A stretch of 64,000 bases of DNA. Origin: Candidatus Uabimicrobium helgolandensis. Lineage in GTDB: Bacteria; Planctomycetota; Uabimicrobiia; Uabimicrobiales; Uabimicrobiaceae. Under the pieces are notes generated by a model. That model saw nothing but the letters and a program-made list of their open reading frames with translations, had not been told where the DNA came from and ran no database searches. The stretch is from positions 736,023 to 800,022 of the forward strand of contig NZ_CP165719.1 of the NCBI RefSeq assembly GCF_041508025.1. The letters are read 5' to 3'. Positions 1 to 64,000 of the stretch are shown here, piece by piece. The first letter of the stretch is position 1. Every line of letters begins with the position of its first letter. The translations under genes and the position numbers were made by a program.

Positions 1-312
1 TTGTTAAAAACTCTCGATATTTCTGAAACAAATATTGACAGCGAAGCGACAAGGTATATTTCGCAAATAACAACTCTAAAAAACCTGGATCTTTCTGATG
101 TAAAAATTAACAATCAAGCAATAAAATGGTTAGTCCAAGCAAAAGCATTAAGGAATTTAGATCTTTCTGAAATAAAAATAGATGATCATTGTGTCAACGA
201 TTTGATACGAATGACGCAACTCAAAAAATTAAATATAGGAAAAACGAATATAAGTAGGGATGGTATTGACAAAGTCAGAAAAGCTCTAAAAAGATGTCTG
301 GTAAAATATTAG
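1..312 (+). CDS. Leucine-rich repeat protein, C-terminal fragment (5' end outside window)
   Basis: The ORF is open at the window start. It carries repeated LxxLxLSxxxI units (NLDLSDVKINN, NLDLSEIKIDD, LNIGKTNIS) and ends at TAG 310-312. Confidence 0.6.
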   Translation: MLKTLDISETNIDSEATRYISQITTLKNLDLSDVKINNQAIKWLVQAKALRNLDLSEIKIDDHCVNDLIRMTQLKKLNIGKTNISRDGIDKVRKALKRCLVKY

Positions 313-324
313 GAGATAGTAAAC

Positions 325-2379
325 GTGCGTAAATTTTCGATTTTTAATATAGTTGCTACTTGTCTTTTGTTTGTAAGTGGTTGTTATACGAAGATTCATG
401 GAATACTTCCACCACCTAAAACATCTTCTAAACAAGAACAATTTGCTATAGGTGCTAGTAAAGTTGACATTACACCGCTACCAGGTATTGCAATGGGAGG
501 GTATTCTATTGTTGGCACAACTGGACGTGGTTATTGGACAAGACTGTATGCTAAAAGTTTATATTTTTGCGACTCAAAAGGGCAAAGTTTTGTTATGGTT
601 TCGTGTGATTTGTGGTCGGTAAGTGGAGGGCTCGCTGACCGTGTTGCTGAGCTGGTCGCATTGCAAGGCAAGCATTTGAGCCGCGAGCAAATTGTTCTTG
701 CTGCAACACATACACATCACAGCCCAGGAAATTTTTCTACTTCTCCAATGTACAACGAGTTTGCTTCCTACCGTAAAGGTTTTGATCAAAGCTTATTTGA
801 TTTTTTTGCCCAAAAAATAGCAGATTCTATTGTCTTAGCTATTGATAATAGCCAGCCTGCGACAGTGGAATTCTCAGTTAAAAAGGTAGCAAAAGTTGTG
901 CGCAATCGAAGCTTACAAGCTTTTTTATTAAATGTCGATAGTCATGAAATACTTCAAGAAAATGCAGAATTACCATTAGAAAAAGTACTTGATTTTGACG
1001 ATGATGCTTATCGTGCGGTCGACCCCAATCTCACAATGGTGCATTTTCGAAATGCTAAGACCAAAAATACTATCGCAGTATCGGGTTTTTTCGCAGTACA
1101 TCCAACGGTAATGGGAGCTAAAACCGAGGTATATCACGCAGATTTATACGGCGTGGCGACGACTCTTACAGAGCAATATTTACAAAAACAAGGTGTAAAA
1201 ACGCCCATTGTAGCTCTTTTTAATGGTGCTGAAGGTGACATCTCTCCTAACTGGAGTGCACGCGATCGTCGTAACACAATGTATTTAGGAAAAAAACTCG
1301 CAAAGGAAATGATTTCGGCCTTACAACAACCCCAACAACAAATGAAATATATTGAATTAAGTTACCGATTTGAAAATATAAATCTTGCGAAGCGTTGCTT
1401 CGAACTCAAAAATATTGAACGTTGCACAGCCGAAAGACCTAGTGTGGGAGTTGCAACAGTCGGAGGAGCTACTGATGGCCGTAGCCGCTTACATAGTTTT
1501 TTGTGGCGTGAGCAGGTAAAAGGAACGCGAAGTAGCGAACAAGGAACAAAACAACCACCAAATAATCCACTTCGTATGGAATTACCTTTTTTAGCGCGTT
1601 TTGTACTTGATTCTCTTATGGGGCAAATAGTTCCTCCCAAAAATTGTCCTCTTGGTATTTATCGCTTGGGAAGCTTGACTTTTGTAACAATGCCAGGAGA
1701 ATTTACTACTACCCTTGGACGCAGAATACGAAACGAAATTGCAAATATAATTCCAGGAGAGACGATCTCTATTGGTTTAGCCAACGAGTATATTTCGTAT
1801 TTCACCACTCCTGAGGAATATGAAATTCAGTTCTATGAAGGTGCATCAACTCTATACGGTCCATTTTCAGGGGCTTTCATTCGAAAAGAATTAGTAAATA
1901 TAGCGAAGAAAATGTCAATGGATAATGTACGTACAAAAAATAAACCATACTCTTATTATCCTGGGCCTAAACGCATTTTTTCATTGGAAGATATAGGCAG
2001 TGAACCTTATTTATTAGATGATGGTCTTTCAAATCTAGTACAAGATCTCGAAACTGGAAAACCAGTGCGCTCCTACCCTCATTTTGTATGGCACGATTCT
2101 ATTTCTCAATTAGATCCAAGTTTAGAGCATAATATTCCACATATAAGTTTACAAATTAAAAAGAACGATTCTTGGCAAAACTTTGAGTACCAAGGTGTTG
2201 CTGAAAATGACCGCGGATTGAATTTTGTAACAGTATTGCTCAGAGTTACAGATAACAAAAGTAAGTGGGGAACAATTTGGCTACAACCTTCCAAGATAGA
2301 AGAGGAATTAATATTGCGTTTTTGCATACAAAAATTAGGAAAAGAAGTTATTTATTCCCCCATTTTCAAGAGCAACTGA
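325..2379 (+). CDS. Neutral/alkaline ceramidase family lipoprotein
   Basis: GTG start at 325 with AGGAGA 9 nt upstream. The N-terminus has a lipobox (LLFVSGC). Motifs VDITPLPGIAMGGY and ATHTHHSPGN match neutral ceramidase N-domain hallmarks. Confidence 0.75.
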   Translation: MRKFSIFNIVATCLLFVSGCYTKIHGILPPPKTSSKQEQFAIGASKVDITPLPGIAMGGYSIVGTTGRGYWTRLYAKSLYFCDSKGQSFVMVSCDLWSVSGGLADRVAELVALQGKHLSREQIVLAATHTHHSPGNFSTSPMYNEFASYRKGFDQSLFDFFAQKIADSIVLAIDNSQPATVEFSVKKVAKVVRNRSLQAFLLNVDSHEILQENAELPLEKVLDFDDDAYRAVDPNLTMVHFRNAKTKNTIAVSGFFAVHPTVMGAKTEVYHADLYGVATTLTEQYLQKQGVKTPIVALFNGAEGDISPNWSARDRRNTMYLGKKLAKEMISALQQPQQQMKYIELSYRFENINLAKRCFELKNIERCTAERPSVGVATVGGATDGRSRLHSFLWREQVKGTRSSEQGTKQPPNNPLRMELPFLARFVLDSLMGQIVPPKNCPLGIYRLGSLTFVTMPGEFTTTLGRRIRNEIANIIPGETISIGLANEYISYFTTPEEYEIQFYEGASTLYGPFSGAFIRKELVNIAKKMSMDNVRTKNKPYSYYPGPKRIFSLEDIGSEPYLLDDGLSNLVQDLETGKPVRSYPHFVWHDSISQLDPSLEHNIPHISLQIKKNDSWQNFEYQGVAENDRGLNFVTVLLRVTDNKSKWGTIWLQPSKIEEELILRFCIQKLGKEVIYSPIFKSN

Positions 2380-2465
2380 TGCTTTTGACTTCGATACATT
2401 TGAGAAGAGCTACAAGTCACTAGTTAACAAAAACGAGAAGTAATCTGAATATTTCCGCTACTTAT

Positions 2466-3119
2466 TTAACGAAAAAGTCTTCTGGTTTCATGGCGTGCTT
2501 TGCGAAATGCAGTAACAACTTCTTGCGACATTTCTCTTGTATCTTGCGTGGTAAAACCTGGCTCAAACAAGGCTGAACCAATAGCAAAACCTGTAGCTCC
2601 TGCTTTCATCCACGATTTAATGTTTCCTGGATGAATACCACCTACTGCAAAGACAGACACATCAGAAGGTAAAACGACTCTTATTGACCGTAAGTATTTA
2701 GGTCCATAAAATTCTGCGGGAAATAGTTTAAGGTGCTTTGCGCCAGAGTTTATCGCATGAAAAGCTTCTGTTGGTGTTGTGAATCCTGGTATTGGAATAA
2801 TATTTTTTTCTAAAATATGCGAAATAATTTTAGGGCAAGTGTTAGGAGCCACGGCAATTTCAGCATTGATTTGTTTTATATTTTCTACATCTTTAGTGGT
2901 AACAACAGTCCCTGCACCACAAACTATGTGATGAGAAAAATTTTCTTGCAAAATTTTGATGCTTTTTAAAGCATCAGGGCAATTGAGTGGAATTTCAATA
3001 ATACGAATTCCTGCCAAAACAAGTTCAGTCGCAATATCGATCACCTGACTAGGTTCAATATTACGTAAAATAGCAATAATCGGCATGCTGTCAAAAATCT
3101 TTTTTTGTTTACTATTCAT
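2466..3119 (-). CDS. eda: KDPG/KHG aldolase family (Eda-like) 2-dehydro-3-deoxy-phosphogluconate aldolase
   Basis: 217 aa. The motifs GAGTVV..., PG..TPTE and LKLFPA typical of the Eda/DgoA family are present. Eda versus DgoA cannot be told apart from sequence alone. Confidence 0.7.
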   Translation of the reverse strand: MNSKQKKIFDSMPIIAILRNIEPSQVIDIATELVLAGIRIIEIPLNCPDALKSIKILQENFSHHIVCGAGTVVTTKDVENIKQINAEIAVAPNTCPKIISHILEKNIIPIPGFTTPTEAFHAINSGAKHLKLFPAEFYGPKYLRSIRVVLPSDVSVFAVGGIHPGNIKSWMKAGATGFAIGSALFEPGFTTQDTREMSQEVVTAFRKARHETRRLFR

Positions 3120-3273
3120 TTTTTTATAACGAGATTATCTCTTCTATCATTTATCAAAATAACCTCGAACCTCCTTTGCGACAGAAAATTTTACTTATAA
3201 CTCTACTTTAGGACAGAAAATAATTTATAAAATAGCAAATTATTTTCCGCCTTAGTTTGATTGTATGTGCTTA

Positions 3274-6200
3274 TCACTTGCCTAAACTAGGTAAGCGAAG
3301 ATTAGGGATGCTTTTGATAGCAAAGGTATCAGATACACGTGAATGATATAAATACTGTGTAATACGAAGAGGCTCGTTGTCCATTGCGTAATCTAATGCT
3401 CTTTCAGGAATACTATTTCGAAATAATAGCTCGTGAGACTTTCTTGGAATTTGTTCATCTTTTTGAGATACAATTTTCAAAATCCATTCGGGCGTTTTTA
3501 TCTGTCGATTGCTAACAGGCAGAGTTTGCCACAGACGAATTGTTTTGTCAAGAGATGCTGTTAACAAAACACCATTATAATGGTCTATACTCAAAACCGC
3601 TTTGCGATGTTGGGCAACAGTACTTACTTTTTTTGAAGTAATGAGGTCCCACCATACAACACTATTATCTTTGGAAGAAGAAAATAAAGCATGGTACTTA
3701 CTATCATAAATAAGCTGTGTGATTTGCGCGCGATGCCCTTCAAAAGTTTGGACTTCTTCACGTTTTTTCAAATCCCATACATGTATTACCCCGGCTTTTT
3801 TTGAAAAAATTAATTGATCTCCGCGTATATATACAAGTGTTTGAACTAAATGTTCTAATTCACATAACGTATATGAATAATCAGCAACTTTTAAATTCCA
3901 CAACTGTATGCTTTTAGAGCCAGTAACAAGCCAATTACCATCATAACTATAATCTAAAACACTTAATTTTTCTTTGTATTTAAGCTGGTAGGTTACCTGC
4001 CCACTTTTCAAATTTTGAATGATGATTTCATTTTTGTTTTTGTAAGCTAAATTGTCTTTGTATGTAGTAAAAACCTTTTCACCAGGAATACTGCGCACAA
4101 ATGAGTAGTCTTTGCTACTCCAAATATAAAGTTCGTTATTATTGCTAGCACCGACAATGTAATTCTTTATGTATTTTACACGTACAACCTTGTGATTATG
4201 CCCATCTAAATTAGCCACAACTTTTTTGTTACTCACATTCCAAACTTTGACCGTTTTATCATCTGAAGATGACACGAAATGTTGTGCATTTGGACTATAA
4301 CTAACCGAGTTTACTTTACTAGAATGGTCGCCAAAAAAAGCGACGTGTTTATTATGTGGAGCACGCCATAAACGCACAATACTGTTTGTGGCGCTTGCAA
4401 CAAATTTTCCATCTTTGCTGTAAGTAATTCCGCGCGTGCTTTTATTTTCTCTATCAATATAAGCAAGAGGAACCTCTGTACCTAAATTGAGCAATACTGC
4501 TGGTTTTGTTTTATAAGCAATGCCAATTGTGTTGCCATCAGGACTAAAACAAATATCATTTACCAAAGCTTGGTCTTCTTTAAAAGTACGTATTTCTTGG
4601 CCTGTCACAATATTCCATAAGCGAGTTGTTCTATCTTGTGATGCAGAAACAATACTGCGTCCTTGCGGATGAAACTTCACAAAGGTTACAGGTTCTTTAT
4701 GTCCAAAAAGTACGAAAATAGCTTTATTTTTTCCCATATTCCAAATACGAATAGTTTTGTCACTAGAGCCAGAAGCAATAAATTGACCTTGTGGACTTAT
4801 AGCAACTTTTAAAATAGAAGAGTTATGTCCAGCAAGAACAGTGACTACTTTCCTGGTTTTTAAACTCCACAGGCGAATAGTTTTATCATCTGAACCTGAG
4901 ATAAGCCACTTACCATCGTTACTAATTACTATGCTATTTACTGGAGAAGTATGTCCAGTATAATTGATGTAGCTAGGTTTTTGAGTTGTAGTGTTCCATG
5001 CAATTGTCTCTTTACGCGAAATAGAGACAATACTATTTTGGATTTGACGTACACTCAAGACTTGGTCGTTGTGCCCTTCTAAAGTAGCAACATTTCTTTT
5101 GGAACGAACGCTCCACAATTTAACCGTTTTATCTGAAGAAGAAGATATTAAATACTTATTGTCAGTACTAAAGGCAATGTCTTTTACCCATGATTTATGA
5201 CCAGTAAGTTGCGCTAGTTTTTGCCCGCTTTGCGCATCCCACAAGTATACATTTTTACCAGCAATTGAAGCAAGTAGAGTTTCATCTTTGGAAAAGGCCA
5301 TCGCTGTAACTTCTGTACTATGTTTGTCGAATGAGCGTACAAGTTTTCCTGAACGCAAATTCCACAATCGCAAAGAACGATCAGAAGAAATCGAGTAAAT
5401 ATAATCTTGCTTACGACTATAATGTATGTTGGTGATTTGTGCTGAGTGTTTTTTTAAAGTATATTTTGGCTGACTATTTGTTAAGGTCCAAACCAGAATT
5501 TTCTTATTTTTATCTCCTGAACAAATAAAATTACTTGTGCGATCAAAAGTTAAACAAGTGATGTCTTTTTTGTGTCCGTTGTATTTTCGTATAGGTTTGC
5601 CTGTTTTTGCATTCCATAGATACACTGATTTACGAGAACTCCCCGCTAATTTTTTACCGTCAGGACTACAGCTGAGTTTGTAGATAGACTCATTTGTTTT
5701 TAACGTTTGCTTCACGCGTCCTGTATTGGTGTCCCATATACGAATTGTGCGATCTTCTGCTGTTGAAATAATTCCTGAGGAGTCTGGCAAAAACGCAATA
5801 TCGTTAATTTCGGCACTGTGTCCTTTGAGAGATCGTATTAGTTCTCCCTTTGTGTCCCATAAACACACAGTATTATCTTTTGCCACAGTCGCATATAATT
5901 GCTGGTTAGGAGCTATTTGTAACATGGTGATTTCGCCATCATGCGCGACCATTTTTTGGGCTTTTTGTTTTCTTGTGTTCCATAAGAAAATACTATTGTC
6001 TTTGTTTGCAGTGGCGATAAAAGAGGAATTTGGATGATACGCTATATCGCGAATTTTGGATGCACTTTTCCATTCACCAATGTATTTGCCATGTTGATCT
6101 AGCAGTTGCAATAAGTTATCTGAAGAAATAGCAATTGTTTTCATGTCTGGTCCATAACGCAAACACTTGATATTTTTTGGGCGATGAAAAATCGCACGTT

Positions 6201-9200
6201 TTTGTTCTCTACTTTTGGAAAATGGATAAACATATACTTGATTATTTATGCCTACAATTGCTTGTAAATGATCATTATAATGCGCTTCATGTATCTGTGA
6301 AGTAAACGATTTTTTTGCTATCAGTTTTAACGAACTAGCCTCAAATAATGTTGCCTGTTTCGAAGAAAAAACGATTAAATTATTACCATCTGCAGAATAC
6401 GAAAGAGATAATGCTTTTGTAGGCAAATCGATGTTTTTTAAAGAACTAAAATCTTTAGTAGAAAGCATTTGTAGTTTATTTTTGGAGTCGATTACTGTTA
6501 TTTGTTGTTTATTCGGATGTAAAGTAATTGCTCTGTAGCTCTCTTTCGATAGATAAATTCTTTTTTTACTGGCTAAGTCCCAAACAATTATACGATTATT
6601 TGTGCTAAGATATACTAGTTTCGAATCTTCGAGGTGAACATCAAATGAGCTACGCGGAATTTCTTTACAAGCCATTGTCGAAATCAGTTCTTGTTTTTGG
6701 GTATTCCAAATGCGAATGGTTTTATCTTTACTTATAGAAACGAGCTTATAGCCTTCATCGAGGTAGATTGTTGCGACTATTTCTCGCTGATGGCCACGAA
6801 GTATTCTTTCGTCACTATTTTCATCTATAGACCAAATGTGTATACTATTATGATTTTGCGACACGGCAGCAATTTCTTTGTTATACGGATGAAAAACACA
6901 AAAAGTAAACTGCGCTGACAGTTGTTGAAAAATATTATTTAAGCGACCAGTACTCGTGTCCCACAAATGTACATTGCTATCTGTTGTTACACTTGCAAGC
7001 ATTTTGCCATCTTGACTGGAGGTAATATGAGAAACAGGAGTGCTGTAATGAGGAGTTGTTTCCCAAACTAAACCCTCTTTCATTAGTGCTAGCTTTACAA
7101 ATTTCTTGTTCTTATTGCGAATCTCATCCACTTCATCTGGTGGTAAATTTTTTGTGAGCTCTAAACTAGCACTTGAAAATAAAAGACTATCTTTCCATTG
7201 CTGATTATCAAACGCTTCGCTAGCCTTTTGTAATGAAATTTTAGCCAATGTTTTTTTTGCAGCTTTGGCTTCAGCAAAACGAATGCGCTCTTCGCGTTTT
7301 GCTTTCATCCTTTCAAATTCGGCTCGTCGTGCTGCTTCTTCAGCTATTTTTTTTTGCTTTTCAACTTTTTCAGTTTCGCGCTTAGCAATATCTCGTTGTT
7401 CCTGGGCTTCTTTCGAGTTAACTTTTGCAATGGCCTCTTGTTTTTTCGCTTGTGTGGCATTTTTTTCTGCAAGCAAATGTTCTTGGCGTATAAAATACAA
7501 ACTAACACTCAATACTAAAAACGTAAGAAGTACTGAACCCAATAACAATAATCGTACTCGTTGCGAAGACTTTTCTGCTTTTATTTTTTGTTGTTTTGCC
7601 TGTTGAATTTGTTGTCGTACTTGTTGAACTTGTGGATCATCGCGGTCTAATTCATCAATCTGAGCTTCACTTAAACCTAAATCATCGTTTCTTAAAGCTA
7701 TCGTTGAATAGGCAATACGTGCAGCATATCTTCCTTCTTTAGCAATTGTATTTCCTGTCCACAGTTTTAACGATTGCTCGAAACAACTAACTGCTTTCGA
7801 AAACTCAGCATAAAGGTGGTTTCTTTGTTTTCCTTTGAGTTTTTTATCTTGAGCTTGTTGGTTTTCTTCTAATATTTTTTGACCTTCTCCAGAGATAATT
7901 AAGCTCTCGCGGTGTTTTAAGAAATAGGCTATAGCTTTTTTGAAATCATCAACATCTTGGAAACGATCTTCTGGAAGTTTTGATAGGGATTTACTGCATA
8001 TATCTTTTAACTCATGTGGAATATGATCTTCAATGAATAAATCATCGCGTTTTTGATCAAAACTTGGCTTGTCAGAAGCAATGGCTTTCATTAATGATTT
8101 CCATATATTCTCATCGTAATGTGGTGGTTTGCCGGTGATAATTTCGTGCAGAATCGCTCCGAGAAGATATGTGTCTGTCCACGGACCTATTTCTTTTCCA
8201 CAGCCTTCAGCTAATTCAGGACTCATATAATGAGGTGTTCCCATTGGGCTTGTAACCATTGATTTATGAAGCGTACGTAACTCCGGTGAAATTTCATCTC
8301 TAGAAACTGCAAGTCCCCAGTCCATCACTAAAACTTCCCCAAATTCACCTATCATAATATTTTCTGGCTTTAAATCATTATGAACAATACCTTTGTTGTG
8401 CGCAAAAGCCATTGCATCACATACGTCGAGTAAAATGCGTAAATGTGCTTCTAAGTCGTACTGTTTAAAACGCTCGTTTTCTGCCGTTTTGTTTAATATC
8501 TTTTTCCATTCCACCCCTTTTACTAATTTCATTGTAAGGAATACATTGCCGTTTATATTTTGACCTAGCTCATAAACAGGAACAATATTTGGATGGTCAA
8601 GGTATGCAGTAACAAGAGCTTCAGAAATAAATTTTTGCTGACTCACATTGTTAATACTTCCAGGAATGATTCTCTTTATTGCAATTTCACGTTTAAGACT
8701 TTTTTGTTCACCTTTGTTGATAATTCCCATACCACCACGAGCTATTTCAGTTCCAATTACAAAATTTTCTGAGCGCGAGTCAAGTTTACTTTTAATGCCA
8801 TCATGTAGGGTATCTTTCATACTGTGAGTTGTTGTGGCTCTTAAAGGATTTTGTGGCGTTTTTTGTTGCGGTTGATCATCATCACAAATAGTTTTTGAAT
8901 CTTCTAGGCATTCATTTTGCACTGCGTCATTGTCTTGTGCGCCAATGATTGTATTTGCTGCACTCATGCTTTTTTCATCGATGATGTTATCAAAAAGAGT
9001 TTGTGCTCCTTTTTCTAAGTCAGATATTTCAGAAGGTAATTCTTCAGAGCTACCATCTAAAGTTTGATTGCCACTTGCACAATCGGGCAAACTTTTTATC
9101 AAATCATCTTTGCTATCAAAATTCGCATCCAAAGTTTGGTCACCTTGTAAGTCATTATTTACAGGGCTATTATCGTTATCTAAAATTTCAGTGGCTATCG

Positions 9201-9813
9201 TTTGGTCGTCTAAAGTTTGGTCACCCTGCAAGTCGTTGTTTACAGGGCTGTTATCGTTATCTAAGGTTTCAGTGGCTATCGTTTGATCGTCTAAAGTTTG
9301 GTCGCCCTGCAAGTCATTGTTTACAGGGCTGTTATCGTTATCTAAGGTTTCAGTGGCTATCGTTTGATCGTCTAAAGTTTGGTCGCCCTGCAAGTCATTG
9401 TTTACAGGGCTGTTATCGTTATCTAAAGTTTCAGTGGCTATCGTTTGATCGTCTAAAGTTTGGTCGCCCTGCAAGTCATTGTTTACAGAGCTGTTATCGT
9501 TATCTAAAGTTTGGTCACCTTGTAAACCATTATTTACAGGACTATTGTTATCAACAGCTGTTTCTTGAACTTGTACAGGAGTTCCAGTAGCTGTTTCATT
9601 AATTGTTTCGTCTCCCTCGGAGATCACTGATCCTTTTGGAGTAATTACTTCAATACTCGTATCGTTTTTGTTGAGCAAAGTCATGAGTGGTAAATATACA
9701 TTTTTGCTTGCAAGAGATTCAGCACCTTTATATGTAGTTCCACCACCACCACGCTCTAATTGCTCAGCTCCAATTGTTTTTGACCAAAGTTCGTGAATTG
9801 TTTTTTCATCCAT
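3274..9813 (-). CDS. Giant Ser/Thr protein kinase (Hanks-type) with N-terminal acidic tandem repeats, TM segment, coiled coil and about 20 or more C-terminal WD40 repeats
   Basis: 2179 aa. The kinase catalytic loop HNDLKPENIMI, the DWGLA (DFG-like) motif and SPE (APE) are present. A hydrophobic stretch (LLLLGSVLLTFLVLSVSLYF) and a K/E-rich coiled coil follow. Repeated WD40 signatures (e.g. GH...V..V.FSPDG, WD/WN dipeptides) run to the C-terminus. The RBS GAGGG lies 8 nt upstream of ATG 9813. Confidence 0.9.
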   Translation of the reverse strand: MDEKTIHELWSKTIGAEQLERGGGGTTYKGAESLASKNVYLPLMTLLNKNDTSIEVITPKGSVISEGDETINETATGTPVQVQETAVDNNSPVNNGLQGDQTLDNDNSSVNNDLQGDQTLDDQTIATETLDNDNSPVNNDLQGDQTLDDQTIATETLDNDNSPVNNDLQGDQTLDDQTIATETLDNDNSPVNNDLQGDQTLDDQTIATEILDNDNSPVNNDLQGDQTLDANFDSKDDLIKSLPDCASGNQTLDGSSEELPSEISDLEKGAQTLFDNIIDEKSMSAANTIIGAQDNDAVQNECLEDSKTICDDDQPQQKTPQNPLRATTTHSMKDTLHDGIKSKLDSRSENFVIGTEIARGGMGIINKGEQKSLKREIAIKRIIPGSINNVSQQKFISEALVTAYLDHPNIVPVYELGQNINGNVFLTMKLVKGVEWKKILNKTAENERFKQYDLEAHLRILLDVCDAMAFAHNKGIVHNDLKPENIMIGEFGEVLVMDWGLAVSRDEISPELRTLHKSMVTSPMGTPHYMSPELAEGCGKEIGPWTDTYLLGAILHEIITGKPPHYDENIWKSLMKAIASDKPSFDQKRDDLFIEDHIPHELKDICSKSLSKLPEDRFQDVDDFKKAIAYFLKHRESLIISGEGQKILEENQQAQDKKLKGKQRNHLYAEFSKAVSCFEQSLKLWTGNTIAKEGRYAARIAYSTIALRNDDLGLSEAQIDELDRDDPQVQQVRQQIQQAKQQKIKAEKSSQRVRLLLLGSVLLTFLVLSVSLYFIRQEHLLAEKNATQAKKQEAIAKVNSKEAQEQRDIAKRETEKVEKQKKIAEEAARRAEFERMKAKREERIRFAEAKAAKKTLAKISLQKASEAFDNQQWKDSLLFSSASLELTKNLPPDEVDEIRNKNKKFVKLALMKEGLVWETTPHYSTPVSHITSSQDGKMLASVTTDSNVHLWDTSTGRLNNIFQQLSAQFTFCVFHPYNKEIAAVSQNHNSIHIWSIDENSDERILRGHQREIVATIYLDEGYKLVSISKDKTIRIWNTQKQELISTMACKEIPRSSFDVHLEDSKLVYLSTNNRIIVWDLASKKRIYLSKESYRAITLHPNKQQITVIDSKNKLQMLSTKDFSSLKNIDLPTKALSLSYSADGNNLIVFSSKQATLFEASSLKLIAKKSFTSQIHEAHYNDHLQAIVGINNQVYVYPFSKSREQKRAIFHRPKNIKCLRYGPDMKTIAISSDNLLQLLDQHGKYIGEWKSASKIRDIAYHPNSSFIATANKDNSIFLWNTRKQKAQKMVAHDGEITMLQIAPNQQLYATVAKDNTVCLWDTKGELIRSLKGHSAEINDIAFLPDSSGIISTAEDRTIRIWDTNTGRVKQTLKTNESIYKLSCSPDGKKLAGSSRKSVYLWNAKTGKPIRKYNGHKKDITCLTFDRTSNFICSGDKNKKILVWTLTNSQPKYTLKKHSAQITNIHYSRKQDYIYSISSDRSLRLWNLRSGKLVRSFDKHSTEVTAMAFSKDETLLASIAGKNVYLWDAQSGQKLAQLTGHKSWVKDIAFSTDNKYLISSSSDKTVKLWSVRSKRNVATLEGHNDQVLSVRQIQNSIVSISRKETIAWNTTTQKPSYINYTGHTSPVNSIVISNDGKWLISGSDDKTIRLWSLKTRKVVTVLAGHNSSILKVAISPQGQFIASGSSDKTIRIWNMGKNKAIFVLFGHKEPVTFVKFHPQGRSIVSASQDRTTRLWNIVTGQEIRTFKEDQALVNDICFSPDGNTIGIAYKTKPAVLLNLGTEVPLAYIDRENKSTRGITYSKDGKFVASATNSIVRLWRAPHNKHVAFFGDHSSKVNSVSYSPNAQHFVSSSDDKTVKVWNVSNKKVVANLDGHNHKVVRVKYIKNYIVGASNNNELYIWSSKDYSFVRSIPGEKVFTTYKDNLAYKNKNEIIIQNLKSGQVTYQLKYKEKLSVLDYSYDGNWLVTGSKSIQLWNLKVADYSYTLCELEHLVQTLVYIRGDQLIFSKKAGVIHVWDLKKREEVQTFEGHRAQITQLIYDSKYHALFSSSKDNSVVWWDLITSKKVSTVAQHRKAVLSIDHYNGVLLTASLDKTIRLWQTLPVSNRQIKTPEWILKIVSQKDEQIPRKSHELLFRNSIPERALDYAMDNEPLRITQYLYHSRVSDTFAIKSIPNLRLPSLGK
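9123..9552 (-). repeat. In-frame 81-bp tandem repeat array (about 5 copies) inside the kinase N-terminus, encoding DNDNSPVNNDLQGDQTLDDQTIATETL
   Basis: Near-identical 81-nt units are visible directly in the DNA (…ggtcgccctgcaagtcattgtttacagggctgttatcgttatctaa…). The + strand shadow ORFs 9003..9590 and 9068..9286 are artefacts of this repeat. Confidence 0.85.
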
Positions 9814-9835
9814 GTATATTACCCTCTCATTTCAA

Positions 9836-10558
9836 CTATTTTTGTTGTAAGGCTGCATCAAGAAAATGTTGTGCTTCAATATTATCAGCATTGATTTTTA
9901 AAGCTTTACGTAAATATAGTTCTGCTCTTTTAGGGCGATCTTTTTTTAGGTAAGATCGTCCTAATAGTGTATATGCCTTATCATCACCACCTAATTTGAC
10001 AGCCTTTTTACACATTGCAATAGCTTTATCCACATCTCCACCTGCAATAGGAGGATTGTAGTAATACATTTTTGCTTTTGCAACATGCGCAAATGCGTTA
10101 CTTTTATCAGTACTCAGAGATTTATTGAGGTCGTTTAATGCTTGCGGACCTTTTGTCATCCCCGATAAAAAGCCAACGATTGCATGAGAAAGTAGTTCTC
10201 CGCGAATTCTGTACAAGTCTGCCCAATTCGGCCTACTTTTAAATAACGGGCTGAGGATTTTTATACCTTTTTCTGCTGCTTTCGCTGTTCCTGGGCGAGT
10301 AATATTTTTGCCTTCTGTATTGGGCAATTCTCGGCGAAAAAATCTTTCGACATTGCAATAAGCTAAACAAACTCTTGCAAACCAGTACCGAGCATTGTCA
10401 TTGTTTGAGTTTTGCGCAATCCAATTTTCTAAATCTTGTTGTATTTTTGATAGATTTTTTAACGAGTAGGTTTTTTCTACTTGTTCTGCTTGTTTTATAA
10501 GCTCAGGAGATGCAGTAACGCTTATTAAAAACAATAAAATAAAACATACTTTTTTCAT
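9836..10558 (-). CDS. TPR-repeat secreted/lipoprotein, co-oriented 22 bp upstream of the giant kinase
   Basis: It has a signal peptide (MKKVCFILLFLISVTAS) and TPR-like A/Y/L periodicity. A strong RBS AAGGAG lies 5 nt before the ATG. Confidence 0.7.
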   Translation of the reverse strand: MKKVCFILLFLISVTASPELIKQAEQVEKTYSLKNLSKIQQDLENWIAQNSNNDNARYWFARVCLAYCNVERFFRRELPNTEGKNITRPGTAKAAEKGIKILSPLFKSRPNWADLYRIRGELLSHAIVGFLSGMTKGPQALNDLNKSLSTDKSNAFAHVAKAKMYYYNPPIAGGDVDKAIAMCKKAVKLGGDDKAYTLLGRSYLKKDRPKRAELYLRKALKINADNIEAQHFLDAALQQK

Positions 10559-10973
10559 GATAAACTCCTTGGTTTTTGTTTGCAGTGGTATTGCAGAGAT
10601 TTATCTGCACCTCAATAGAAAAGGTACTTTTAGATAAAATTGTAACATAAAAAATATAGAAATTCACTCTTATTTACATTGCTTTAACAAAAGTAAGAAC
10701 ACAAAAAGCTACTTTCAATTTCAAGTGGGTTTTGTATAATTTTGTCGTAGTGGAAATAAGTATAATTTAGCAATTTAATGATCTCCAAAAGTATTCAACA
10801 GATAATTACTTTTGTTAGTCACTTAGCTACTCATTTCTTAGTGCTTTCTTACAGGTATAACATTGTTTGTTGTAAAATGTACTGACACATTCTAATTTTT
10901 TATAAGGGATGTGACAAAAAAAATGTAGTAAATTTTTTATCACATTCCCAGATCTAATTTAACGGAATAATAT

Positions 10974-11600
10974 ATGATATGGAATTTTTTTAAACGCGTC
11001 TTTGGTTTCAAAAAAACAGTTACTTTACCTAAAAATAAATATGATTTTGTCGCTATTGATTTTGAAACCGCAAATAATCGTAAAACAAGTATTTGCTCCT
11101 GCGGCATAATTACCATAAAAGATGGACAAATAATTGAAAAAAAACATTTCCTCATTCGTCCAAAGGTACTTGAGTTTTATAAACGCAACACTCAAATTCA
11201 CGGTATTACCAAAGATGATGTTAAAGACCAACCAACATTTGATAAAATTTGGCCCGAAATTAAAACTTATATAAATAACGAACTTGTAGTTGCTCATAAT
11301 GCTAGTTTTGATTTAGGGGTTCTTAAGGCTGTTCTTGACCAGTATCATTTAGACTATCCAAATATTGAGTACTTATGCACTGTTCAGCTAGCGAGAAAAA
11401 CAATAAAGGATAGTGATAATCATAAGCTAAATACTTTAGCAGAATATTTTGGTATTGATTTAAAACACCACGACGCCTTATCTGACGCCCAAGCATGTGC
11501 ACTTCTTGTTTGCAAAATTTGCGAAAAGCAAAATCAAACTATTCGCGAGGTTGTTTTGCAAAACCATATTAAATTTAAAAAATTAACGTCGAAATTATAA
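10974..11600 (+). CDS. DnaQ-like DEDDh 3'-5' exonuclease (Pol III epsilon-like, stand-alone)
   Basis: Exo I motif VAIDFETAN, Exo II HNASFDLGVL and Exo III HHDALSDAQA are all present. Confidence 0.8.
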   Translation: MIWNFFKRVFGFKKTVTLPKNKYDFVAIDFETANNRKTSICSCGIITIKDGQIIEKKHFLIRPKVLEFYKRNTQIHGITKDDVKDQPTFDKIWPEIKTYINNELVVAHNASFDLGVLKAVLDQYHLDYPNIEYLCTVQLARKTIKDSDNHKLNTLAEYFGIDLKHHDALSDAQACALLVCKICEKQNQTIREVVLQNHIKFKKLTSKL

Positions 11601-11822
11601 GTGTGCGAAAGCGCTCATTTTCTATGAGCAAAAGCGCGCAGTTATTGTGCTACTGTATTTGCTAATAAGCTAATCTGTTTATGTTACTTAGATTTTTATT
11701 GTGCTCTTTACCTTTAACTAAAAAGGAAAGGGCGTTTTCTTGGCAAAAAAAATACTACTCTGGCACGCACTTTGCTTTACTACAATAGCAAAAGAAACAA
11801 TAATCTTGTTAAGGAGTAGTGT

Positions 11823-12050
11823 ATGTGGCAGCAAAAAATATCGCATCTATTTAATATCCTAGGACAACTTTCTCCCTACTCTCAGGTGACAATCGAAAGT
11901 TTAGCAAAAGAATATAAAAAAGCCCCAAGAGCGATCAAAAAAGATTTAGAAATTTTAATGTCAGCAAATCTCGGCGTTTTTATCGAAGAGGATAAAATCC
12001 GTATCTCCAAACATGGATATAAACGTATTCGTAGTTGGGTTTTAAGCTAA
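11823..12050 (+). CDS. Small (75 aa) putative HTH DNA-binding protein
   Basis: A strong RBS AAGGAG lies 6 nt upstream of the ATG. The segment VTIESLAKEYKKAPRAIKKDLEIL resembles a DeoR/winged-HTH recognition helix. Confidence 0.5.
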   Translation: MWQQKISHLFNILGQLSPYSQVTIESLAKEYKKAPRAIKKDLEILMSANLGVFIEEDKIRISKHGYKRIRSWVLS

Positions 12051-12124
12051 ATTTAATGAGTCTCCCAAATGAGTTTTCGCAACCTGCAAGATAAAAATCC
12101 ACTTTGGCAAAAGATGTAGGACGC

Positions 12125-12144
12125 CCCTTGTGGGTGTCCAAGGG
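12125..12144. terminator. GC-rich hairpin (cccttg-N8-caaggg) between convergent genes; putative bidirectional terminator
   Basis: A 6-bp GC-rich stem with an 8-nt loop is seen in the sequence. A second hairpin agaac-N6-gttct follows. Confidence 0.35.
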
Positions 12145-12256
12145 AGTCGATAGAACAGAAACGTTCTATGCAAGTTTTATATTATAACCATACACGAAAT
12201 ACCAAATAATACCTACACATCCTAAGATCCTTCATTTTCTTAGAAATTTATAATGA

Positions 12257-14308
12257 TTACTCACAATCACAACGTTTAGTAATATCTTGTTCTGCACAAA
12301 GTTCATGAACCCATTTGCGTAATTGCTTTTCGTTGTATTGTGTTAAGTCTTTTAGCGTTTGCCAGTCATTTTCTTTTCCAGACAATTTCATTAAGCCTCG
12401 GTATATGCGCGATGCACTTTTATAATATGGGTCATCGCTGGGAAGACGTCCGTACCACGCCCAGTAAACCATTGTAAAAATTCCTTCGAAACTAGCGTCT
12501 AAACGTTCCATAACTTGAAACAAATAAAAATCGATATATTTTGTGTGCCGTACACCAAATAATTCCGCTACATGTTCAAATCGCGTTTGGATATTGTTAG
12601 GAGAGAATCCCTGTTTCCAGAGCAAGCCTAAGTGTCTACCAATATTGTTTTGAATTGGCATATAACAAGGTAGGTCATTTATATGACCTAATTCATGATT
12701 ATGAACAGTATCAAGGCGTCTTTCTAGAATTAAATTAAAAAAGGTATCCCACTTTTCATTTTCCGTTTTTGGTAATTTTTTTACTTGTTTTCTTAAAGCG
12801 CGTTTCAAGAAAATATCAGCTATAGATTTTGAGTAAGGCAAGTAATCTTTATCTGCCATGGAAAATTTTTCAGGAAATTTTACTGGTTGAGTAATGCGTT
12901 TGTATAAGTCTTGTAGAGTAACTATGTGAGGACGCAGAGTATCTACTGCAACATAAAATCCGTTATTTGATAAAAATGCACGCCCTGCTATGGTTGGAGC
13001 TCCGGAAAAATAACCACTGTAAGAATCGATAAATGTTTCATCACATGTTATTGCTTGGTAAGTTCTTGGTTTTCCCCATATTTCGCGTTGGTATGTACGG
13101 TGACACAAGCGGTTCATTAAACGTATTTCAATTTGCCCATAGTTATTACCCATATCGAAAAATTTATTGTAGCGAGCAAAATAAGAGCATAGAGTTTGTG
13201 CTTTAGGATTAAAGGGATTTGCTTCGCGAACAACCCAAAAATAATTTTGAAATTCACGACTGGGTGACGCCGGAAGATCAATACTAAACGTCGCGGCTAT
13301 ACGGCGAATGTCACTTAGCATGGTTACAATATCGCGGCGTGTAGTTTGGTAATATTTAGCCACATATTTCCGCAAAGCTTTTAAAAATTGTATGTGATTT
13401 TGTAATTTTTGTTTTTCTTCATCGAACCCTGTTACTTGATCATAAACAATAACCGCTTCTTCTTCCCACCCTACAAAAGTAAGTGAGCGAGCTAGCTCTA
13501 ATAAAGACTCATTATTATTTTCTTGGACGCTTTTTATCGCTTTTTGCAAACGAAGATAGCGCAAGCGAACTTTATTGTCCTCGTGGAAAACTAAACGCTG
13601 CGGAACAATTCTTAGCCAAATATTATAGGCGGTGGCATATTGCTTATTTTGTAGTAAAAATCTTCGGTACAGTTTAACAGTACGTAAAGAATATGGGTTT
13701 TCGATGATCGCCTTTTCCAATAGTAATTTCCCCGTTTGTATTGCGCCTTTTTCGAGAGAGAAATGGCCTTTCATTGTTAGCAAAAAATTTTGTCGAGGAA
13801 AATATTTTAGAGCCTCATCTAATAGTAAATCTCCACTTTCTGGTAGTTCTTTTTCGTAAAGAGTTAGCAATTCTCGCCAATAAGAAGTTAACAGTCCAAG
13901 ATTTTCATCATTGTTAAATTCATAATTCGGATGTAGTATTTTTACTTTGTGTATTTCTTTTGCAGCAGATAAAAATTGTCCGTATAGTAAATAATTCGCC
14001 GCTTCAAAAAAATAAGGTTTGATAAGAGAAGAATCTAATGAATGTGCTGTACGTGCCGCATCTAAAGCATCTTGCCATTTTAATTGACCAAGCAAAATAA
14101 ATGCGCGCAGCTCGTAAAAATTTGGCGCGCTTACGTCATGTTCAATTGCGGCATCAATAAGAATTAGTGCTTCATCAAGATTTTTCTCATCATATTTTTT
14201 TTGCGCTTGTGTAAACTCATTTTGCGCAGTACTTTTATCTACAGGATTCAATTCGAGAAAAGAACAACTACTTGTTATAGTTATCATAAAAATCAAAAAT
14301 ATTTTCAT
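12257..14308 (-). CDS. TPR-containing lipoprotein with HExxH zinc-metallopeptidase-like motif
   Basis: It has a signal/lipobox (ITITSSC). The N-terminal third is TPR-like. A central HNHELGHIND (HExxH) motif is present. Its start ATGA overlaps the thiolase stop. Confidence 0.6.
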   Translation of the reverse strand: MKIFLIFMITITSSCSFLELNPVDKSTAQNEFTQAQKKYDEKNLDEALILIDAAIEHDVSAPNFYELRAFILLGQLKWQDALDAARTAHSLDSSLIKPYFFEAANYLLYGQFLSAAKEIHKVKILHPNYEFNNDENLGLLTSYWRELLTLYEKELPESGDLLLDEALKYFPRQNFLLTMKGHFSLEKGAIQTGKLLLEKAIIENPYSLRTVKLYRRFLLQNKQYATAYNIWLRIVPQRLVFHEDNKVRLRYLRLQKAIKSVQENNNESLLELARSLTFVGWEEEAVIVYDQVTGFDEEKQKLQNHIQFLKALRKYVAKYYQTTRRDIVTMLSDIRRIAATFSIDLPASPSREFQNYFWVVREANPFNPKAQTLCSYFARYNKFFDMGNNYGQIEIRLMNRLCHRTYQREIWGKPRTYQAITCDETFIDSYSGYFSGAPTIAGRAFLSNNGFYVAVDTLRPHIVTLQDLYKRITQPVKFPEKFSMADKDYLPYSKSIADIFLKRALRKQVKKLPKTENEKWDTFFNLILERRLDTVHNHELGHINDLPCYMPIQNNIGRHLGLLWKQGFSPNNIQTRFEHVAELFGVRHTKYIDFYLFQVMERLDASFEGIFTMVYWAWYGRLPSDDPYYKSASRIYRGLMKLSGKENDWQTLKDLTQYNEKQLRKWVHELCAEQDITKRCDCE

Positions 14309-15591
14309 ATTTTTTCCACGACAAAACTAGCCCCTTGTCCACCACCAACGCATAAAGTTGCCAAACCAACTGATTTGTCTTGTCGTTCGAGTTCGTTGAC
14401 AAGGTTCATTACGATTCTTACAGCAGATGCTCCTACAGGATGGCCAAGAGCAATTGCTCCACCATTTACATTGACAATTGTTTCATCTAGTTCTCCTAAA
14501 GCTGGACGTTTCAAATATTTTTCACTTAGTTTATTGCAAGAAAAAATGCGGAGGTTAGCTAAAACTTGGACAGCAAATGCTTCATTGATTTCGACAAGGT
14601 CCACATCTTTCATTGTCATTTTGGCTTTATCAAGAGCGAGTGGCGTGGCGTAAGCTGGTCCAAGCCCCATGTAGGAAGGGTCGAGTCCGGCGAATGCAAA
14701 CGAGCGTATTCGCGCAACAGGTTTGTATCCCATTTTTTTGGCATGTTCTTCTTCCATAACTAGTAACATCGCAGCGCCATCGGTAATTTGACTAGCATTT
14801 CCCGCGGTAACAGTTCCACTTTCTTTTTTGAATACTGTTTTTAATTTTGCTAATTTGTCGGTGTTTTCAAGTTCGCGAACACCATTGTCTTGAGAAATAT
14901 AACTATCTTCATCATCTTCATCAACGAGATAGGGCATAATTTCCGAAGTAAATTTGCCATCGTCGATCGCTTTTTTTGCGCGTTGGTGACTACGTAAAGA
15001 AAAAAGGTCTTGTTCCTCGCGAGAAATCGAAAAATCATGAGCAAGTATTTCAGCAGTGTGTCCCATTTCTAGACCACATGAACGATCAGATAGTATCAAT
15101 TTTAAACCAATCACTGGGCGATAATAATTCATTTTAAACTTTGCTAGCATTCGATATTGTTGCCATTTTCCTCGACAACGCATAAATTTTTGTAGCCAAT
15201 TTCGTGCTCCGGCATTCCACATTAGAGGAATTTGTGACATATTTTCTGCCCCACCGACAATAAAGGTGTTACCCATATCGGCTTGAATTTTTTGGTAAGC
15301 ATAAGCAATGGCTTCCATACCGCTGGCGCAGTTTCTTTGCACTGTTACTGCAGGAATACGATGAGGTAAATCAGCAAGGAGTGCTATATGGCGCGCTAGA
15401 TTAGCCGCTTCTGGAGGTTGGGCCACATTGCCTATAATAACTTCGTCGATATTTTGTGTATCTAGCTCACTTCGTTTTACCAGTTCTTTTACAACTGTCG
15501 CCCCCAAGTCATATGCTGGGATATTCTTAAATTCACTATTTATTTTTAAAAACGGTGTACGCAAACTTCTGACAATTACAACATTTTTCAT
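14305..15591 (-). CDS. Acetyl-CoA C-acyltransferase (thiolase)
   Basis: The thiolase active-site regions NRNCASGMEAI, NVNGGAIALGHPVGASAVRIV and GLATLCVGGGQG are present. The start was chosen at ATG 15591 (MKNVVIV) with AGGAAA upstream, rather than the longer ORF start at 15666. Confidence 0.85.
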   Translation of the reverse strand: MKNVVIVRSLRTPFLKINSEFKNIPAYDLGATVVKELVKRSELDTQNIDEVIIGNVAQPPEAANLARHIALLADLPHRIPAVTVQRNCASGMEAIAYAYQKIQADMGNTFIVGGAENMSQIPLMWNAGARNWLQKFMRCRGKWQQYRMLAKFKMNYYRPVIGLKLILSDRSCGLEMGHTAEILAHDFSISREEQDLFSLRSHQRAKKAIDDGKFTSEIMPYLVDEDDEDSYISQDNGVRELENTDKLAKLKTVFKKESGTVTAGNASQITDGAAMLLVMEEEHAKKMGYKPVARIRSFAFAGLDPSYMGLGPAYATPLALDKAKMTMKDVDLVEINEAFAVQVLANLRIFSCNKLSEKYLKRPALGELDETIVNVNGGAIALGHPVGASAVRIVMNLVNELERQDKSVGLATLCVGGGQGASFVVEKI

Positions 15592-15773
15592 ATAAATTTT
15601 CCTAAAAACTACTTGCACATAACGATGATAACTTTTACGATGGGGGGAAATTTGCCTTGGGCGCATCGACTTTAAGTTTTCATATAATATTTGATATTAT
15701 ACAACGAAGACAAATGTCGACTCACCCTCTACGAATAAGCCCACGATTCTTTCTCATTTTAATGGATACTTTG

Positions 15774-16856
15774 ATGAAAAAAAAGCAATATTATTATCTA
15801 CTAATCACACTTTTGTGTTTAGGATGCAGTTCTTCTCAACCCCAAAAAAATGATAACCCTAAATACATTTACGATTTAAGTGGTTATGTAGAAGCAAATA
15901 AAGAGAAGTATAACATAGGTGAAGATATTGAAGTTAAATATGTTATTCAAAATAATCGTGGTAAATTACACCAAGAACCTGTGACTAATGGTAGTAAAAA
16001 AATAAGTGAAGCTTTTCAATCCTACGGATTTAATGCTGCTTCTAGTAAAGATCAGCTTGTTCATTTAGAAGTAAAAGACTTTGGAAAGCCGATTAATGGA
16101 GCTATCTCTTTAAAGCCCAAGGGTAAAAAAGTATTTGTAAAAAATATTTTTTCTAGTTCACAGCCAGGAAAATATCGATTGACATTTAATTTAAACTGGA
16201 AAGAAAATAAACAAATACTTTTTAAACCGATTGTCATTGAAGTTGTCGATAATCAAAAGCCTCAAGATAATTCCACTTCTGAAAGTATAGATCCACAAAT
16301 AAGAACTTCTGTTCGCAATTTAGTAGATCCAGAAACACGCGAAGAAGCGGAAAAGGAAATAGTAAGTTATGAAGCCAAAGGACTTATTGCTGTTGTTGAA
16401 GCAATGGGTGACAATAATAGTGAACTTCGCTCGGAAGCAATGTTCTTTTTGATACGAATAAAAGATGACTATGAAATAGATCCTATTCGCGCTTTAGAGT
16501 GGGGAGCTTTACACGAAAACCCAGAGATTCGAATGCGTTCTATCCATGTTGCAGGACAAATAGCACCCGATGAAATCATTCAAATTATCAAAGACCGATT
16601 GGTGAATGACCCAGATAAAAATGTTCGTCTGACATGTCTACGCACTGCAAAACCGCTAACAGACATTATTGCTGTTCAGTTAATGGTTTTTGCTCTTAAT
16701 GATCGCGAAGTTGAAATACGTCGAGAAGTAATTAAAGAATTAAAAGAACGTACAAATGAAAACTTTGGTTTTGATCCAGAAGCAAGTGAAGAAGAACGTA
16801 AATCTGCTTTACAAAAGTGGCGCGAATGGGCTGTTTCTAAATACCGCGGAAAATAA
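15774..16856 (+). CDS. HEAT-repeat lipoprotein
   Basis: With the start at MKKKQYYYLLITLLCLGC it has a lipoprotein signal; the alternative ATG at 15762 is possible. The C-terminal half carries repeated HEAT/PBS-lyase-like units (DNNSELRSEAMFFL, ENPEIRMRSIHVAG, DPDKNVRLTCL, NDREVEIRREVI). Confidence 0.6.
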   Translation: MKKKQYYYLLITLLCLGCSSSQPQKNDNPKYIYDLSGYVEANKEKYNIGEDIEVKYVIQNNRGKLHQEPVTNGSKKISEAFQSYGFNAASSKDQLVHLEVKDFGKPINGAISLKPKGKKVFVKNIFSSSQPGKYRLTFNLNWKENKQILFKPIVIEVVDNQKPQDNSTSESIDPQIRTSVRNLVDPETREEAEKEIVSYEAKGLIAVVEAMGDNNSELRSEAMFFLIRIKDDYEIDPIRALEWGALHENPEIRMRSIHVAGQIAPDEIIQIIKDRLVNDPDKNVRLTCLRTAKPLTDIIAVQLMVFALNDREVEIRREVIKELKERTNENFGFDPEASEEERKSALQKWREWAVSKYRGK

Positions 16857-16859
16857 TCC

Positions 16860-17411
16860 ATGCTAGAAGATAATGAACTTATAGAATTGTTCCAACAAGG
16901 TGAAATACAAGTGTTTGAAATACTTGTTGAACGCTATAGCTCGCGTATTATTAATTTTTTATATCGTCTTTGCTGGCATAGAGAGTTAGCAGAGGATCTA
17001 GCACAAGAATCGTTTATAAAACTATATCGTAGTTTGAATCGCTATGAAACAGAAGGTAATTTTAAGGCTTATATGTTTACTATTGCTAAAAACGTTTGGA
17101 TTGATTTTCTACGTAGTAAAAAAGGAAAAACAGAACTAAAAAAACAAGCAGGCGATAGTGAAATTATATTTGAAAATTTAAAATCTACAGAACCTTCTGT
17201 CGAAGACATGGTTTATTATAAAGAAAAATTAGAACTATTAGAAACGACAGTAAATCAGTTATCAGAAGAACAAAAAATGGTTTTTATGTTGTACCACGAT
17301 GATATGAAGTATGCTGAAATTGCAGAGATTCTATCCATTCCAGAAGGAACGGTGAAATCGCGATTGCACCATGCATTTAACAAGATCAAAAAAGTATTGT
17401 TTGAGGAATAG
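16860..17411 (+). CDS. ECF-type RNA polymerase sigma-70 factor
   Basis: It has the sigma70 region 2 (LAQESFIKLYRSL…YMFTIAKNVWIDFLR) and region 4 HTH (YAEIAEILSIPEGTVKSRLHHA). It starts 3 nt after the HEAT lipoprotein stop. Confidence 0.85.
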   Translation: MLEDNELIELFQQGEIQVFEILVERYSSRIINFLYRLCWHRELAEDLAQESFIKLYRSLNRYETEGNFKAYMFTIAKNVWIDFLRSKKGKTELKKQAGDSEIIFENLKSTEPSVEDMVYYKEKLELLETTVNQLSEEQKMVFMLYHDDMKYAEIAEILSIPEGTVKSRLHHAFNKIKKVLFEE

Positions 17412-17412
17412 A

Positions 17413-17970
17413 GTGTATAAAAAAGGAATATTATTAGATCGCGATGGAGTTATTATTGAAAATCGCGAAGATTATGTAAAAAATACAAGTGAAGTCAAAA
17501 TTCTTCCAGGAGTTAGGGAAGCAATTACTTCTTTGTGGATGGAAAATTACATAGTATGTATTATCACTAATCAATCTGGTGTTAGCAAAGGTTTGTACAG
17601 TGAAAAAGACGTGAAAGATATTCATCGATTTATTGAAAAGGAACTTTGTCACGAGATATCTGGTCCTATTTTTTGGTACTACTGTCCACACCAAGATAAA
17701 GATAAATGTACATGCCGAAAACCAAATTCGGGTTTACTTGAAAAAGCTATTAGTGATCACAATTTTTGCAGTGAAAATACGTGGATGGTTGGCGACAATA
17801 TTCGAGATATTGAGGCCGGTCGTAAAGCACAATGCCAAACATGCTTGGTACTTACTGGGCTTGGAAAAAGCTTTAACAAGCCTAAAATGAGTTTAGTTCC
17901 ACACAAGGTTTGCCACGATTTATACGAGTTTGTCGAACAAATTTTAACAGAAGAAGAGGAGAGTCTATAA
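17413..17970 (+). CDS. gmhB: D-glycero-D-manno-heptose-1,7-bisphosphate phosphatase-like HAD-IIIA hydrolase (GmhB family)
   Basis: The DxD motif ILLDRDGVI and the Zn-binding cluster CPHQDKDKCTCRKP are typical of GmhB/HisB-N. A GTG start at 17413 with GAGGAA 5 nt upstream was preferred over the ATG at 17371, which overlaps the sigma gene. Confidence 0.7.
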   Translation: MYKKGILLDRDGVIIENREDYVKNTSEVKILPGVREAITSLWMENYIVCIITNQSGVSKGLYSEKDVKDIHRFIEKELCHEISGPIFWYYCPHQDKDKCTCRKPNSGLLEKAISDHNFCSENTWMVGDNIRDIEAGRKAQCQTCLVLTGLGKSFNKPKMSLVPHKVCHDLYEFVEQILTEEEESL

Positions 17971-17995
17971 GAAACTCTTATAGCAATACTGAAAT

Positions 17996-19519
17996 ATGGC
18001 AAAGAAAATGCGAAATGCTATCGCTCCTACAAGAGTAGAGGATTACCCTGAATGGTATCAGCAAGTCATAAAAGCTGCTGATTTAGCTGAAAATTCAGAA
18101 GTTCGTGGTTGTATGGTGATTAAACCGTGGGGATATAGCCTTTGGGAGAATATTCAGCGCTGTTTAGATAAAATGTTTCGAGACACAGGACATCGCAATG
18201 CCTATTTTCCGCTATTTATTCCTTTGAGTTATATGGAAAAAGAAGCAGAACATGTTGAAGGGTTCGCCAAAGAATGCGCTGTCGTAACTCATCACCGCTT
18301 AGAACCAGGAGAAGACGGAGGTCTAGTTCCTGCAGGTAAACTAGAAGAACCTCTTGTTATACGTCCGACTTCAGAAACTATTATTGGTGCAGCATTTTCG
18401 CGTTGGGTACAATCGTATCGCGACTTACCACTTCTCATTAATCAGTGGGCAAACGTAGTACGTTGGGAATTGCGCACGCGGTTATTTTTACGTACTGCAG
18501 AATTTTTGTGGCAAGAAGGACATACCGTGCACGCCACAAAACAAGAAGCGGTAGATGAAACACTACAAATGCTAGATGTCTATGCTGACTTTTGTGAAAA
18601 CTTTATGGCAGTACCAGTAATAAAAGGATGTAAAACAGCTAGCGAAAGATTTCCTGGCGCAGTGGATACATATTGTATTGAAGCGATGATGCAGGACAAT
18701 AAAGCTTTACAAGCAGGAACATCGCATTTTCTAGGGCAAAATTTTTCACGCGCATCAAATATAAAATTTCAAGACAAGAATGGTGAAGAAAGTTTTGCAT
18801 GGACAACTTCTTGGGGAGTTTCAACGCGTTTGGTAGGTGCACTTATTATGGCTCATGGTGACGATGATGGATTAGTTATGCCTCCGCGTATCGCTGCAGC
18901 CCATGTTGTTATCGTACCAATGCTTAACAAAGCTGAAACTAGAGACCAAGTACTAGAATACTGCGACGACTTAGTACAGCAGTTGAAAAAAATCAACTAC
19001 TACGGAACAGAATTGCGTATTGAATATGATAAACGCGATATTGGCACTGGGCAAAAAACCTGGGAATGGATCAAAAAAGGTGTACCAATTCGCATAGAAG
19101 TAGGTGGCAGAGAACTACAAGAAGGAAATGTCTTTATGGGCAGAAGAGACAAAGGACCAAAAGAGAAAGAAGCAATGCCTAAAAGTGATTTTATTGCAAA
19201 AGTAACTGACATTCTAGACGATATTCACAATAATCTTTACACCCGCGCCGCAAAATTTCGCGACGAAGCGACGAAGAAGATAGATAGCAAAGAAGAGTTC
19301 TACGAATTCTTTACTCCAAAAAATAAAAAGAAACCTGAACTTCACGGTGGTTTTGCTCTATGCCACTGGAGCGGAGAAGCAGAAGTAGAAGAACAAGTAA
19401 AGAAAGATTTAAAAGTAACTATTCGCTGTATACCTCTAAATGGTGAAAAAGAAGAAGGTAAATGTATTATCAGCGGAAAACCAAGTAAACAGCGTGTTGT
19501 TTTTGGAAAAGCATACTAG
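17996..19519 (+). CDS. proS: Prolyl-tRNA synthetase, archaeal/eukaryotic-type class II
   Basis: 507 aa. The conserved blocks EVRGCMVIKPWGYSLWE, RPTSETIIG and RWELRTRLFLRTAEFLWQEGH are characteristic of ProRS type 3. Confidence 0.9.
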   Translation: MAKKMRNAIAPTRVEDYPEWYQQVIKAADLAENSEVRGCMVIKPWGYSLWENIQRCLDKMFRDTGHRNAYFPLFIPLSYMEKEAEHVEGFAKECAVVTHHRLEPGEDGGLVPAGKLEEPLVIRPTSETIIGAAFSRWVQSYRDLPLLINQWANVVRWELRTRLFLRTAEFLWQEGHTVHATKQEAVDETLQMLDVYADFCENFMAVPVIKGCKTASERFPGAVDTYCIEAMMQDNKALQAGTSHFLGQNFSRASNIKFQDKNGEESFAWTTSWGVSTRLVGALIMAHGDDDGLVMPPRIAAAHVVIVPMLNKAETRDQVLEYCDDLVQQLKKINYYGTELRIEYDKRDIGTGQKTWEWIKKGVPIRIEVGGRELQEGNVFMGRRDKGPKEKEAMPKSDFIAKVTDILDDIHNNLYTRAAKFRDEATKKIDSKEEFYEFFTPKNKKKPELHGGFALCHWSGEAEVEEQVKKDLKVTIRCIPLNGEKEEGKCIISGKPSKQRVVFGKAY

Positions 19520-19524
19520 AAATT

Positions 19525-19559
19525 AAAGTGTTAGAGCGCAATTTGCGCTCTAACACTTT
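19525..19559. terminator. Perfect 16-bp palindrome hairpin immediately after the proS stop
   Basis: aaagtgttagagcgcaa-t-ttgcgctctaacacttt. There is no strong U-tract, so this may be a processing or protein-binding site rather than a canonical terminator. Confidence 0.45.
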
Positions 19560-19630
19560 AATGATTAAGAAAACGTTTATCATCATCTGAATTGATTGAA
19601 AATTCATGAATAAAGCCAGCTTTACTTCGT

Positions 19631-20012
19631 GGATTCCTGGTCAAGCCAGGAATGACAGTGAAGTTGAGTTTAAGCGCTATATCGAAGGCTTGTACAAGAA
19701 GAGTTGTAAGTTTTTTAATTTTAGACTTTTCGAACACACCCAAATCAATCGTCTTCGCTCGACCATCATCTCAACCTTCCATTCCAAACTCGACCATAAT
19801 CCTCAACCTTCTCCGTCATTCCAAACTTGACCATAATCCTCAACCCCGTCATTCCAAACTCGACCATAATCCTCAACCTTCTCCGTCATTCCAAACTTGA
19901 CCATAATCCTCAACCCCGTCATTCCAAACTCGACCATAATCCTCAACCCCGTCATTCCAAACTTGACCATAATCCTCAACCCCGTCATTCCTGGCTTGAC
20001 CAGGAATTCACG
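19631..20012. repeat. Hairpin-bounded tandem repeat block: inverted 26-bp palindromic ends flanking six 33-37-bp direct repeats
   Basis: The ends are ggattcctggtcaagccaggaatgac (19631-56) and its reverse complement gtcattcctggcttgaccaggaat (19984-20007). Between them lie six units gtcattccaaac(t/c)(t/c)gaccataatcctcaacc(cc|ttctcc). Confidence 0.8.
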
Positions 20013-20028
20013 ATCACAAGAAAACCGT

Positions 20029-20310
20029 CTATAATAAAAAAAGATCATTCCAATCAGGATTATTTCGTTTAATAAGATCTATTTTCCATTGCCGCTTCCA
20101 TTTTTTCAGCTGTTTTTCACGATAAATAGCGTCATAGACTTCTGTAAACATTTCTATATACACAAGTTTATTAACACTATATTTTTGTGTAAACCCGCGC
20201 GTAAATTTCGACTTATGTTCATACATTCTTCTTTCTATATCATTGGTCACACCAACGTATAAAGTGCCATTTTTTCGGCTAGCAAGAATATACACAAAAT
20301 AATCTTTCAT
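20029..20310 (-). CDS. GIY-YIG nuclease superfamily protein (small, URI-domain)
   Basis: The motifs YFVYILASRKNGTLYVGVTNDIERRMYEHK (GIY…YVG) and the conserved R/E/N residues are present; 93 aa. Confidence 0.85.
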   Translation of the reverse strand: MKDYFVYILASRKNGTLYVGVTNDIERRMYEHKSKFTRGFTQKYSVNKLVYIEMFTEVYDAIYREKQLKKWKRQWKIDLIKRNNPDWNDLFLL

Positions 20311-20454
20311 AAAACTCCTCCGAAATAGTATTGTATAGATTTTATAATACCTTTAGTTGCGACAAGTTGGCTTTTCTCGCGAAGAATTGGCACAACTATT
20401 CATCTTAGATTTATAAACAAAACACTAGTACAATACTCTTTGGAGATTACAAAA

Positions 20455-21411
20455 ATGAAATTACAACAAATTGTTAAAACACCATACTTGGCATCGCGTA
20501 TTGCTTACGGATGTATGGGAATTGGTGGTTCTTGGGATCATAATTCTTTAAATATAAACGAACAGAGAAATGCCACCATAGCAATTGAAACAGCATTTGA
20601 AACTGGCATTAATATTTTTGATCACGCAGACATATACTGCTTCGGTAAATCGGAACATGCTTTTGCTCAGTTTATTATTGATAAACCCCACTTACGCGAC
20701 AAAATTATTTTACAGAGTAAGTGTGGCATTCGCATTGCAACAGATAATCATATAGGTCATTACGATTTTAGTTATGATCATATTATTAATTCTGTTGAGC
20801 AGAGTTTAAAACGTCTGCAGACTTCTTATTTGGATATTTTGCTTTTACATCGCCCAGATGTTCTTGTAGAAGGAGAAGAAGTTGCGAAAGCTTTTTCAGA
20901 GCTCCATCAAAGTGGTAAGGTACGTTTTTTTGGTGTCAGTAATCATACTGTTATGCAGATAATGTATTTACAAAAATACATACAACAACCTCTTGTTATT
21001 AATCAAGTGCAGCTCAACGTTATTGACAATGATTTGTTCAATTCTGGAATTGTTGGAGGTGGAGGAAATTCGTTAGATAGTGTTGGTTTAGTAGAATATT
21101 GTCGCATCAATGATATTACAATTCAAGCATGGGGACCATTAGCATCAGGAAAGATATTTGTGGAACAGCCTCAAAACCATCGAGTTGCTGCGGTACAGAA
21201 AGTACTTCATAAACTGGCAGAGAAGTATTGTACAAATACTATGGCTATTGCTCTAGCATGGATACTCCTTCATCCTGCCCAAATACAACCTGTCATTGGT
21301 AGTTCTAATCCTTCACGTATTCGCAATGCTTGTGAGGCCATTAATGTTGATCTTACGCGTTCAGAGTGGTATGAACTTTTCGTTGCGGGGCGAGGAGCAA
21401 ATTTACCCTAA
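20455..21411 (+). CDS. Aldo/keto reductase family oxidoreductase
   Basis: RIAYGCMGIGGSW, FDHADIYCFGKSE and LLHRPD motifs are present. The ATG at 20455 with GGAG 9 nt upstream was preferred over the TTG at 20440. Confidence 0.8.
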   Translation: MKLQQIVKTPYLASRIAYGCMGIGGSWDHNSLNINEQRNATIAIETAFETGINIFDHADIYCFGKSEHAFAQFIIDKPHLRDKIILQSKCGIRIATDNHIGHYDFSYDHIINSVEQSLKRLQTSYLDILLLHRPDVLVEGEEVAKAFSELHQSGKVRFFGVSNHTVMQIMYLQKYIQQPLVINQVQLNVIDNDLFNSGIVGGGGNSLDSVGLVEYCRINDITIQAWGPLASGKIFVEQPQNHRVAAVQKVLHKLAEKYCTNTMAIALAWILLHPAQIQPVIGSSNPSRIRNACEAINVDLTRSEWYELFVAGRGANLP

Positions 21412-22769
21412 TCAAATACCACTTCGCAATTTGGTAACCATTTGCGTATTTTGTCTTGCTCGGTTAGAGAAATGTTATTATCTATTAGATAAATTTGCGA
21501 AAGCTTCGGTAAATTTTTGATTGTTTGTGGAAGAAATTGTAGCTTGTTGTTATCTAAATGCAAAACTTTTAAAGACGATAGATTACCAAATTCTAGGGGA
21601 AGTACTTGTAGTTGGTTGCTACTTAAATCTAAAAACGCTAAATTGGTGAGAGAGCCAAATTCAGATGGTAAGCTTTTAAGCTCATTGCTTGATAGATTTA
21701 GTCTATACAGACTTTTTAATTGTCCAAACTCTAACGGTAAAGTGGTTAAATAGTTACTTGATAAATCTGCCTTATACAAGCTATGTAAATTCCCAAAATG
21801 TGATGGTAAAGTATACAATTTGTTTTTACATATTTCTAGTTTGCGTAAATTATGTAAGTTCCCAAAGTCTTTTGGTAACGACGTTAGGCTATTTTCTGTT
21901 AAATCCAAATCCGTCAATTTAGTCATGCCACTCAAATTTTTTGGCAAGGCGGTTAGTTCATTTCCTTGGAGATTAATACTTATAATATTTTGTAGCTGAC
22001 TTATGTTTATAGGTAGTTTTTGTAGTTGGTTATCTTTTATCGTCAATCTTTCTAAATTTGAGAGTTGCGAAAAACCCTCAGGTAAAAATTGTAAATTATT
22101 ATTAGTTAAAACCAAGCGCTCTAACTTTTCTAACTTTCCTAGATAATCAGGAAGAGCAACAAATAAATTGTTTTGCAAATTAAGGTATTGCAATTTTTTC
22201 TGAGTGTATAAACTTTGTGGTAGAGTTTGCAGTTTATTATATGAAAGGTCTAGTGTTTCTATATTCGATAAATAAAAATTTGGGCATAGTGAAGAAATTT
22301 GGTTGCCTGATAAATCGAGTGTTTGCAATTCTCGCAACTGATTTATTTGCTGAGGAACAGTTACAATTTTATTGTTAGATAAATCTAATACTGACAGCTT
22401 TTCTATACAACCAATTACCGTTGGAATTTGTGAAATATTGCGCCAGCGTAGAGAAATAATCGTATTTTTGGGAGCTTGATGAAAATAAGCTAGATCTTTC
22501 GTTGTTATTTGTGAAATCCTCCAATCACTTGCTCTCCAAACAGCTAGTTCGTAGCTTCCTCGTCCAATCACAATGTAAATAGAAAAGTAGTTTTGAAAAG
22601 AAAAAGAGCAGATTTTGTAGTTATTGCCATAAGCTTTTTGTAATTCACTTCGCGCTCTAAAGTATACTACCGTTAACGTTGCAATAGCTACATTGGATAG
22701 AATAAAAATGATGATCAAAGACTTGACAATCCAGCCTGTTTTTTTGTGTTTAGTATTTTTAGAATTCAT
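21408..22769 (-). CDS. Membrane-anchored leucine-rich repeat protein (about 15 LRRs)
   Basis: It has an N-terminal TM (IIFILSNVAIATLTVVYF) followed by consecutive 23-aa LxxLxLxxNxLxxLPxxxxxLxx units. Its 3' end overlaps the aldo/keto reductase gene convergently by 4 nt. Confidence 0.8.
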   Translation of the reverse strand: MNSKNTKHKKTGWIVKSLIIIFILSNVAIATLTVVYFRARSELQKAYGNNYKICSFSFQNYFSIYIVIGRGSYELAVWRASDWRISQITTKDLAYFHQAPKNTIISLRWRNISQIPTVIGCIEKLSVLDLSNNKIVTVPQQINQLRELQTLDLSGNQISSLCPNFYLSNIETLDLSYNKLQTLPQSLYTQKKLQYLNLQNNLFVALPDYLGKLEKLERLVLTNNNLQFLPEGFSQLSNLERLTIKDNQLQKLPINISQLQNIISINLQGNELTALPKNLSGMTKLTDLDLTENSLTSLPKDFGNLHNLRKLEICKNKLYTLPSHFGNLHSLYKADLSSNYLTTLPLEFGQLKSLYRLNLSSNELKSLPSEFGSLTNLAFLDLSSNQLQVLPLEFGNLSSLKVLHLDNNKLQFLPQTIKNLPKLSQIYLIDNNISLTEQDKIRKWLPNCEVVFD

Positions 22770-22968
22770 ACAAAAAAAGACCTTATAAATTTTCAAAATC
22801 AATAGAGGTATAGTGAGTTGGTGAAATAACACCGCTACCAACTTCTACGATATTATATTTTAAATAGTCTTACCATAAGCTGTTTTTTTCTGAATAAGCC
22901 AATTTTTATGTTCGAATTTACAAAAAAATAGATGCCAAAACTATTCTAAACCATTATAATTTAAGCAA

Positions 22969-23126
22969 GTCGCAAAAAGTTTTTAAGAGCACGCAGCTTG
23001 CCTTTGAGTATCATAGTGGCGTTGAGCCTTCGGTTACATAGTTACAGTTATGTGCCTCTCAGGCTTTCCTTCTTTGACACTCAAATTCTACGCTGACTTG
23101 AAACGTGCTCAAAAACTTTTTGCGAC
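22969..23126. repeat. Long-range inverted repeat (about 23 bp arms, about 110-bp spacer) in the hydrolase upstream region
   Basis: gtcgcaaaaagtttttaagagcacg at 22969-93 pairs with cgtgctcaaaaactttttgcgac at 23104-26. Confidence 0.6.
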
Positions 23127-23175
23127 TCACTTAAAAACGAGTGATTACTTTCAAGTCGAAAATATTGAGGGAAAT

Positions 23176-24036
23176 ATGATGAAGATAGTCATTTTTATAT
23201 GTATATTATTTGCAAGTTGTTCACATAAATTTTACAAACCATATGTAGGCCCATATGCCGAAAATCCAGAATTTGTAGAATCTGTAACATTCCAAACGGA
23301 AGATAATCACCAATTGAAAGGTTTTTTACTAAAATCTCAAAAACCATCCAAAGGTATTGTTATCCACTTTCATGGTAACACAGGAAATGCACAAACATAC
23401 TTTATTTTTGTTGAATGGCTAATTGCTAGAGGTTACGACGTTTTTACATTTGACTATCGTGGTTATGGAGAATCACAAGGATCTCCAAGTCGTTCAGGAT
23501 TAGTGAAGGACAGTCGCGCAGCCATTAAGTACATAACTGACCAAAGAAAATGGGATAATATCTATCTTTTTGGCCAAAGTTTGGGTGGAAACCAAGCTAT
23601 CGCCGTAGTCGATGATAGTAATCGTCACTTTATCGATGGCATGATTATAGATAGTACTTTTTATTCTTACGCTTCGGTTGCGAATTACCATGTAGGAGAT
23701 TCATCTCTTTTTTATCCTTTTACTTGGATGCTAGTAGGTGGTAACAGTTATAGCGCTGCTGATTATGTCAAATCTCTACATGTACCGATCATGTTTATAC
23801 ATGGTGATAAAGACGAAATGGTTCCGATTTCTCATAGTTATCAACTATTCCAAGAATCAAGTTTTCCTAAATCATTCATAGGTGCAGTAAATTGTGGGCA
23901 TGTTGAAGCTTTAGCACGAGAACCAATCAGAGATGCCATTGTACAATTTTTAGAATCAAATTCTTTAGAATTTCAGTACATTAGAGAATCAACTGATCCC
24001 GAATATAAAAAACCTCCGAGCGAAAATCAAAATTAA
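23176..24036 (+). CDS. Alpha/beta-fold hydrolase lipoprotein
   Basis: GAGGGA lies 4 nt before ATG 23176. The signal/lipobox is ILFASCS. HGNTGN and the nucleophile elbow GQSLGG (GxSxG) are present, with a downstream D…H. Confidence 0.75.
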   Translation: MMKIVIFICILFASCSHKFYKPYVGPYAENPEFVESVTFQTEDNHQLKGFLLKSQKPSKGIVIHFHGNTGNAQTYFIFVEWLIARGYDVFTFDYRGYGESQGSPSRSGLVKDSRAAIKYITDQRKWDNIYLFGQSLGGNQAIAVVDDSNRHFIDGMIIDSTFYSYASVANYHVGDSSLFYPFTWMLVGGNSYSAADYVKSLHVPIMFIHGDKDEMVPISHSYQLFQESSFPKSFIGAVNCGHVEALAREPIRDAIVQFLESNSLEFQYIRESTDPEYKKPPSENQN

Positions 24037-24042
24037 AAGAGG

Positions 24043-24960
24043 TTACAACGTACAACAAAAATGTTCTAAGTATTTTTTTTGTTGCTCTTGGGATAGAGTA
24101 TGCCAACAGTCGCTTAACCAACTCAACAAATATAAACATGCTATAGTAATAAATTCATTGAGCATACGATGTTCTTGTTTTGAAATAGGGGCGATTTTTT
24201 GATAGTTTTCAAGGTAATTTTTGGCTTTGTGTGGACATAAACAATGCATTTTCCAGCAACTGCAGAAATAAAAAATAGCAAGTGCAATGTCAAAGATACG
24301 ATAGGTGTAAAAAATCCAATCGAAATCTAAAATCGCTACCGCTTTTTGTTGGTGAAACATAATGTTTTCTAAGTGGTAGTCACCGTGAATCATTACTTTT
24401 GGTAAGTTTGTAATTTGGGGAATAAAAGCAATACTCTTGTTGATGTTTTTCTCGATACATTGGTTATAAGAACCAAAAATTTGCTGTTGGTTGTTTTTTG
24501 CACGCAAGTTTTCCAGAAATGCTTTTATTGATATATTTTTTTGATGTGGTGGTTGCCAAGAGAAGATTGCACGATGATATGAAGCTTGTAGTTGCGCTGC
24601 ACTTTGTAAATAAATGGTATCACAGTTTGCGTCCCAATCGCCTACTATTTCATAGTCTAAAAAACCAAAAAGTGCACCATAGCGTTCACTATAGTGCACA
24701 TATGTTTTTTTGGTTTTCGTGAAAAGTAACTGTGGTGAAGTTTTGAACCTCTGTTTTTGTAAATAGCAAAGCAAATCGTGCTCGATAAGGATATCTTGTT
24801 CGCAATTATTCTTATATAAACGAAAAAAGTAGCGGTTATTATTTATAGTTACAATGTAACTATCATTTACCATTCCACCTAAACAGACACTTATATTGTT
24901 GATTTTACCTAGCGAATAGTGGCCTTCGATAAGCTCGATAATTTTGCGTTTGTTAGTCAC
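24043..24960 (-). CDS. Phosphotransferase enzyme family (APH/ChoK-like small-molecule kinase)
   Basis: The catalytic loop MIHGDYHLENIMF (HGDxxxxN) and the ILDFDW (DFD) motif are present. Confidence 0.7.
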   Translation of the reverse strand: MTNKRKIIELIEGHYSLGKINNISVCLGGMVNDSYIVTINNNRYFFRLYKNNCEQDILIEHDLLCYLQKQRFKTSPQLLFTKTKKTYVHYSERYGALFGFLDYEIVGDWDANCDTIYLQSAAQLQASYHRAIFSWQPPHQKNISIKAFLENLRAKNNQQQIFGSYNQCIEKNINKSIAFIPQITNLPKVMIHGDYHLENIMFHQQKAVAILDFDWIFYTYRIFDIALAIFYFCSCWKMHCLCPHKAKNYLENYQKIAPISKQEHRMLNEFITIACLYLLSWLSDCWHTLSQEQQKKYLEHFCCTL

Positions 24961-24976
24961 TTATTAATTATTTGCC

Positions 24977-25354
24977 TTAAAATTGATCTAATGAATAGTC
25001 ATCGTCAATTGGATTTTCATCCAGATTATATTTACCAATTACGTTGAATTTTAGTTGCGGTACTTTGCGACGGTTGATCGAAGAAGCGATTTCCGACAAT
25101 AGTATATTCATATTAAGCTGTAAGCGTTCTAAAATTTCAGCGGATGATGATGGTAAAGAGTTTGGCATAACAGTTACTAATAAACGTGAACTATTTGGTG
25201 AAGGGATCACCGAGTCTACATATAAATCACGTAAAATATCATCATCACACTCTCCAGCAAGTGCATAATTGAGAGCTTTTGCTATTTGGCCACATAGGCG
25301 CAAATCCTTGTAACTTTTTCCTGTGCTGCGGCGCCTCGGTTTTTTACGACTCAT
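24977..25354 (-). CDS. Small basic protein, tentatively RbfA-like (ribosome-binding factor A family)
   Basis: 125 aa. By eye it aligns with RbfA blocks (DLYVDSVIPSPNSSRLLVTV ~ V.V…DL..AKVYV; RRKVPQLKFNV ~ R.R.VPEL.F). The call is weak. Confidence 0.35.
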   Translation of the reverse strand: MSRKKPRRRSTGKSYKDLRLCGQIAKALNYALAGECDDDILRDLYVDSVIPSPNSSRLLVTVMPNSLPSSSAEILERLQLNMNILLSEIASSINRRKVPQLKFNVIGKYNLDENPIDDDYSLDQF

Positions 25355-25438
25355 GTTTAATTTCCTTATTTAACGAATGCAGTATATTTCAACTACACTC
25401 CAAATAACCGACGCAAAGTTTCTCAAATTTTTGCTCGG

Positions 25439-26074
25439 TCACCTACTTAAATTATAATAATGAAGCATTATATCTCCTGCTTCCCTTGTTGATCTTCCAA
25501 AGCTAATAATGCCATCTTCGTGTCCTCCCATAGAAAATATTTTTAATTTAGCCACATCTGTACGATTAAATAATCTTTTTACTTCATTTGCCATAGCCAC
25601 TGTACCGTAAGGAATATCGGGGTTAGTAACTGGTATTCCTAAAGCTTTGGCATTTTTCCAGATCTCTGGACTATGAGTGTGAAAAACATAGCGAATATTG
25701 GTATCGGCATCGTAGATCGCTCCATGCGTGAGTGATTCAGATGATGGCTTTACAGGACCTTCTGCAACTATAAGGTTTTCTTTGATATTATATTCTAATA
25801 CGGTTGTGTAGTCATGTGTAGTTAATTGTCGTTTTAAACCTGTTTGTGTTCCGGTAATAAAAAAACTTCTTTTTCCACACGGCTGAAAAAAAGGCGGACA
25901 ACGTTTACTAACATTTCCAAAACCAGCACCATCATAACGCAGAGGATCTTGACCTATAATTTTATATGTATATAGTATATCGCGCCATTTGTCTAAACAC
26001 TCAATATTTTTTTGATGAACTGCTGGATAAGGAAAAAAGCGCAGTTGAAATTTTATGACACCCTCTTGTTCCAT
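25439..26074 (-). CDS. Class II aldolase/adducin family protein
   Basis: SSESLTHGAIY and HTHSPE (metal-binding His) are present. The ATG at 26074 with AAGGTGGA upstream was preferred over 26107. Confidence 0.7.
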   Translation of the reverse strand: MEQEGVIKFQLRFFPYPAVHQKNIECLDKWRDILYTYKIIGQDPLRYDGAGFGNVSKRCPPFFQPCGKRSFFITGTQTGLKRQLTTHDYTTVLEYNIKENLIVAEGPVKPSSESLTHGAIYDADTNIRYVFHTHSPEIWKNAKALGIPVTNPDIPYGTVAMANEVKRLFNRTDVAKLKIFSMGGHEDGIISFGRSTREAGDIMLHYYNLSR

Positions 26075-26078
26075 ATCT

Positions 26079-28262
26079 TTAATCCACCTTAAAATAATTA
26101 TGAACACCTTGTTGTAGTAGCTGCATATCGCCAGGAATCGTAAAGAAATAATACCCGTGTTTTTGTTTTTGTAAAGCCGTTTCTAGATTGGCCGCATAGC
26201 TTCCAAGAGGAATGTTGTATTTGCGCGCAGTGGTTTCTATTTTTTGTATAGCTGCTTTTAATTCAGGAGAGTCGATAACAACTCCCATTGAAACTGATAA
26301 ATCGAAAGGACCTACATGCCACAAGTCTACTCCAGGCACTTGCGCTATTTGCTCTAAATTTTCTACAGCTTCAGGTGTTTCGATCATTAGTATTGTTAGT
26401 ACAACATTATTTGCTTCAGCGAAATACTCTCTAAACTTACCTAAATAACGATTTCCTCTTTCAGCACCAACAGGCCTTTTCCCAATAGGAGGGTATTTTG
26501 TGGCATCGACAGCTTTTTTAGCATCGTCAGCGTTTTTTATACTAGGAATAATAATTCCTTTTGCTCCAGTGCCAATATATTTTTTTATGTGCGAAATATC
26601 ATTTGTCGGAATTCGTACAATGGGTACCGTTTTTTCATTTTCAGCTACACGCACGAGGTTTTGTACATCTTTTACGCTCATTTCAGTGTGCTCTGCTTCG
26701 ATCCAAAAGAAATCAAGTTGATTTCCCATTGCCATATTTTCAATTATTTTAGCGTCGGCAATAGTTACAAATCCACCAAACGTAGGTTTTTTTAACAGAC
26801 TAATTTTTTCTTTTACTTTATTGTTCATCGTTGTTGATTTTAGCTCTTTTACAATACAACGTGTGATACGTGGATATTGTTCTCCTGTTTCAACGATAAC
26901 AAAATTTTGCTCTGCTTTAAATTTCATTTCTTCATTATCTTTTGTGGTACCTTGCCATTCCAATTTTACTTGCACAACATAATTACCATCGCGATCAATT
27001 TCGACTTTTACACTTTCGATATTGTGCGTCGCTTTTTTTATTTGTGATGCTACTAGTGAGTGCCATTTTTGAAAATCAAACACTGAATACAAATTTACAT
27101 CTGGAAATTGCATGTATAAACTTGTTTGTGATAATAACGGTAGAAAGTTTTTTAAATCGGCGTTATTGTCTAATAGTGAAAACCAGTGATAAATAAAACT
27201 AATGATTTGATTTTTATTGCGTAGTTCTGGACTTATAGGTATTTTGAAAATTCGGTACGGATTTGTGGGACTGCTGCCTAAATGTATTTGTGCTGTAGTA
27301 AAATAAAGTTGTCCATTACTTATAGAAAAACTATCGGGCCAAGAGATACTTTCGTGTTGTACCAAGTATTGCACTCGTAAACCAGGTGTTAAGCGCAAAA
27401 TAGCGTTGTTTTCCAAGCTTGAAATATATAAATTACCATGAGGGTCGAAAATCAAACCATCAGCGGCACCCGTTTTTCCTAAGACTTGTACGTTTTTATG
27501 TATAGTTTCTTGTGCAATATTTTGGTCGCGTAAAACCTGTGTACGTATGCGGTATAGACTTTTTGCCGTTAAAGCTTGGTAATATAAATACTCATTGTTC
27601 GGACTTAGGGCAATGCCATCTGAGTGAACCTGTGGCGCTTTACCACCGCGCAGCCATTTCTTACCTTCGATTTCTAATACCACGTCTTCAGCATTTGTAG
27701 AAGCGTGGTTATCTAGTAATCTACGCGAAATTCCCGTTTTTAAATCGAGAACAACAATTGCACCATCACCCGAGTCTGTCATATAAGCAAATTGGTTAAT
27801 CGTGTCCACACGCACGTCATTTAAGTAGCTATTTTTTAAAACAATACTTTCGTTGAAAGTATATATTTTCAGTATTTCATTGCTACTCAGATCTATTTTG
27901 AGGAGCTTGGGTCCACCTTTTATTACACCAGAAAATTTTGGATTTGCAGGATCAAGTACCCACAAAAAATTCTGATTATCTATATACACACTTTGGACAC
28001 AGACAAAGCGATTTCGCGGAGATAAATCAAGAGTCCACCCATTCCAGTTTTTATTAGGAAAAGGTATGACACGTCCATTTTTTTGCAGTTCTCCAACAGA
28101 AATAGGTGTACGTGCTCCCCATCTTGGGTAATTAACAAATGTGCGACCACTTTGTGAAACAGCGATTCCCGTCCACTGTCTTTTGGAGTTAGCCACTTCT
28201 TCGAGAATTTTTTCTTGGGCAACACAAGCGATAAACAGTAATACAAATATAAATTTTTTCAT
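26079..28262 (-). CDS. Secreted three-domain fusion: six-bladed beta-propeller (MRJP/yellow- or SMP-30-like), a central NTF2/SnoaL-like segment, and a C-terminal HpcH/HpaI-family aldolase
   Basis: The signal peptide is MKKFIFVLLFIACVAQ. FLWVLDPANP is MRJP-like. The C-terminal 250 aa match HpcH/HpaI aldolase blocks (FFWIEAEHTE…, LTILMIETPEAVENL, DLWHVGPFDLS). The start was chosen at 28262 with AAGGAA upstream. Confidence 0.65.
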   Translation of the reverse strand: MKKFIFVLLFIACVAQEKILEEVANSKRQWTGIAVSQSGRTFVNYPRWGARTPISVGELQKNGRVIPFPNKNWNGWTLDLSPRNRFVCVQSVYIDNQNFLWVLDPANPKFSGVIKGGPKLLKIDLSSNEILKIYTFNESIVLKNSYLNDVRVDTINQFAYMTDSGDGAIVVLDLKTGISRRLLDNHASTNAEDVVLEIEGKKWLRGGKAPQVHSDGIALSPNNEYLYYQALTAKSLYRIRTQVLRDQNIAQETIHKNVQVLGKTGAADGLIFDPHGNLYISSLENNAILRLTPGLRVQYLVQHESISWPDSFSISNGQLYFTTAQIHLGSSPTNPYRIFKIPISPELRNKNQIISFIYHWFSLLDNNADLKNFLPLLSQTSLYMQFPDVNLYSVFDFQKWHSLVASQIKKATHNIESVKVEIDRDGNYVVQVKLEWQGTTKDNEEMKFKAEQNFVIVETGEQYPRITRCIVKELKSTTMNNKVKEKISLLKKPTFGGFVTIADAKIIENMAMGNQLDFFWIEAEHTEMSVKDVQNLVRVAENEKTVPIVRIPTNDISHIKKYIGTGAKGIIIPSIKNADDAKKAVDATKYPPIGKRPVGAERGNRYLGKFREYFAEANNVVLTILMIETPEAVENLEQIAQVPGVDLWHVGPFDLSVSMGVVIDSPELKAAIQKIETTARKYNIPLGSYAANLETALQKQKHGYYFFTIPGDMQLLQQGVHNYFKVD

Positions 28263-28272
28263 AGAGTATTCC

Positions 28273-29031
28273 TTAATTTTTACGAGCAATAAAAATCATT
28301 TTTTGACTAGTATGTTCGAATGGTCTTTCATCGTACCAACCAAAAACATTTTCCACTGTGAAATTTGCTTGCTCTAATAATAGCTCCATCTCATAGCGAT
28401 GCACATAACGCAATATTTCGGTATACGGATAACGTTTTACTTCGCCGTCACAGCAAAGTTCTATGATATTGTTAGCAATAAGAACTTGTCGTGCGCTATC
28501 ATAGCGTCCACTGCACCAATGGTTCAATGTTGTATTTTCTTTGTAGTTTTCAATACACATAAGCAAAGATAGTTGCCCTTGGCACTGGGGTTGTTTTAGC
28601 AAATAAAATGGATGGAATACATCAATAACAAGTTTTGCGCCGGAAGTAAGATGCTTTGATATGTTTTGCAAACATATTTTTTGATGGGTAATAGAGGGGA
28701 GTAGTAAAAAAGAATTTGCTGCAATAAAAACACCCGATATTTTTCGAGGCAAGTTAAATTTTGTCATGTCGTCTTTTTGCCATTGTATGTATTTTTGTAA
28801 ATTTAAAGGGCATTTCTCTTGTCCCTTATCCAACATTGCCTGACTGATATCTAGAGCAATCATATGATGTTTTTTGGCAGCAAGTTCAATCGCTAAACGT
28901 CCCGTACCAGTGGCAAGCTCCAATAATGGATCTTCACTAGGAGTAAATACCCTTTCGTACAGAGGGAGATCATGAAGAAAACTAACGCAGACATCGTAGA
29001 AATCAACTTCATTATGACTGGGAGCACCCAA
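28273..29031 (-). CDS. Class I SAM-dependent methyltransferase
   Basis: Motif I is LELATGTGRLAIELA and motif post-I is MIALDIS. The apparent start is TTG at 29031 with AAAGG upstream. Confidence 0.7.
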   Translation of the reverse strand: MGAPSHNEVDFYDVCVSFLHDLPLYERVFTPSEDPLLELATGTGRLAIELAAKKHHMIALDISQAMLDKGQEKCPLNLQKYIQWQKDDMTKFNLPRKISGVFIAANSFLLLPSITHQKICLQNISKHLTSGAKLVIDVFHPFYLLKQPQCQGQLSLLMCIENYKENTTLNHWCSGRYDSARQVLIANNIIELCCDGEVKRYPYTEILRYVHRYEMELLLEQANFTVENVFGWYDERPFEHTSQKMIFIARKN

Positions 29032-29109
29032 AATAGACCTTTCTTTATTCTGTTATGTTTCAATGGCGTAATCTTAAATTATGTAAAAAATATGATCTTT
29101 ATATTTGTA

Positions 29110-29358
29110 GGGCGTGTCATCATTCAAAATATTGTGTGTTTTTTCGAGCCCGAGCCCGTTTGCGAAACTTTCACTAACAATTTATCAAAGAAGCAAAGTT
29201 TCTTTTTCCATCGCAAAAAACTAGTATTGAACCAATAAATCACTTTCTGTCGCTCTCAAAAAGTTTTCGGACGCGGGCTCGCAAACGGGCTCAATACTAC
29301 TGGCGTATCATTAAATGAATCCGTTATATTTTTATCTGTATTGAATGATGACAGGCCC
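29110..29358 (-). mobile_element. MITE copy A (inverted orientation, about 249 bp, internal 12-bp deletion)
   Basis: Its terminal inverted repeats are gggcgtgtcatcattcaa…ttgaatgatgacaggccc. The interior is the reverse complement of copies B and C. Confidence 0.85.
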
Positions 29359-29445
29359 TAAATGTTTGCGATGTAACAAAATAACTTTTTTAGTTGGGGT
29401 AACCTCATAATTACACAATTATGAGATCGTACCCATTTAGATAAA

Positions 29446-30039
29446 CTACGCCATATAAATAGTAAGACCAATAGAAACAAATACAGAGCTAACTAAACCA
29501 ACAACTGCCATAACACTTGAAGAGTTTAATTTTCTTTGTGTGCTTCTCTCTAAGTTTTCGCATACTTGTGGAAGAATTTTGTAATTTTGATACAAAATAA
29601 TGGGGGATATCACAAAGGAAAGTCCGTAAACCAGAGACATATAGCCTAATTTGTAATTTTTTTCGGCTACCGCTTTAATAGAGTCATAGTCGCGCAGTAA
29701 ATCTTCGTCTTTTATTTGCTTGCCGTTACTTTCTTTTAAGAGATTAGTGTATCTTTTGTAAACAGAGCATTCTTTGCCTTCATACACTAATTGTAAACAA
29801 ATAGGACACTCTTTTTCTGTTATTTCTTGTTTTTCCAGCTCTATTGCTTCAAGCGAAGGATCAGCTTCTGGCAAAGGTAAAGCAGTTAGTTTCGTAGGCT
29901 GAGGAACTCCAAGAGTTAATGTAGCTAGGCACCTTGGACATTTGATTTTTTTCCCATAAAAATTATCAGGGACACTCTTTCTGTAAGAGCAGAATGGACA
30001 ATCAAAAGGAATAGACATTGCGATTACCTTTATATTCAT
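29446..30039 (-). CDS. Double zinc-ribbon membrane protein (hypothetical)
   Basis: CPFC…CPRC and CPIC…C pairs are present, with two C-terminal TM helices. Confidence 0.55.
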   Translation of the reverse strand: MNIKVIAMSIPFDCPFCSYRKSVPDNFYGKKIKCPRCLATLTLGVPQPTKLTALPLPEADPSLEAIELEKQEITEKECPICLQLVYEGKECSVYKRYTNLLKESNGKQIKDEDLLRDYDSIKAVAEKNYKLGYMSLVYGLSFVISPIILYQNYKILPQVCENLERSTQRKLNSSSVMAVVGLVSSVFVSIGLTIYMA

Positions 30040-30138
30040 TTAAATTTTTTATACATAAGGCATGCAAAAGAAATCTCTTTTTACATGCTTAAAACGATAA
30101 AAATAGAGTCTAGGCTCCATTGCGAATGTTATAAAATG

Positions 30139-30786
30139 CTAGGTAAACAGTTCATCTTGTTCGCCAGCTAATTTTCTTTTTACTGTCGACCAACTATGCC
30201 GAATATAATCAGGAAGAGGTGGTTTGCTTTGACATAGTTTTTGAATAAATTTTTGGGTTTTGGCGTCGGAAGGATAACCAGAACCAAAATCTCCAAATTT
30301 TTTGCGTAGTTTTTCTATTTCATCGTCTCTTTTTACTTTTGCGAGAATACTAGCTGCAGCAACAACAGGATAATTATCATCTGCATGATTTTCAGCAACA
30401 ATACATATTTGACGTTCGTTTAGTAATTTCTCAAGTTGTTCTTTAAATTTATGACCTCCTCTTCCAGGAGCATCAATGTAAACAACATCAGGATACCTTC
30501 TTTTTATAAGTTCTACAGCGACTTCTGCTTCTAAAACATTTAAACGTTTTTTTAAACAGTACTCATCTATTTTAGGAGGGGGAACTACGATAATTTCTGT
30601 TCCAAGTGCTATATCTTTAATTTCATCTACCAAAGCTTCGCGCTTTTTTTGAGTAAGCTTTTTGGAATCTTTGACACCGCATTTTAAAAGTTTATCCCAA
30701 CTTTTTTGTGTAACCATTACTGCGGCCAGTACCATGGGACCTATAACACACCCGCGGCCAGCTTCATCTATACCTAAAATTTTCAT
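30139..30786 (-). CDS. rnhB: Ribonuclease HII
   Basis: The N-terminal MKILGIDEAGRGCVIGPMV, including the catalytic DEAGRG motif, matches RNase HII. Confidence 0.9.
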   Translation of the reverse strand: MKILGIDEAGRGCVIGPMVLAAVMVTQKSWDKLLKCGVKDSKKLTQKKREALVDEIKDIALGTEIIVVPPPKIDEYCLKKRLNVLEAEVAVELIKRRYPDVVYIDAPGRGGHKFKEQLEKLLNERQICIVAENHADDNYPVVAAASILAKVKRDDEIEKLRKKFGDFGSGYPSDAKTQKFIQKLCQSKPPLPDYIRHSWSTVKRKLAGEQDELFT

Positions 30787-31108
30787 TGTAATATGGCGAG
30801 GATGTTCCCGAAGGGAATGCCAATATGTTCTTCATCGTAAATGTTTGCCCCGCACTTCCTTTCTGCATCTTAGAACTTTTGATTGACAAAACATCACTTT
30901 TTGCGTCGATACGTCCTAATAAGTATATAAAAAAGTTTCTTAGTATTCAACATGGTTTCCCACTGTTGCTCACAACTTCAGTATCACAGGCTTAAAACGA
31001 GAAACTAGATTTGTAATTATTTATCGTTTTATCGAAAATTAACTATCGTTCCGACGATTTTACTTTGTAATTTGTTACTAGACATACCGTTTTAGATCTT
31101 TTTCATAA

Positions 31109-32893
31109 TTATTCATCTTCAGAATTTCCGATGCGAATGCCGTAGCTTTGAAGCACAGATATAATACTCGCTATAATTCCTGGCAAAGAGGATCCATTTC
31201 CATCTCCGCTAATATTGACACTATGTTTTGGATGCGGAAGGGATTTGGCAATATCCGGCATCATTGCTATCGCTTGTGATTGAATTTGTTGTTGAGAAAG
31301 CATGTTCGCCGTTTTTTGCCTTTTTTCATCGAAATCGAGCTCTATATTCGTTTGTTTGTTATTTAAGTCATTTCTCTTCTGTTTACATTGCAATTCTGTT
31401 TCGAGTGCAAGGTCTTCGAAATGCGCTTCTAGTTCTTGCTTTCGCTTACGAAGTTTTGCGTCGCTTTCCATTTCAAGTTCTTGTATTTGACGCTTGGCTT
31501 TGATTTTATCTTCTTTTAGCTGATATGAATGAATTTCTAATTCCATATTTTGTTGGCGTTGAGCAAACTCTTTTTCCAATTCGATTGTTTTTATTTTGTG
31601 ATTCAATTGCAATTGTTTTTCGCGAATAACTTGTTGTGCATCTTGTTGTGTTTGTTCTTCTTCAAGCTCTCTTTTATTCACCGTTGATTGGTTTTCAATT
31701 TCTGCTAAGCGCGCGGCAGCCATTTGGCTTGAACGAAATGGTTTCTGTAAATTTTGCCATAAATTTGCCGATGATACGATGGCTTCTTTTATTTGCACTG
31801 TGATAATCTTAATTCCCAAACCACTGTCATCACCGAAACCTTCAGCCACTTCTTTCAAACGTTTTGTCAATTCTTTGATAATCGGTTGTTTGTCGGATAA
31901 AACTTCGTTAATCGACATAGTAGCGACTTTGTCTTTAATAGCCGCTTCTGCTTGCTCTCGTAACTGTAAGGTTACAACGCGCATCGGATCTTCAGCATCA
32001 GAAAAATCGAGACGACGATAGGCCGTTTCTACATCATCAATAATCCACTGAACATAGGCTTGAATTAAAATACCTTGTAATTCTTTGCAAATGGTATTTG
32101 CACTGATAAGAATTGTTTGCATTGAGCTAGGAACAACTAAAAAAGAATCGCTGCGCGGATTATAGCGAAACGACATTCCGAGACCTATGTGTAAAGGTTT
32201 TTCATGCCCTCTACGTGTATGAATAACGTACATGTTGGGAGGTACAACTACAGATTTAAACAATCGCCCTGTTACTTTTACTCCGAGAGAACTAACTATT
32301 TCTTTTTCTTCTTCTTCTATTATTTTGGTGTTGTTATCTTTGCGCGGAGCAGCGGGTTTCGATTTTTTGTGCTTGCGGTTTACACGTAATTGTTTCTCCA
32401 GATTATCTACCTCGGCTATAGCTTGCTGCATATAAATATTACCTTTGGCGTCCATAGATTCCTCCTGATTTTGTGGATTGTTTTCAAAATTTGTAATACG
32501 AACAGGTATAACATTACTTGGTTTATTTGTCATGTTTATTTCGTTTGAAAAATTCCCTCCAGATTCATCGTTTGAATCGTCAATATCACTGTCGCAATCG
32601 TTAATACCACTATCGGAATCGTTGACATCACTGTCGGAATCGTCAAAGCTGCTGTCAAAATCGTCGTCGTTTAAGTTGCTTGCGTTTTTCTTAACAATAA
32701 AACAATCTTGTTCCTCATCAAATATGCTGGCGCTAGGTAAATCGCTAAATATATCTTCTGCAGGCATATTACTTTGAGGTACAATGTCTAGAAAAGGGGC
32801 ATCTTGTTCTTGTTCTTCTTCGTCGCTAAATATGTCAGGCTCTTCATTTTCAAACAAATTTTGGGGCGACATACGTTGTTGTCTTCTTCTCAA
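31109..32893 (-). CDS. SPFH/flotillin-like protein with poly-acidic N-terminal extension and long C-terminal coiled coil
   Basis: The central SPFH-like region is NMYVIHTRRGH…IQAYVQWIIDD…ITVQIKEAIV. The N-terminal 150 aa are D/S/E-rich (DDSDSDVNDSDSGINDCDSDIDDSNDE), encoded by an about 21-nt DNA microsatellite at about 32560-32680. A K/E/Q-rich coiled coil follows. Confidence 0.6.
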   Translation of the reverse strand: MRRRQQRMSPQNLFENEEPDIFSDEEEQEQDAPFLDIVPQSNMPAEDIFSDLPSASIFDEEQDCFIVKKNASNLNDDDFDSSFDDSDSDVNDSDSGINDCDSDIDDSNDESGGNFSNEINMTNKPSNVIPVRITNFENNPQNQEESMDAKGNIYMQQAIAEVDNLEKQLRVNRKHKKSKPAAPRKDNNTKIIEEEEKEIVSSLGVKVTGRLFKSVVVPPNMYVIHTRRGHEKPLHIGLGMSFRYNPRSDSFLVVPSSMQTILISANTICKELQGILIQAYVQWIIDDVETAYRRLDFSDAEDPMRVVTLQLREQAEAAIKDKVATMSINEVLSDKQPIIKELTKRLKEVAEGFGDDSGLGIKIITVQIKEAIVSSANLWQNLQKPFRSSQMAAARLAEIENQSTVNKRELEEEQTQQDAQQVIREKQLQLNHKIKTIELEKEFAQRQQNMELEIHSYQLKEDKIKAKRQIQELEMESDAKLRKRKQELEAHFEDLALETELQCKQKRNDLNNKQTNIELDFDEKRQKTANMLSQQQIQSQAIAMMPDIAKSLPHPKHSVNISGDGNGSSLPGIIASIISVLQSYGIRIGNSEDE

Positions 32894-33004
32894 AACATGT
32901 CCTTTATCGTTTACGTTACTATATAGAGTATAGCACTACATTGATTCTTGCAGTACGGTTGACTTGGAATCGTCGGTGTTTTTTATTGCAAGATAATATA
33001 TATT

Positions 33005-34213
33005 ATGTTATGTTCACCAATTATGAAAACAAAAAAACAATACACTGTGTTATGTAAAATTATATGTGTAATTTCTTGTTATGCAATCGCATTTTTTATA
33101 ACCGATCCAACTCTTTCGAAGTGGAACAATCAACAAGTTATTACAACGACAAACCACGAAACAGAGCAACCCGCATTTTCTACGACATATATCGCTCCTG
33201 AATTTCCACATGAAAAAAATCATGTATCTTCTATTACTCCGTTAGATGAAAATCGCATAATGTGTGTGTGGTATGCAGGATCAAAAGAAGGAGCTCCTGA
33301 TGTTTCTATTTATGCGGCTATTCGTGAAAAAAACAAATGGTCTTCTCCACAACGCCTTGTCGATTTAAATATTAGTTCAAAAGAACTAAATCGTTACGTT
33401 CGCAAGGTAGGCAATGCAGTTGTTTTTAAAGACGCAGAAGATACTTTATGGCTTTTCTATTGTAGTGTTAGTCTTGGTGGTTGGGCAATGGCAAGAACTA
33501 ATTACCGTTACTCGCGCGATAACGGAAAAACTTGGAGTCGAAGTAAGGAACTCTTTTTAAATCCATTTTTGAGTTTAAGCAATAATGTAAAAAATAAGCC
33601 TCTTGTATTTAAAAACGGTAGCTTTTTATTACCTCTCTACCAAGAATTTATTAATAAATATGGCATTGCGTTATGGGGAAAATGGGAAGACAATGAACTC
33701 AAATACATAGTAAAGCGTATTGGAAATCATCAGCGAACTTTACAACCAACACTTGTTCGTAGTGAAGATGCTGGTCTAATAGCTTTTTTTCGTAATCGTG
33801 ATAAAGGTTCGATGTTGCAATCAAAAAGTATAAATTCTGGTATAAATTGGTCACCAGTAAAAAAGGCAAATTTACCCAATCCTAATTCTGGTTTTGATAT
33901 GTTGCATATTCGCGAAAAGGAATTTATTGGTGTTATTAACTATTCTCCTACAGAGCGCGATAATCTTGTGCTTGTTTATACCAATAATAGCGGTAAAAAA
34001 TGGCATATTTTACACTATCTGGAAACAGCTATCCCTGTCGAACAAGATGAGCGCTTTAAGCTTATCGGCAAAAAATCACATTACTATCAATATCCAAGCA
34101 TAATAAAACACAATGGAAACTATCATCTCTCTTATACTTGCTTCGAAAAAATAAAACATACTACGTTTAATGAGGTATGGTTACGTGAAAAAATAAAAAA
34201 GGTGAACAAATGA
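33005..34213 (+). CDS. BNR/Asp-box repeat protein (sialidase/exo-alpha-sialidase-like glycosyl hydrolase fold)
   Basis: Asp-box motifs SRDNGKTWS, SEDAGLIAF, NSGINWSP and NNSGKKWH are present, with an N-terminal hydrophobic signal. The start is uncertain (33005 or 33023). Confidence 0.65.
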   Translation: MLCSPIMKTKKQYTVLCKIICVISCYAIAFFITDPTLSKWNNQQVITTTNHETEQPAFSTTYIAPEFPHEKNHVSSITPLDENRIMCVWYAGSKEGAPDVSIYAAIREKNKWSSPQRLVDLNISSKELNRYVRKVGNAVVFKDAEDTLWLFYCSVSLGGWAMARTNYRYSRDNGKTWSRSKELFLNPFLSLSNNVKNKPLVFKNGSFLLPLYQEFINKYGIALWGKWEDNELKYIVKRIGNHQRTLQPTLVRSEDAGLIAFFRNRDKGSMLQSKSINSGINWSPVKKANLPNPNSGFDMLHIREKEFIGVINYSPTERDNLVLVYTNNSGKKWHILHYLETAIPVEQDERFKLIGKKSHYYQYPSIIKHNGNYHLSYTCFEKIKHTTFNEVWLREKIKKVNK

Positions 34214-34797
34214 TGCATGGATTAATAGAGTACGCAACTATCTTTCTATTTGTGTTGTGGATAAGTAATAAGATTTTTACAAATTTGTTTATTGCAATTT
34301 TAATTGGTGCTTGTAGCCTGTATATTCCCCTAGGAGAACTTACTCTAGCGCAATATATATTGTCATATCATCCAAGCTTTTCTTTTTCCAGCTGTGCACT
34401 ATGTGGCCTTTTAGTATATCACCAATCTTTGGATGAACTACTCCTTACAAAAAAAGATATGAAGTACTTTTTGTGGGGAAATGTTGTACTTGGAACAACT
34501 TTATATTTGAGTTCTTTTGCAATCATACCTTTTGATATTTATTTTTATGGGTTTTTCTTCTCTGAGTGGTTTGTCGTTTTTCTTGTTATAAATTTATTTT
34601 GCATTTTACTTAAATATAATACTATTTTTTACATTTTGTTGGGCTGTATATTCTCTTTTCTTATGCACTTTGGTTATTCTCCCAACTATTTTGACTATCT
34701 CATAGATCCTCTATTATTTTTGTGTTGTACAGGAATTTTAATAAAAAACAATGTTGTCGAGTGGTTTCGTAAAAAAAATCGATCCACTTCTAGTTAG
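34210..34797 (+). CDS. Polytopic membrane protein (hypothetical)
   Basis: About 6 hydrophobic helices. An ATGA overlap with the upstream BNR gene stop suggests translational coupling. Confidence 0.5.
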   Translation: MMHGLIEYATIFLFVLWISNKIFTNLFIAILIGACSLYIPLGELTLAQYILSYHPSFSFSSCALCGLLVYHQSLDELLLTKKDMKYFLWGNVVLGTTLYLSSFAIIPFDIYFYGFFFSEWFVVFLVINLFCILLKYNTIFYILLGCIFSFLMHFGYSPNYFDYLIDPLLFLCCTGILIKNNVVEWFRKKNRSTSS

Positions 34798-34808
34798 AAA
34801 GTTTAGTC

Positions 34809-35483
34809 ATGTTTCGCGAAAAAAACTCGTGGATTGAATACCTTGTAGTATTTACAGTATTTACATTCGTTATTATCGGAATTTTCTTATCTATTTATAA
34901 TTTAGATTACTACCGCAATTCTTACGCAGTAGAAGATGGACTCATTGAATGGCTTACAGTTGTTTCATTGTTATTTGCTAGCATGATTTGTGTAGTAAGA
35001 GCATTCAAAATCAGACTAAAGCGCGGTTCTCTTTTTCTTGCGTGTTTATGTTTCTCGAGTTTAGTATTTATTTTTGGTGCAGGAGAAGAAATTTCTTGGG
35101 GGCAAAGAATATTCGATATCCAAAGCTCTGAATTTTTTCAACAGCACAATGCACAAAAAGAAACAAATTTTCACAATTTAAAAATTGGCGGAGTTAAAAT
35201 TAATAAACTACTCTTTGGAACTATCCTATCTATTGTCGTTGTTATATACTTAACATTGTTCCCTATAGCTTATAGACGCACTGATTGGGGAAAGAAAATA
35301 ATAGATATGTTTGCTATTCCTCTTCCCAAACTACTCTATATAATGAGTTATGCAGCTTTGTTCTTGATACTTCTCACCATACCTACAAAAAACCGCGGTG
35401 AATTGTTAGAGTTTGGAGGAGCAACACTGTTTGCTTTTATTGTATTATTTCCAGCGAACAAAGAATTGTTTGAAAGTACCTAA
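34809..35483 (+). CDS. Polytopic membrane protein (hypothetical)
   Basis: About 5 hydrophobic helices, 11 nt after the previous gene. Confidence 0.5.
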   Translation: MFREKNSWIEYLVVFTVFTFVIIGIFLSIYNLDYYRNSYAVEDGLIEWLTVVSLLFASMICVVRAFKIRLKRGSLFLACLCFSSLVFIFGAGEEISWGQRIFDIQSSEFFQQHNAQKETNFHNLKIGGVKINKLLFGTILSIVVVIYLTLFPIAYRRTDWGKKIIDMFAIPLPKLLYIMSYAALFLILLTIPTKNRGELLEFGGATLFAFIVLFPANKELFEST

Positions 35484-35499
35484 TTAGTTTCGGAGTGTA

Positions 35500-35766
35500 G
35501 GGCGTGTCATCATTCAATACAGATAAAAATATAACGGATTCATTTAATGATACGCCAGTAGTATTGAGCCCGAGCCCGTTTGCGAGCCCGCGCCCGAAAA
35601 CTTTTTGAGAGCGACAGAAAGTGATTTATTGGTTCAATACTAGTTTTTTGCGATGGAAAAAGAAACTTTGCTTCTTTGATAAATTGTTAGTGAAAGTTTC
35701 GGAAACGGACTCACAAATGGGCTCGGGCTCGAAAAAACACACAATATTTTGAATGATGACACGCCC
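35500..35766 (+). mobile_element. MITE copy B (267 bp)
   Basis: The 19-bp TIR is gggcgtgtcatcattcaat/…attttgaatgatgacacgccc. Internal 25-bp inverted repeats gagcccgagcccgtttgcgagcccg / cgggctcgcaaatgggctcgggctc are present. It is about 98% identical to copy C. Confidence 0.9.
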
Positions 35767-36020
35767 TGGTTAAAAATAATTTACTGATTTTATCTGTCGC
35801 GACTATGTACGTCCAGATAACCAGTTCATTAGTAAAATTTCTATGTAAAATTTGGTGTATTGTTTTTCGCTACACTCTCAATACATACTCTATATAAAAT
35901 CTTTAACGTTCTAAGTGGTTACTTTTAACTTCTTTAAAATATTTTTCAAAAAAAATAGCGTTTTAAAATATTGATACAAAACGTCTTAGGTAAAACTTTC
36001 TTATTTTTTATTTTTTTGTA

Positions 36021-36048
36021 TTGATTTTTAAATTACTTCATCTATAAT
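36021..36048 (+). promoter_or_regulatory. Putative sigma70-type promoter for tRNA-Pro (TTGATT-16 nt-TATAAT)
   Basis: The -35 box is at 36021-26 and the -10 box at 36043-48, placing the predicted TSS about at the mature tRNA 5' end (36056). Confidence 0.5.
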
Positions 36049-36055
36049 TACGGGC

Positions 36056-36130
<75 letters not shown>

Positions 36131-36137
36131 TACTATA

Positions 36138-37616
36138 ATGAAACATTTCTATAAAAACACAAAAAACTTCCGCAAAAACACAGAAGCATTATCCTCATAC
36201 ATTATACATCAACGTTGGTATCGAGGGAAATCACAATCCAACCACAACATTTCTATCGATGATGTTATTGAAATTGCAAATGAACAATATATTTTTATTG
36301 TAACGGCAAACAATTCTATAAAACATAAATACATTCTTTTTCTAATTCTCTCTGAACAAAAACAACAAAATTCTATGTTTAATTTATATATAGATAATAA
36401 ACAATTATTTGTTTATGATGGATGTCAAAATGAGGAATATTGTAATAATCTGTGGAACATAATACAATTTCCAGATACATATCGTAATTTGAGTAGCTTT
36501 ATTATTCATCAAAATTTAGATCTCTCAATTAACAACTCAAAACTGCAAGATATTGAGCAGAGCAATACGAACATCATCTATGATGATCGCTTGTTACTCA
36601 AAATATTTAGGCAACCTCAACCTGGCACCAATCCTGATTTAGAAATAAATGTCTTTTTAAGCGAACAAGGTTTTTGTCACGTACCAAAAACAGTCGCTGC
36701 TATTCGTTATACATCAGACAGTGGTAAAATTTTCGATATTGCTATTGTCCAAGAATTAGTGAAAAACGCTAAAGATTGCTGGGAGCATACCGTCGATTTA
36801 GCAAGTAAGTTTTTAGTCCAAAATCGCGAAGAAAATTTAGCACAACGTTCGATTTTTAGCAGTTTAAAAACAATACCAAGCACAATGGAGTTATCCGCTA
36901 ATTTTGCCAAATTACTAGGGCAACGAACAGCCGAACTTCACCTAGCACTTACTAATACTAATGACAATGCTGATTTCACGCCATCAAAAATCGATAATCT
37001 TTATTTACTAAATCTATATAAAGGTTTTTGTGGTATATTGCAAGAGGTTGTCGATACATTAGAGAATAGTGATATGAGGACTAATCACAATGTCATTAAA
37101 TTTCTTGAGGCAAAGAATTATCTACAAACGCACTTTGAATCGTTGACAACGATAAAAACAGAGGGATTCCGTATTCGCTGCCATGGAGACTATCATCTTG
37201 GACAAATTTTAAAGTTAGAAACAGACATTGTTATTCTAGACTTTGAAGGCGAACCACTTCGTCCCATAGAAGAAAGGCGCCAAAAACAATCTCCTTTTAA
37301 AGATGTAGCAGGAATGATTCGTTCTTTTAACTATGCTGGATTTAAAGCCGCCATGGATTTAGGAACTACAGATATCTCTCGTGCAAACTATTGGGGGAAT
37401 ATTGTTTCCACAACATTTTTAAGTGAATACCTGAAAGTCGCTGAAAGTGGAAAGTTTTTATCGCAGAATAAACAACAACAAAGAGTTCTACTACAATTAT
37501 TCTTGTTTGATAAAGCTCTTTATGAATTGAAATATGAATTGAACAATCGCCCTGACTGGGTTCATATACCACTATCTGGTATAATCTCATTATTAAATGA
37601 TGTCATCGAAAAATAA
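36138..37616 (+). CDS. Maltokinase-like (Mak/Pep2 family) APH-fold kinase
   Basis: The C-terminal catalytic motifs RCHGDYHLGQIL and ILDFEGEP match maltokinase. The ATG lies 7 nt after the tRNA 3' end, so the longer ORF start at 36072 overlaps the tRNA and was rejected. Confidence 0.65.
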   Translation: MKHFYKNTKNFRKNTEALSSYIIHQRWYRGKSQSNHNISIDDVIEIANEQYIFIVTANNSIKHKYILFLILSEQKQQNSMFNLYIDNKQLFVYDGCQNEEYCNNLWNIIQFPDTYRNLSSFIIHQNLDLSINNSKLQDIEQSNTNIIYDDRLLLKIFRQPQPGTNPDLEINVFLSEQGFCHVPKTVAAIRYTSDSGKIFDIAIVQELVKNAKDCWEHTVDLASKFLVQNREENLAQRSIFSSLKTIPSTMELSANFAKLLGQRTAELHLALTNTNDNADFTPSKIDNLYLLNLYKGFCGILQEVVDTLENSDMRTNHNVIKFLEAKNYLQTHFESLTTIKTEGFRIRCHGDYHLGQILKLETDIVILDFEGEPLRPIEERRQKQSPFKDVAGMIRSFNYAGFKAAMDLGTTDISRANYWGNIVSTTFLSEYLKVAESGKFLSQNKQQQRVLLQLFLFDKALYELKYELNNRPDWVHIPLSGIISLLNDVIEK

Positions 37617-37748
37617 TTAGTTTTACCTAGCTCAACAAACAATTGAGTTCTCAGAAGCTTTACTTCAAGTATTCGTATATTAAAGACCTCGACTTCAGTA
37701 CCTAAATACATTCAGTGGTACAATTTTTGGTTGAATGCCCTTAAATTA

Positions 37749-38013
37749 GGGCGTGTCATCATTCAATACAGATAAAAATATAACGGATTCATTTAATGAT
37801 ACGCCAGTAGTATTGAGCCCGAGCCCGTTTGCGAGCCCGCGCCCGAAAACTTTTTGAGAGCGACAGAAAGTGATTTATTGGTTCAATACTAGTTTTTTGC
37901 GATGGAAAAAGAAACTTTGCTTCTTTGATAAATTGTTAGTGAAAGTTTCGGAAACGGGCTCGCAAATGGGCTCGGGCTCGAAAACACACAATATTTTGAA
38001 TGATGACACGCCC
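37749..38013 (+). mobile_element. MITE copy C (265 bp)
   Basis: It has the same TIRs and interior as copy B and lies in direct orientation relative to B. Confidence 0.9.
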
Positions 38014-38450
38014 TAAGTAAAATTGACAAATTGCATAAAACTTTTACTACTCGCTTCCGTGATAGAGCTTTACTATAGTCTATTGCAAAGGTTACATTCA
38101 TTATTTGAACGGCTGAATGCATTCTACTTCTCTCCTCTAAAATTGTACAAAAGAATTTTAGTTCTTTTAAAGGCATTATCTTTGGAATCTTTCCAGTATT
38201 ATAAAGGATGAATGTCTTTACTTCTTTGGATTTTTTAGTTTGAAAGAGTGGTGAATTCGCACTATTTTCCTATGTAAGTTATCAATAAACTTGACGACTA
38301 ATAACAAAAATTGATTTACTTACAATGTTTTGTCAAATAAAGTACGCATTTTCCTTTTCTTATTATTCAATTTTATGAGTACGTTTTGAGAAAGCGCTGC
38401 TTACAAAGATCCAAGTAAAACTCCTGAAATCATTCAGAAAGGATTTTCTT

Positions 38451-40604
38451 ATGAAGATACTATGGTTGTGCATTATCTTACTACTACCGTGCTTACAAGC
38501 GCAATTTGATATGCCAGATCCTGTAGATGCAGAACTTATTTCGCAACAACAAACCGTTGAGCCTGGCTCCTCGTTTTGGGTTGCTGTTAATTTGAAAATA
38601 GAAGACCACTGGCATACCTACTGGCGAAATCCTGGGTCTTCAGGTTTGCCTACAACTATTAAGTGGACACTACCAAAAGGAGTGACAGCGAGTGATATTC
38701 ATTGGGCAACACCACAGTGGATAAAATCAAGTGGTTTAGTCTCTCTTGCTTACGAACACGAAGTAGCGCATCTTGTCAAGATATCAGTGGCAAAAAACTT
38801 TGCCGAGAAAACCCTTAAACTTAGTGCGGCAGTAGATTGGTTAGTTTGTTCAGATGTCGGCAAACTTGCTGGTTGTTATCCTGGCGATGCTAAATTGACA
38901 ACATCTGTTGCAATAGGTAAGTCGCAAGAAAGCGATAAAAACAAAAAGTTTTTTAGTAAAGCCCATGCGCAATTACCAAAAACAAATGACAAGTGGCAAG
39001 TTTTAGCTAGTCGTGACAATAAGACTGTACGAATATTTCTTGTTGATGGTAGCAGTGCACAACAAAAATATGAAAATATGACGTTTTTTCCTCACCAAGA
39101 GTTCTTTAAACTAGAATCACCACAAAAATTTTCTTATGAAAATGGGGTGTATGTTATTGAAACTGAACTTGCAAGTACTGCTCCCAAAAAACTAAAAGAG
39201 GCTTTTGGAGAGATAAAGCTTGCAAATGGAAATTTACTGATATCAGTGGGAGTTATCAACCAAAAACTAGATTCGCAACAAGTAAAAGACTTAGTGAAAA
39301 ACGGTGGTATTGACAATCTTTCAACTACAGAGAGCTCTGATATTCTCGCAATATTATTTAATGTGTTTTTCGCATTTTTAGGCGGAATTATACTTAATGC
39401 AATGCCTTGTGTCCTTCCGGTAATCTCATTGAAGATTTTTGGATTCATTGAAGATGCCGGAGGAGACAAAAGTAAAATTTGGAAAAGTGGTCTTGCTTTT
39501 ACAGCAGGTGTTTTGGTGTCTTTTTGGATATTAGTTGGACTTTTATTTGCAATACGTGATTTTGGTCTTTTTGGTATAGAAGGTGCTGGATGGGGATATC
39601 AATTACAATCTCCTACTTTTGTTATTGCTTTAGTTATGGGCATAGTTTTGTTTTCATTGAACTTATTCGGCGTATTTGAAATTGGAACTTCACTAACAAG
39701 TGTTGGAAGCCAAACTAAGAAATCAGGGCTACTTTCATCGTTTTTGACAGGTGTGTTTACTACTATTATTGCGACACCATGTAGTGCTCCATTTATGGCA
39801 GCAGCGGTTGGTTTTGCAATGGCTCAAACTACAATAATTGGATTTTCTATTTTTACATCTCTTGCTTTAGGATTGGCATTCCCTTATCTAATGTTGTCTT
39901 TTTTTCCAAGTTGGTTAAGTGTACTACCGAAACCTGGGCGCTGGATGGAATCTCTTAAGAAATCTTTAGCGTTTCCTTTATTGGGAGCAGCAGTATGGCT
40001 ATTTTCTATTTTTGTGGTACTGATGGCCGAAAACGTTGCACAAGCAGAATATGTTGTATTCTACGGCTTAGCAGGTGCCTTTTTTCTAACACTTGCCGCT
40101 TGGATTTATGGTCGTTGGGGAATGGTCGGTAGCAAAAAACGTCCTCAAGGAATTGCTTACACTTTGATATGTGCTGCCGTAACAATTTATTGTTGTTATG
40201 CTTCTTTAAATCCACCATTTGAAACTTGGGTAAAGTTTTCACCGCAAAAAGTTGAACAACTGTTAGAAGAAGATAAACCAGTGTTTATTGACTTTACAGC
40301 TTCGTGGTGCATTACTTGCCAAGCAAATAAAAAAAATGCCTTACGTACAGATAAAGTAACTGAGCAATTTGCAAAATATGGCGTGGTAACAGTGACAGCT
40401 GACTGGACAAAGCGCGATAAAGTGATTGGCGATTACTTGCAAAAATTTGGAAGAAACAGTGTTCCTTTATATCTGCTTTATCATGGCAAGAGCGGTGAAT
40501 ATACAATATTACCACAATTACTTACCACAAGTATTGTTATTGAGGCTCTTGAGAAAAATCTAATTTTGCCACAAAAAGAAAAGCCAGAGGAGTTGAAAAA
40601 ATAA
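38451..40604 (+). CDS. dsbD: Thiol:disulfide interchange protein DsbD (N-terminal periplasmic domain, 8-TM core, C-terminal thioredoxin domain)
   Basis: It has a signal peptide. The TM-core Cys motifs are CVLPVISLKI and ATPCSAPF. The C-terminal thioredoxin CxxC is FTASWCITCQ. Confidence 0.85.
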   Translation: MKILWLCIILLLPCLQAQFDMPDPVDAELISQQQTVEPGSSFWVAVNLKIEDHWHTYWRNPGSSGLPTTIKWTLPKGVTASDIHWATPQWIKSSGLVSLAYEHEVAHLVKISVAKNFAEKTLKLSAAVDWLVCSDVGKLAGCYPGDAKLTTSVAIGKSQESDKNKKFFSKAHAQLPKTNDKWQVLASRDNKTVRIFLVDGSSAQQKYENMTFFPHQEFFKLESPQKFSYENGVYVIETELASTAPKKLKEAFGEIKLANGNLLISVGVINQKLDSQQVKDLVKNGGIDNLSTTESSDILAILFNVFFAFLGGIILNAMPCVLPVISLKIFGFIEDAGGDKSKIWKSGLAFTAGVLVSFWILVGLLFAIRDFGLFGIEGAGWGYQLQSPTFVIALVMGIVLFSLNLFGVFEIGTSLTSVGSQTKKSGLLSSFLTGVFTTIIATPCSAPFMAAAVGFAMAQTTIIGFSIFTSLALGLAFPYLMLSFFPSWLSVLPKPGRWMESLKKSLAFPLLGAAVWLFSIFVVLMAENVAQAEYVVFYGLAGAFFLTLAAWIYGRWGMVGSKKRPQGIAYTLICAAVTIYCCYASLNPPFETWVKFSPQKVEQLLEEDKPVFIDFTASWCITCQANKKNALRTDKVTEQFAKYGVVTVTADWTKRDKVIGDYLQKFGRNSVPLYLLYHGKSGEYTILPQLLTTSIVIEALEKNLILPQKEKPEELKK

Positions 40605-40606
40605 AA

Positions 40607-41704
40607 ATGAGCATTGAACAAAATTCCTACACAGTACCAGGAAGATATTGGACAATGCTAGACAACGGCAAAGTTCGCTGCGATCTTTGCCCACGTTATT
40701 GTAAATTACAAGAAAACCAGCGCGGACTATGTTTTGTCCGCGCTCGCAAGAACGATCAAGTGGTCTTGACGACATATGGTCGTTCAAGTGGTTTTTGCGT
40801 TGACCCTATTGAAAAAAAGCCACTCAATCATTTTCTTCCTGGCACTCCTATTCTTTCATTTGGTACAGCAGGTTGCAATCTCACATGTAAATTTTGCCAA
40901 AATTGGGATATTAGTAAATCGCGACAAATAGATACTCTTGCTGATAGCGCTTCGCCACAGCTCATTGCTAAAGCAGCACAGGAACTGGGATGTTCAAGTG
41001 TTGCTTTTACTTATAATGACCCTGTTATCTTTTTAGAATACGCGGTAGATGTCGCCAAAGAATGTCGTAAATTGGGTATCAAAACTGTTGCGGTAACCGC
41101 AGGAGAGATATGCGAAGAACCCCGCCGTGAATTCTTTGATCACATTGATGCTGCTAATGTTGATTTAAAAGCTTTTACACAAAAATTTTACAAGGAAATT
41201 TGTACAGGAGATTTGCAAACAGTTCTTGATACACTAGTTTATTTAAAGCATAATACCAATGTATGGTTTGAAACAACAACCTTGCTAATTCCAGGAGAAA
41301 ATGATTCTTCGCAAGAAATCGACGCTATGACATCTTGGGTCGTTGATAATCTCGGTCCTGAAATTCCCATGCATTTTACTGCTTTTCATCCTGATTGGAA
41401 AATGTTAGATAAACCGCGTACACCTCCAGAAACACTATCTATGGCTCGCGAAATTGCCATAAAAAATGGCGTTCGTTATGCTTACACTGGTAATGTTCAT
41501 GATAAGAAAGGTGGTAGTACGATTTGTCACCATTGTGGGGAATCACTTATTGTCCGAGATTGGTATGTGCTCCACAAGTGGAATTTGCAGCAAGATGGGC
41601 TTTGTAAAAACTGTAAAGTGAAGTGTGCAGGTGTTTTTGAAGAAAAACCTGGGAACTGGGGAACTAAGCGTTTACCTGTACGTCTAAAAGATTTTGTTGT
41701 CTAA
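40607..41704 (+). CDS. AmmeMemoRadiSam-system-type radical SAM enzyme (PFL-activase-like)
   Basis: The N-terminal Cys cluster is CDLCPRYC…C, the radical SAM CxxxCxxC is CNLTCKFCQNW and the C-terminal cluster is CHHCG…CKNCKVKC. The ATG lies 2 nt after the dsbD stop. Confidence 0.75.
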   Translation: MSIEQNSYTVPGRYWTMLDNGKVRCDLCPRYCKLQENQRGLCFVRARKNDQVVLTTYGRSSGFCVDPIEKKPLNHFLPGTPILSFGTAGCNLTCKFCQNWDISKSRQIDTLADSASPQLIAKAAQELGCSSVAFTYNDPVIFLEYAVDVAKECRKLGIKTVAVTAGEICEEPRREFFDHIDAANVDLKAFTQKFYKEICTGDLQTVLDTLVYLKHNTNVWFETTTLLIPGENDSSQEIDAMTSWVVDNLGPEIPMHFTAFHPDWKMLDKPRTPPETLSMAREIAIKNGVRYAYTGNVHDKKGGSTICHHCGESLIVRDWYVLHKWNLQQDGLCKNCKVKCAGVFEEKPGNWGTKRLPVRLKDFVV

Positions 41705-41774
41705 AATCTTAGAAATATTATGTTGAAAAAGATTACCATTTTTACTGTTCCTTAGCCCGAACAAGGAGAAGTGT

Positions 41775-43826
41775 ATGTCCACAAATCAAAATCGACACAA
41801 GGAAAAGCAAAAAAGTCAAACAGTAGAAACGTTATTTACTACTTCACAAAACCTTGTAGATTCAGAAGAAAATCAAGAATTAGCAACACAACATACGATG
41901 ATTGATAATTCTCAATTGCACACGCCACCAGCGAAAACAGAGCATACGATTGTTGAAAATAAGACAGCGCAAACGCAGCAAACAGTTCTATTCAATTCTC
42001 AGGAACGAATTGATTGCGAAGAACGAACGCGACAAACAATAGTTCAAAAAGATTCACTACAAACAAAATTGCCTGCTGTTTTTGCAGAAAAATACGAAGT
42101 ATTAGGTATTTTAGGTTCTGGAGCAATGGGAAAAGTATTTAAAGCTCTAGATAAAACTTCTAATCAACAAGTGGCCATTAAAGTAATCCACAAAAGTCAG
42201 GAAGATTCTCAGGATATAGTGAAGCGGTTTTATCGCGAATCAAAATTACTAGAGAAGTTAAATCATCCTCATATTATTAAGATTTATGAACAAGGAGAAT
42301 ATGAAGGACAACCTTATTTTGTCATGGACCTTGTACAGGGAACAACTTTAACAGCTGTATTGAAACAAAAAAATTATCCACTAAGACGCAAATTATCTTT
42401 ATTAATCCAAGTGCTTGAGGCAGTTGATTGTGCTCATAACGAAGGTGTCATTCACCGTGATTTAAAACCAGACAACATAATGGTGACTCCAAAAGCAAAA
42501 GCCCTTGTTATGGATTTTGGTATCGCACGCGATCAAGATGATCAAAACGCAACTAAATTAACAAAAACTGGCATGTTAGTAGGAACACCTCTTTATATGT
42601 CTCCAGAACAAATTAACGGAGAGAAAGTAACAGATGCCAGCGATATTTATACCTTGGGTGTTATTATGTATGAAATCATTACTGGAAAAGTCCCTTTTTG
42701 CGGAAATCTTAGCAAGATTATGTGGCAAGTAGCTCACAGTGATCCTACCCATCCTCGCGAAGTGTCCAACAATATAGCTAAAGATTTATCAAAAATATGT
42801 TTGAAAGCTATGGCAAAAGAACAAGAGGAACGTTATACAACAGCAAAGGCTATGGCAGACGATATCAGGTGTTATTTAAAGGGGCAAAAAATATCTGCTA
42901 AATCTTCTTTTGGTGTAAAAAAATGGGTCTCTAAAAATCGTAATTCTTTACTGTTACCATGTGTGGTTTTGATTGTAGGACTTATATTTTTAAGTCAAAA
43001 CAAAGACAAAATAACAGGCGAAAATAATGTGGTAGAAAATGATGGGCAAAATTTAGAAAACTCTGTAACAAAACGAAATGATACTGTTAACGATAAGCAT
43101 CCAAAAGATAAGTTTGGTAGACCACACGACGACGGACCACATGGTCAAAATAAACACCCACACAACGACAGACCACACCACGACAGACCACACGATAACG
43201 GACCACATGATAAAAATAAACATCCACACGACGACAGACTACATGATCAAGAGCCAAATGACGAAGACAAACATTCAGAAGATGGGAGACTGCATAAAGA
43301 ACCGCACCATAAAAATAAACGCCCAGGTAGATCACATGACAAAGAACTACACGACGAAGATAAACAGCCCAGAAATAATTTTGGCAGACATCATGGCAAA
43401 AATAAACGCTCAGAAAATAGTAGATTGCATGATAGAGATAAACGCCGTAATAAACTTGACAAGCCAATAGATGAAGAGTTTTTCGATGAAGAACTCGAAG
43501 ATAATTTTGGCGAAGATAGACCACGTCGCCGTAGATTTGAAGATATAGAAGAGCGTGTAGATAAAAGATTTGAACGCGGTAATCGAAATGTAGATAAAAG
43601 ATTCGAAAACGGTGAACACCCAAATCGACGTAATAGGCTTGGATCAATAGATAGAAAAAAAATATCTCGCAGCGAAATGCATAAATTAAATAAGCACTTT
43701 CGTTTTTGTAAAGAGTGTCACCATCTTTTGCGTAAAAACCGTATCAAACCAAGTCGTCCTCCGCGGTTAGCAAAATTACCAAAAGAAATCTTCTTAAAAA
43801 TTAAAGCGCATGCTGAAAAAGAGTAA
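41775..43826 (+). CDS. Membrane Ser/Thr protein kinase with C-terminal His/Asp/Pro-rich repeat region and Arg-rich tail
   Basis: The kinase motifs GSGAMGKV, AIK, HRDLKPDNIMV, DFGIA and SPE are present. A TM helix (LLLPCVVLIVGLIFLS) follows. The tail has repeats of the form [KN]KHPH[DN]DRPH, then R/E-rich segments and a CKECHH motif. The RBS AAGGAG lies 6 nt upstream. Confidence 0.85.
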   Translation: MSTNQNRHKEKQKSQTVETLFTTSQNLVDSEENQELATQHTMIDNSQLHTPPAKTEHTIVENKTAQTQQTVLFNSQERIDCEERTRQTIVQKDSLQTKLPAVFAEKYEVLGILGSGAMGKVFKALDKTSNQQVAIKVIHKSQEDSQDIVKRFYRESKLLEKLNHPHIIKIYEQGEYEGQPYFVMDLVQGTTLTAVLKQKNYPLRRKLSLLIQVLEAVDCAHNEGVIHRDLKPDNIMVTPKAKALVMDFGIARDQDDQNATKLTKTGMLVGTPLYMSPEQINGEKVTDASDIYTLGVIMYEIITGKVPFCGNLSKIMWQVAHSDPTHPREVSNNIAKDLSKICLKAMAKEQEERYTTAKAMADDIRCYLKGQKISAKSSFGVKKWVSKNRNSLLLPCVVLIVGLIFLSQNKDKITGENNVVENDGQNLENSVTKRNDTVNDKHPKDKFGRPHDDGPHGQNKHPHNDRPHHDRPHDNGPHDKNKHPHDDRLHDQEPNDEDKHSEDGRLHKEPHHKNKRPGRSHDKELHDEDKQPRNNFGRHHGKNKRSENSRLHDRDKRRNKLDKPIDEEFFDEELEDNFGEDRPRRRRFEDIEERVDKRFERGNRNVDKRFENGEHPNRRNRLGSIDRKKISRSEMHKLNKHFRFCKECHHLLRKNRIKPSRPPRLAKLPKEIFLKIKAHAEKE

Positions 43827-43886
43827 GATGCTACATGAAAATTGAAATAGCGATGTTTTTTACATTTGATAATGGAATTAAGAGAC

Positions 43887-43928
43887 TTAGCTTTCCTTTC
43901 CCACTGGAGCTACGGAAAGGAAAGCTAA
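43887..43928. terminator. Bidirectional terminator hairpin (15-bp stem, 12-nt loop) between convergent genes
   Basis: ttagctttcctttcc-cactggagctac-ggaaaggaaagctaa. Confidence 0.6.
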
Positions 43929-44003
43929 ATCTTTTATCAAAAAATAATTGTGAGTTACGAATTTAGCGAGAATACATCGTTTTTTACGATGTTCTCTTCA
44001 CAA

Positions 44004-45683
44004 TTAATGACGTATGTAGTAAAAATAATCTACTTGCGGCATAAAACTTTCTCCTGCCTTAATTGTTTTTTTCCATTTCACAGTGGTGCTATTGTTTACG
44101 GCAGAACTACCACGGTAATTATTCCAATCTCTACTATTGTAAGCGTGTAGAGTTACGTTGCCATCATCTGAAGCTTGTGTTGCTTTACCACCAAAAGCAA
44201 AAATAATTTCAATATCAATTGCTCCACGTTTATTATTGCAAACATCTAATTTTGCTTGGTTGTTTACTTTTACATAGTGATATCCATCCCACTTCAAATC
44301 ACGTGGTTGGCGTTTAGTTTCTTTTTCGTTAACAGTCCCCTGAATATCCACAGCGATAGTTACTGGTACGCGAACTTTACTTCCAGAAGATGTATATGTA
44401 AGAAGTTCTTGGGCTAGAGGTTGTTGACCTTGCATAATCATTGCTGCTCCGGTTGTCCACGGAAGTTCCGTATTGTTTAGCAATTCAATTTCATGCCAAA
44501 TTTTATTCTCTGAAAACTCTAACTGCGTTCTATTTTTACTAGAGTAACTTAAATTATGCTTGATAGCAGCTTTCCACGTGTAAATATCGCGGTACTTAAC
44601 CTTCGCGGTAAAGATATGAACTGCTGCACGTCCACCTTTTCGAATAGTGAGTTTCGGTAATTTGTAAACAAATAAATCCTGCGAACCTTTTGCTGTAAGT
44701 TCTGAAGGCAAAGTAACATTTCCACTTTGTTGCGAACGTTGAGGAGCGCTATATGCATTTATTTGTTGCAAACTAACTGCAGCATTGGAAAAAGAGTTTG
44801 TTCGATTTTGACGTTGAGAATTGCGTAATACATTGCGTAAAGTATTTTCTAAACTCAGAGGACTTACCGTATCGCGAAAACGAAAATTGGGAACACCTAC
44901 CACTATATCCATTGGAACATCTAATAAATCTTCATTTTCATTGATAATTTCCGCTTGTAGTGAAATTGCGGCGATATTTTTGGGTTGCAAGTCAATGCGG
45001 TAAGAAGGAATCCAACGCATTCCAGGAGTAAAATACATTAGAGTAATGTTGTGTTTTTTATTTGCTTGTGCAAAATGAAAAGTCAGTTGTTTACGGCGCT
45101 CTTTGGTTTCGATCTTACGTTTTATTGTCGTTATCATATTGCGAACAAATAAACTACGAATTTGCGATACTGGTAGTAGCATGTCTCCTGTTTCGGTACG
45201 CAACACAAAATAAGAGCCTGAAATGCTTGAAATGGTTGCTTGTGAATTTTGCGTATTAAATACATTCTGTGACAAATTACTCACTGACTTACTTAGTAAA
45301 ACACGATGAATTCTTCCTTCGTATTTTGTTTTATCATTCATGACTATTTTGCATTTTTTGCCTTTGTTTACTTCTAGAATTTCAACATACTCAGTACAAG
45401 TAAAATCTTTTTCTTCGGTTTTTGTAACTTCGCGCCACTCAGCATTTAAACTGGTAATATCGGCCTCTTTTGCTGTTGCCCATAGCGAACCAAGAACAGC
45501 TGATTGCGGGACGTCATAGCTTATGATTTCACCTTTATCATTAGAAGTTGCACTTCCTTTTTTCACAACGAGACAATAACCATCTTTAAAAACAATGACC
45601 CTTTGTGTTTTAAATTTAATATCAACTGCGCCAACAAAAATAAACGAGAATGAAACAACTGCAAGCAATGTATATTTATACAT
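44004..45683 (-). CDS. Secreted beta-rich hypothetical protein (possibly DUF4139-like)
   Basis: The signal peptide is MYKYTLLAVVSFSFIFVGA, and the RBS TAAGGA lies upstream. No catalytic motif was recognised. Confidence 0.55.
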   Translation of the reverse strand: MYKYTLLAVVSFSFIFVGAVDIKFKTQRVIVFKDGYCLVVKKGSATSNDKGEIISYDVPQSAVLGSLWATAKEADITSLNAEWREVTKTEEKDFTCTEYVEILEVNKGKKCKIVMNDKTKYEGRIHRVLLSKSVSNLSQNVFNTQNSQATISSISGSYFVLRTETGDMLLPVSQIRSLFVRNMITTIKRKIETKERRKQLTFHFAQANKKHNITLMYFTPGMRWIPSYRIDLQPKNIAAISLQAEIINENEDLLDVPMDIVVGVPNFRFRDTVSPLSLENTLRNVLRNSQRQNRTNSFSNAAVSLQQINAYSAPQRSQQSGNVTLPSELTAKGSQDLFVYKLPKLTIRKGGRAAVHIFTAKVKYRDIYTWKAAIKHNLSYSSKNRTQLEFSENKIWHEIELLNNTELPWTTGAAMIMQGQQPLAQELLTYTSSGSKVRVPVTIAVDIQGTVNEKETKRQPRDLKWDGYHYVKVNNQAKLDVCNNKRGAIDIEIIFAFGGKATQASDDGNVTLHAYNSRDWNNYRGSSAVNNSTTVKWKKTIKAGESFMPQVDYFYYIRH

Positions 45684-45807
45684 AATAGCGTCCTTAAGTA
45701 ATCTTGTTGTAAGAAAAGTAACATCACGTACAATATACCATAGTATCAGAGTTTCTTTTGTAACAGGTTTGTAAAAGAAGATGTTAGTTTATGTGAGTTA
45801 AAGAAAT

Positions 45808-45840
45808 CACAAGTGCATGACATAAAACGATGCACTTGTG
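45808..45840. terminator. Perfect 11-bp inverted repeat (cacaagtgcat-N11-atgcacttgtg) just downstream of the ABC operon and in the upstream region of gene 44004-45683
   Basis: Seen directly in the sequence. It could be the terminator of the permease operon or an operator. Confidence 0.5.
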
Positions 45841-45849
45841 GATACTACT

Positions 45850-47493
45850 TTATTTCATATTGAGAATTTCTTGTTCTTCTTCTTCTAATTTTTTCCATCG
45901 TTGTAGGGAAGATCTTCTATTTTGAAAATGAAAAATGACCCCAATAAACAAGTATATAAAAATGTGATAGTAGTGGAGAGGAATTTCATAGATCAAATAA
46001 TTATAGTAAGTAGTTTTCAAATCCGCAACAGGAGCTAGGCTTAGTCCAAAACATAAGCTAGGTGATAAATATTGAAGATTAGCTAGGTTTGCACCAAAAT
46101 AATTTTCTGCCTCCATGTAGAACAAAGCATAAAGAGGTAAAAGCACAACTAAAAATAATGAGATACAAAAAAGAATGGCGCGGCGAAAACCTGCTTGTTT
46201 AATTCGAAAAGATAAGAATGTTGAAAGCATACAAAAAAAGTAGGTAAAGCTAAAAACGACTAATCCTGAAATGGCTAGTTGCTCGATATAGCTATGAGTA
46301 TATTTTTTAAAAAAACGATTATTTTTTATACCAAGTGATTCCACTAAAAACATAGTACCTACTAAGAAGATTAGCATCCACAAGATACTCATTGTACAGA
46401 CAAAACGCCCTCCTCGGTAAGATCCGGGTCCTAAAAGGGTGATGAATAATTTCCAATTAAATATTTTCCGTATACGACCAGCTTTCAAATACTCCGATAA
46501 ACGCTTCATAACAAATTTTTCTGGTACGGCATTTTCTCCTGCAAAGCCAATTGCCCCAATTAAGGAAAGTAGGCCTACTACCCCAAAGCAAAAACCACTG
46601 CTGACAATAATCATCTCATAATCTAGTTTTTGCCCTACAGAGAATATCGTGTTTATATAGTAGGTAAGAAAAATAGCAAGCAAACTTGTTCCGAATATTA
46701 CAAAGTACGCCCTAAGAGCTGTGGAACGATTGTTTGCATAGGTACGTAGAGAATTTTTTGCAACTAGATAAGGAGCAAAGATGAGCGAAAAAAATAGAAA
46801 AGGTGGCATAATATAAATTGTAAGAAAAACGTTTAGGCTTCCATAACCACCAATACTGATAAAAAAGCGGCTAATTTCGGAGAAATACAAATAATCTACA
46901 AGTAAATAAAATAATACTGGTGAGACAAAACTGTTTAATACAATAATAACAACATAACTTGCAATAATAGCACGCGTTATAGTCTTATATATACTTGAAA
47001 TAGCAAGACATAACATCACAATAAGAGCAGAATATGCAAACAAAACACCATATGTTATTGCAAGAAGATCAGGGGTTATTCCACCAAAAAGAAAAGCCAT
47101 CATCACTACAGGCAGTGAAGAAATTAAAAACATTGCGCAGTGAGTAAATGCTGAAAGAAATTTTCCCCAAACGATATCAGAGGGAGATAAATTTGCTGTA
47201 ACTAACAAATCGTATGTTTTGCCTTCTTTTTCCGAAATAATAGCGGTGCAACTAAAAGCTGGAAATACTAGACTAACAACAATGTATTGCATAATACTAA
47301 AAATCATAAATAAACTTTTACCTATACTTGCTGTTGCCATGCGTTCCATTGACATAAAGAAAAATCCCAGTAGCATAGCGCCGATCATAAGTAATATTGT
47401 AAGATTAAAAGTATAAAGAAAGCGTTTCGTGCGTAAGTGGGACCGCAACCCAAGTAAATGAATAGGGTTTATATATTTATCAAAGAATTCCAT
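45850..47493 (-). CDS. ABC transporter permease (ABC-2 type, about 12 TM)
   Basis: 547 aa, highly hydrophobic with repeated TM helices. Its start overlaps the ATPase stop (TAATG). Confidence 0.7.
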   Translation of the reverse strand: MEFFDKYINPIHLLGLRSHLRTKRFLYTFNLTILLMIGAMLLGFFFMSMERMATASIGKSLFMIFSIMQYIVVSLVFPAFSCTAIISEKEGKTYDLLVTANLSPSDIVWGKFLSAFTHCAMFLISSLPVVMMAFLFGGITPDLLAITYGVLFAYSALIVMLCLAISSIYKTITRAIIASYVVIIVLNSFVSPVLFYLLVDYLYFSEISRFFISIGGYGSLNVFLTIYIMPPFLFFSLIFAPYLVAKNSLRTYANNRSTALRAYFVIFGTSLLAIFLTYYINTIFSVGQKLDYEMIIVSSGFCFGVVGLLSLIGAIGFAGENAVPEKFVMKRLSEYLKAGRIRKIFNWKLFITLLGPGSYRGGRFVCTMSILWMLIFLVGTMFLVESLGIKNNRFFKKYTHSYIEQLAISGLVVFSFTYFFCMLSTFLSFRIKQAGFRRAILFCISLFLVVLLPLYALFYMEAENYFGANLANLQYLSPSLCFGLSLAPVADLKTTYYNYLIYEIPLHYYHIFIYLFIGVIFHFQNRRSSLQRWKKLEEEEQEILNMK

Positions 47494-48428
47494 TAGCTAA
47501 CCTCTCCTTGGGTTACCCTCATAAAAATATCTTCTAAATTACTTTGTGAAGATGTCACCTCTGTAATAGGAATATCGGCATTAACCAAGTTTTTTATTAC
47601 TAAATACAAGTTTTCTGTTTGTCCAGAATATTCAATTAAAATAGAATCATTTTCGTTGTGAACATTTATAATTTCATCGGTATTTTCTAATACGTTAAGC
47701 GCTGTTTCTATTTTCTCTTTGCTATGAATTTTGATGCGTACTTCTGTGTGATTTTTGCTAGAGAGTTGTGAAATCGTTTGTAGATTTCCACTTACAACTA
47801 AACCTCCTTTTTCAACAATTGCAACTGAATCAACAATATCCGAAAGTTCTGTTAGTATGTGACTTGAGATAAAGACAGTTTTGTTCATATTGCGTAGTTC
47901 TCTAAGAAGTGAGCGAAATTCAATACGAGCTCGCGGATCTAAACCAGCAGCAGGTTCGTCTAATATCAAAACATTTGGGTTGTGTAATAAAGTCTTTGCA
48001 AGACAAAGTCTTTGCTTCATTCCTTTTGATAGAGAAGAAACAAGCTTTGATTCTAGTTTTTGCAAGTCTGTCAATTCCATACAACCTTTTATTGTACCTG
48101 TACGGTTTTTTGGTGGAATACGATAGGAACGAGCAAAAAAATCTAGAAATTCAAAAATAGTTACATTATCGTATGTACCAAAATAGTCTGGCATGTATCC
48201 CATCGCCATACGAACTTTTTCTGGATCAGTATAGACACAGTGTCCATCAATCCAAGCGTTACCGCTATCTGGCTGCAATAAAGTAGCCAACATTTTTATG
48301 GTAGTTGTTTTTCCAGCACCGTTGGGACCGATAAATCCAAATATCTCGCCAGAAGGTACTTCAAATGACAAATTGTCCACGGCTAAAAAATTACCAAAAA
48401 TTTTTGTTAGGTTCTTCAACAAAATCAT
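47493..48428 (-). CDS. ABC transporter ATP-binding protein
   Basis: Walker A GPNGAGKTT, the signature LSKGMKQRL, Walker B LILDEPAAGLD and the H-loop SSH are present. Confidence 0.9.
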   Translation of the reverse strand: MILLKNLTKIFGNFLAVDNLSFEVPSGEIFGFIGPNGAGKTTTIKMLATLLQPDSGNAWIDGHCVYTDPEKVRMAMGYMPDYFGTYDNVTIFEFLDFFARSYRIPPKNRTGTIKGCMELTDLQKLESKLVSSLSKGMKQRLCLAKTLLHNPNVLILDEPAAGLDPRARIEFRSLLRELRNMNKTVFISSHILTELSDIVDSVAIVEKGGLVVSGNLQTISQLSSKNHTEVRIKIHSKEKIETALNVLENTDEIINVHNENDSILIEYSGQTENLYLVIKNLVNADIPITEVTSSQSNLEDIFMRVTQGEVS

Positions 48429-48429
48429 C

Positions 48430-50295
48430 TTAATTTTTCCTAGGTATGGGCATAAATAAAGCGCTTATTTTTTCAGTTATATTTATGCTTGGTTCTGTTT
48501 TTATGGGAGTCCAGTTTTCACGAAAAAGTAATATCACAAAATCGCGATTGTCACACTTTAAATAGTTTGTTATCTCTGTGTTGATAACTTTTGCCAAATG
48601 CGAAGAAATATTATCATCTAAAAGGTCTGTATTGTATCCATAATTGTTGAGCGTACGTAGTTTTTTATTGTAATGAAAAGTGGTTTTATTTGTACTGTTA
48701 TTAGACAAATTATAGATTTCTCTAGTTTTGTATTTAACATAAAAACTCTTGATAATTTCAATATTGTTCTCACCTTTATCAATTACAATATCATTGCCTT
48801 GTTTGTTGAGAACAATAGCACTGCTATTGAACACTGTGTCTATACGAAAAAACTTTGTCTCCCATAAGTTAATAGGATAATTGTGTATAAAGAGTCCTTT
48901 ATCTTGTTTATACTTAAGATTTTCGCTTCCTTCACTAAATATTTTAGTAACAATAGATTTTTCTTTCCCTTGAATTCGATAGAGGTTTTTAGCTCCTGAT
49001 GAAATAGCTAAGAATTCTTTACTATAATATTTATTATTTTCTAATGGATAATAAATTGAAATTTGCTTCCCTATATTGGAAACACCTTTGGAAAAAAAAC
49101 CATAAAATAACACAACAGCGCAAAATACTAAAGCAATTGCAGGTATGCTAAAAATCAGATACAAGGTTTTGTTTCTTTTTCTTAGAAATGTAAAGTTAAT
49201 AGGACCGATGAATAAAAAATATAAAATCATCATTATGATAATTAAACTAAGTATAGGTGCACGTTCTTTTGTAAACATTGCTTGATCAATATAACTGTTT
49301 TCACTCCCCAGTTTAAAAATTTTTTCATGCACTGAAGGTGTTTTTTGTTTAGGTAAACATTGCAACCAAAAATTACTGGTAGACTCTGAACGAGCGTAGG
49401 TTTTTAGATCAACTCCAACATATGTTATTGAGCCATAATTGTAGTCTAATTTCCAAAACAAGTCTTTGATAATCGCTCGTTGTTGCGGATGAGCAAAACG
49501 ATATTGGGTTTTGGAAAAAACTAAATTTTCAAACGCCTTAGAAGTATGTGATTCAGTTGTAATTTCGTCCAGTTGAAAAAGGTGTTGCATAAATTTATTC
49601 TTTGATAGCCACAAATTACTGGCGCAACTGACGACTAAATGACCACCCATTTTTAACCAATTGAGTAGTGCTTGAGCCTTGTCGTTATTTACATCACCGA
49701 ACTCTAAAAAAGGACGATCGCTATTTATAATAATGACATCAATATTCGAGTATTCTAACCAGTGCGATGGCAAGTCTTGTACCCCTATTTGTTCTATTTC
49801 TACAGTACGATACTGCTTTAAATCGCGACGCATCATCGGAGCAAGAAAGGAGGCATCGAAATGCTTTGGAGGGCAGATATACAAAATCCTTAGCGCATTG
49901 TAACCCGAACGAGGTTGAACACTTGAGCGTATGATTTTTCGACTATTAGCAAATACAAAAAATTTAATTTCATAAGTATTGGAACTAACCTCGCCATACA
50001 ATCGAAAATAACGTCTACTACTTGGTAAAATTTCAATATCTTTGTCGATCGTTGTTTTTTTTCTCCAACTAGTAGAATGAGCTTGTAGAGAAATTGTTTG
50101 TTTTTTCCATGAACTGTTAGTTACTAATACACCAGATATGGTTATATATCCTCTTTCTGATGACGAGAAATTGGTTATGGCTTTGAGGTTTTCAATCTTT
50201 AAATTGTTTTTTGAAGATGTCAAATTTTCATACGACATGCTTTGGCTACAACAAAAAGAAAGAAATAAGTAATTTAATAATAATATTGTTCTCAT
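48430..50295 (-). CDS. Membrane-anchored accessory protein of the ABC operon (GldG-like architecture, hypothetical)
   Basis: 621 aa. It has an N-terminal signal/lipobox-like FLSFCCS, two central TM helices (LSLIIIMMILYFLFIG…, LYLIFSIPAIALVFCAVVLFYGFF) and large extracytoplasmic domains. Its stop lies 1 nt before the ATPase start. Confidence 0.55.
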   Translation of the reverse strand: MRTILLLNYLFLSFCCSQSMSYENLTSSKNNLKIENLKAITNFSSSERGYITISGVLVTNSSWKKQTISLQAHSTSWRKKTTIDKDIEILPSSRRYFRLYGEVSSNTYEIKFFVFANSRKIIRSSVQPRSGYNALRILYICPPKHFDASFLAPMMRRDLKQYRTVEIEQIGVQDLPSHWLEYSNIDVIIINSDRPFLEFGDVNNDKAQALLNWLKMGGHLVVSCASNLWLSKNKFMQHLFQLDEITTESHTSKAFENLVFSKTQYRFAHPQQRAIIKDLFWKLDYNYGSITYVGVDLKTYARSESTSNFWLQCLPKQKTPSVHEKIFKLGSENSYIDQAMFTKERAPILSLIIIMMILYFLFIGPINFTFLRKRNKTLYLIFSIPAIALVFCAVVLFYGFFSKGVSNIGKQISIYYPLENNKYYSKEFLAISSGAKNLYRIQGKEKSIVTKIFSEGSENLKYKQDKGLFIHNYPINLWETKFFRIDTVFNSSAIVLNKQGNDIVIDKGENNIEIIKSFYVKYKTREIYNLSNNSTNKTTFHYNKKLRTLNNYGYNTDLLDDNISSHLAKVINTEITNYLKCDNRDFVILLFRENWTPIKTEPSINITEKISALFMPIPRKN

Positions 50296-50543
50296 TAGAA
50301 CTTTCCCAAAAATATTACGTTTGAGTTATAAGGGACGCTCCCATAGAATGGAGACACCATTGTTTTATTCAAGTAAAACTACATTTCATTTTGTAATGTA
50401 GTTTCAGAGAACTGTACTCCTTAAACAAAGTATTCATATTTCGAAATAAAAAATAACAGTACAAAAGAATATTGCATTCTAAACAGCTAGAAATTATAAT
50501 CAAAAATCCACCGACTGCTAACTTTATTTTAGAAAGGCAACAG

Positions 50544-53500
50544 ATGATTCGAAAATTTATTGTATGTGTTTTTGCCATTTGCAGCTTAAACATTTACGCG
50601 AACGATGGGGTTATAAATGGTCGCGACGATGTTGAATTCGCAAAGGCCTTAGCTCGTAGTGGATATTATGATTTAGCAGAAGATATCCGCCAGCTTATCC
50701 AACAAAAAGGTTCTAGGCAACAACGTAAAGAAACAGAATTACTGAGATGTTTATTTATTAAAGAAAAAGCTCAGCGTGAACCTGACCCACAAAAAAAGAA
50801 AAACACATATAGCGAAGCTATACAATGTTACGAAAGTCGCCTCGGATCTGTTGGCGGAATTGAAAATGCAAAGTTAAAATTAGAGCTTGCCGATTTAATG
50901 GTAACACAAGCACAAGAAATTATTGAAGAAAGTCGTCAAAAAAACGAACAGATCTCAGGAGTAAATGAAATACTTGCTGGTGCAGGAAAACGTTTTCGCG
51001 AAGTTAAAAGTGAATATGACGATGCAGGAACAAATCTCGAAGCAAAATCAGCAACTGTTCGCGACAAAGCAAACCTTCGTTATCATTCGTGGTATGGTTT
51101 GTGCCGCGTTTACTATTTTCAAGGACTAGCCGGTGGCCAAGGCAAGCTAGATATGTGTAGCAGTGAACTAGAAAACTACATGGGTGATTATGAAGGGCTT
51201 ATTGGTTCTTACTACGCAATGCTACTTAACGGACTCGTTTTGCACGAGAAAGGTTCTTACGGTGACGCTATTATATTCTACGATGGAGTTTTACGCCCTC
51301 TTATGAATGTTGATCACCCCAAAGCTATAGAACTAAGTATTCAATCGTGCTACTATCAAATACAAACTTACAATAAATGGAAAAGATTTTCTAAATCTGC
51401 ACAACTTGCCGGTGACTTTGAAAAACATATGAATGACAAGTTGGCAGTGAAGTTGGAACGCGAAAGCTATGGACAAGCACTCTTATTAGAATTAGGTAGA
51501 GCTTATGTTGGTCAAGGTGAATATGGAAAAGCTCTTAAAATAGCCGAAAAAATAGCTGGTCTGCAAACTTACTGGTCAATAGTTGCTAAAAGATTACTAC
51601 TTGAGTGGGGAAAGTTAAGTCCGACGGCCTTACAAAATGCTAAAAATGCTCATTTAGTGGCGAGTGGACTTGCCAGTAAAGAAGAATATCACGAAGCTAT
51701 TCTTGCTTATCTTAAGGTGATTAAGTATTCTAAGAAAAAGTCTGACATTGCTAAGTATGCTATTGATTCTTGGGAAAAGATGGGGCAACTTTATTGGCAC
51801 CTTGGTTTATATCAAGAATCGGCAATGTGTTATGAAACATGTGCTACAAGTAAAAAATATCGCCTTAAAAAAGTAGTGGAAAAAAAGATAAATGGTAAAA
51901 TTGTTGAACAAAAAATTAGTATTACCGCAAAATCCGCTTACTGGGCGTATCGCGGCTTCAAAGAAGCCTACAAGCAAACCAAAGATGGCTACTTAAAAAA
52001 TAAATCAGATAAAATGCGTAATTATCTGGTTAAAAAATATAGTAATTCTCCTTATGCGAAAAACCTTTCCTATAGTGCGGCAGACGACAAAGAACGCATT
52101 GCTCGCTCCACAAAGAATTATGTTGCTTCTGCTAAGGCATACGAAAAAGCTGCTAATGCTTATCGTAGTGTTTCACCACAAGCAGATGCTTACGAACGTT
52201 CACTTGTGAATATTGGTAAGTGCTACTACAATGCAGCGAAGAAATATGAGCAAAAAAGTAAAACCTCAACAAAGAAGCCTGGCTCATTTCGTATGAATAA
52301 TAAATCCGAAAGCCTATACAAACGCGCAGTTTCGGAACTTAAAAATTATCATACCTACACAAAACAAAATCGTTTATCTGATTTAGAACTTGATAAAAAA
52401 TCTCGCCGTAAAGAAGCAATGGCAGAGTCCTTTTATTTCTTGGGACGTTCTTATTTAAGATTAAAAGATGTTGCTAGAGGAAGTAAGTATTTAGAGACAC
52501 TATGTGAAAGATATCCAGAACAGTCTGACATGTTAGCACAAGCAACTTATCTACTTGTTAAATCAAACCTCAATGCTAATAATTTAAAAAAAGCAGAGAG
52601 CTTTATTAAACGTACAGAAAAAATATATGGCGCAAAAGGTGGTTCTTCCGCAAGCGCTATCTATCGCAGTGCTGCTTACAACCTGGCTGGAAGAAAATAT
52701 TATTCTCTTGCTGCAAATGCTGACGAAAAATATGACGCTCTAAAAAAGAAAGACACTCTAGATCAAAAAGAACTAAAAAAAGCTTTGGATCTCAGAGTTG
52801 ATTATTACACAAAAAGCGCTGATTATTTGAATAAATGGTATTTGTATCGCAGCAGCTTAAAAGTAAATTCATTGGACTGGATTGCTAGTACACAAGTGAT
52901 CACTGCTAAATTGCTTAAAGAAACTGGACAAACACAAAAAGCAAATACAATGTTCAGTAGTGCACTTAAAGTATTTCGCAAGTGCCTTTCTCGTAATAAA
53001 GACCCTAAAAAAGAAAAAGAACTCCAAGAAAAAACAGCAGAATGTGCAATAGAAACAGGAAATTGGGAACAAGCAATTTATGTTTTTTATCCTATTTTTG
53101 CTCAAGACCGTATAGAACGCAAAGAGAAAAATGATTCTCAAACAGAAGATGCACTATACCTTGATTATTTATCGCGTATACTAGCAGGATTAGCGCAACA
53201 AGTGTCCTACAAAGACGCAGATAAACTACACAGTTTTTTGCAGACTTACCTCAGCAAGGAATTAGTAAGCGATATAAGTAAACATATTCCAACAAAAGTA
53301 TCAGAAACAGTATTTTATAACGAATACATTCGCGCACAAATTATTATTGCCAAAGTAAATGACTCGGCTCTAAGTGATGGTGAGCGTAAAGAATTGTCTG
53401 ATGAATTTAATAAGCAAAAAGATGAACTAAATCAAATCACAGAGGAAGAACGTCTTGATCGAGGTATTAAAACACTACAAGTGACATATCGCGACAAAGC

Positions 53501-53834
53501 TCTTAATCTCATTGAGGAAAAATTACCACAAAATTCAAAAGAAGCGCATGGAGATGCTGGACAACGTATCAAAAATATGTGTCTTTACTTATCATATGAC
53601 TACACATCTAAGCTTCTCGATCGCCTATCTCCATATCAAAATCCACAAGTTCGCTTTGGAAATTACGATAACCCACAGTGGTGGGAAACAAAATATCGTC
53701 AGTTTCTCATTTTGCAGTTACGTGGAGAAGGAGCAAGAGTCAAAGGGCTTATTAAAGCACTACGCCTCAATCAACGCAAAATGGGTGGACCTGTTTATCA
53801 AAGGAAATTTCAAGAACTGTCAGAACGTTCTTAG
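50544..53834 (+). CDS. Large (about 1100 aa) TPR-repeat protein with signal peptide (GltD/AgmU-like architecture)
   Basis: The start at MIRKFIVCVFAICSLNIYAN has AAAGG upstream. TPR-like repeats run throughout (many A/Y/L-periodic helices). Confidence 0.7.
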   Translation: MIRKFIVCVFAICSLNIYANDGVINGRDDVEFAKALARSGYYDLAEDIRQLIQQKGSRQQRKETELLRCLFIKEKAQREPDPQKKKNTYSEAIQCYESRLGSVGGIENAKLKLELADLMVTQAQEIIEESRQKNEQISGVNEILAGAGKRFREVKSEYDDAGTNLEAKSATVRDKANLRYHSWYGLCRVYYFQGLAGGQGKLDMCSSELENYMGDYEGLIGSYYAMLLNGLVLHEKGSYGDAIIFYDGVLRPLMNVDHPKAIELSIQSCYYQIQTYNKWKRFSKSAQLAGDFEKHMNDKLAVKLERESYGQALLLELGRAYVGQGEYGKALKIAEKIAGLQTYWSIVAKRLLLEWGKLSPTALQNAKNAHLVASGLASKEEYHEAILAYLKVIKYSKKKSDIAKYAIDSWEKMGQLYWHLGLYQESAMCYETCATSKKYRLKKVVEKKINGKIVEQKISITAKSAYWAYRGFKEAYKQTKDGYLKNKSDKMRNYLVKKYSNSPYAKNLSYSAADDKERIARSTKNYVASAKAYEKAANAYRSVSPQADAYERSLVNIGKCYYNAAKKYEQKSKTSTKKPGSFRMNNKSESLYKRAVSELKNYHTYTKQNRLSDLELDKKSRRKEAMAESFYFLGRSYLRLKDVARGSKYLETLCERYPEQSDMLAQATYLLVKSNLNANNLKKAESFIKRTEKIYGAKGGSSASAIYRSAAYNLAGRKYYSLAANADEKYDALKKKDTLDQKELKKALDLRVDYYTKSADYLNKWYLYRSSLKVNSLDWIASTQVITAKLLKETGQTQKANTMFSSALKVFRKCLSRNKDPKKEKELQEKTAECAIETGNWEQAIYVFYPIFAQDRIERKEKNDSQTEDALYLDYLSRILAGLAQQVSYKDADKLHSFLQTYLSKELVSDISKHIPTKVSETVFYNEYIRAQIIIAKVNDSALSDGERKELSDEFNKQKDELNQITEEERLDRGIKTLQVTYRDKALNLIEEKLPQNSKEAHGDAGQRIKNMCLYLSYDYTSKLLDRLSPYQNPQVRFGNYDNPQWWETKYRQFLILQLRGEGARVKGLIKALRLNQRKMGGPVYQRKFQELSERS

Positions 53835-53857
53835 ACAAAGAAAAGGAGGCTACATAA

Positions 53858-54976
53858 GTGGTAACTCTCAGGATAAATATGACAAGATTAGTTCAATGTC
53901 TGATCTTTATGTTAATTGCGATCCATATTGTATCGGCAGATACAATATATTTCAAAAATGGTACGTCGCGTACAGACGTAAAGATCATCAAGGATAGCTA
54001 CGCAAAAATTGCTTACGAATTGCGAAAGCGTACTGTGTCTGTGCAAACAGAAAGAGTAGATTGGATAGAATATTCCGATAGTCCTCAAGAACTTATCGCA
54101 GGTAGAGGAGCTTTAAACAAGGGTGATTACGAAGGAGCTGTTTCATTGATAAATAGCGCTGCAGAAGCTGCTAGTTTACCGCCGGCTGCAGGACCTTGGT
54201 TTTTTGTTTATAGTAACTATCTTTTAGGTAAAGCGTATCAAGGTTGGGCAGATAGTGATCCTCAACAATCTGATTTGTATAAAACTGCTATTAAGCATTA
54301 CCAAGACGCTGCATCTAAACCCGAAAGTCGTTACCTACATGAAAGTTATTTTGGTATTGCACAGTGTTACATTAATTTAAAAGAGTATAGCAAAGCTAGT
54401 CAATCTCTAAGTAAACTAGAAGCTGATGCTGGAAGAAATAGTTCTGACTACTGGAAAATACAAGCAACATTATGGCAAGGCCACAAATCTCTTGCCCAAA
54501 AAAGTTTTACTTCTGCCGTTAGCAAATATCAACGTGCGCAATCCTTAGCAAGTAAAAAAGAGTTGACCAAATTGGAACGCGAAGCAGCAATTGCCATTGG
54601 TAATTGTTACATCCAAGATAAAAAGTTTTCTCGCGCCAAAAGCCATTTTGAAAGCTTAAAAGACGCAGCAGAAAAAAATGATTACGAGCTTCTTGCTGCC
54701 GTTGAAAACGGCCTTGCTATGAGCCTTCTAGAAGAAGGAAAAATAACTTCGGCAAGGCGAAAAGCACTTAATGTTATTCTTGACTATTTTGAGGCAGAAG
54801 AAGAGCGCCCGCAAGCTCTGTTTATTGCTGGTTTGTGTAATGAAAAAGCTACAAAAGAGAAGAATCACTTAAAAAGAGCACAAGCATGCTACCGATTTCT
54901 AACCCAAGGTTATCCAGGTAATCCTTGGACAACAAAAGCACTGCGCCGGTTACAAAAAATTACGCAACAAGAATAA
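53858..54976 (+). CDS. TPR-repeat secreted protein
   Basis: The GTG start has a strong AAGGAGG 8 nt upstream. It has a signal peptide and TPR motifs (LGKAYQGWAD, AIGNCYIQDKKFSRAKSHFE). Confidence 0.7.
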   Translation: MVTLRINMTRLVQCLIFMLIAIHIVSADTIYFKNGTSRTDVKIIKDSYAKIAYELRKRTVSVQTERVDWIEYSDSPQELIAGRGALNKGDYEGAVSLINSAAEAASLPPAAGPWFFVYSNYLLGKAYQGWADSDPQQSDLYKTAIKHYQDAASKPESRYLHESYFGIAQCYINLKEYSKASQSLSKLEADAGRNSSDYWKIQATLWQGHKSLAQKSFTSAVSKYQRAQSLASKKELTKLEREAAIAIGNCYIQDKKFSRAKSHFESLKDAAEKNDYELLAAVENGLAMSLLEEGKITSARRKALNVILDYFEAEEERPQALFIAGLCNEKATKEKNHLKRAQACYRFLTQGYPGNPWTTKALRRLQKITQQE

Positions 54977-55196
54977 AATCATTGCAGTGTTATTGTCGTA
55001 CTGATACAATAGAAAAACATGTACTTTTTTGGTCGCTGCCCAAAAAATAAGTGACTTAATAAAAAAATTATGTAGGGATATCTCTCTTGTACAATAGATA
55101 CTTTTTTAAGTCACTTAATACTTTTGCTAGGTAGTTTTATCAGGTAATTCTGTAAAGAAATTTTTACAGAAAGTTCATTTATATAGAAAGGCAGTC

Positions 55197-55928
55197 ATGA
55201 GTAGCAAAAAACTGCTGTGGACAACATTATTATTGATAATGTCTCTATTTTGTGCAACCACTTTTTTAGGTGCACAAGACGACGCGGGTCTCGGAGAAGA
55301 ATTCCAAGACGATTATACTCTATGGGGTCTTATAAAAGTTTCAGGTCCTATTGGATGGTTAATTATTCTTCTATCTGTTGCGACCTTAGCACTTGCAATT
55401 GAGCACTTAGTATCTCTACGCCGCGATAAGCTCATTCCTCCTGATCTTTTGCAAGAAATTGAAGATCTATTTGAAGAAGAGGCTTATGAAGAAGTCATGG
55501 AGACATGTGCTGCTGAACCAGGCTATTTCACAAATGTAATCGGTGCAGCATTACCACGAGTTAACTCTGGTTATGATTCTATGATGGAAGCTGTACAGAG
55601 CATAAGTGAAGAAGAGTCTGTAAAATTACAGCAGAAAATCTCGTGGATGCAATTGATTTCAGCTGTAGCTCCGATGCTTGGACTACTTGGTACTGTAACT
55701 GGTATGATTGGGGCTTTTAGCCAAATCGCAACCATGTCTGGTGCACCGAAACCAAAAGACCTTGCGAAAGGTATTTACCAAGCGTTAGTTACTACATGTC
55801 TTGGACTCATCGTAGCGATTCCTGCTATTGCCTGTTATTTTTATTTCCGTAATAAAGTAGTTCGTATTAGTATGGAAATTAATGGTATATCTGAAGAATT
55901 GCTAGAACGTTTTAGACAAGATGCTTAA
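55197..55928 (+). CDS. MotA/TolQ/ExbB-family proton channel
   Basis: 243 aa with 3 TM helices and the conserved C-terminal channel helix region (GLLGTVTGMIGAFSQIA…TTCLGLIVAIPA). Confidence 0.85.
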   Translation: MSSKKLLWTTLLLIMSLFCATTFLGAQDDAGLGEEFQDDYTLWGLIKVSGPIGWLIILLSVATLALAIEHLVSLRRDKLIPPDLLQEIEDLFEEEAYEEVMETCAAEPGYFTNVIGAALPRVNSGYDSMMEAVQSISEEESVKLQQKISWMQLISAVAPMLGLLGTVTGMIGAFSQIATMSGAPKPKDLAKGIYQALVTTCLGLIVAIPAIACYFYFRNKVVRISMEINGISEELLERFRQDA

Positions 55929-55947
55929 AATGAAAAGGTAAAAAAAT

Positions 55948-56400
55948 ATGAAACGTCGCAAGTCTAAAGATATGGAAGATATCGAAATGGACATGACTCC
56001 CATGATCGACGTCGTCTTTAACTTAATCATATTTTTCATGTTAGTAACACAAATGGTAACTATTGAACGTGCAGAGTTAGAGTTACCAAGAGCAAGTAAC
56101 GCAGAAGAAGAGGAAGTCGAAGACAAAAATCAATTTATTGTTAATATCCATCAAAAACCAGATGAAGAAGGTCGTTGGATTGAAACAAGTCTTGGTAAAC
56201 ACTCGTGGGCAGAATTGTCTCAACTTCTTTACGAAGAAGCGCAAGCCAAATTTAATGAAAACGAAAATATCTCAGATCGCCAGGTATTAATACGTGCAGA
56301 CATTTTTACACCTTATCGTATGGTTCAACGTGTCATGATTGAGTGCTCAAAACAAAAAATTTACAAAGTTTCCTTTGCAACCAAAATACAATCTGAGTGA
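55948..56400 (+). CDS. ExbD/TolR-family biopolymer transport protein (paralog 1)
   Basis: It has the N-terminal DMTPMIDVVFNLIIFFM signature and TM helix. Confidence 0.85.
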   Translation: MKRRKSKDMEDIEMDMTPMIDVVFNLIIFFMLVTQMVTIERAELELPRASNAEEEEVEDKNQFIVNIHQKPDEEGRWIETSLGKHSWAELSQLLYEEAQAKFNENENISDRQVLIRADIFTPYRMVQRVMIECSKQKIYKVSFATKIQSE

Positions 56401-56416
56401 TTAAGGAGTTTTTCAC

Positions 56417-56917
56417 ATGGCTGTTTCTCGATCTTTAGAAAAAATAGCAAACGAAAAAGCAGATATGGACATGACACCAATGATTGATGTCACGTTCTTA
56501 CTGTTAATTTTCTTTATGTGTACTTTGCATTTTAAAGTTCTAGAAGGAATACTGCAAGCGCATTTACCCAAAGATCAAGGAATGCAGAACACATCAGCAG
56601 AAAAAGATCCTGAAGAACCTATCACCGTAAAAATATTAACATCTTCTAGAGATGTTACGGTTGTATGGGTTGGGAGCGAGCAATTTGAAGGTCAAAGAAA
56701 ATTTACGCGTTTGTTTAACAAAATACGTAGCATTGTACAAGCAAGTCCCAATTCTAATCCACCAGTCGTTATTGATCCCGACATTGATGTTCCTTTTCAA
56801 GATATAATTTCAACGCTGAATGCCTGTCGTAGAGTAGATGAGACCCGAGAAGGGAAAAAACCTCTACAAGTTAAATTTGCGGCTAAAGCGCTCGATGACT
56901 TGGAAGATGAAAATTAA
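56417..56917 (+). CDS. ExbD/TolR-family biopolymer transport protein (paralog 2)
   Basis: The signature is DMDMTPMIDVTFLLLIFFM. The RBS AAGGAG lies 9 nt upstream. Confidence 0.85.
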   Translation: MAVSRSLEKIANEKADMDMTPMIDVTFLLLIFFMCTLHFKVLEGILQAHLPKDQGMQNTSAEKDPEEPITVKILTSSRDVTVVWVGSEQFEGQRKFTRLFNKIRSIVQASPNSNPPVVIDPDIDVPFQDIISTLNACRRVDETREGKKPLQVKFAAKALDDLEDEN

Positions 56918-56933
56918 GAACTTTATATACAAA

Positions 56934-56967
56934 GTAGGGTGTCTCTGTTAAGGCGTGTGACACGCCC
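56934..56967. mobile_element. Degenerate mini-copy or footprint of the MITE (joined terminal repeats)
   Basis: tagggtgtctctgttaaggcgtgtgacacgccctgg. The left part resembles the TIR start tagggcgtgtc. The right part, gacacgccctgg, is identical to the right end of copy B. It also contains the palindrome ggcgtgtgacacgcc. Confidence 0.4.
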
Positions 56968-57354
56968 TGGTATTTGATATATGTTTATTATATATCAGTG
57001 CAACCAGGGACTCCTAATTTGGTAAAGTATTGTGTTTAGTCATTTTGATCTAACAATACTTTAAAATGTGTAATTGACAAAAGGAATAATGATTAGAGAA
57101 GTTTTAAATGAGTGGAAAAAATAGGACATGCTCTGGAAAGTCTTAAAATTATCAAATTTGGAAAAAGCAACTGTGTTGATTATTCTTTTCCGCTCATCTA
57201 CTCAATTTTCCTAAAAATTTTCAGGCCACTTTAAATCGAATTTCCAGGAACAGTTTGCAAATGTATTTTACATTGACCTACTGTTTTTGCTTTGTGGTCG
57301 CAAACCTAAATCCCACCAAAATAACAAGTATTCCAATAACAATGAGGAAAATTT

Positions 57355-58281
57355 ATGTCGCAAAATAAAACATCTATTGCATCGCGAAAAGAGTGGGTTT
57401 CCTTAGGCATTCTTTTCTTTATGGCCTGTGCGATAGGTACTTATATTGTATCTAATATCGAAAATGATATTAAAAAAATAAAAGACAGTTCTTCAAACGA
57501 CTACGAAGACTTTGAGTTAGAATATGACAAAGAGAAACAACAACAAATAAAGCCAACAAAATTTGTGGAAAAAAAGTTTACAGAAGAAAATATTCTAGAC
57601 TCAAAATATATAACGACTGAAGCCTATTATTATTTTGTTCACAAGCTTCTTTTTACGACTAATAAACAAATTGAAGAACAAACAGATCCTAATCTTGGAT
57701 GGCGCAATTTAATAAAAATTAAAGAACGCGATCAATTGCGTGGAAAATTTATGCGCATTAAGGGAGAGCTAGTAAAACTAGACAAAGAAGTCTTAAAAGG
57801 AAAATACGCAGACAAGCGAAATATTAAAGGCCTAGTGGTGTGGCGCGGCGTTATTTTCTCTTCCGATGGTCGCCTGTATTTATTTACTATTACTGATCCG
57901 CCAGAAGGTATCAAGAAAGGACAAGCTGTTGAACTGTACGCGATGTTTTTCAAAATATGGATTTATGAAACAACGTCCGGTGGTGAAGCAAAAAACCCAT
58001 ACTTTTTGGGAAAAAATGTTAAATTAATACCACAAGTTCAAACACATCAACAAAAGAAAATAACTGTAGTTTTTCTCCTCATATTTGCAATTACTTGTAT
58101 TTTACTAGGGTATGGAATTGTTGTAGAACGACAACAAGCGAAAAAATTTAGCAATGCTTATGCTGAACGAAAATTAAAGCGTCTGAAAGAAAAGCGCGAA
58201 AAGCGTGAGAAAAAAGTTGGTGAGAAAGACGAAAACGAGAAAGACGAAAACGAGAAAGATGAAGATAAAGATATCTCGTAG
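57355..58281 (+). CDS. Bitopic membrane protein with C-terminal KDENE repeats (hypothetical)
   Basis: It has an N-terminal TM and a second TM near residue 240. The C-terminus is EKDENEKDENEKDEDKD. The RBS GAGGA lies upstream. Confidence 0.5.
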   Translation: MSQNKTSIASRKEWVSLGILFFMACAIGTYIVSNIENDIKKIKDSSSNDYEDFELEYDKEKQQQIKPTKFVEKKFTEENILDSKYITTEAYYYFVHKLLFTTNKQIEEQTDPNLGWRNLIKIKERDQLRGKFMRIKGELVKLDKEVLKGKYADKRNIKGLVVWRGVIFSSDGRLYLFTITDPPEGIKKGQAVELYAMFFKIWIYETTSGGEAKNPYFLGKNVKLIPQVQTHQQKKITVVFLLIFAITCILLGYGIVVERQQAKKFSNAYAERKLKRLKEKREKREKKVGEKDENEKDENEKDEDKDIS

Positions 58282-58334
58282 AATTCTCTTTAACAGCCGT
58301 GTATAGGGCTACTGTTAAGAAATATAGGACTCAT

Positions 58335-58352
58335 TCCCTGCTCTCGCAGGGA
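58335..58352. terminator. Hairpin tccctgc-tctc-gcaggga between convergent genes
   Basis: A 7-bp stem and 4-nt loop, positioned after gene 57355-58281 (+) and after the SRPBCC gene (-). Confidence 0.5.
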
Positions 58353-58360
58353 GTAATATG

Positions 58361-58798
58361 TTATTGTAAGTTCTCAGCGCGTTTTTTCAAAGCGTTCATT
58401 GAATCGACTAAGCTGACGTTCTTTAATGTGTTCATTATTTTTTTAGGAACCCATAGCCCTAACTCTATTTCGAAATTACAAGTTGCTGATGTTGTTTGGT
58501 CGTTTACTTTAGCAAAGACGTAACTACCTTCAATGTTTTTGAGATCACCACCAACATAGCCCCAAGTTAGAGTGTGTTTTTCTTCGTCGTACTCGTAGCG
58601 CAGGGTATAGTTTAATTTTTTTACAAGTATTTTTACATCGTACTCTACAATAATAGGACGATTTTTTGTATCTCTTTCTAAAACAGATATGTTTTTGATT
58701 GTGTCTTGCCACTGTGGGTATGTTTCAAAATCGCAGATAGTTTTGTAGCATTTTTCGATATCTGTATTTATCATTATTGTTTTTTGTTGTTTTTCCAT
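58361..58798 (-). CDS. SRPBCC (polyketide cyclase/dehydrase-like, RatA-like) family protein
   Basis: 145 aa. INTDIEKCYKTICDFETYPQW is a typical SRPBCC N-terminal beta-strand/helix. The RBS GAGGA lies upstream. Confidence 0.6.
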   Translation of the reverse strand: MEKQQKTIMINTDIEKCYKTICDFETYPQWQDTIKNISVLERDTKNRPIIVEYDVKILVKKLNYTLRYEYDEEKHTLTWGYVGGDLKNIEGSYVFAKVNDQTTSATCNFEIELGLWVPKKIMNTLKNVSLVDSMNALKKRAENLQ

Positions 58799-58818
58799 CT
58801 TTTCCTCAGGAGTTACCT

Positions 58819-59835
58819 ATGAAATGGCTATATTGTGTTTTTCTTATTTGCGTGCCAATATTTAGTCAGCAGCAAAGATCGGATACTATTGTAGCTATTG
58901 TAAACAAAGATATAATAACATATGGAGATGTACTCAAAAAAGTAAAAAGTATCATTCAGAGTATTGAAGCTTCCGGCTTGCCAAGAAAGCAAAAAGAATT
59001 ACGTAAAGCAGCAAGTATGCAAGCAAAATTACGTGATATGGTCGATACACTACTTATGCAGCAAGAAGCTAAAAAATATAAGCTAGAGCTGCCTAATCGC
59101 GAAAATATTAAGAAGCAAGTTGAAAAACAGCTAAAGAAACAAAAAGAAACACGTGGGCTAGATGAATTTGCTCTAGAAGACGTTTTTTATTCGCGAGAAT
59201 TATTACGCAACTTGCTACAAGCTCGTTCTGCATACTCTCAAGGGGGTGAACGGCGTGCTGATATTGATACTTTTGTACAACCCGCTGAAATTTGCCAGTA
59301 CTATAAAGATAACCTTGGTAAATATACCAAACCTCCTAAGATAAAAACGCGTATTATAACTTTGTTTTACAGTAAAAATGATGGCCGTGAACAAACACGC
59401 GCCAAAGCAGAATCAATTGTTCGCGAACTTCGTAACGAAGCTGATTTTGCAGAAATAGCAAAACTATACTCTAATGACCCTTATGCTGAAAGCGGTGGAG
59501 ATTGGCCGCGAAAATTAAAAGATAATAAAGAAGTATGGGATTTTATCGGTAAAGGGGAATTGCCAAAAGAAGTAGATGATATTGCTTTTAGTATGAGCAA
59601 AGGAGAAATAAGCGAACCTATCATGCTCGATGGTGAATCCTACTGTCAAATTGTGAAAATAGAAGATATGGTAGAAGGAGGAGCCGTTCCTTTTACAGAA
59701 GTACAGCCTGAAATACGCCGTCGATTGCAAAATGAAAAAATAGTAAGCGCTTTGAAAGGTATGCTTACTCAACTTCGTCGTCGATCTTTTTTATGGCCAG
59801 AGAACATTTTTCGTAATCCAAACGAATTAGAGTAA
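58819..59835 (+). CDS. SurA-like periplasmic chaperone / parvulin-type peptidyl-prolyl isomerase
   Basis: The signal peptide is MKWLYCVFLICVPIFSQ. A SurA-N-like helical region is followed by a PpiC/parvulin domain (FAEIAKLYSNDPYAESGGDW…GEISEPI). GGAG lies 6 nt upstream of ATG 58819. Confidence 0.7.
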   Translation: MKWLYCVFLICVPIFSQQQRSDTIVAIVNKDIITYGDVLKKVKSIIQSIEASGLPRKQKELRKAASMQAKLRDMVDTLLMQQEAKKYKLELPNRENIKKQVEKQLKKQKETRGLDEFALEDVFYSRELLRNLLQARSAYSQGGERRADIDTFVQPAEICQYYKDNLGKYTKPPKIKTRIITLFYSKNDGREQTRAKAESIVRELRNEADFAEIAKLYSNDPYAESGGDWPRKLKDNKEVWDFIGKGELPKEVDDIAFSMSKGEISEPIMLDGESYCQIVKIEDMVEGGAVPFTEVQPEIRRRLQNEKIVSALKGMLTQLRRRSFLWPENIFRNPNELE

Positions 59836-59846
59836 GAGGTATAGTG

Positions 59847-61640
59847 ATGAAATGGTTATGTGTGGTAATGAGTTTGACCTTTACTTTTGCACAAATACAA
59901 AATGAAGAAGTATTACAATTACTAGGTGAACAAAACAGTGAACAATTTCACAAGCCTTATCCACTTGCCATACTATATCAACTTGTTGATATGCCTTATC
60001 ACCAGGTTTATGAAAGAGTACTTCGCGCTCAATTTGAAGATAGATTATCAAATAACTATGAAAATTTTTACAATGCAAAATATTACCACACTGCATTAAC
60101 AAAAAGAATTATTGAAGCTTCTTCAGTGAAAGATATACCGAAAAAAATGTTAAGTACTCTCAAACAAGAGCATTTTTTAGCTATTGAAATTCATGGATAC
60201 GATCGTTATTTTGTTATGAGAGCTTTTTGCCCAAAAACCAGAACATTTAGTCCTATAGTGCGTCGTTCTTTTAACTCAAATGAAACCCTTGCCAAAGATA
60301 TTTGTAGTATTATTCCACAGATATTTGGTATTGAAGGTATTGTTGTAAAAAAAGAAGAAGAACACTATTTGTTTTTGCGCGGGAATAACACGACTATGCG
60401 TAGTATACTAAAGAGTGGAGGACATACTTTTTATTTGTATCGACAAAACGCACGTATTGTCAATACCTATGCTCAAATAGGTGAGTTGCTTTCAGTTGGT
60501 ACTTTTGTGTATAGTAAGATTGATGTACTAGGCGATTACAAATTGCGTGGTTTTGAAACAGCTCAGAAAATTTATTTTACAGGTGGTTTTCAAAAAATAA
60601 AATTAATAAATCACGAAGAGCAGTCGCAAGAAGCCTTTTCTATCTTTACCAGTTACGAGGGGTTTTCTGATAATTCCAAGAACTATCGCGGAACTACAGA
60701 CATTTCAGGCAGTTTTAAAATCGAAGATACTGAAAAAGCGCCTATATTTTTGATGATCATGAAAAATATGAATAATGTTAATTTTCCTATTGTACGTAGG
60801 CATATTATTGTCGAAAACAATAGTGCTACTCTCAAACTCGTAGCGCAAACGTTAGAAGAAGTAGAAGCAATTTCAAAACGAAAGCTTTCACAAAGACAAC
60901 TCTTACAAATAAAAAACGAAGTGGTTCAGAGAATACTACAAGCGAAGAATTATATGAAGTTGAACGACTTTGAGAAAGCAATTATTTCTTTGGAATATGC
61001 AAAAAAATTAACCCAAAAAATGAATAAAGAACCCTCATTGCAGAACGCTCTTACAAAATTAGAAAACGTCTATCAGCAAGCTTTGAAACAAAAGAAAATG
61101 AATCGCAACAAGAAAGAAGCGATTGCGCTTTTGAAAAAAACAGACAAAAAAGTAAGTAATTTTTTCTATAAAGAAGCTTTAGAACTTGCAAAAAAAGCAC
61201 AACGCCTCTGGCCGTTTGCCAACGATGAAAACAAAGGGTACCAAGAAATTCTTAAACGATTAAAAAAAATTGAGATTTTGCTTCTTCAAGAAAACACTAG
61301 TTTCGGTGAAGCACGACTACTACTATCAAAAACTCTATTTTCTTTTAATTCAGACAACATAACCATTAGAAATATCGAAACAATTCACGGTGCTGTTAAG
61401 ATATTAAATACTCCACAAAAACACCAAGAAATTTATAATGACCGCTATATTTTAACAGCAGCAAGATCTTTTTTAGACAAGCTCGCAAGTGATCTTATCA
61501 CAATTGCAAACTTTCATTTGGAAAAATACAAAAATAATGAAAACACCAATGAAAGGCGTGAAGCTTATAAGAATTATGAAAAATATTACAACAGTAGTAA
61601 GAAGATTGACGTGATTTTAAGTGAACTCCAAAAAATATAA
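59847..61640 (+). CDS. Secreted hypothetical protein with C-terminal helical/TPR-like region
   Basis: The signal peptide is MKWLCVVMSLTFTFAQ. The RBS AAGAGG lies upstream. Confidence 0.5.
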   Translation: MKWLCVVMSLTFTFAQIQNEEVLQLLGEQNSEQFHKPYPLAILYQLVDMPYHQVYERVLRAQFEDRLSNNYENFYNAKYYHTALTKRIIEASSVKDIPKKMLSTLKQEHFLAIEIHGYDRYFVMRAFCPKTRTFSPIVRRSFNSNETLAKDICSIIPQIFGIEGIVVKKEEEHYLFLRGNNTTMRSILKSGGHTFYLYRQNARIVNTYAQIGELLSVGTFVYSKIDVLGDYKLRGFETAQKIYFTGGFQKIKLINHEEQSQEAFSIFTSYEGFSDNSKNYRGTTDISGSFKIEDTEKAPIFLMIMKNMNNVNFPIVRRHIIVENNSATLKLVAQTLEEVEAISKRKLSQRQLLQIKNEVVQRILQAKNYMKLNDFEKAIISLEYAKKLTQKMNKEPSLQNALTKLENVYQQALKQKKMNRNKKEAIALLKKTDKKVSNFFYKEALELAKKAQRLWPFANDENKGYQEILKRLKKIEILLLQENTSFGEARLLLSKTLFSFNSDNITIRNIETIHGAVKILNTPQKHQEIYNDRYILTAARSFLDKLASDLITIANFHLEKYKNNENTNERREAYKNYEKYYNSSKKIDVILSELQKI

Positions 61641-61767
61641 AATCGCTGTTGAAATATTATAGAATATAGAATACAATCATGAAAATAATTTTGAGCATGC
61701 TCCTAAAACAGCTGCTCCATAGTATCATAAACAAACCTCGTGTAAAATTTGAGAAAGGCTCAGTCAA

Positions 61768-62829
61768 ATGCAAGACCAAGATCCTAAAGAGTTATTAGTA
61801 CAATACGGGCACATCCTTGCTTTTGTTGTTTGCATCGCATTCAACGGTTTTTGGTATATGGGAGCAGGGGATGCAAGAGCGGACGCTTTGATCACCAAAG
61901 TAGAAAGATCGCAAAAAAAGATCGCAAAGATGAAAAGAGCAAGTAAAACACCACCTGACGAGAATATGGACTATAGCAAGACAGTAGAGGCTAACTGGAA
62001 CAACACCACGGCTTTGTCACCTTCTCCAGGATTCAAATCTATTTACCCTTCGGCAAACATCACATTTGAACGCGAAGTTCCTCCTGAAGATCAGTGGATT
62101 AGTAAGCCTACAGGACTTCAGGTTAGTGTTGGTAAAGAAAAACTTTCTTTGCAGTGGCGTGCTCCGTTTCCATTAAGAGACAAAACTGGCAAACAACGAC
62201 AAATGACAAAAGTAGCCGGCTACGAATTAGTAAAACTTTGGAGAAATCCTAAAGGCAAATCCAAGAGAAAGCGCTATACTTTTGGTAGTGGTACTACTAG
62301 CTTTGTCGATGAAAAAGTAGAAACCAAAACTCTATATTCTTATAAAGTACGTGCCTATAGCTTTAACACCGCAGCAAAAGGTGGTGGCGAAGGCGAAGTA
62401 AAGGGAAAGAAAGCTGTATTAAGTGATTTTAGCGGCACCAAAAAAGGTAAAATTAAATCTTTGTATGAGATTGAGCTTTTAGGTGTAGCGGGAGAAAGTG
62501 CTTTTATTAAATTACGTCGTTACTACAAAGGGCAAAATCGCGAAACCACCTGCACCATAAAAAAAGGTGCGGACATTGAAGCCAAAAACGTTAAGGTTTC
62601 TGGTTTAGATAAGCGTATGGATTTTGTTCCTGGTTGGAAGCTTCTTCACTTAACTACTCGTGCAGAACGCACAAGAAAAATCACAAAAAAGGTTTTTGTT
62701 CGTATCAACCCTGATACAGGTAAGGGCGAATACAAAGATGTAACTACTGAGCAAAAATATGAAACCGCTGCGATTATTTTTAAAGATGAGAAAAATAAAC
62801 AAGTAAAGAGATTTAAAACAAAAAAGTAA
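61768..62829 (+). CDS. Membrane-anchored fibronectin type III domain protein
   Basis: It has an N-terminal TM (ILAFVVCIAFNGFWYMGAG). The FN3 hallmarks are PTGLQVSV…LSLQWRAP…GYELVKLW…YSYKVRAYS. Confidence 0.55.
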   Translation: MQDQDPKELLVQYGHILAFVVCIAFNGFWYMGAGDARADALITKVERSQKKIAKMKRASKTPPDENMDYSKTVEANWNNTTALSPSPGFKSIYPSANITFEREVPPEDQWISKPTGLQVSVGKEKLSLQWRAPFPLRDKTGKQRQMTKVAGYELVKLWRNPKGKSKRKRYTFGSGTTSFVDEKVETKTLYSYKVRAYSFNTAAKGGGEGEVKGKKAVLSDFSGTKKGKIKSLYEIELLGVAGESAFIKLRRYYKGQNRETTCTIKKGADIEAKNVKVSGLDKRMDFVPGWKLLHLTTRAERTRKITKKVFVRINPDTGKGEYKDVTTEQKYETAAIIFKDEKNKQVKRFKTKK

Positions 62830-62897
62830 CCCACTTGCACCAAAAGAGTAAGTATAGATTGGAAAAGATCCCCTCCACGATTAGAAGGTGAATTTCG

Positions 62898-64000
62898 ATG
62901 GTACAAACAAATTTCTTCCAAAAAGAAATCAGCTTAAAATTTATTTATTATGGTCGAGACAGTGTAGGTAAAAAAACTACGCTTCATAGCCTACATAAGC
63001 ATCTTGAGTCAAAACAAAAAACTAAAATACAAGATGAAAATTTTGATGATGTGATTGTCCATCATTTTATCCACATTCCGAGAAAAGCACTTGCTGGAAT
63101 GAAAATTAAATGTGGAATATACTGCATACCAGAGGAAGGACTTCACTCTAAAAAAGTACTGTCTTTACTCGAAAGCGTTGATGGGATCATTTTTGCTGCT
63201 GACCTAAATTCTACTACAGAAGAAGCTGCAGAAAGTTATAAAAAACTGGAAGCGGCTTTCAAAAAAATAGACGAAAAACTGATGTTTCGTTCTATGGTTA
63301 TGCAGTATACCAAAAAAGATCTTGTTGATAACGTTGATGAAAAAGTAGAAGCTTTCAACACTTCTTTTAACAAGCTAAAGAAAAAACATTTTGCTAGCGG
63401 AGAAGGTTCAGCTCAAGAAATTCTTGATACATGGGAATGTGTATATTCCCAAGTAATGATCGAAGTTAGAGCAAAACTTGACTCAACGACAAAGAGCATG
63501 CCTAAAACAAAATTGAAGTTTAATTTTAACCGCAAAAAAGAGGTAGAAGAAACGGAAGAAGACGACAAAGGTTTAAAAATACCCAAAAAATTTGCTAAAA
63601 AAGATGAAGAACCCGACGAATATAACGACACTAGAATTGATTTGCATGTTTCAGAAGATGAAAGTAAGAAAGCTAGCGAAATAGAAGTAATCGCAAATGA
63701 AGATAATAAAACCAGCGAAACGGAAGTAATCGCGGATGAACGCAAGAAAGCTAGCGAAACCGAAACAATCGCAGAACATAATCAACATCTTATAAAAAAG
63801 CAAATGCCTATAGACAGTTTCTTCGAAGAAAGTTCTGAAGAAGGGTTAACCAGCGCAAAAACGGAATCTTTTTCTGTTGATGAAAAAGAAATGGATTCTA
63901 TTAACAGACTAAAAGTGACAAACCAACTACTTTCAGAATTAGATACCTCTTTACGTGAACAACGCGCGCCTGAAACTCTATTTTTTGAATCTACCTCCGA
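62898..64000 (+). CDS. MglA-like Ras-superfamily small GTPase with long acidic repetitive C-terminal extension (3' end outside window)
   Basis: The N-terminal 150 aa align with MglA: KFIYYGRDSVGKKTTL matches the MglA P-loop KIVYYGPGLCGKTTNL, VDGIIFAADLNS matches VDGVVFVADSQ, and QYTKKDL matches QYNKRDL. The G3/catalytic region reads IPEEG instead of VPGQ. The tail carries KKASE(I/T)E(V/T)IA repeats. Confidence 0.7.
   Translation, partial: MVQTNFFQKEISLKFIYYGRDSVGKKTTLHSLHKHLESKQKTKIQDENFDDVIVHHFIHIPRKALAGMKIKCGIYCIPEEGLHSKKVLSLLESVDGIIFAADLNSTTEEAAESYKKLEAAFKKIDEKLMFRSMVMQYTKKDLVDNVDEKVEAFNTSFNKLKKKHFASGEGSAQEILDTWECVYSQVMIEVRAKLDSTTKSMPKTKLKFNFNRKKEVEETEEDDKGLKIPKKFAKKDEEPDEYNDTRIDLHVSEDESKKASEIEVIANEDNKTSETEVIADERKKASETETIAEHNQHLIKKQMPIDSFFEESSEEGLTSAKTESFSVDEKEMDSINRLKVTNQLLSELDTSLREQRAPETLFFESTS

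Follow-up and report, generated by a model that had tools for sequence, protein, structure and literature searches.

The window, a stretch of 64,000 nucleotides from contig NZ_CP165719.1 of Candidatus Uabimicrobium helgolandensis, ends within an open reading frame (ORF) that starts with an ATG at position 62898, is preceded by the Shine-Dalgarno-like sequence GAAGGTGA, and stays open for the 367 codons up to the window end. The four genes that precede it encode a SurA-like protein, an SRPBCC protein, a 598-aa protein of no assigned family, and a 353-aa fn3-like protein. The features are as follows:

61768..62829, plus strand: upstream partner gene, 353 aa, with an N-terminal transmembrane (TM) helix and a weak fn3-like match
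62898..64000, plus strand: 5' part of the MglA-like ORF, 1103 nt covering 367 of the 931 codons of a gene that runs past the window end
62898..63488, plus strand: MglA-fold G domain, residues 1-197, with degenerate G1, G2, and G3 motifs
62952..62981, plus strand: P-loop G19-R-D21-S-V-G24-K25-K26-T-T, with Asp in place of Gly21 and Lys in place of Mg-coordinating Thr26
63030..63080, plus strand: switch-I equivalent, residues 45-61 (QDENFDDVIVHHFIHIP), with Asp51/Val52/His56 for MglA Arg53/Thr54/Asp58
63123..63137, plus strand: G3/switch-II equivalent C76-I-P-E79-E80, T-V-P-G-Q in MglA
63309..63320, plus strand: G4 motif T138-K-K-D141, NKRD in MglA, with Lys and Asp invariant family-wide
63489..63878, plus strand: disordered acidic/lysine-rich linker, residues 198-327, net charge -11
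63656..63775, plus strand: in-frame tandem repeat of 39 bp (13 aa), 3.1 copies, encoding [SK]K[AT]SE[IT]E[VT]IA (Tandem Repeats Finder score 142)
63879..63998, plus strand: conserved helical segment, residues 328-367 (DEKEMDSINRLKVTNQLLSELDTSLREQRAPETLFFESTS), 98% identity among Uabimicrobium sequences

The gene beyond the window end was obtained as P0004, a 931-aa protein of Candidatus Uabimicrobium sp. HlEnr_7 that was recovered by a word-indexed search with the U. amorphum orthologue as query and is publicly annotated only as a "pentapeptide repeat-containing protein." The 367 residues encoded in the window were 100% identical to its residues 1-367, the first 40% of the protein. Its domain order is a G domain (1-197), a linker (198-390), a beta-helix (395-740), a stalk (741-823), and a TM module (824-931). 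The same frame and continuation were found in U. amorphum, the genome of which was sequenced independently, in a third Uabimicrobium sequence from a separate assembly, and in seven distant homologues. The reads behind the HlEnr_7 assembly are Nanopore reads, for which homopolymer errors are a known risk (PMC11481906), and the first-pass annotation had named a frameshift as a possible source of the extended C terminus; a frameshift or mis-join origin of the downstream sequence was ruled out by the continuous ORF and domain order across those genomes. The window ORF encodes the N-terminal part of an inner-membrane protein that has 931 residues in Ca. Uabimicrobium helgolandensis (strain HlEnr_7). 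An AF2 model of full-length P0004 had a mean pLDDT of 80.9, with values of approximately 90 for the G domain (1-197), 98 for the beta-helix, and approximately 90 for the TM module, and a model of the 367-aa fragment made with a 4-sequence alignment had a pLDDT of 37.

The relationship of the N-terminal domain to MglA, proposed in the first-pass annotation for the first 150 aa, was confirmed over a longer stretch. In a phmmer search against PDB chains, MglA proteins were the only matches, the best being M. xanthus MglA (5ymx/6hjh/6h17; E = 4.3e-11, residues 4-191), with T. thermophilus MglA (3t12) also matching at E = 8.7e-9. Foldseek comparison of the G domain model with MglA gave TM values of 0.80-0.86, a match that is partly by construction because the alignment used for the full-length AF2 model contained canonical MglA sequences. 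When 1.84 billion proteins were searched exhaustively with HMMER, 1561 matched at E < 1e-3, and every one inspected was MglA-type; searches of the 367-aa fragment against Pfam and NCBIfam gave no usable match. These sequence comparisons support an MglA-derived N-terminal domain.

In MglA, T26 is a Mg2+ ligand, R53 is the intrinsic arginine finger, T54 and G81 are gamma-phosphate sensors, and Q82 is the catalytic Gln; Gly21 is the equivalent of Ras G12. The domain was compared with group 1 MglA of M. xanthus and T. thermophilus (5ymx, 6h17, and 3t12) by the criteria of Wuichet & Sogaard-Andersen 2014, in which mglB coupling was counted within four genes. The two share the N-terminal register, the YYG...GK context, a domain of approximately 195 residues, a hydrophobic/Pro G3 context instead of DxxG, and the G4 Lys and Asp. 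The window protein differs in lacking G21, T26, R53, T54, D58, G81, and Q82, and its G domain sits at the N terminus of a 931-aa membrane protein with no mglB found nearby, whereas group 1 MglA is a free cytosolic protein. Its P-loop reads GRDSVGKK rather than GxxxxGK[ST] with Gly21, Asp51 and Val52 occupy the positions aligned with the arginine finger Arg53 and the switch-I Thr54, and CIPEE (CIPEQ in both sister Uabimicrobium sequences) stands in place of the G3 TVPGQ. The switch-I region was also the least confident stretch of the AF2 domain model (pLDDT 64-72). The G4 pattern [NT]KxD is present as TKKD at residues 138-141. HMMER, MAFFT, and structural alignments agreed on the placement of G3 and G4, and no alternative register that would restore DxxGQ, as the first-pass annotation had considered, was found.

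The first-pass annotation had reported that the G3 Gly and the catalytic Gln are both replaced by Glu and the G4 Asn by Thr, and had predicted an altered or absent GTPase cycle. The Glu replacements are real here (E79 and E80), with the Gln position still Gln in two sister sequences. The G4 replacement (T138) is likewise real but is not evidence of loss by itself, because Thr lies within the published family consensus [NT]KxD (PMC4316618). Further losses had gone unlisted, namely, Thr26 to Lys, Gly21 to Asp, Arg53 to Asp51, Thr54 to Val52, and Asp58 to His56. The corresponding residues are strongly kept in a background of 156 MglA-type domains (T26 in 142, R53 in 140, T54 in 143, D58 in 146, G81 in 145, and Q82 in 144). 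Judged from these residues, there is a strong case that the window G domain lacks an MglA-type GTPase cycle, the relevant changes being T26K, G21D, R53D, T54V, G81E, the loss of D58, and, in this species, the loss of the catalytic Gln through Q82E.

At least seven further cluster representatives had the same architecture. Throughout this degenerate clade the P-loop reads GK[KR][ST], PGQ is lost, and G4 invariably has its Lys and Asp; the clade was monophyletic in 180 of 200 bootstraps of a G-domain tree. It was recovered only by the exhaustive HMMER search, and word-indexed searches with the fragment and the family alignment missed it, returning only the MglA/coiled-coil proteins P0001 and P0154 and three Uabimicrobium proteins. 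Position 26 is K or R in all 11 clade members versus T in the 142 background domains mentioned above. Position 82 varies among E, Q, D, G, and P (acidic in 6 of the 11) and position 81 among E, H, M, L, Y, C, and G, and the basic-26/acidic-82 pairing has also arisen independently in P0058. Residues G19, G24, K25, K139, and D141 are invariant (alignments A2 and A3), and a G5-like [SC]A is retained at a divergence of approximately 30% identity. That no member of the degenerate clade has changed the P-loop Lys or either of the two G4 residues (Lys and Asp) argues that nucleotide binding may persist, and an altered GTPase cycle is better backed than an absent one. Pfam recognition of the G domain is lost in Uabimicrobium and in P0069, and four of six other clade members pass the Arf threshold.

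Identity of the G domain between species was 85%, in line with that of the remaining folded domains, and dN/dS of the G domain against U. amorphum was 0.067, indicating strong purifying selection at a level expected of a functional pseudo-enzyme. With the G fold kept, the catalytic motifs lost, and purifying selection acting, the domain qualifies as a predicted pseudoGTPase. The motif losses, the 931-aa membrane architecture, and the dN/dS of approximately 0.07 partly bear out the earlier proposal of an MglA-derived pseudo-GTPase rather than a stand-alone polarity switch.

What had been described as a repetitive acidic C-terminal tail proved instead to be a linker of approximately 190 residues that leads to a Pentapeptide_3 beta-helix and a two-TM module. 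The disordered stretch spans residues 198-390, connects the G domain to the beta-helix, and contains one conserved helix. Linker identity to orthologues was 56-59%, and that of the folded domains 85-90%. The repeat noted earlier, K(K)ASExExIAxE, is present, in frame, in three copies here and one in U. amorphum, an expansion specific to this species. The helix at residues 328-367 had a dN/dS of approximately 0.01 and may be a docking helix.

Beyond the window end, P0004 scored 62.2 bits for Pentapeptide_3 (PF13576), for which the gathering score is 27 (E = 5e-17), and the beta-helix modeled by AF2 (residues 395-740, approximately 345 residues) had a pLDDT of 98. It is followed by a stalk of helices (residues 741-823), marked by the signature DWAHY...GYGT[KR]P, and by a module consisting of TM1, a re-entrant helix, a loop, and TM2 (residues 824-931), in which hydropathy gave two hydrophobic segments (824-850 and 898-931) and AF2 gave helices at 824-845, 873-886, and 900-930. 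The clade C-terminal module had no direct match to Pfam Ion_trans_2, and neither the C-terminal half nor the clade profile matched PDB sequences. It did align in hhalign with the C terminus of P0151, a second U. amorphum protein, at a probability of 99.8% (E = 3e-30, 177 columns), and P0151 lies above the gathering threshold of Ion_trans_2 (PF07885). The K+-channel link of the window protein therefore rests on homology to P0151, the clade C-terminal profile on its own matching no PDB K+ channel. The segment aligned with the selectivity filter T-x-G-[YF]-G-[DE] is A-I-I-P-G-T-A-M versus TTMGFGD in P0151, and the clade consensus at this position is F-x-P-[GST]-G. Profile alignment and modeling thus show a C-terminal module that is predicted to be homologous to a K+-channel pore (Ion_trans_2) with a degenerate filter.

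The fn3-like gene is separated from the G-domain gene by 68 bp with no plus-strand terminator-like site, and an fn3-like homologue lay directly upstream of the G-domain gene family in 6 of 6 loci examined. The order fn3-like gene, G-domain gene, lpxB was found in L001 and L003-L006; the window shows the fn3-like gene upstream, and lpxB is the downstream gene in the orthologous locus. An exact sequence look-up of the upstream 353-aa protein returned no record. No Roadblock (MglB-type) domain was present among the scanned neighbors, and tblastn found no MglB or other MglA-type gene in the window or in L001, so that neither the mglB coupling nor the single domain of approximately 195 aa that marks group 1 was seen for this 931-aa protein. 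In related lineages the gene is adjacent to one for a protein of approximately 1400 aa with only a voltage-sensor-like (S1-S4) Ion_trans segment, a homologue of which was found neither in the window nor in L001; the 598-aa upstream protein was considered as a fragment of it and had no similarity to it. The adjacency of lpxB suggests an envelope or outer-membrane-lipid context, and the linkage may instead reflect operon inertia and not function.

Several relatives bear on how this architecture arose. The U. amorphum protein P0151 (BBM84325.1/WP_151968485.1), labeled "ion channel" by NCBI and "Cell polarity determinant GTPase MglA" by UniProt, shares the G domain, the low-complexity linker, the Pentapeptide_3 beta-helix, and the GYGTKP stalk with a two-TM pore module, and comes from the same genus. 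It differs in having canonical MglA motifs (GKTT, DRT, D58, TVPGQ, and NKRD) and the intact K+ filter TTMGFGD, and in a neighborhood with FHA and CofD but neither an fn3-like gene nor lpxB. P0151 was the G-domain sister of the clade in 0 of 200 bootstraps, long branches leaving the tree uninformative on its placement, and its beta-helix/TM part was 20-27% identical to that of the clade, no closer than relatives without a G domain. For these two reasons a single ancestral MglA fusion is not established, and on sequence grounds P0151 may be either an old paralogue or an independent fusion. A metagenome scan gave no further full-length fusions, only ordinary MglA-type genes and G-less beta-helix/pore proteins. 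The G-less Pentapeptide_3 plus two-TM proteins (metagenome L007-L011 and L016, and L006) resemble the window protein in the beta-helix, in the motif LFLDxGCGYGT[KNRH]P, and in a C-terminal TM1/re-entrant/TM2 module ending in RK[VL]I/LR; they differ in lacking a G domain and in length (400-480 aa), except that L006, which has the synteny of the window clade, encodes 880 aa with a low-complexity N terminus. Because L006 has no G domain at all, the G-domain head is dispensable for the core function.

Comparable arrangements were sought among known systems. In mycobacteria, the pentapeptide protein MfpA is a direct binding partner of MfpB, a GTPase of the MglA family, when MfpB is GTP bound (PMC3575795). 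That system likewise couples a G protein of this family to a beta-helix of pentapeptide repeats, two elements that the window protein carries on one polypeptide; it differs in that MfpB is an active GTPase from another MglA group and has a dedicated GAP and GEF, and MfpA is a soluble DNA mimic aimed at gyrase with no membrane/pore module. The Bdellovibrio bacteriovorus MglA (Bd3734), which has S21 and no MglB, has been argued to be permanently GTP bound via its G21 substitution (PMC3983030); it too is the MglA of a predatory bacterium and stands outside an MglB-driven cycle, but only G21 is changed, all other motifs are kept, and the protein is single-domain and soluble. Eukaryotic pseudoGTPases such as AAGAB, the p190RhoGAP pG domains, and degenerate septins use the G fold as an interaction module (PMC12490416, PMC5593906, PMC10731463). 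In these the G fold is also kept under selection after catalytic motif loss, in unrelated lineages and contexts, and several lack the G4 motif and P-loop Lys as well, both of which are kept here. The published Uabimicrobium literature contained no mention of MglA, GTPase, or pentapeptide among the texts searched, and literature on MglA in Planctomycet(es) and on pentapeptide, potassium channel, and GTPase held no description of the architecture; the order of MglA domain, pentapeptide beta-helix, and K+-channel-type pore is new within the searched literature. Public records label the fusion proteins only "pentapeptide repeat-containing protein" or "ion channel."

We lean, if only slightly, toward a hydrolysis-dead, non-switching G domain, possibly nucleotide bound, that forms the fixed head of an envelope protein derived from a channel. 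Nucleotide binding is probably kept, because three P-loop residues (two Gly and one Lys) and two in G4 (Lys and Asp) have remained invariant while the sequences diverged to approximately 30% identity, and we have moderate confidence, from sequence conservation, that the domain would still hold a guanine nucleotide in a fixed, Mg-independent manner, with Lys26 in the Mg2+ site pairing with the acidic residue that has taken the place of the Gln. Such a permanently "set" head on a long flexible linker might dock onto or regulate the beta-helix and the pore-derived module, and that module might work on the cytoplasmic side of the inner membrane with the putatively co-transcribed fn3-like bitopic protein; the head would not act as a diffusible polarity switch. 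In Uabimicrobium, Asp21, Glu79, and Glu80 line the phosphate site and could repel phosphates and form salt bridges with Lys25/Lys26, favoring a nucleotide-free domain. This leads to a possible but doubtful alternative, a class i pseudoGTPase in which a nucleotide-free MglA-fold scaffold acts as a pure protein-protein surface on a membrane protein, the former phosphate/Mg2+ site being filled by the three acidic residues that neutralize Lys25/Lys26. The disappearance of all Mg2+ and gamma-phosphate ligands, the acidic lining of the site, the failure of Pfam to detect the domain in Uabimicrobium or P0069, its complete loss in L006, and the precedent of binding modules of class i such as AAGAB (PMC12490416) agree with this. 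However, G19, G24, K25, the G4 Lys/Asp, and the G5-like [SC]A are kept while their catalytic neighbors drift, which is unexpected for an empty pocket, and Glu80 is Gln in the sister species, so that the acidic plug is not conserved.

The same conserved nucleotide-scaffold residues and strong purifying selection would also fit an active GTPase/NTPase with non-canonical chemistry, in which Glu79/Glu80 would act as general base, Lys26 as a built-in cation, and nucleotide turnover would gate the pore. Prokaryotic Rup proteins have been discussed as lacking the catalytic Gln, which is supplied in trans (PMC4316618), and the basic-26/acidic-82 pairing recurs independently; yet five independent catalytic/switch elements have been lost together, positions 81 and 82, which would supply the catalytic residue, are variable, and the tblastn search for MglB or another MglA-type gene was negative in the window and L001, and we regard this reading as very unlikely. 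That the gene is the organism's own MglA or SofG-like paralogue, a canonical GTP/GDP polarity switch with an artefactual downstream part, is in keeping with MglA being the best sequence and structure match and with the error profile of a Nanopore assembly (PMC11481906). We give it practically no credence, as it is refuted by the comparative data: the ORF and domain order recur in U. amorphum, the third assembly, and the seven distant homologues, the group 1 features GKT, Arg53, and TVPGQ are absent, and the protein has two TM segments. A bolder extension, which we hold to be rather unlikely, is a Uabimicrobium-type lineage of single-polypeptide "G-protein-coupled" channels, represented by P0151, in which an MglA-type switch would be tethered via the beta-helix to a pore of the K+-channel type. 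The counterpart encoded in the window would be degenerate, with a rebuilt filter and a switch frozen by the Lys26/acidic-82 pair replacing Mg2+, placed in a new envelope complex whose partners would be the fn3-like bitopic protein and, via the adjacent lpxB, lipid A synthesis, with the voltage-sensor-like protein of approximately 1400 aa added in related lineages.

To our knowledge, prokaryotic pseudoGTPases are barely documented, and we know of no bacteria other than the Uabimicrobium-type planctomycetes that engulf prey. The host genus shows phagocytosis-like engulfment and surface motility. The protein described here offers a bacterial pseudoGTPase derived from MglA together with a natural series consisting of a canonical protein of the same architecture, a degenerate clade, and a domain-less relative, and the conserved GK[KR][ST] change with an acidic residue at the catalytic-Gln position raises the idea of Mg-independent nucleotide locking. 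The fusion speaks for a functional connection of pentapeptide-repeat proteins with MglA-family G proteins in general, for which MfpB-MfpA had been the only known case. Should the G-protein-coupled channel reading be true, a split machine of sensor, pore, and dead G protein would couple membrane potential or surface contact to outer-membrane remodeling in gliding or engulfment. Membrane-anchored relatives of MglA, the bacterial polarity and motility GTPase, are candidates for the engulfment and motility machinery of the host genus.

The open reading frame at 62898 to 64000 (+ strand) begins at an ATG preceded by a GAAGGTGA ribosome-binding-like motif, and its 367 codons remain open up to the window end. 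The 367-aa fragment gave zero Pfam matches and no significant NCBIfam match. When it was searched by phmmer against all PDB chains, only MglA was matched, at E 4.3e-11 over residues 4 to 191 for M. xanthus MglA (5ymx/6hjh/6h17) and 8.7e-9 for T. thermophilus MglA (3t12). Searched exhaustively with HMMER, a set of 1.84 billion cluster representatives yielded 1561 matches at E<1e-3, and the 150 of these that were listed are MglA-type domains. Fourteen MglA chains topped the Foldseek ranking of the full-length model (TM 0.80 to 0.86), the MglA-like fold of this AF2 model being partly guided by MglA sequences within its alignment. As the first-pass annotation had proposed, the N-terminus thus aligns with MglA, with no gap across the P-loop, and this G domain, hereafter the head, belongs to the MglA family by descent and fold.

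The motifs of the head were then compared to those of MglA. The P-loop reads G19-R-D-S-V-G24-K25-K26, in which Lys replaces the Mg2+-coordinating Thr26 and Asp replaces Gly21, the Ras G12 equivalent. In G3, C76-I-P-E79-E80 aligned on MglA T78-V-P-G81-Q82, in agreement with the earlier claim that the glycine and the catalytic glutamine are both replaced by glutamate, and none of the alternative registers restores a DxxGQ motif. In G4, T138-K-K-D141 aligned on N-K-R-D; the Asn-to-Thr change noted earlier is therefore present, but Thr is allowed by the published [NT]KxD consensus (PMC4316618). The substitutions first named were correct but incomplete, since K26 and D21 had been missed, as had Asp51, Val52, and His56, which align with the MglA arginine finger Arg53, switch-I Thr54, and Asp58. 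In a family background of 156 MglA-type domains, the canonical residue was found at T26 in 142, R53 in 140, T54 in 143, D58 in 146, G81 in 145, and Q82 in 144. Position 82 is Glu versus Gln within the genus Uabimicrobium and D, E, G, or P across the clade of degenerate relatives described below, and thus behaves like an unconstrained catalytic residue. At window 62967 to 62975, the two P-loop Lys codons run into the Thr27 codon, whose first base completes a run of seven A (AAA AAA A, 62970 to 62976). An indel artefact at this run in the Nanopore-derived genome was rejected because the frame is intact and GKK is present in independently sequenced relatives. The head is conserved between the window species and U. 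amorphum, with dN/dS values of 0.067 (residues 1 to 214) and 0.054 (residues 1 to 100) that are approximate, dS being near saturation.

A one-genome-per-species scan gave a single relative, Candidatus Uabimicrobium amorphum SRT547 (locus L001), whose orthologous ORF is 953 aa long. A search with this orthologue returned three proteins: itself, a 942-aa protein (ENA/Logan assembly), and a 931-aa protein of Ca. Uabimicrobium sp. HlEnr_7, to which the 367 window residues are 100% identical and which NCBI names "pentapeptide repeat-containing protein." The window therefore derives from Ca. U. helgolandensis HlEnr_7 or an organism that cannot be told apart from it; HlEnr_7 is the second phagocytosis-like planctomycete on record (PMC11481906). 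Following the gene beyond the window, as had been suggested, thus led to a protein with a beta-helix and a 2-TM end. It was modeled from a 45-sequence alignment with a mean pLDDT of 80.9.

Parts of the 931-aa protein
Residues 1-197: G domain (pLDDT about 90; 64-72 in switch I)
Residues 198-390: disordered except for helices 289-301 and 328-353 (pLDDT below 50)
Residues 395-740: beta-helix, Pfam Pentapeptide_3 match of 62 bits (pLDDT 98)
Residues 741-823: helical stalk (pLDDT about 90)
Residues 824-931: TM helix, short re-entrant helix (873-886), loop, TM helix (pLDDT about 90; hydropathy peaks 824-850 and 898-931)

The repetitive acidic stretch that the first-pass annotation took for a C-terminal tail is a genuine repeat (an in-frame 39-bp unit, 3.1 copies, at 63656 to 63775 by Tandem Repeats Finder), but since the disordered region is followed by the folded beta-helix, stalk, and TM module, it is a linker. 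The 13-aa unit occurs once in U. amorphum versus three times in the window genome. Between species, identity is 56 to 59% in the linker, 85 to 90% in the G domain, beta-helix, and stalk, and 98% in segment 328-367.

Seven proteins of 889 to 1024 aa, among the best HMMER matches after the Uabimicrobium cluster, are collinear with the query along their entire length: P0010 from a 'Candidatus Brocadiia bacterium' MAG, P0069 from assembly GCA_029260735.1, and P0005, P0029, P0035, P0040, and P0091 from metagenomes or Logan assemblies. In each of the seven, the P-loop is GK[KR][ST], Gly21 is replaced, PGQ is missing, and NKxD is intact; each also has Pentapeptide_3, a stalk with DWAHY...GYGT[KR]P, and two TM segments at the C-terminus. 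Four of the seven passed the Pfam Arf threshold; P0069 and the Uabimicrobium proteins did not. On the G domain alone, eleven sequences formed one clade in 180 of 200 NJ bootstraps. K or R occupies position 26 in all eleven; in six, its partner at 82 is Asp or Glu, a pairing that P0058 acquired independently.

P0058 itself (664 aa, Logan assembly), P0059, and P0121 carry MglA-type domains that are each degenerate in a different manner. That of P0058 combines GKKT with SGE (Lys26, Glu82), and the protein has a long acidic tail; that of P0059 has GKET and PGD. In P0121 the MglA-like domain, with VPEQ, is C-terminal, fused behind a chain-length-determinant/tyrosine-kinase-like N-terminus.

An intact counterpart was found in U. 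amorphum. P0151 (BBM84325.1/WP_151968485.1, 936 aa; L002 8001-10811, AP019860.1), an eighth long HMMER match, shares the architecture of the clade but has the canonical MglA motifs GKTT, DRT, FFDF, TVPGQ, and NKRD. Its C-terminus passed Pfam Ion_trans_2 (37 bits versus a threshold of 22.5) with a textbook TTMGFGD K+ filter; it is named 'ion channel' by NCBI and 'Cell polarity determinant GTPase MglA' by UniProt. P0151 is a candidate single-chain G-protein-regulated K+ channel. The C-terminal 190 residues of the clade matched its C-terminus by profile comparison (probability 99.8%, E 3e-30, 177 columns), and its filter aligned to F-x-P-[GST]-G of the clade, A-I-I-P-G-T-A-M in the window protein. 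Judged by this homology and the changed filter, the membrane module of the window protein appears to be a K+-channel-type pore by descent that lacks the selectivity signature. The clade C-terminal profile alone matched no channel in PDB. On the G-domain tree, P0151 and the clade are not sisters, and the beta-helix/pore part of P0151 is 20 to 27% identical to that of the clade, no closer than the G-less relatives. One ancient fusion followed by duplication and two independent fusions are both possible.

Gene order around the family is conserved.

Genes and clusters near the family members
Window 50472-58281: 1120-aa TPR protein, 372-aa TPR protein, ExbB, two ExbD, 308-aa unknown gene
Window 58777-59835: SurA-like PPIase, after the motor cluster and before an unknown 598-aa gene
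Window 61768-62829: 353-aa gene, N-terminal TM helix, weak fn3 match, 68 bp upstream of the window gene
L003 2395-6618, L004 2348-6559, L005 2425-6660, L006 16-3624: proteins of about 1400 aa with an Ion_trans segment

Between the 353-aa gene and the window gene, the + strand has no terminator-like site. In L001, L003, L004, L005, and L006, the family member lies directly between a homologue of the 353-aa gene (31 to 60% identity) and lpxB, the former upstream and the latter downstream. The L006 member (4960-7602, 880 aa) is a beta-helix/pore relative whose low-complexity N-terminus has about eight (QQFQEQPR) repeats; it has no G domain, although synteny is complete (fn3-like gene upstream, lpxB downstream), and this loss shows that the core module does not depend on the head. 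In L003 to L006 the next gene upstream of the fn3-like gene, two genes upstream of the pore-like member, encodes the protein of about 1400 aa (40 to 48% identity among the four), whose only Pfam match is Ion_trans positions 3 to 125, with no pore; in the Ion_trans family this segment is the S1-S4 voltage-sensor part. A split sensor/pore arrangement is conceivable in these loci; no homologue of this protein was found within the window or L001. The neighbourhood of P0151 is unrelated to that of the clade.

The window cluster at 50472-58281 is a Ton/Tol/Agl-type proton-motive-force motor set, and its arrangement with the SurA-like and 598-aa genes is syntenic in L001. Concerning a separate mglA-mglB pair, for which a search had been advised, tblastn of the window and L001 detected no further MglA-type gene, and no Roadblock/MglB domain occurred among 36 scanned window ORFs, including eight + strand and one - strand ORF at 53858 to 62829. 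Ser/Thr protein kinases lie near several loci (window 41775-43826, L001 18667-19773, L002 14933-18811, L003 13021-14232), in agreement with the kinase expansion reported in Uabimicrobium (PMC11032199). The window also holds three copies, 96 to 99% identical, of an element of ~250 to 275 nt (29109-29361, - strand; 35498-35775 and 37746-38022, + strand), two of which lie on either side of a tRNA gene (36056-36130) and an ORF of 514 aa whose weak match is APH-like.

Taken together, the substitutions argue strongly that the head cannot cycle like MglA, because the Mg2+ ligand, the Ras-G12 glycine, the arginine finger, and the gamma-phosphate sensors Thr54 and Gly81 are lost, as is the catalytic Gln in the window species. 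An altered or absent GTPase cycle had been predicted earlier; the residue losses would rule out MglA-type cycling, whereas nucleotide binding may well persist, since no clade member departs from G19, G24, K25, or the Lys and Asp of G4, even though overall identity is about 30%. A G5-like [SC]A is also mostly retained. The head could instead be a class i pseudoGTPase free of nucleotide, as described for AAGAB (PMC12490416): in the window species, Asp21, Glu79, and Glu80 crowd the phosphate site and may neutralise Lys25 and Lys26.

In the working that we propose, the basic side chain at position 26 would occupy the Mg2+ site, held by an acidic residue, and this pair would lock a Mg-independent, hydrolysis-incompetent state. 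On its roughly 190-residue flexible tether, the locked head might then provide the beta-helix and the pore-derived module with a constitutive docking or regulatory element. This module might work at the inner membrane together with the co-transcribed fn3-like protein, perhaps in the envelope setting to which lpxB points. Such logic is made plausible by two precedents: the GTP-bound form of the MglA-family GTPase MfpB binds the pentapeptide protein MfpA (PMC3575795), and Bdellovibrio MglA, its MglB lost, has been argued to be permanently GTP-bound (PMC3983030).

The head lacks four of the six group 1 MglA features tested (GKT/G21, Arg53/Thr54, TVPGQ, and a single-domain or mglB-coupled gene) and therefore should not be filed as MglA. 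As far as its sequence indicates, it fits the definition of a pseudoGTPase, and the original view of an MglA-derived pseudo-GTPase rather than the polarity switch is supported by the motif loss and the 931-aa membrane architecture. We found no description in the literature of these proteins or of an MglA/pentapeptide/channel architecture; MglA, GTPases, and pentapeptide repeats go unmentioned in the Uabimicrobium papers, and planctomycetes and pentapeptide fusions are both absent from the prokaryotic small-GTPase survey (PMC4316618). The sequences of the clade and P0151 were already public, under uninformative names. The head would represent a bacterial pseudoGTPase derived from MglA, inside an undescribed multi-domain membrane architecture that has an intact counterpart in the same genus.
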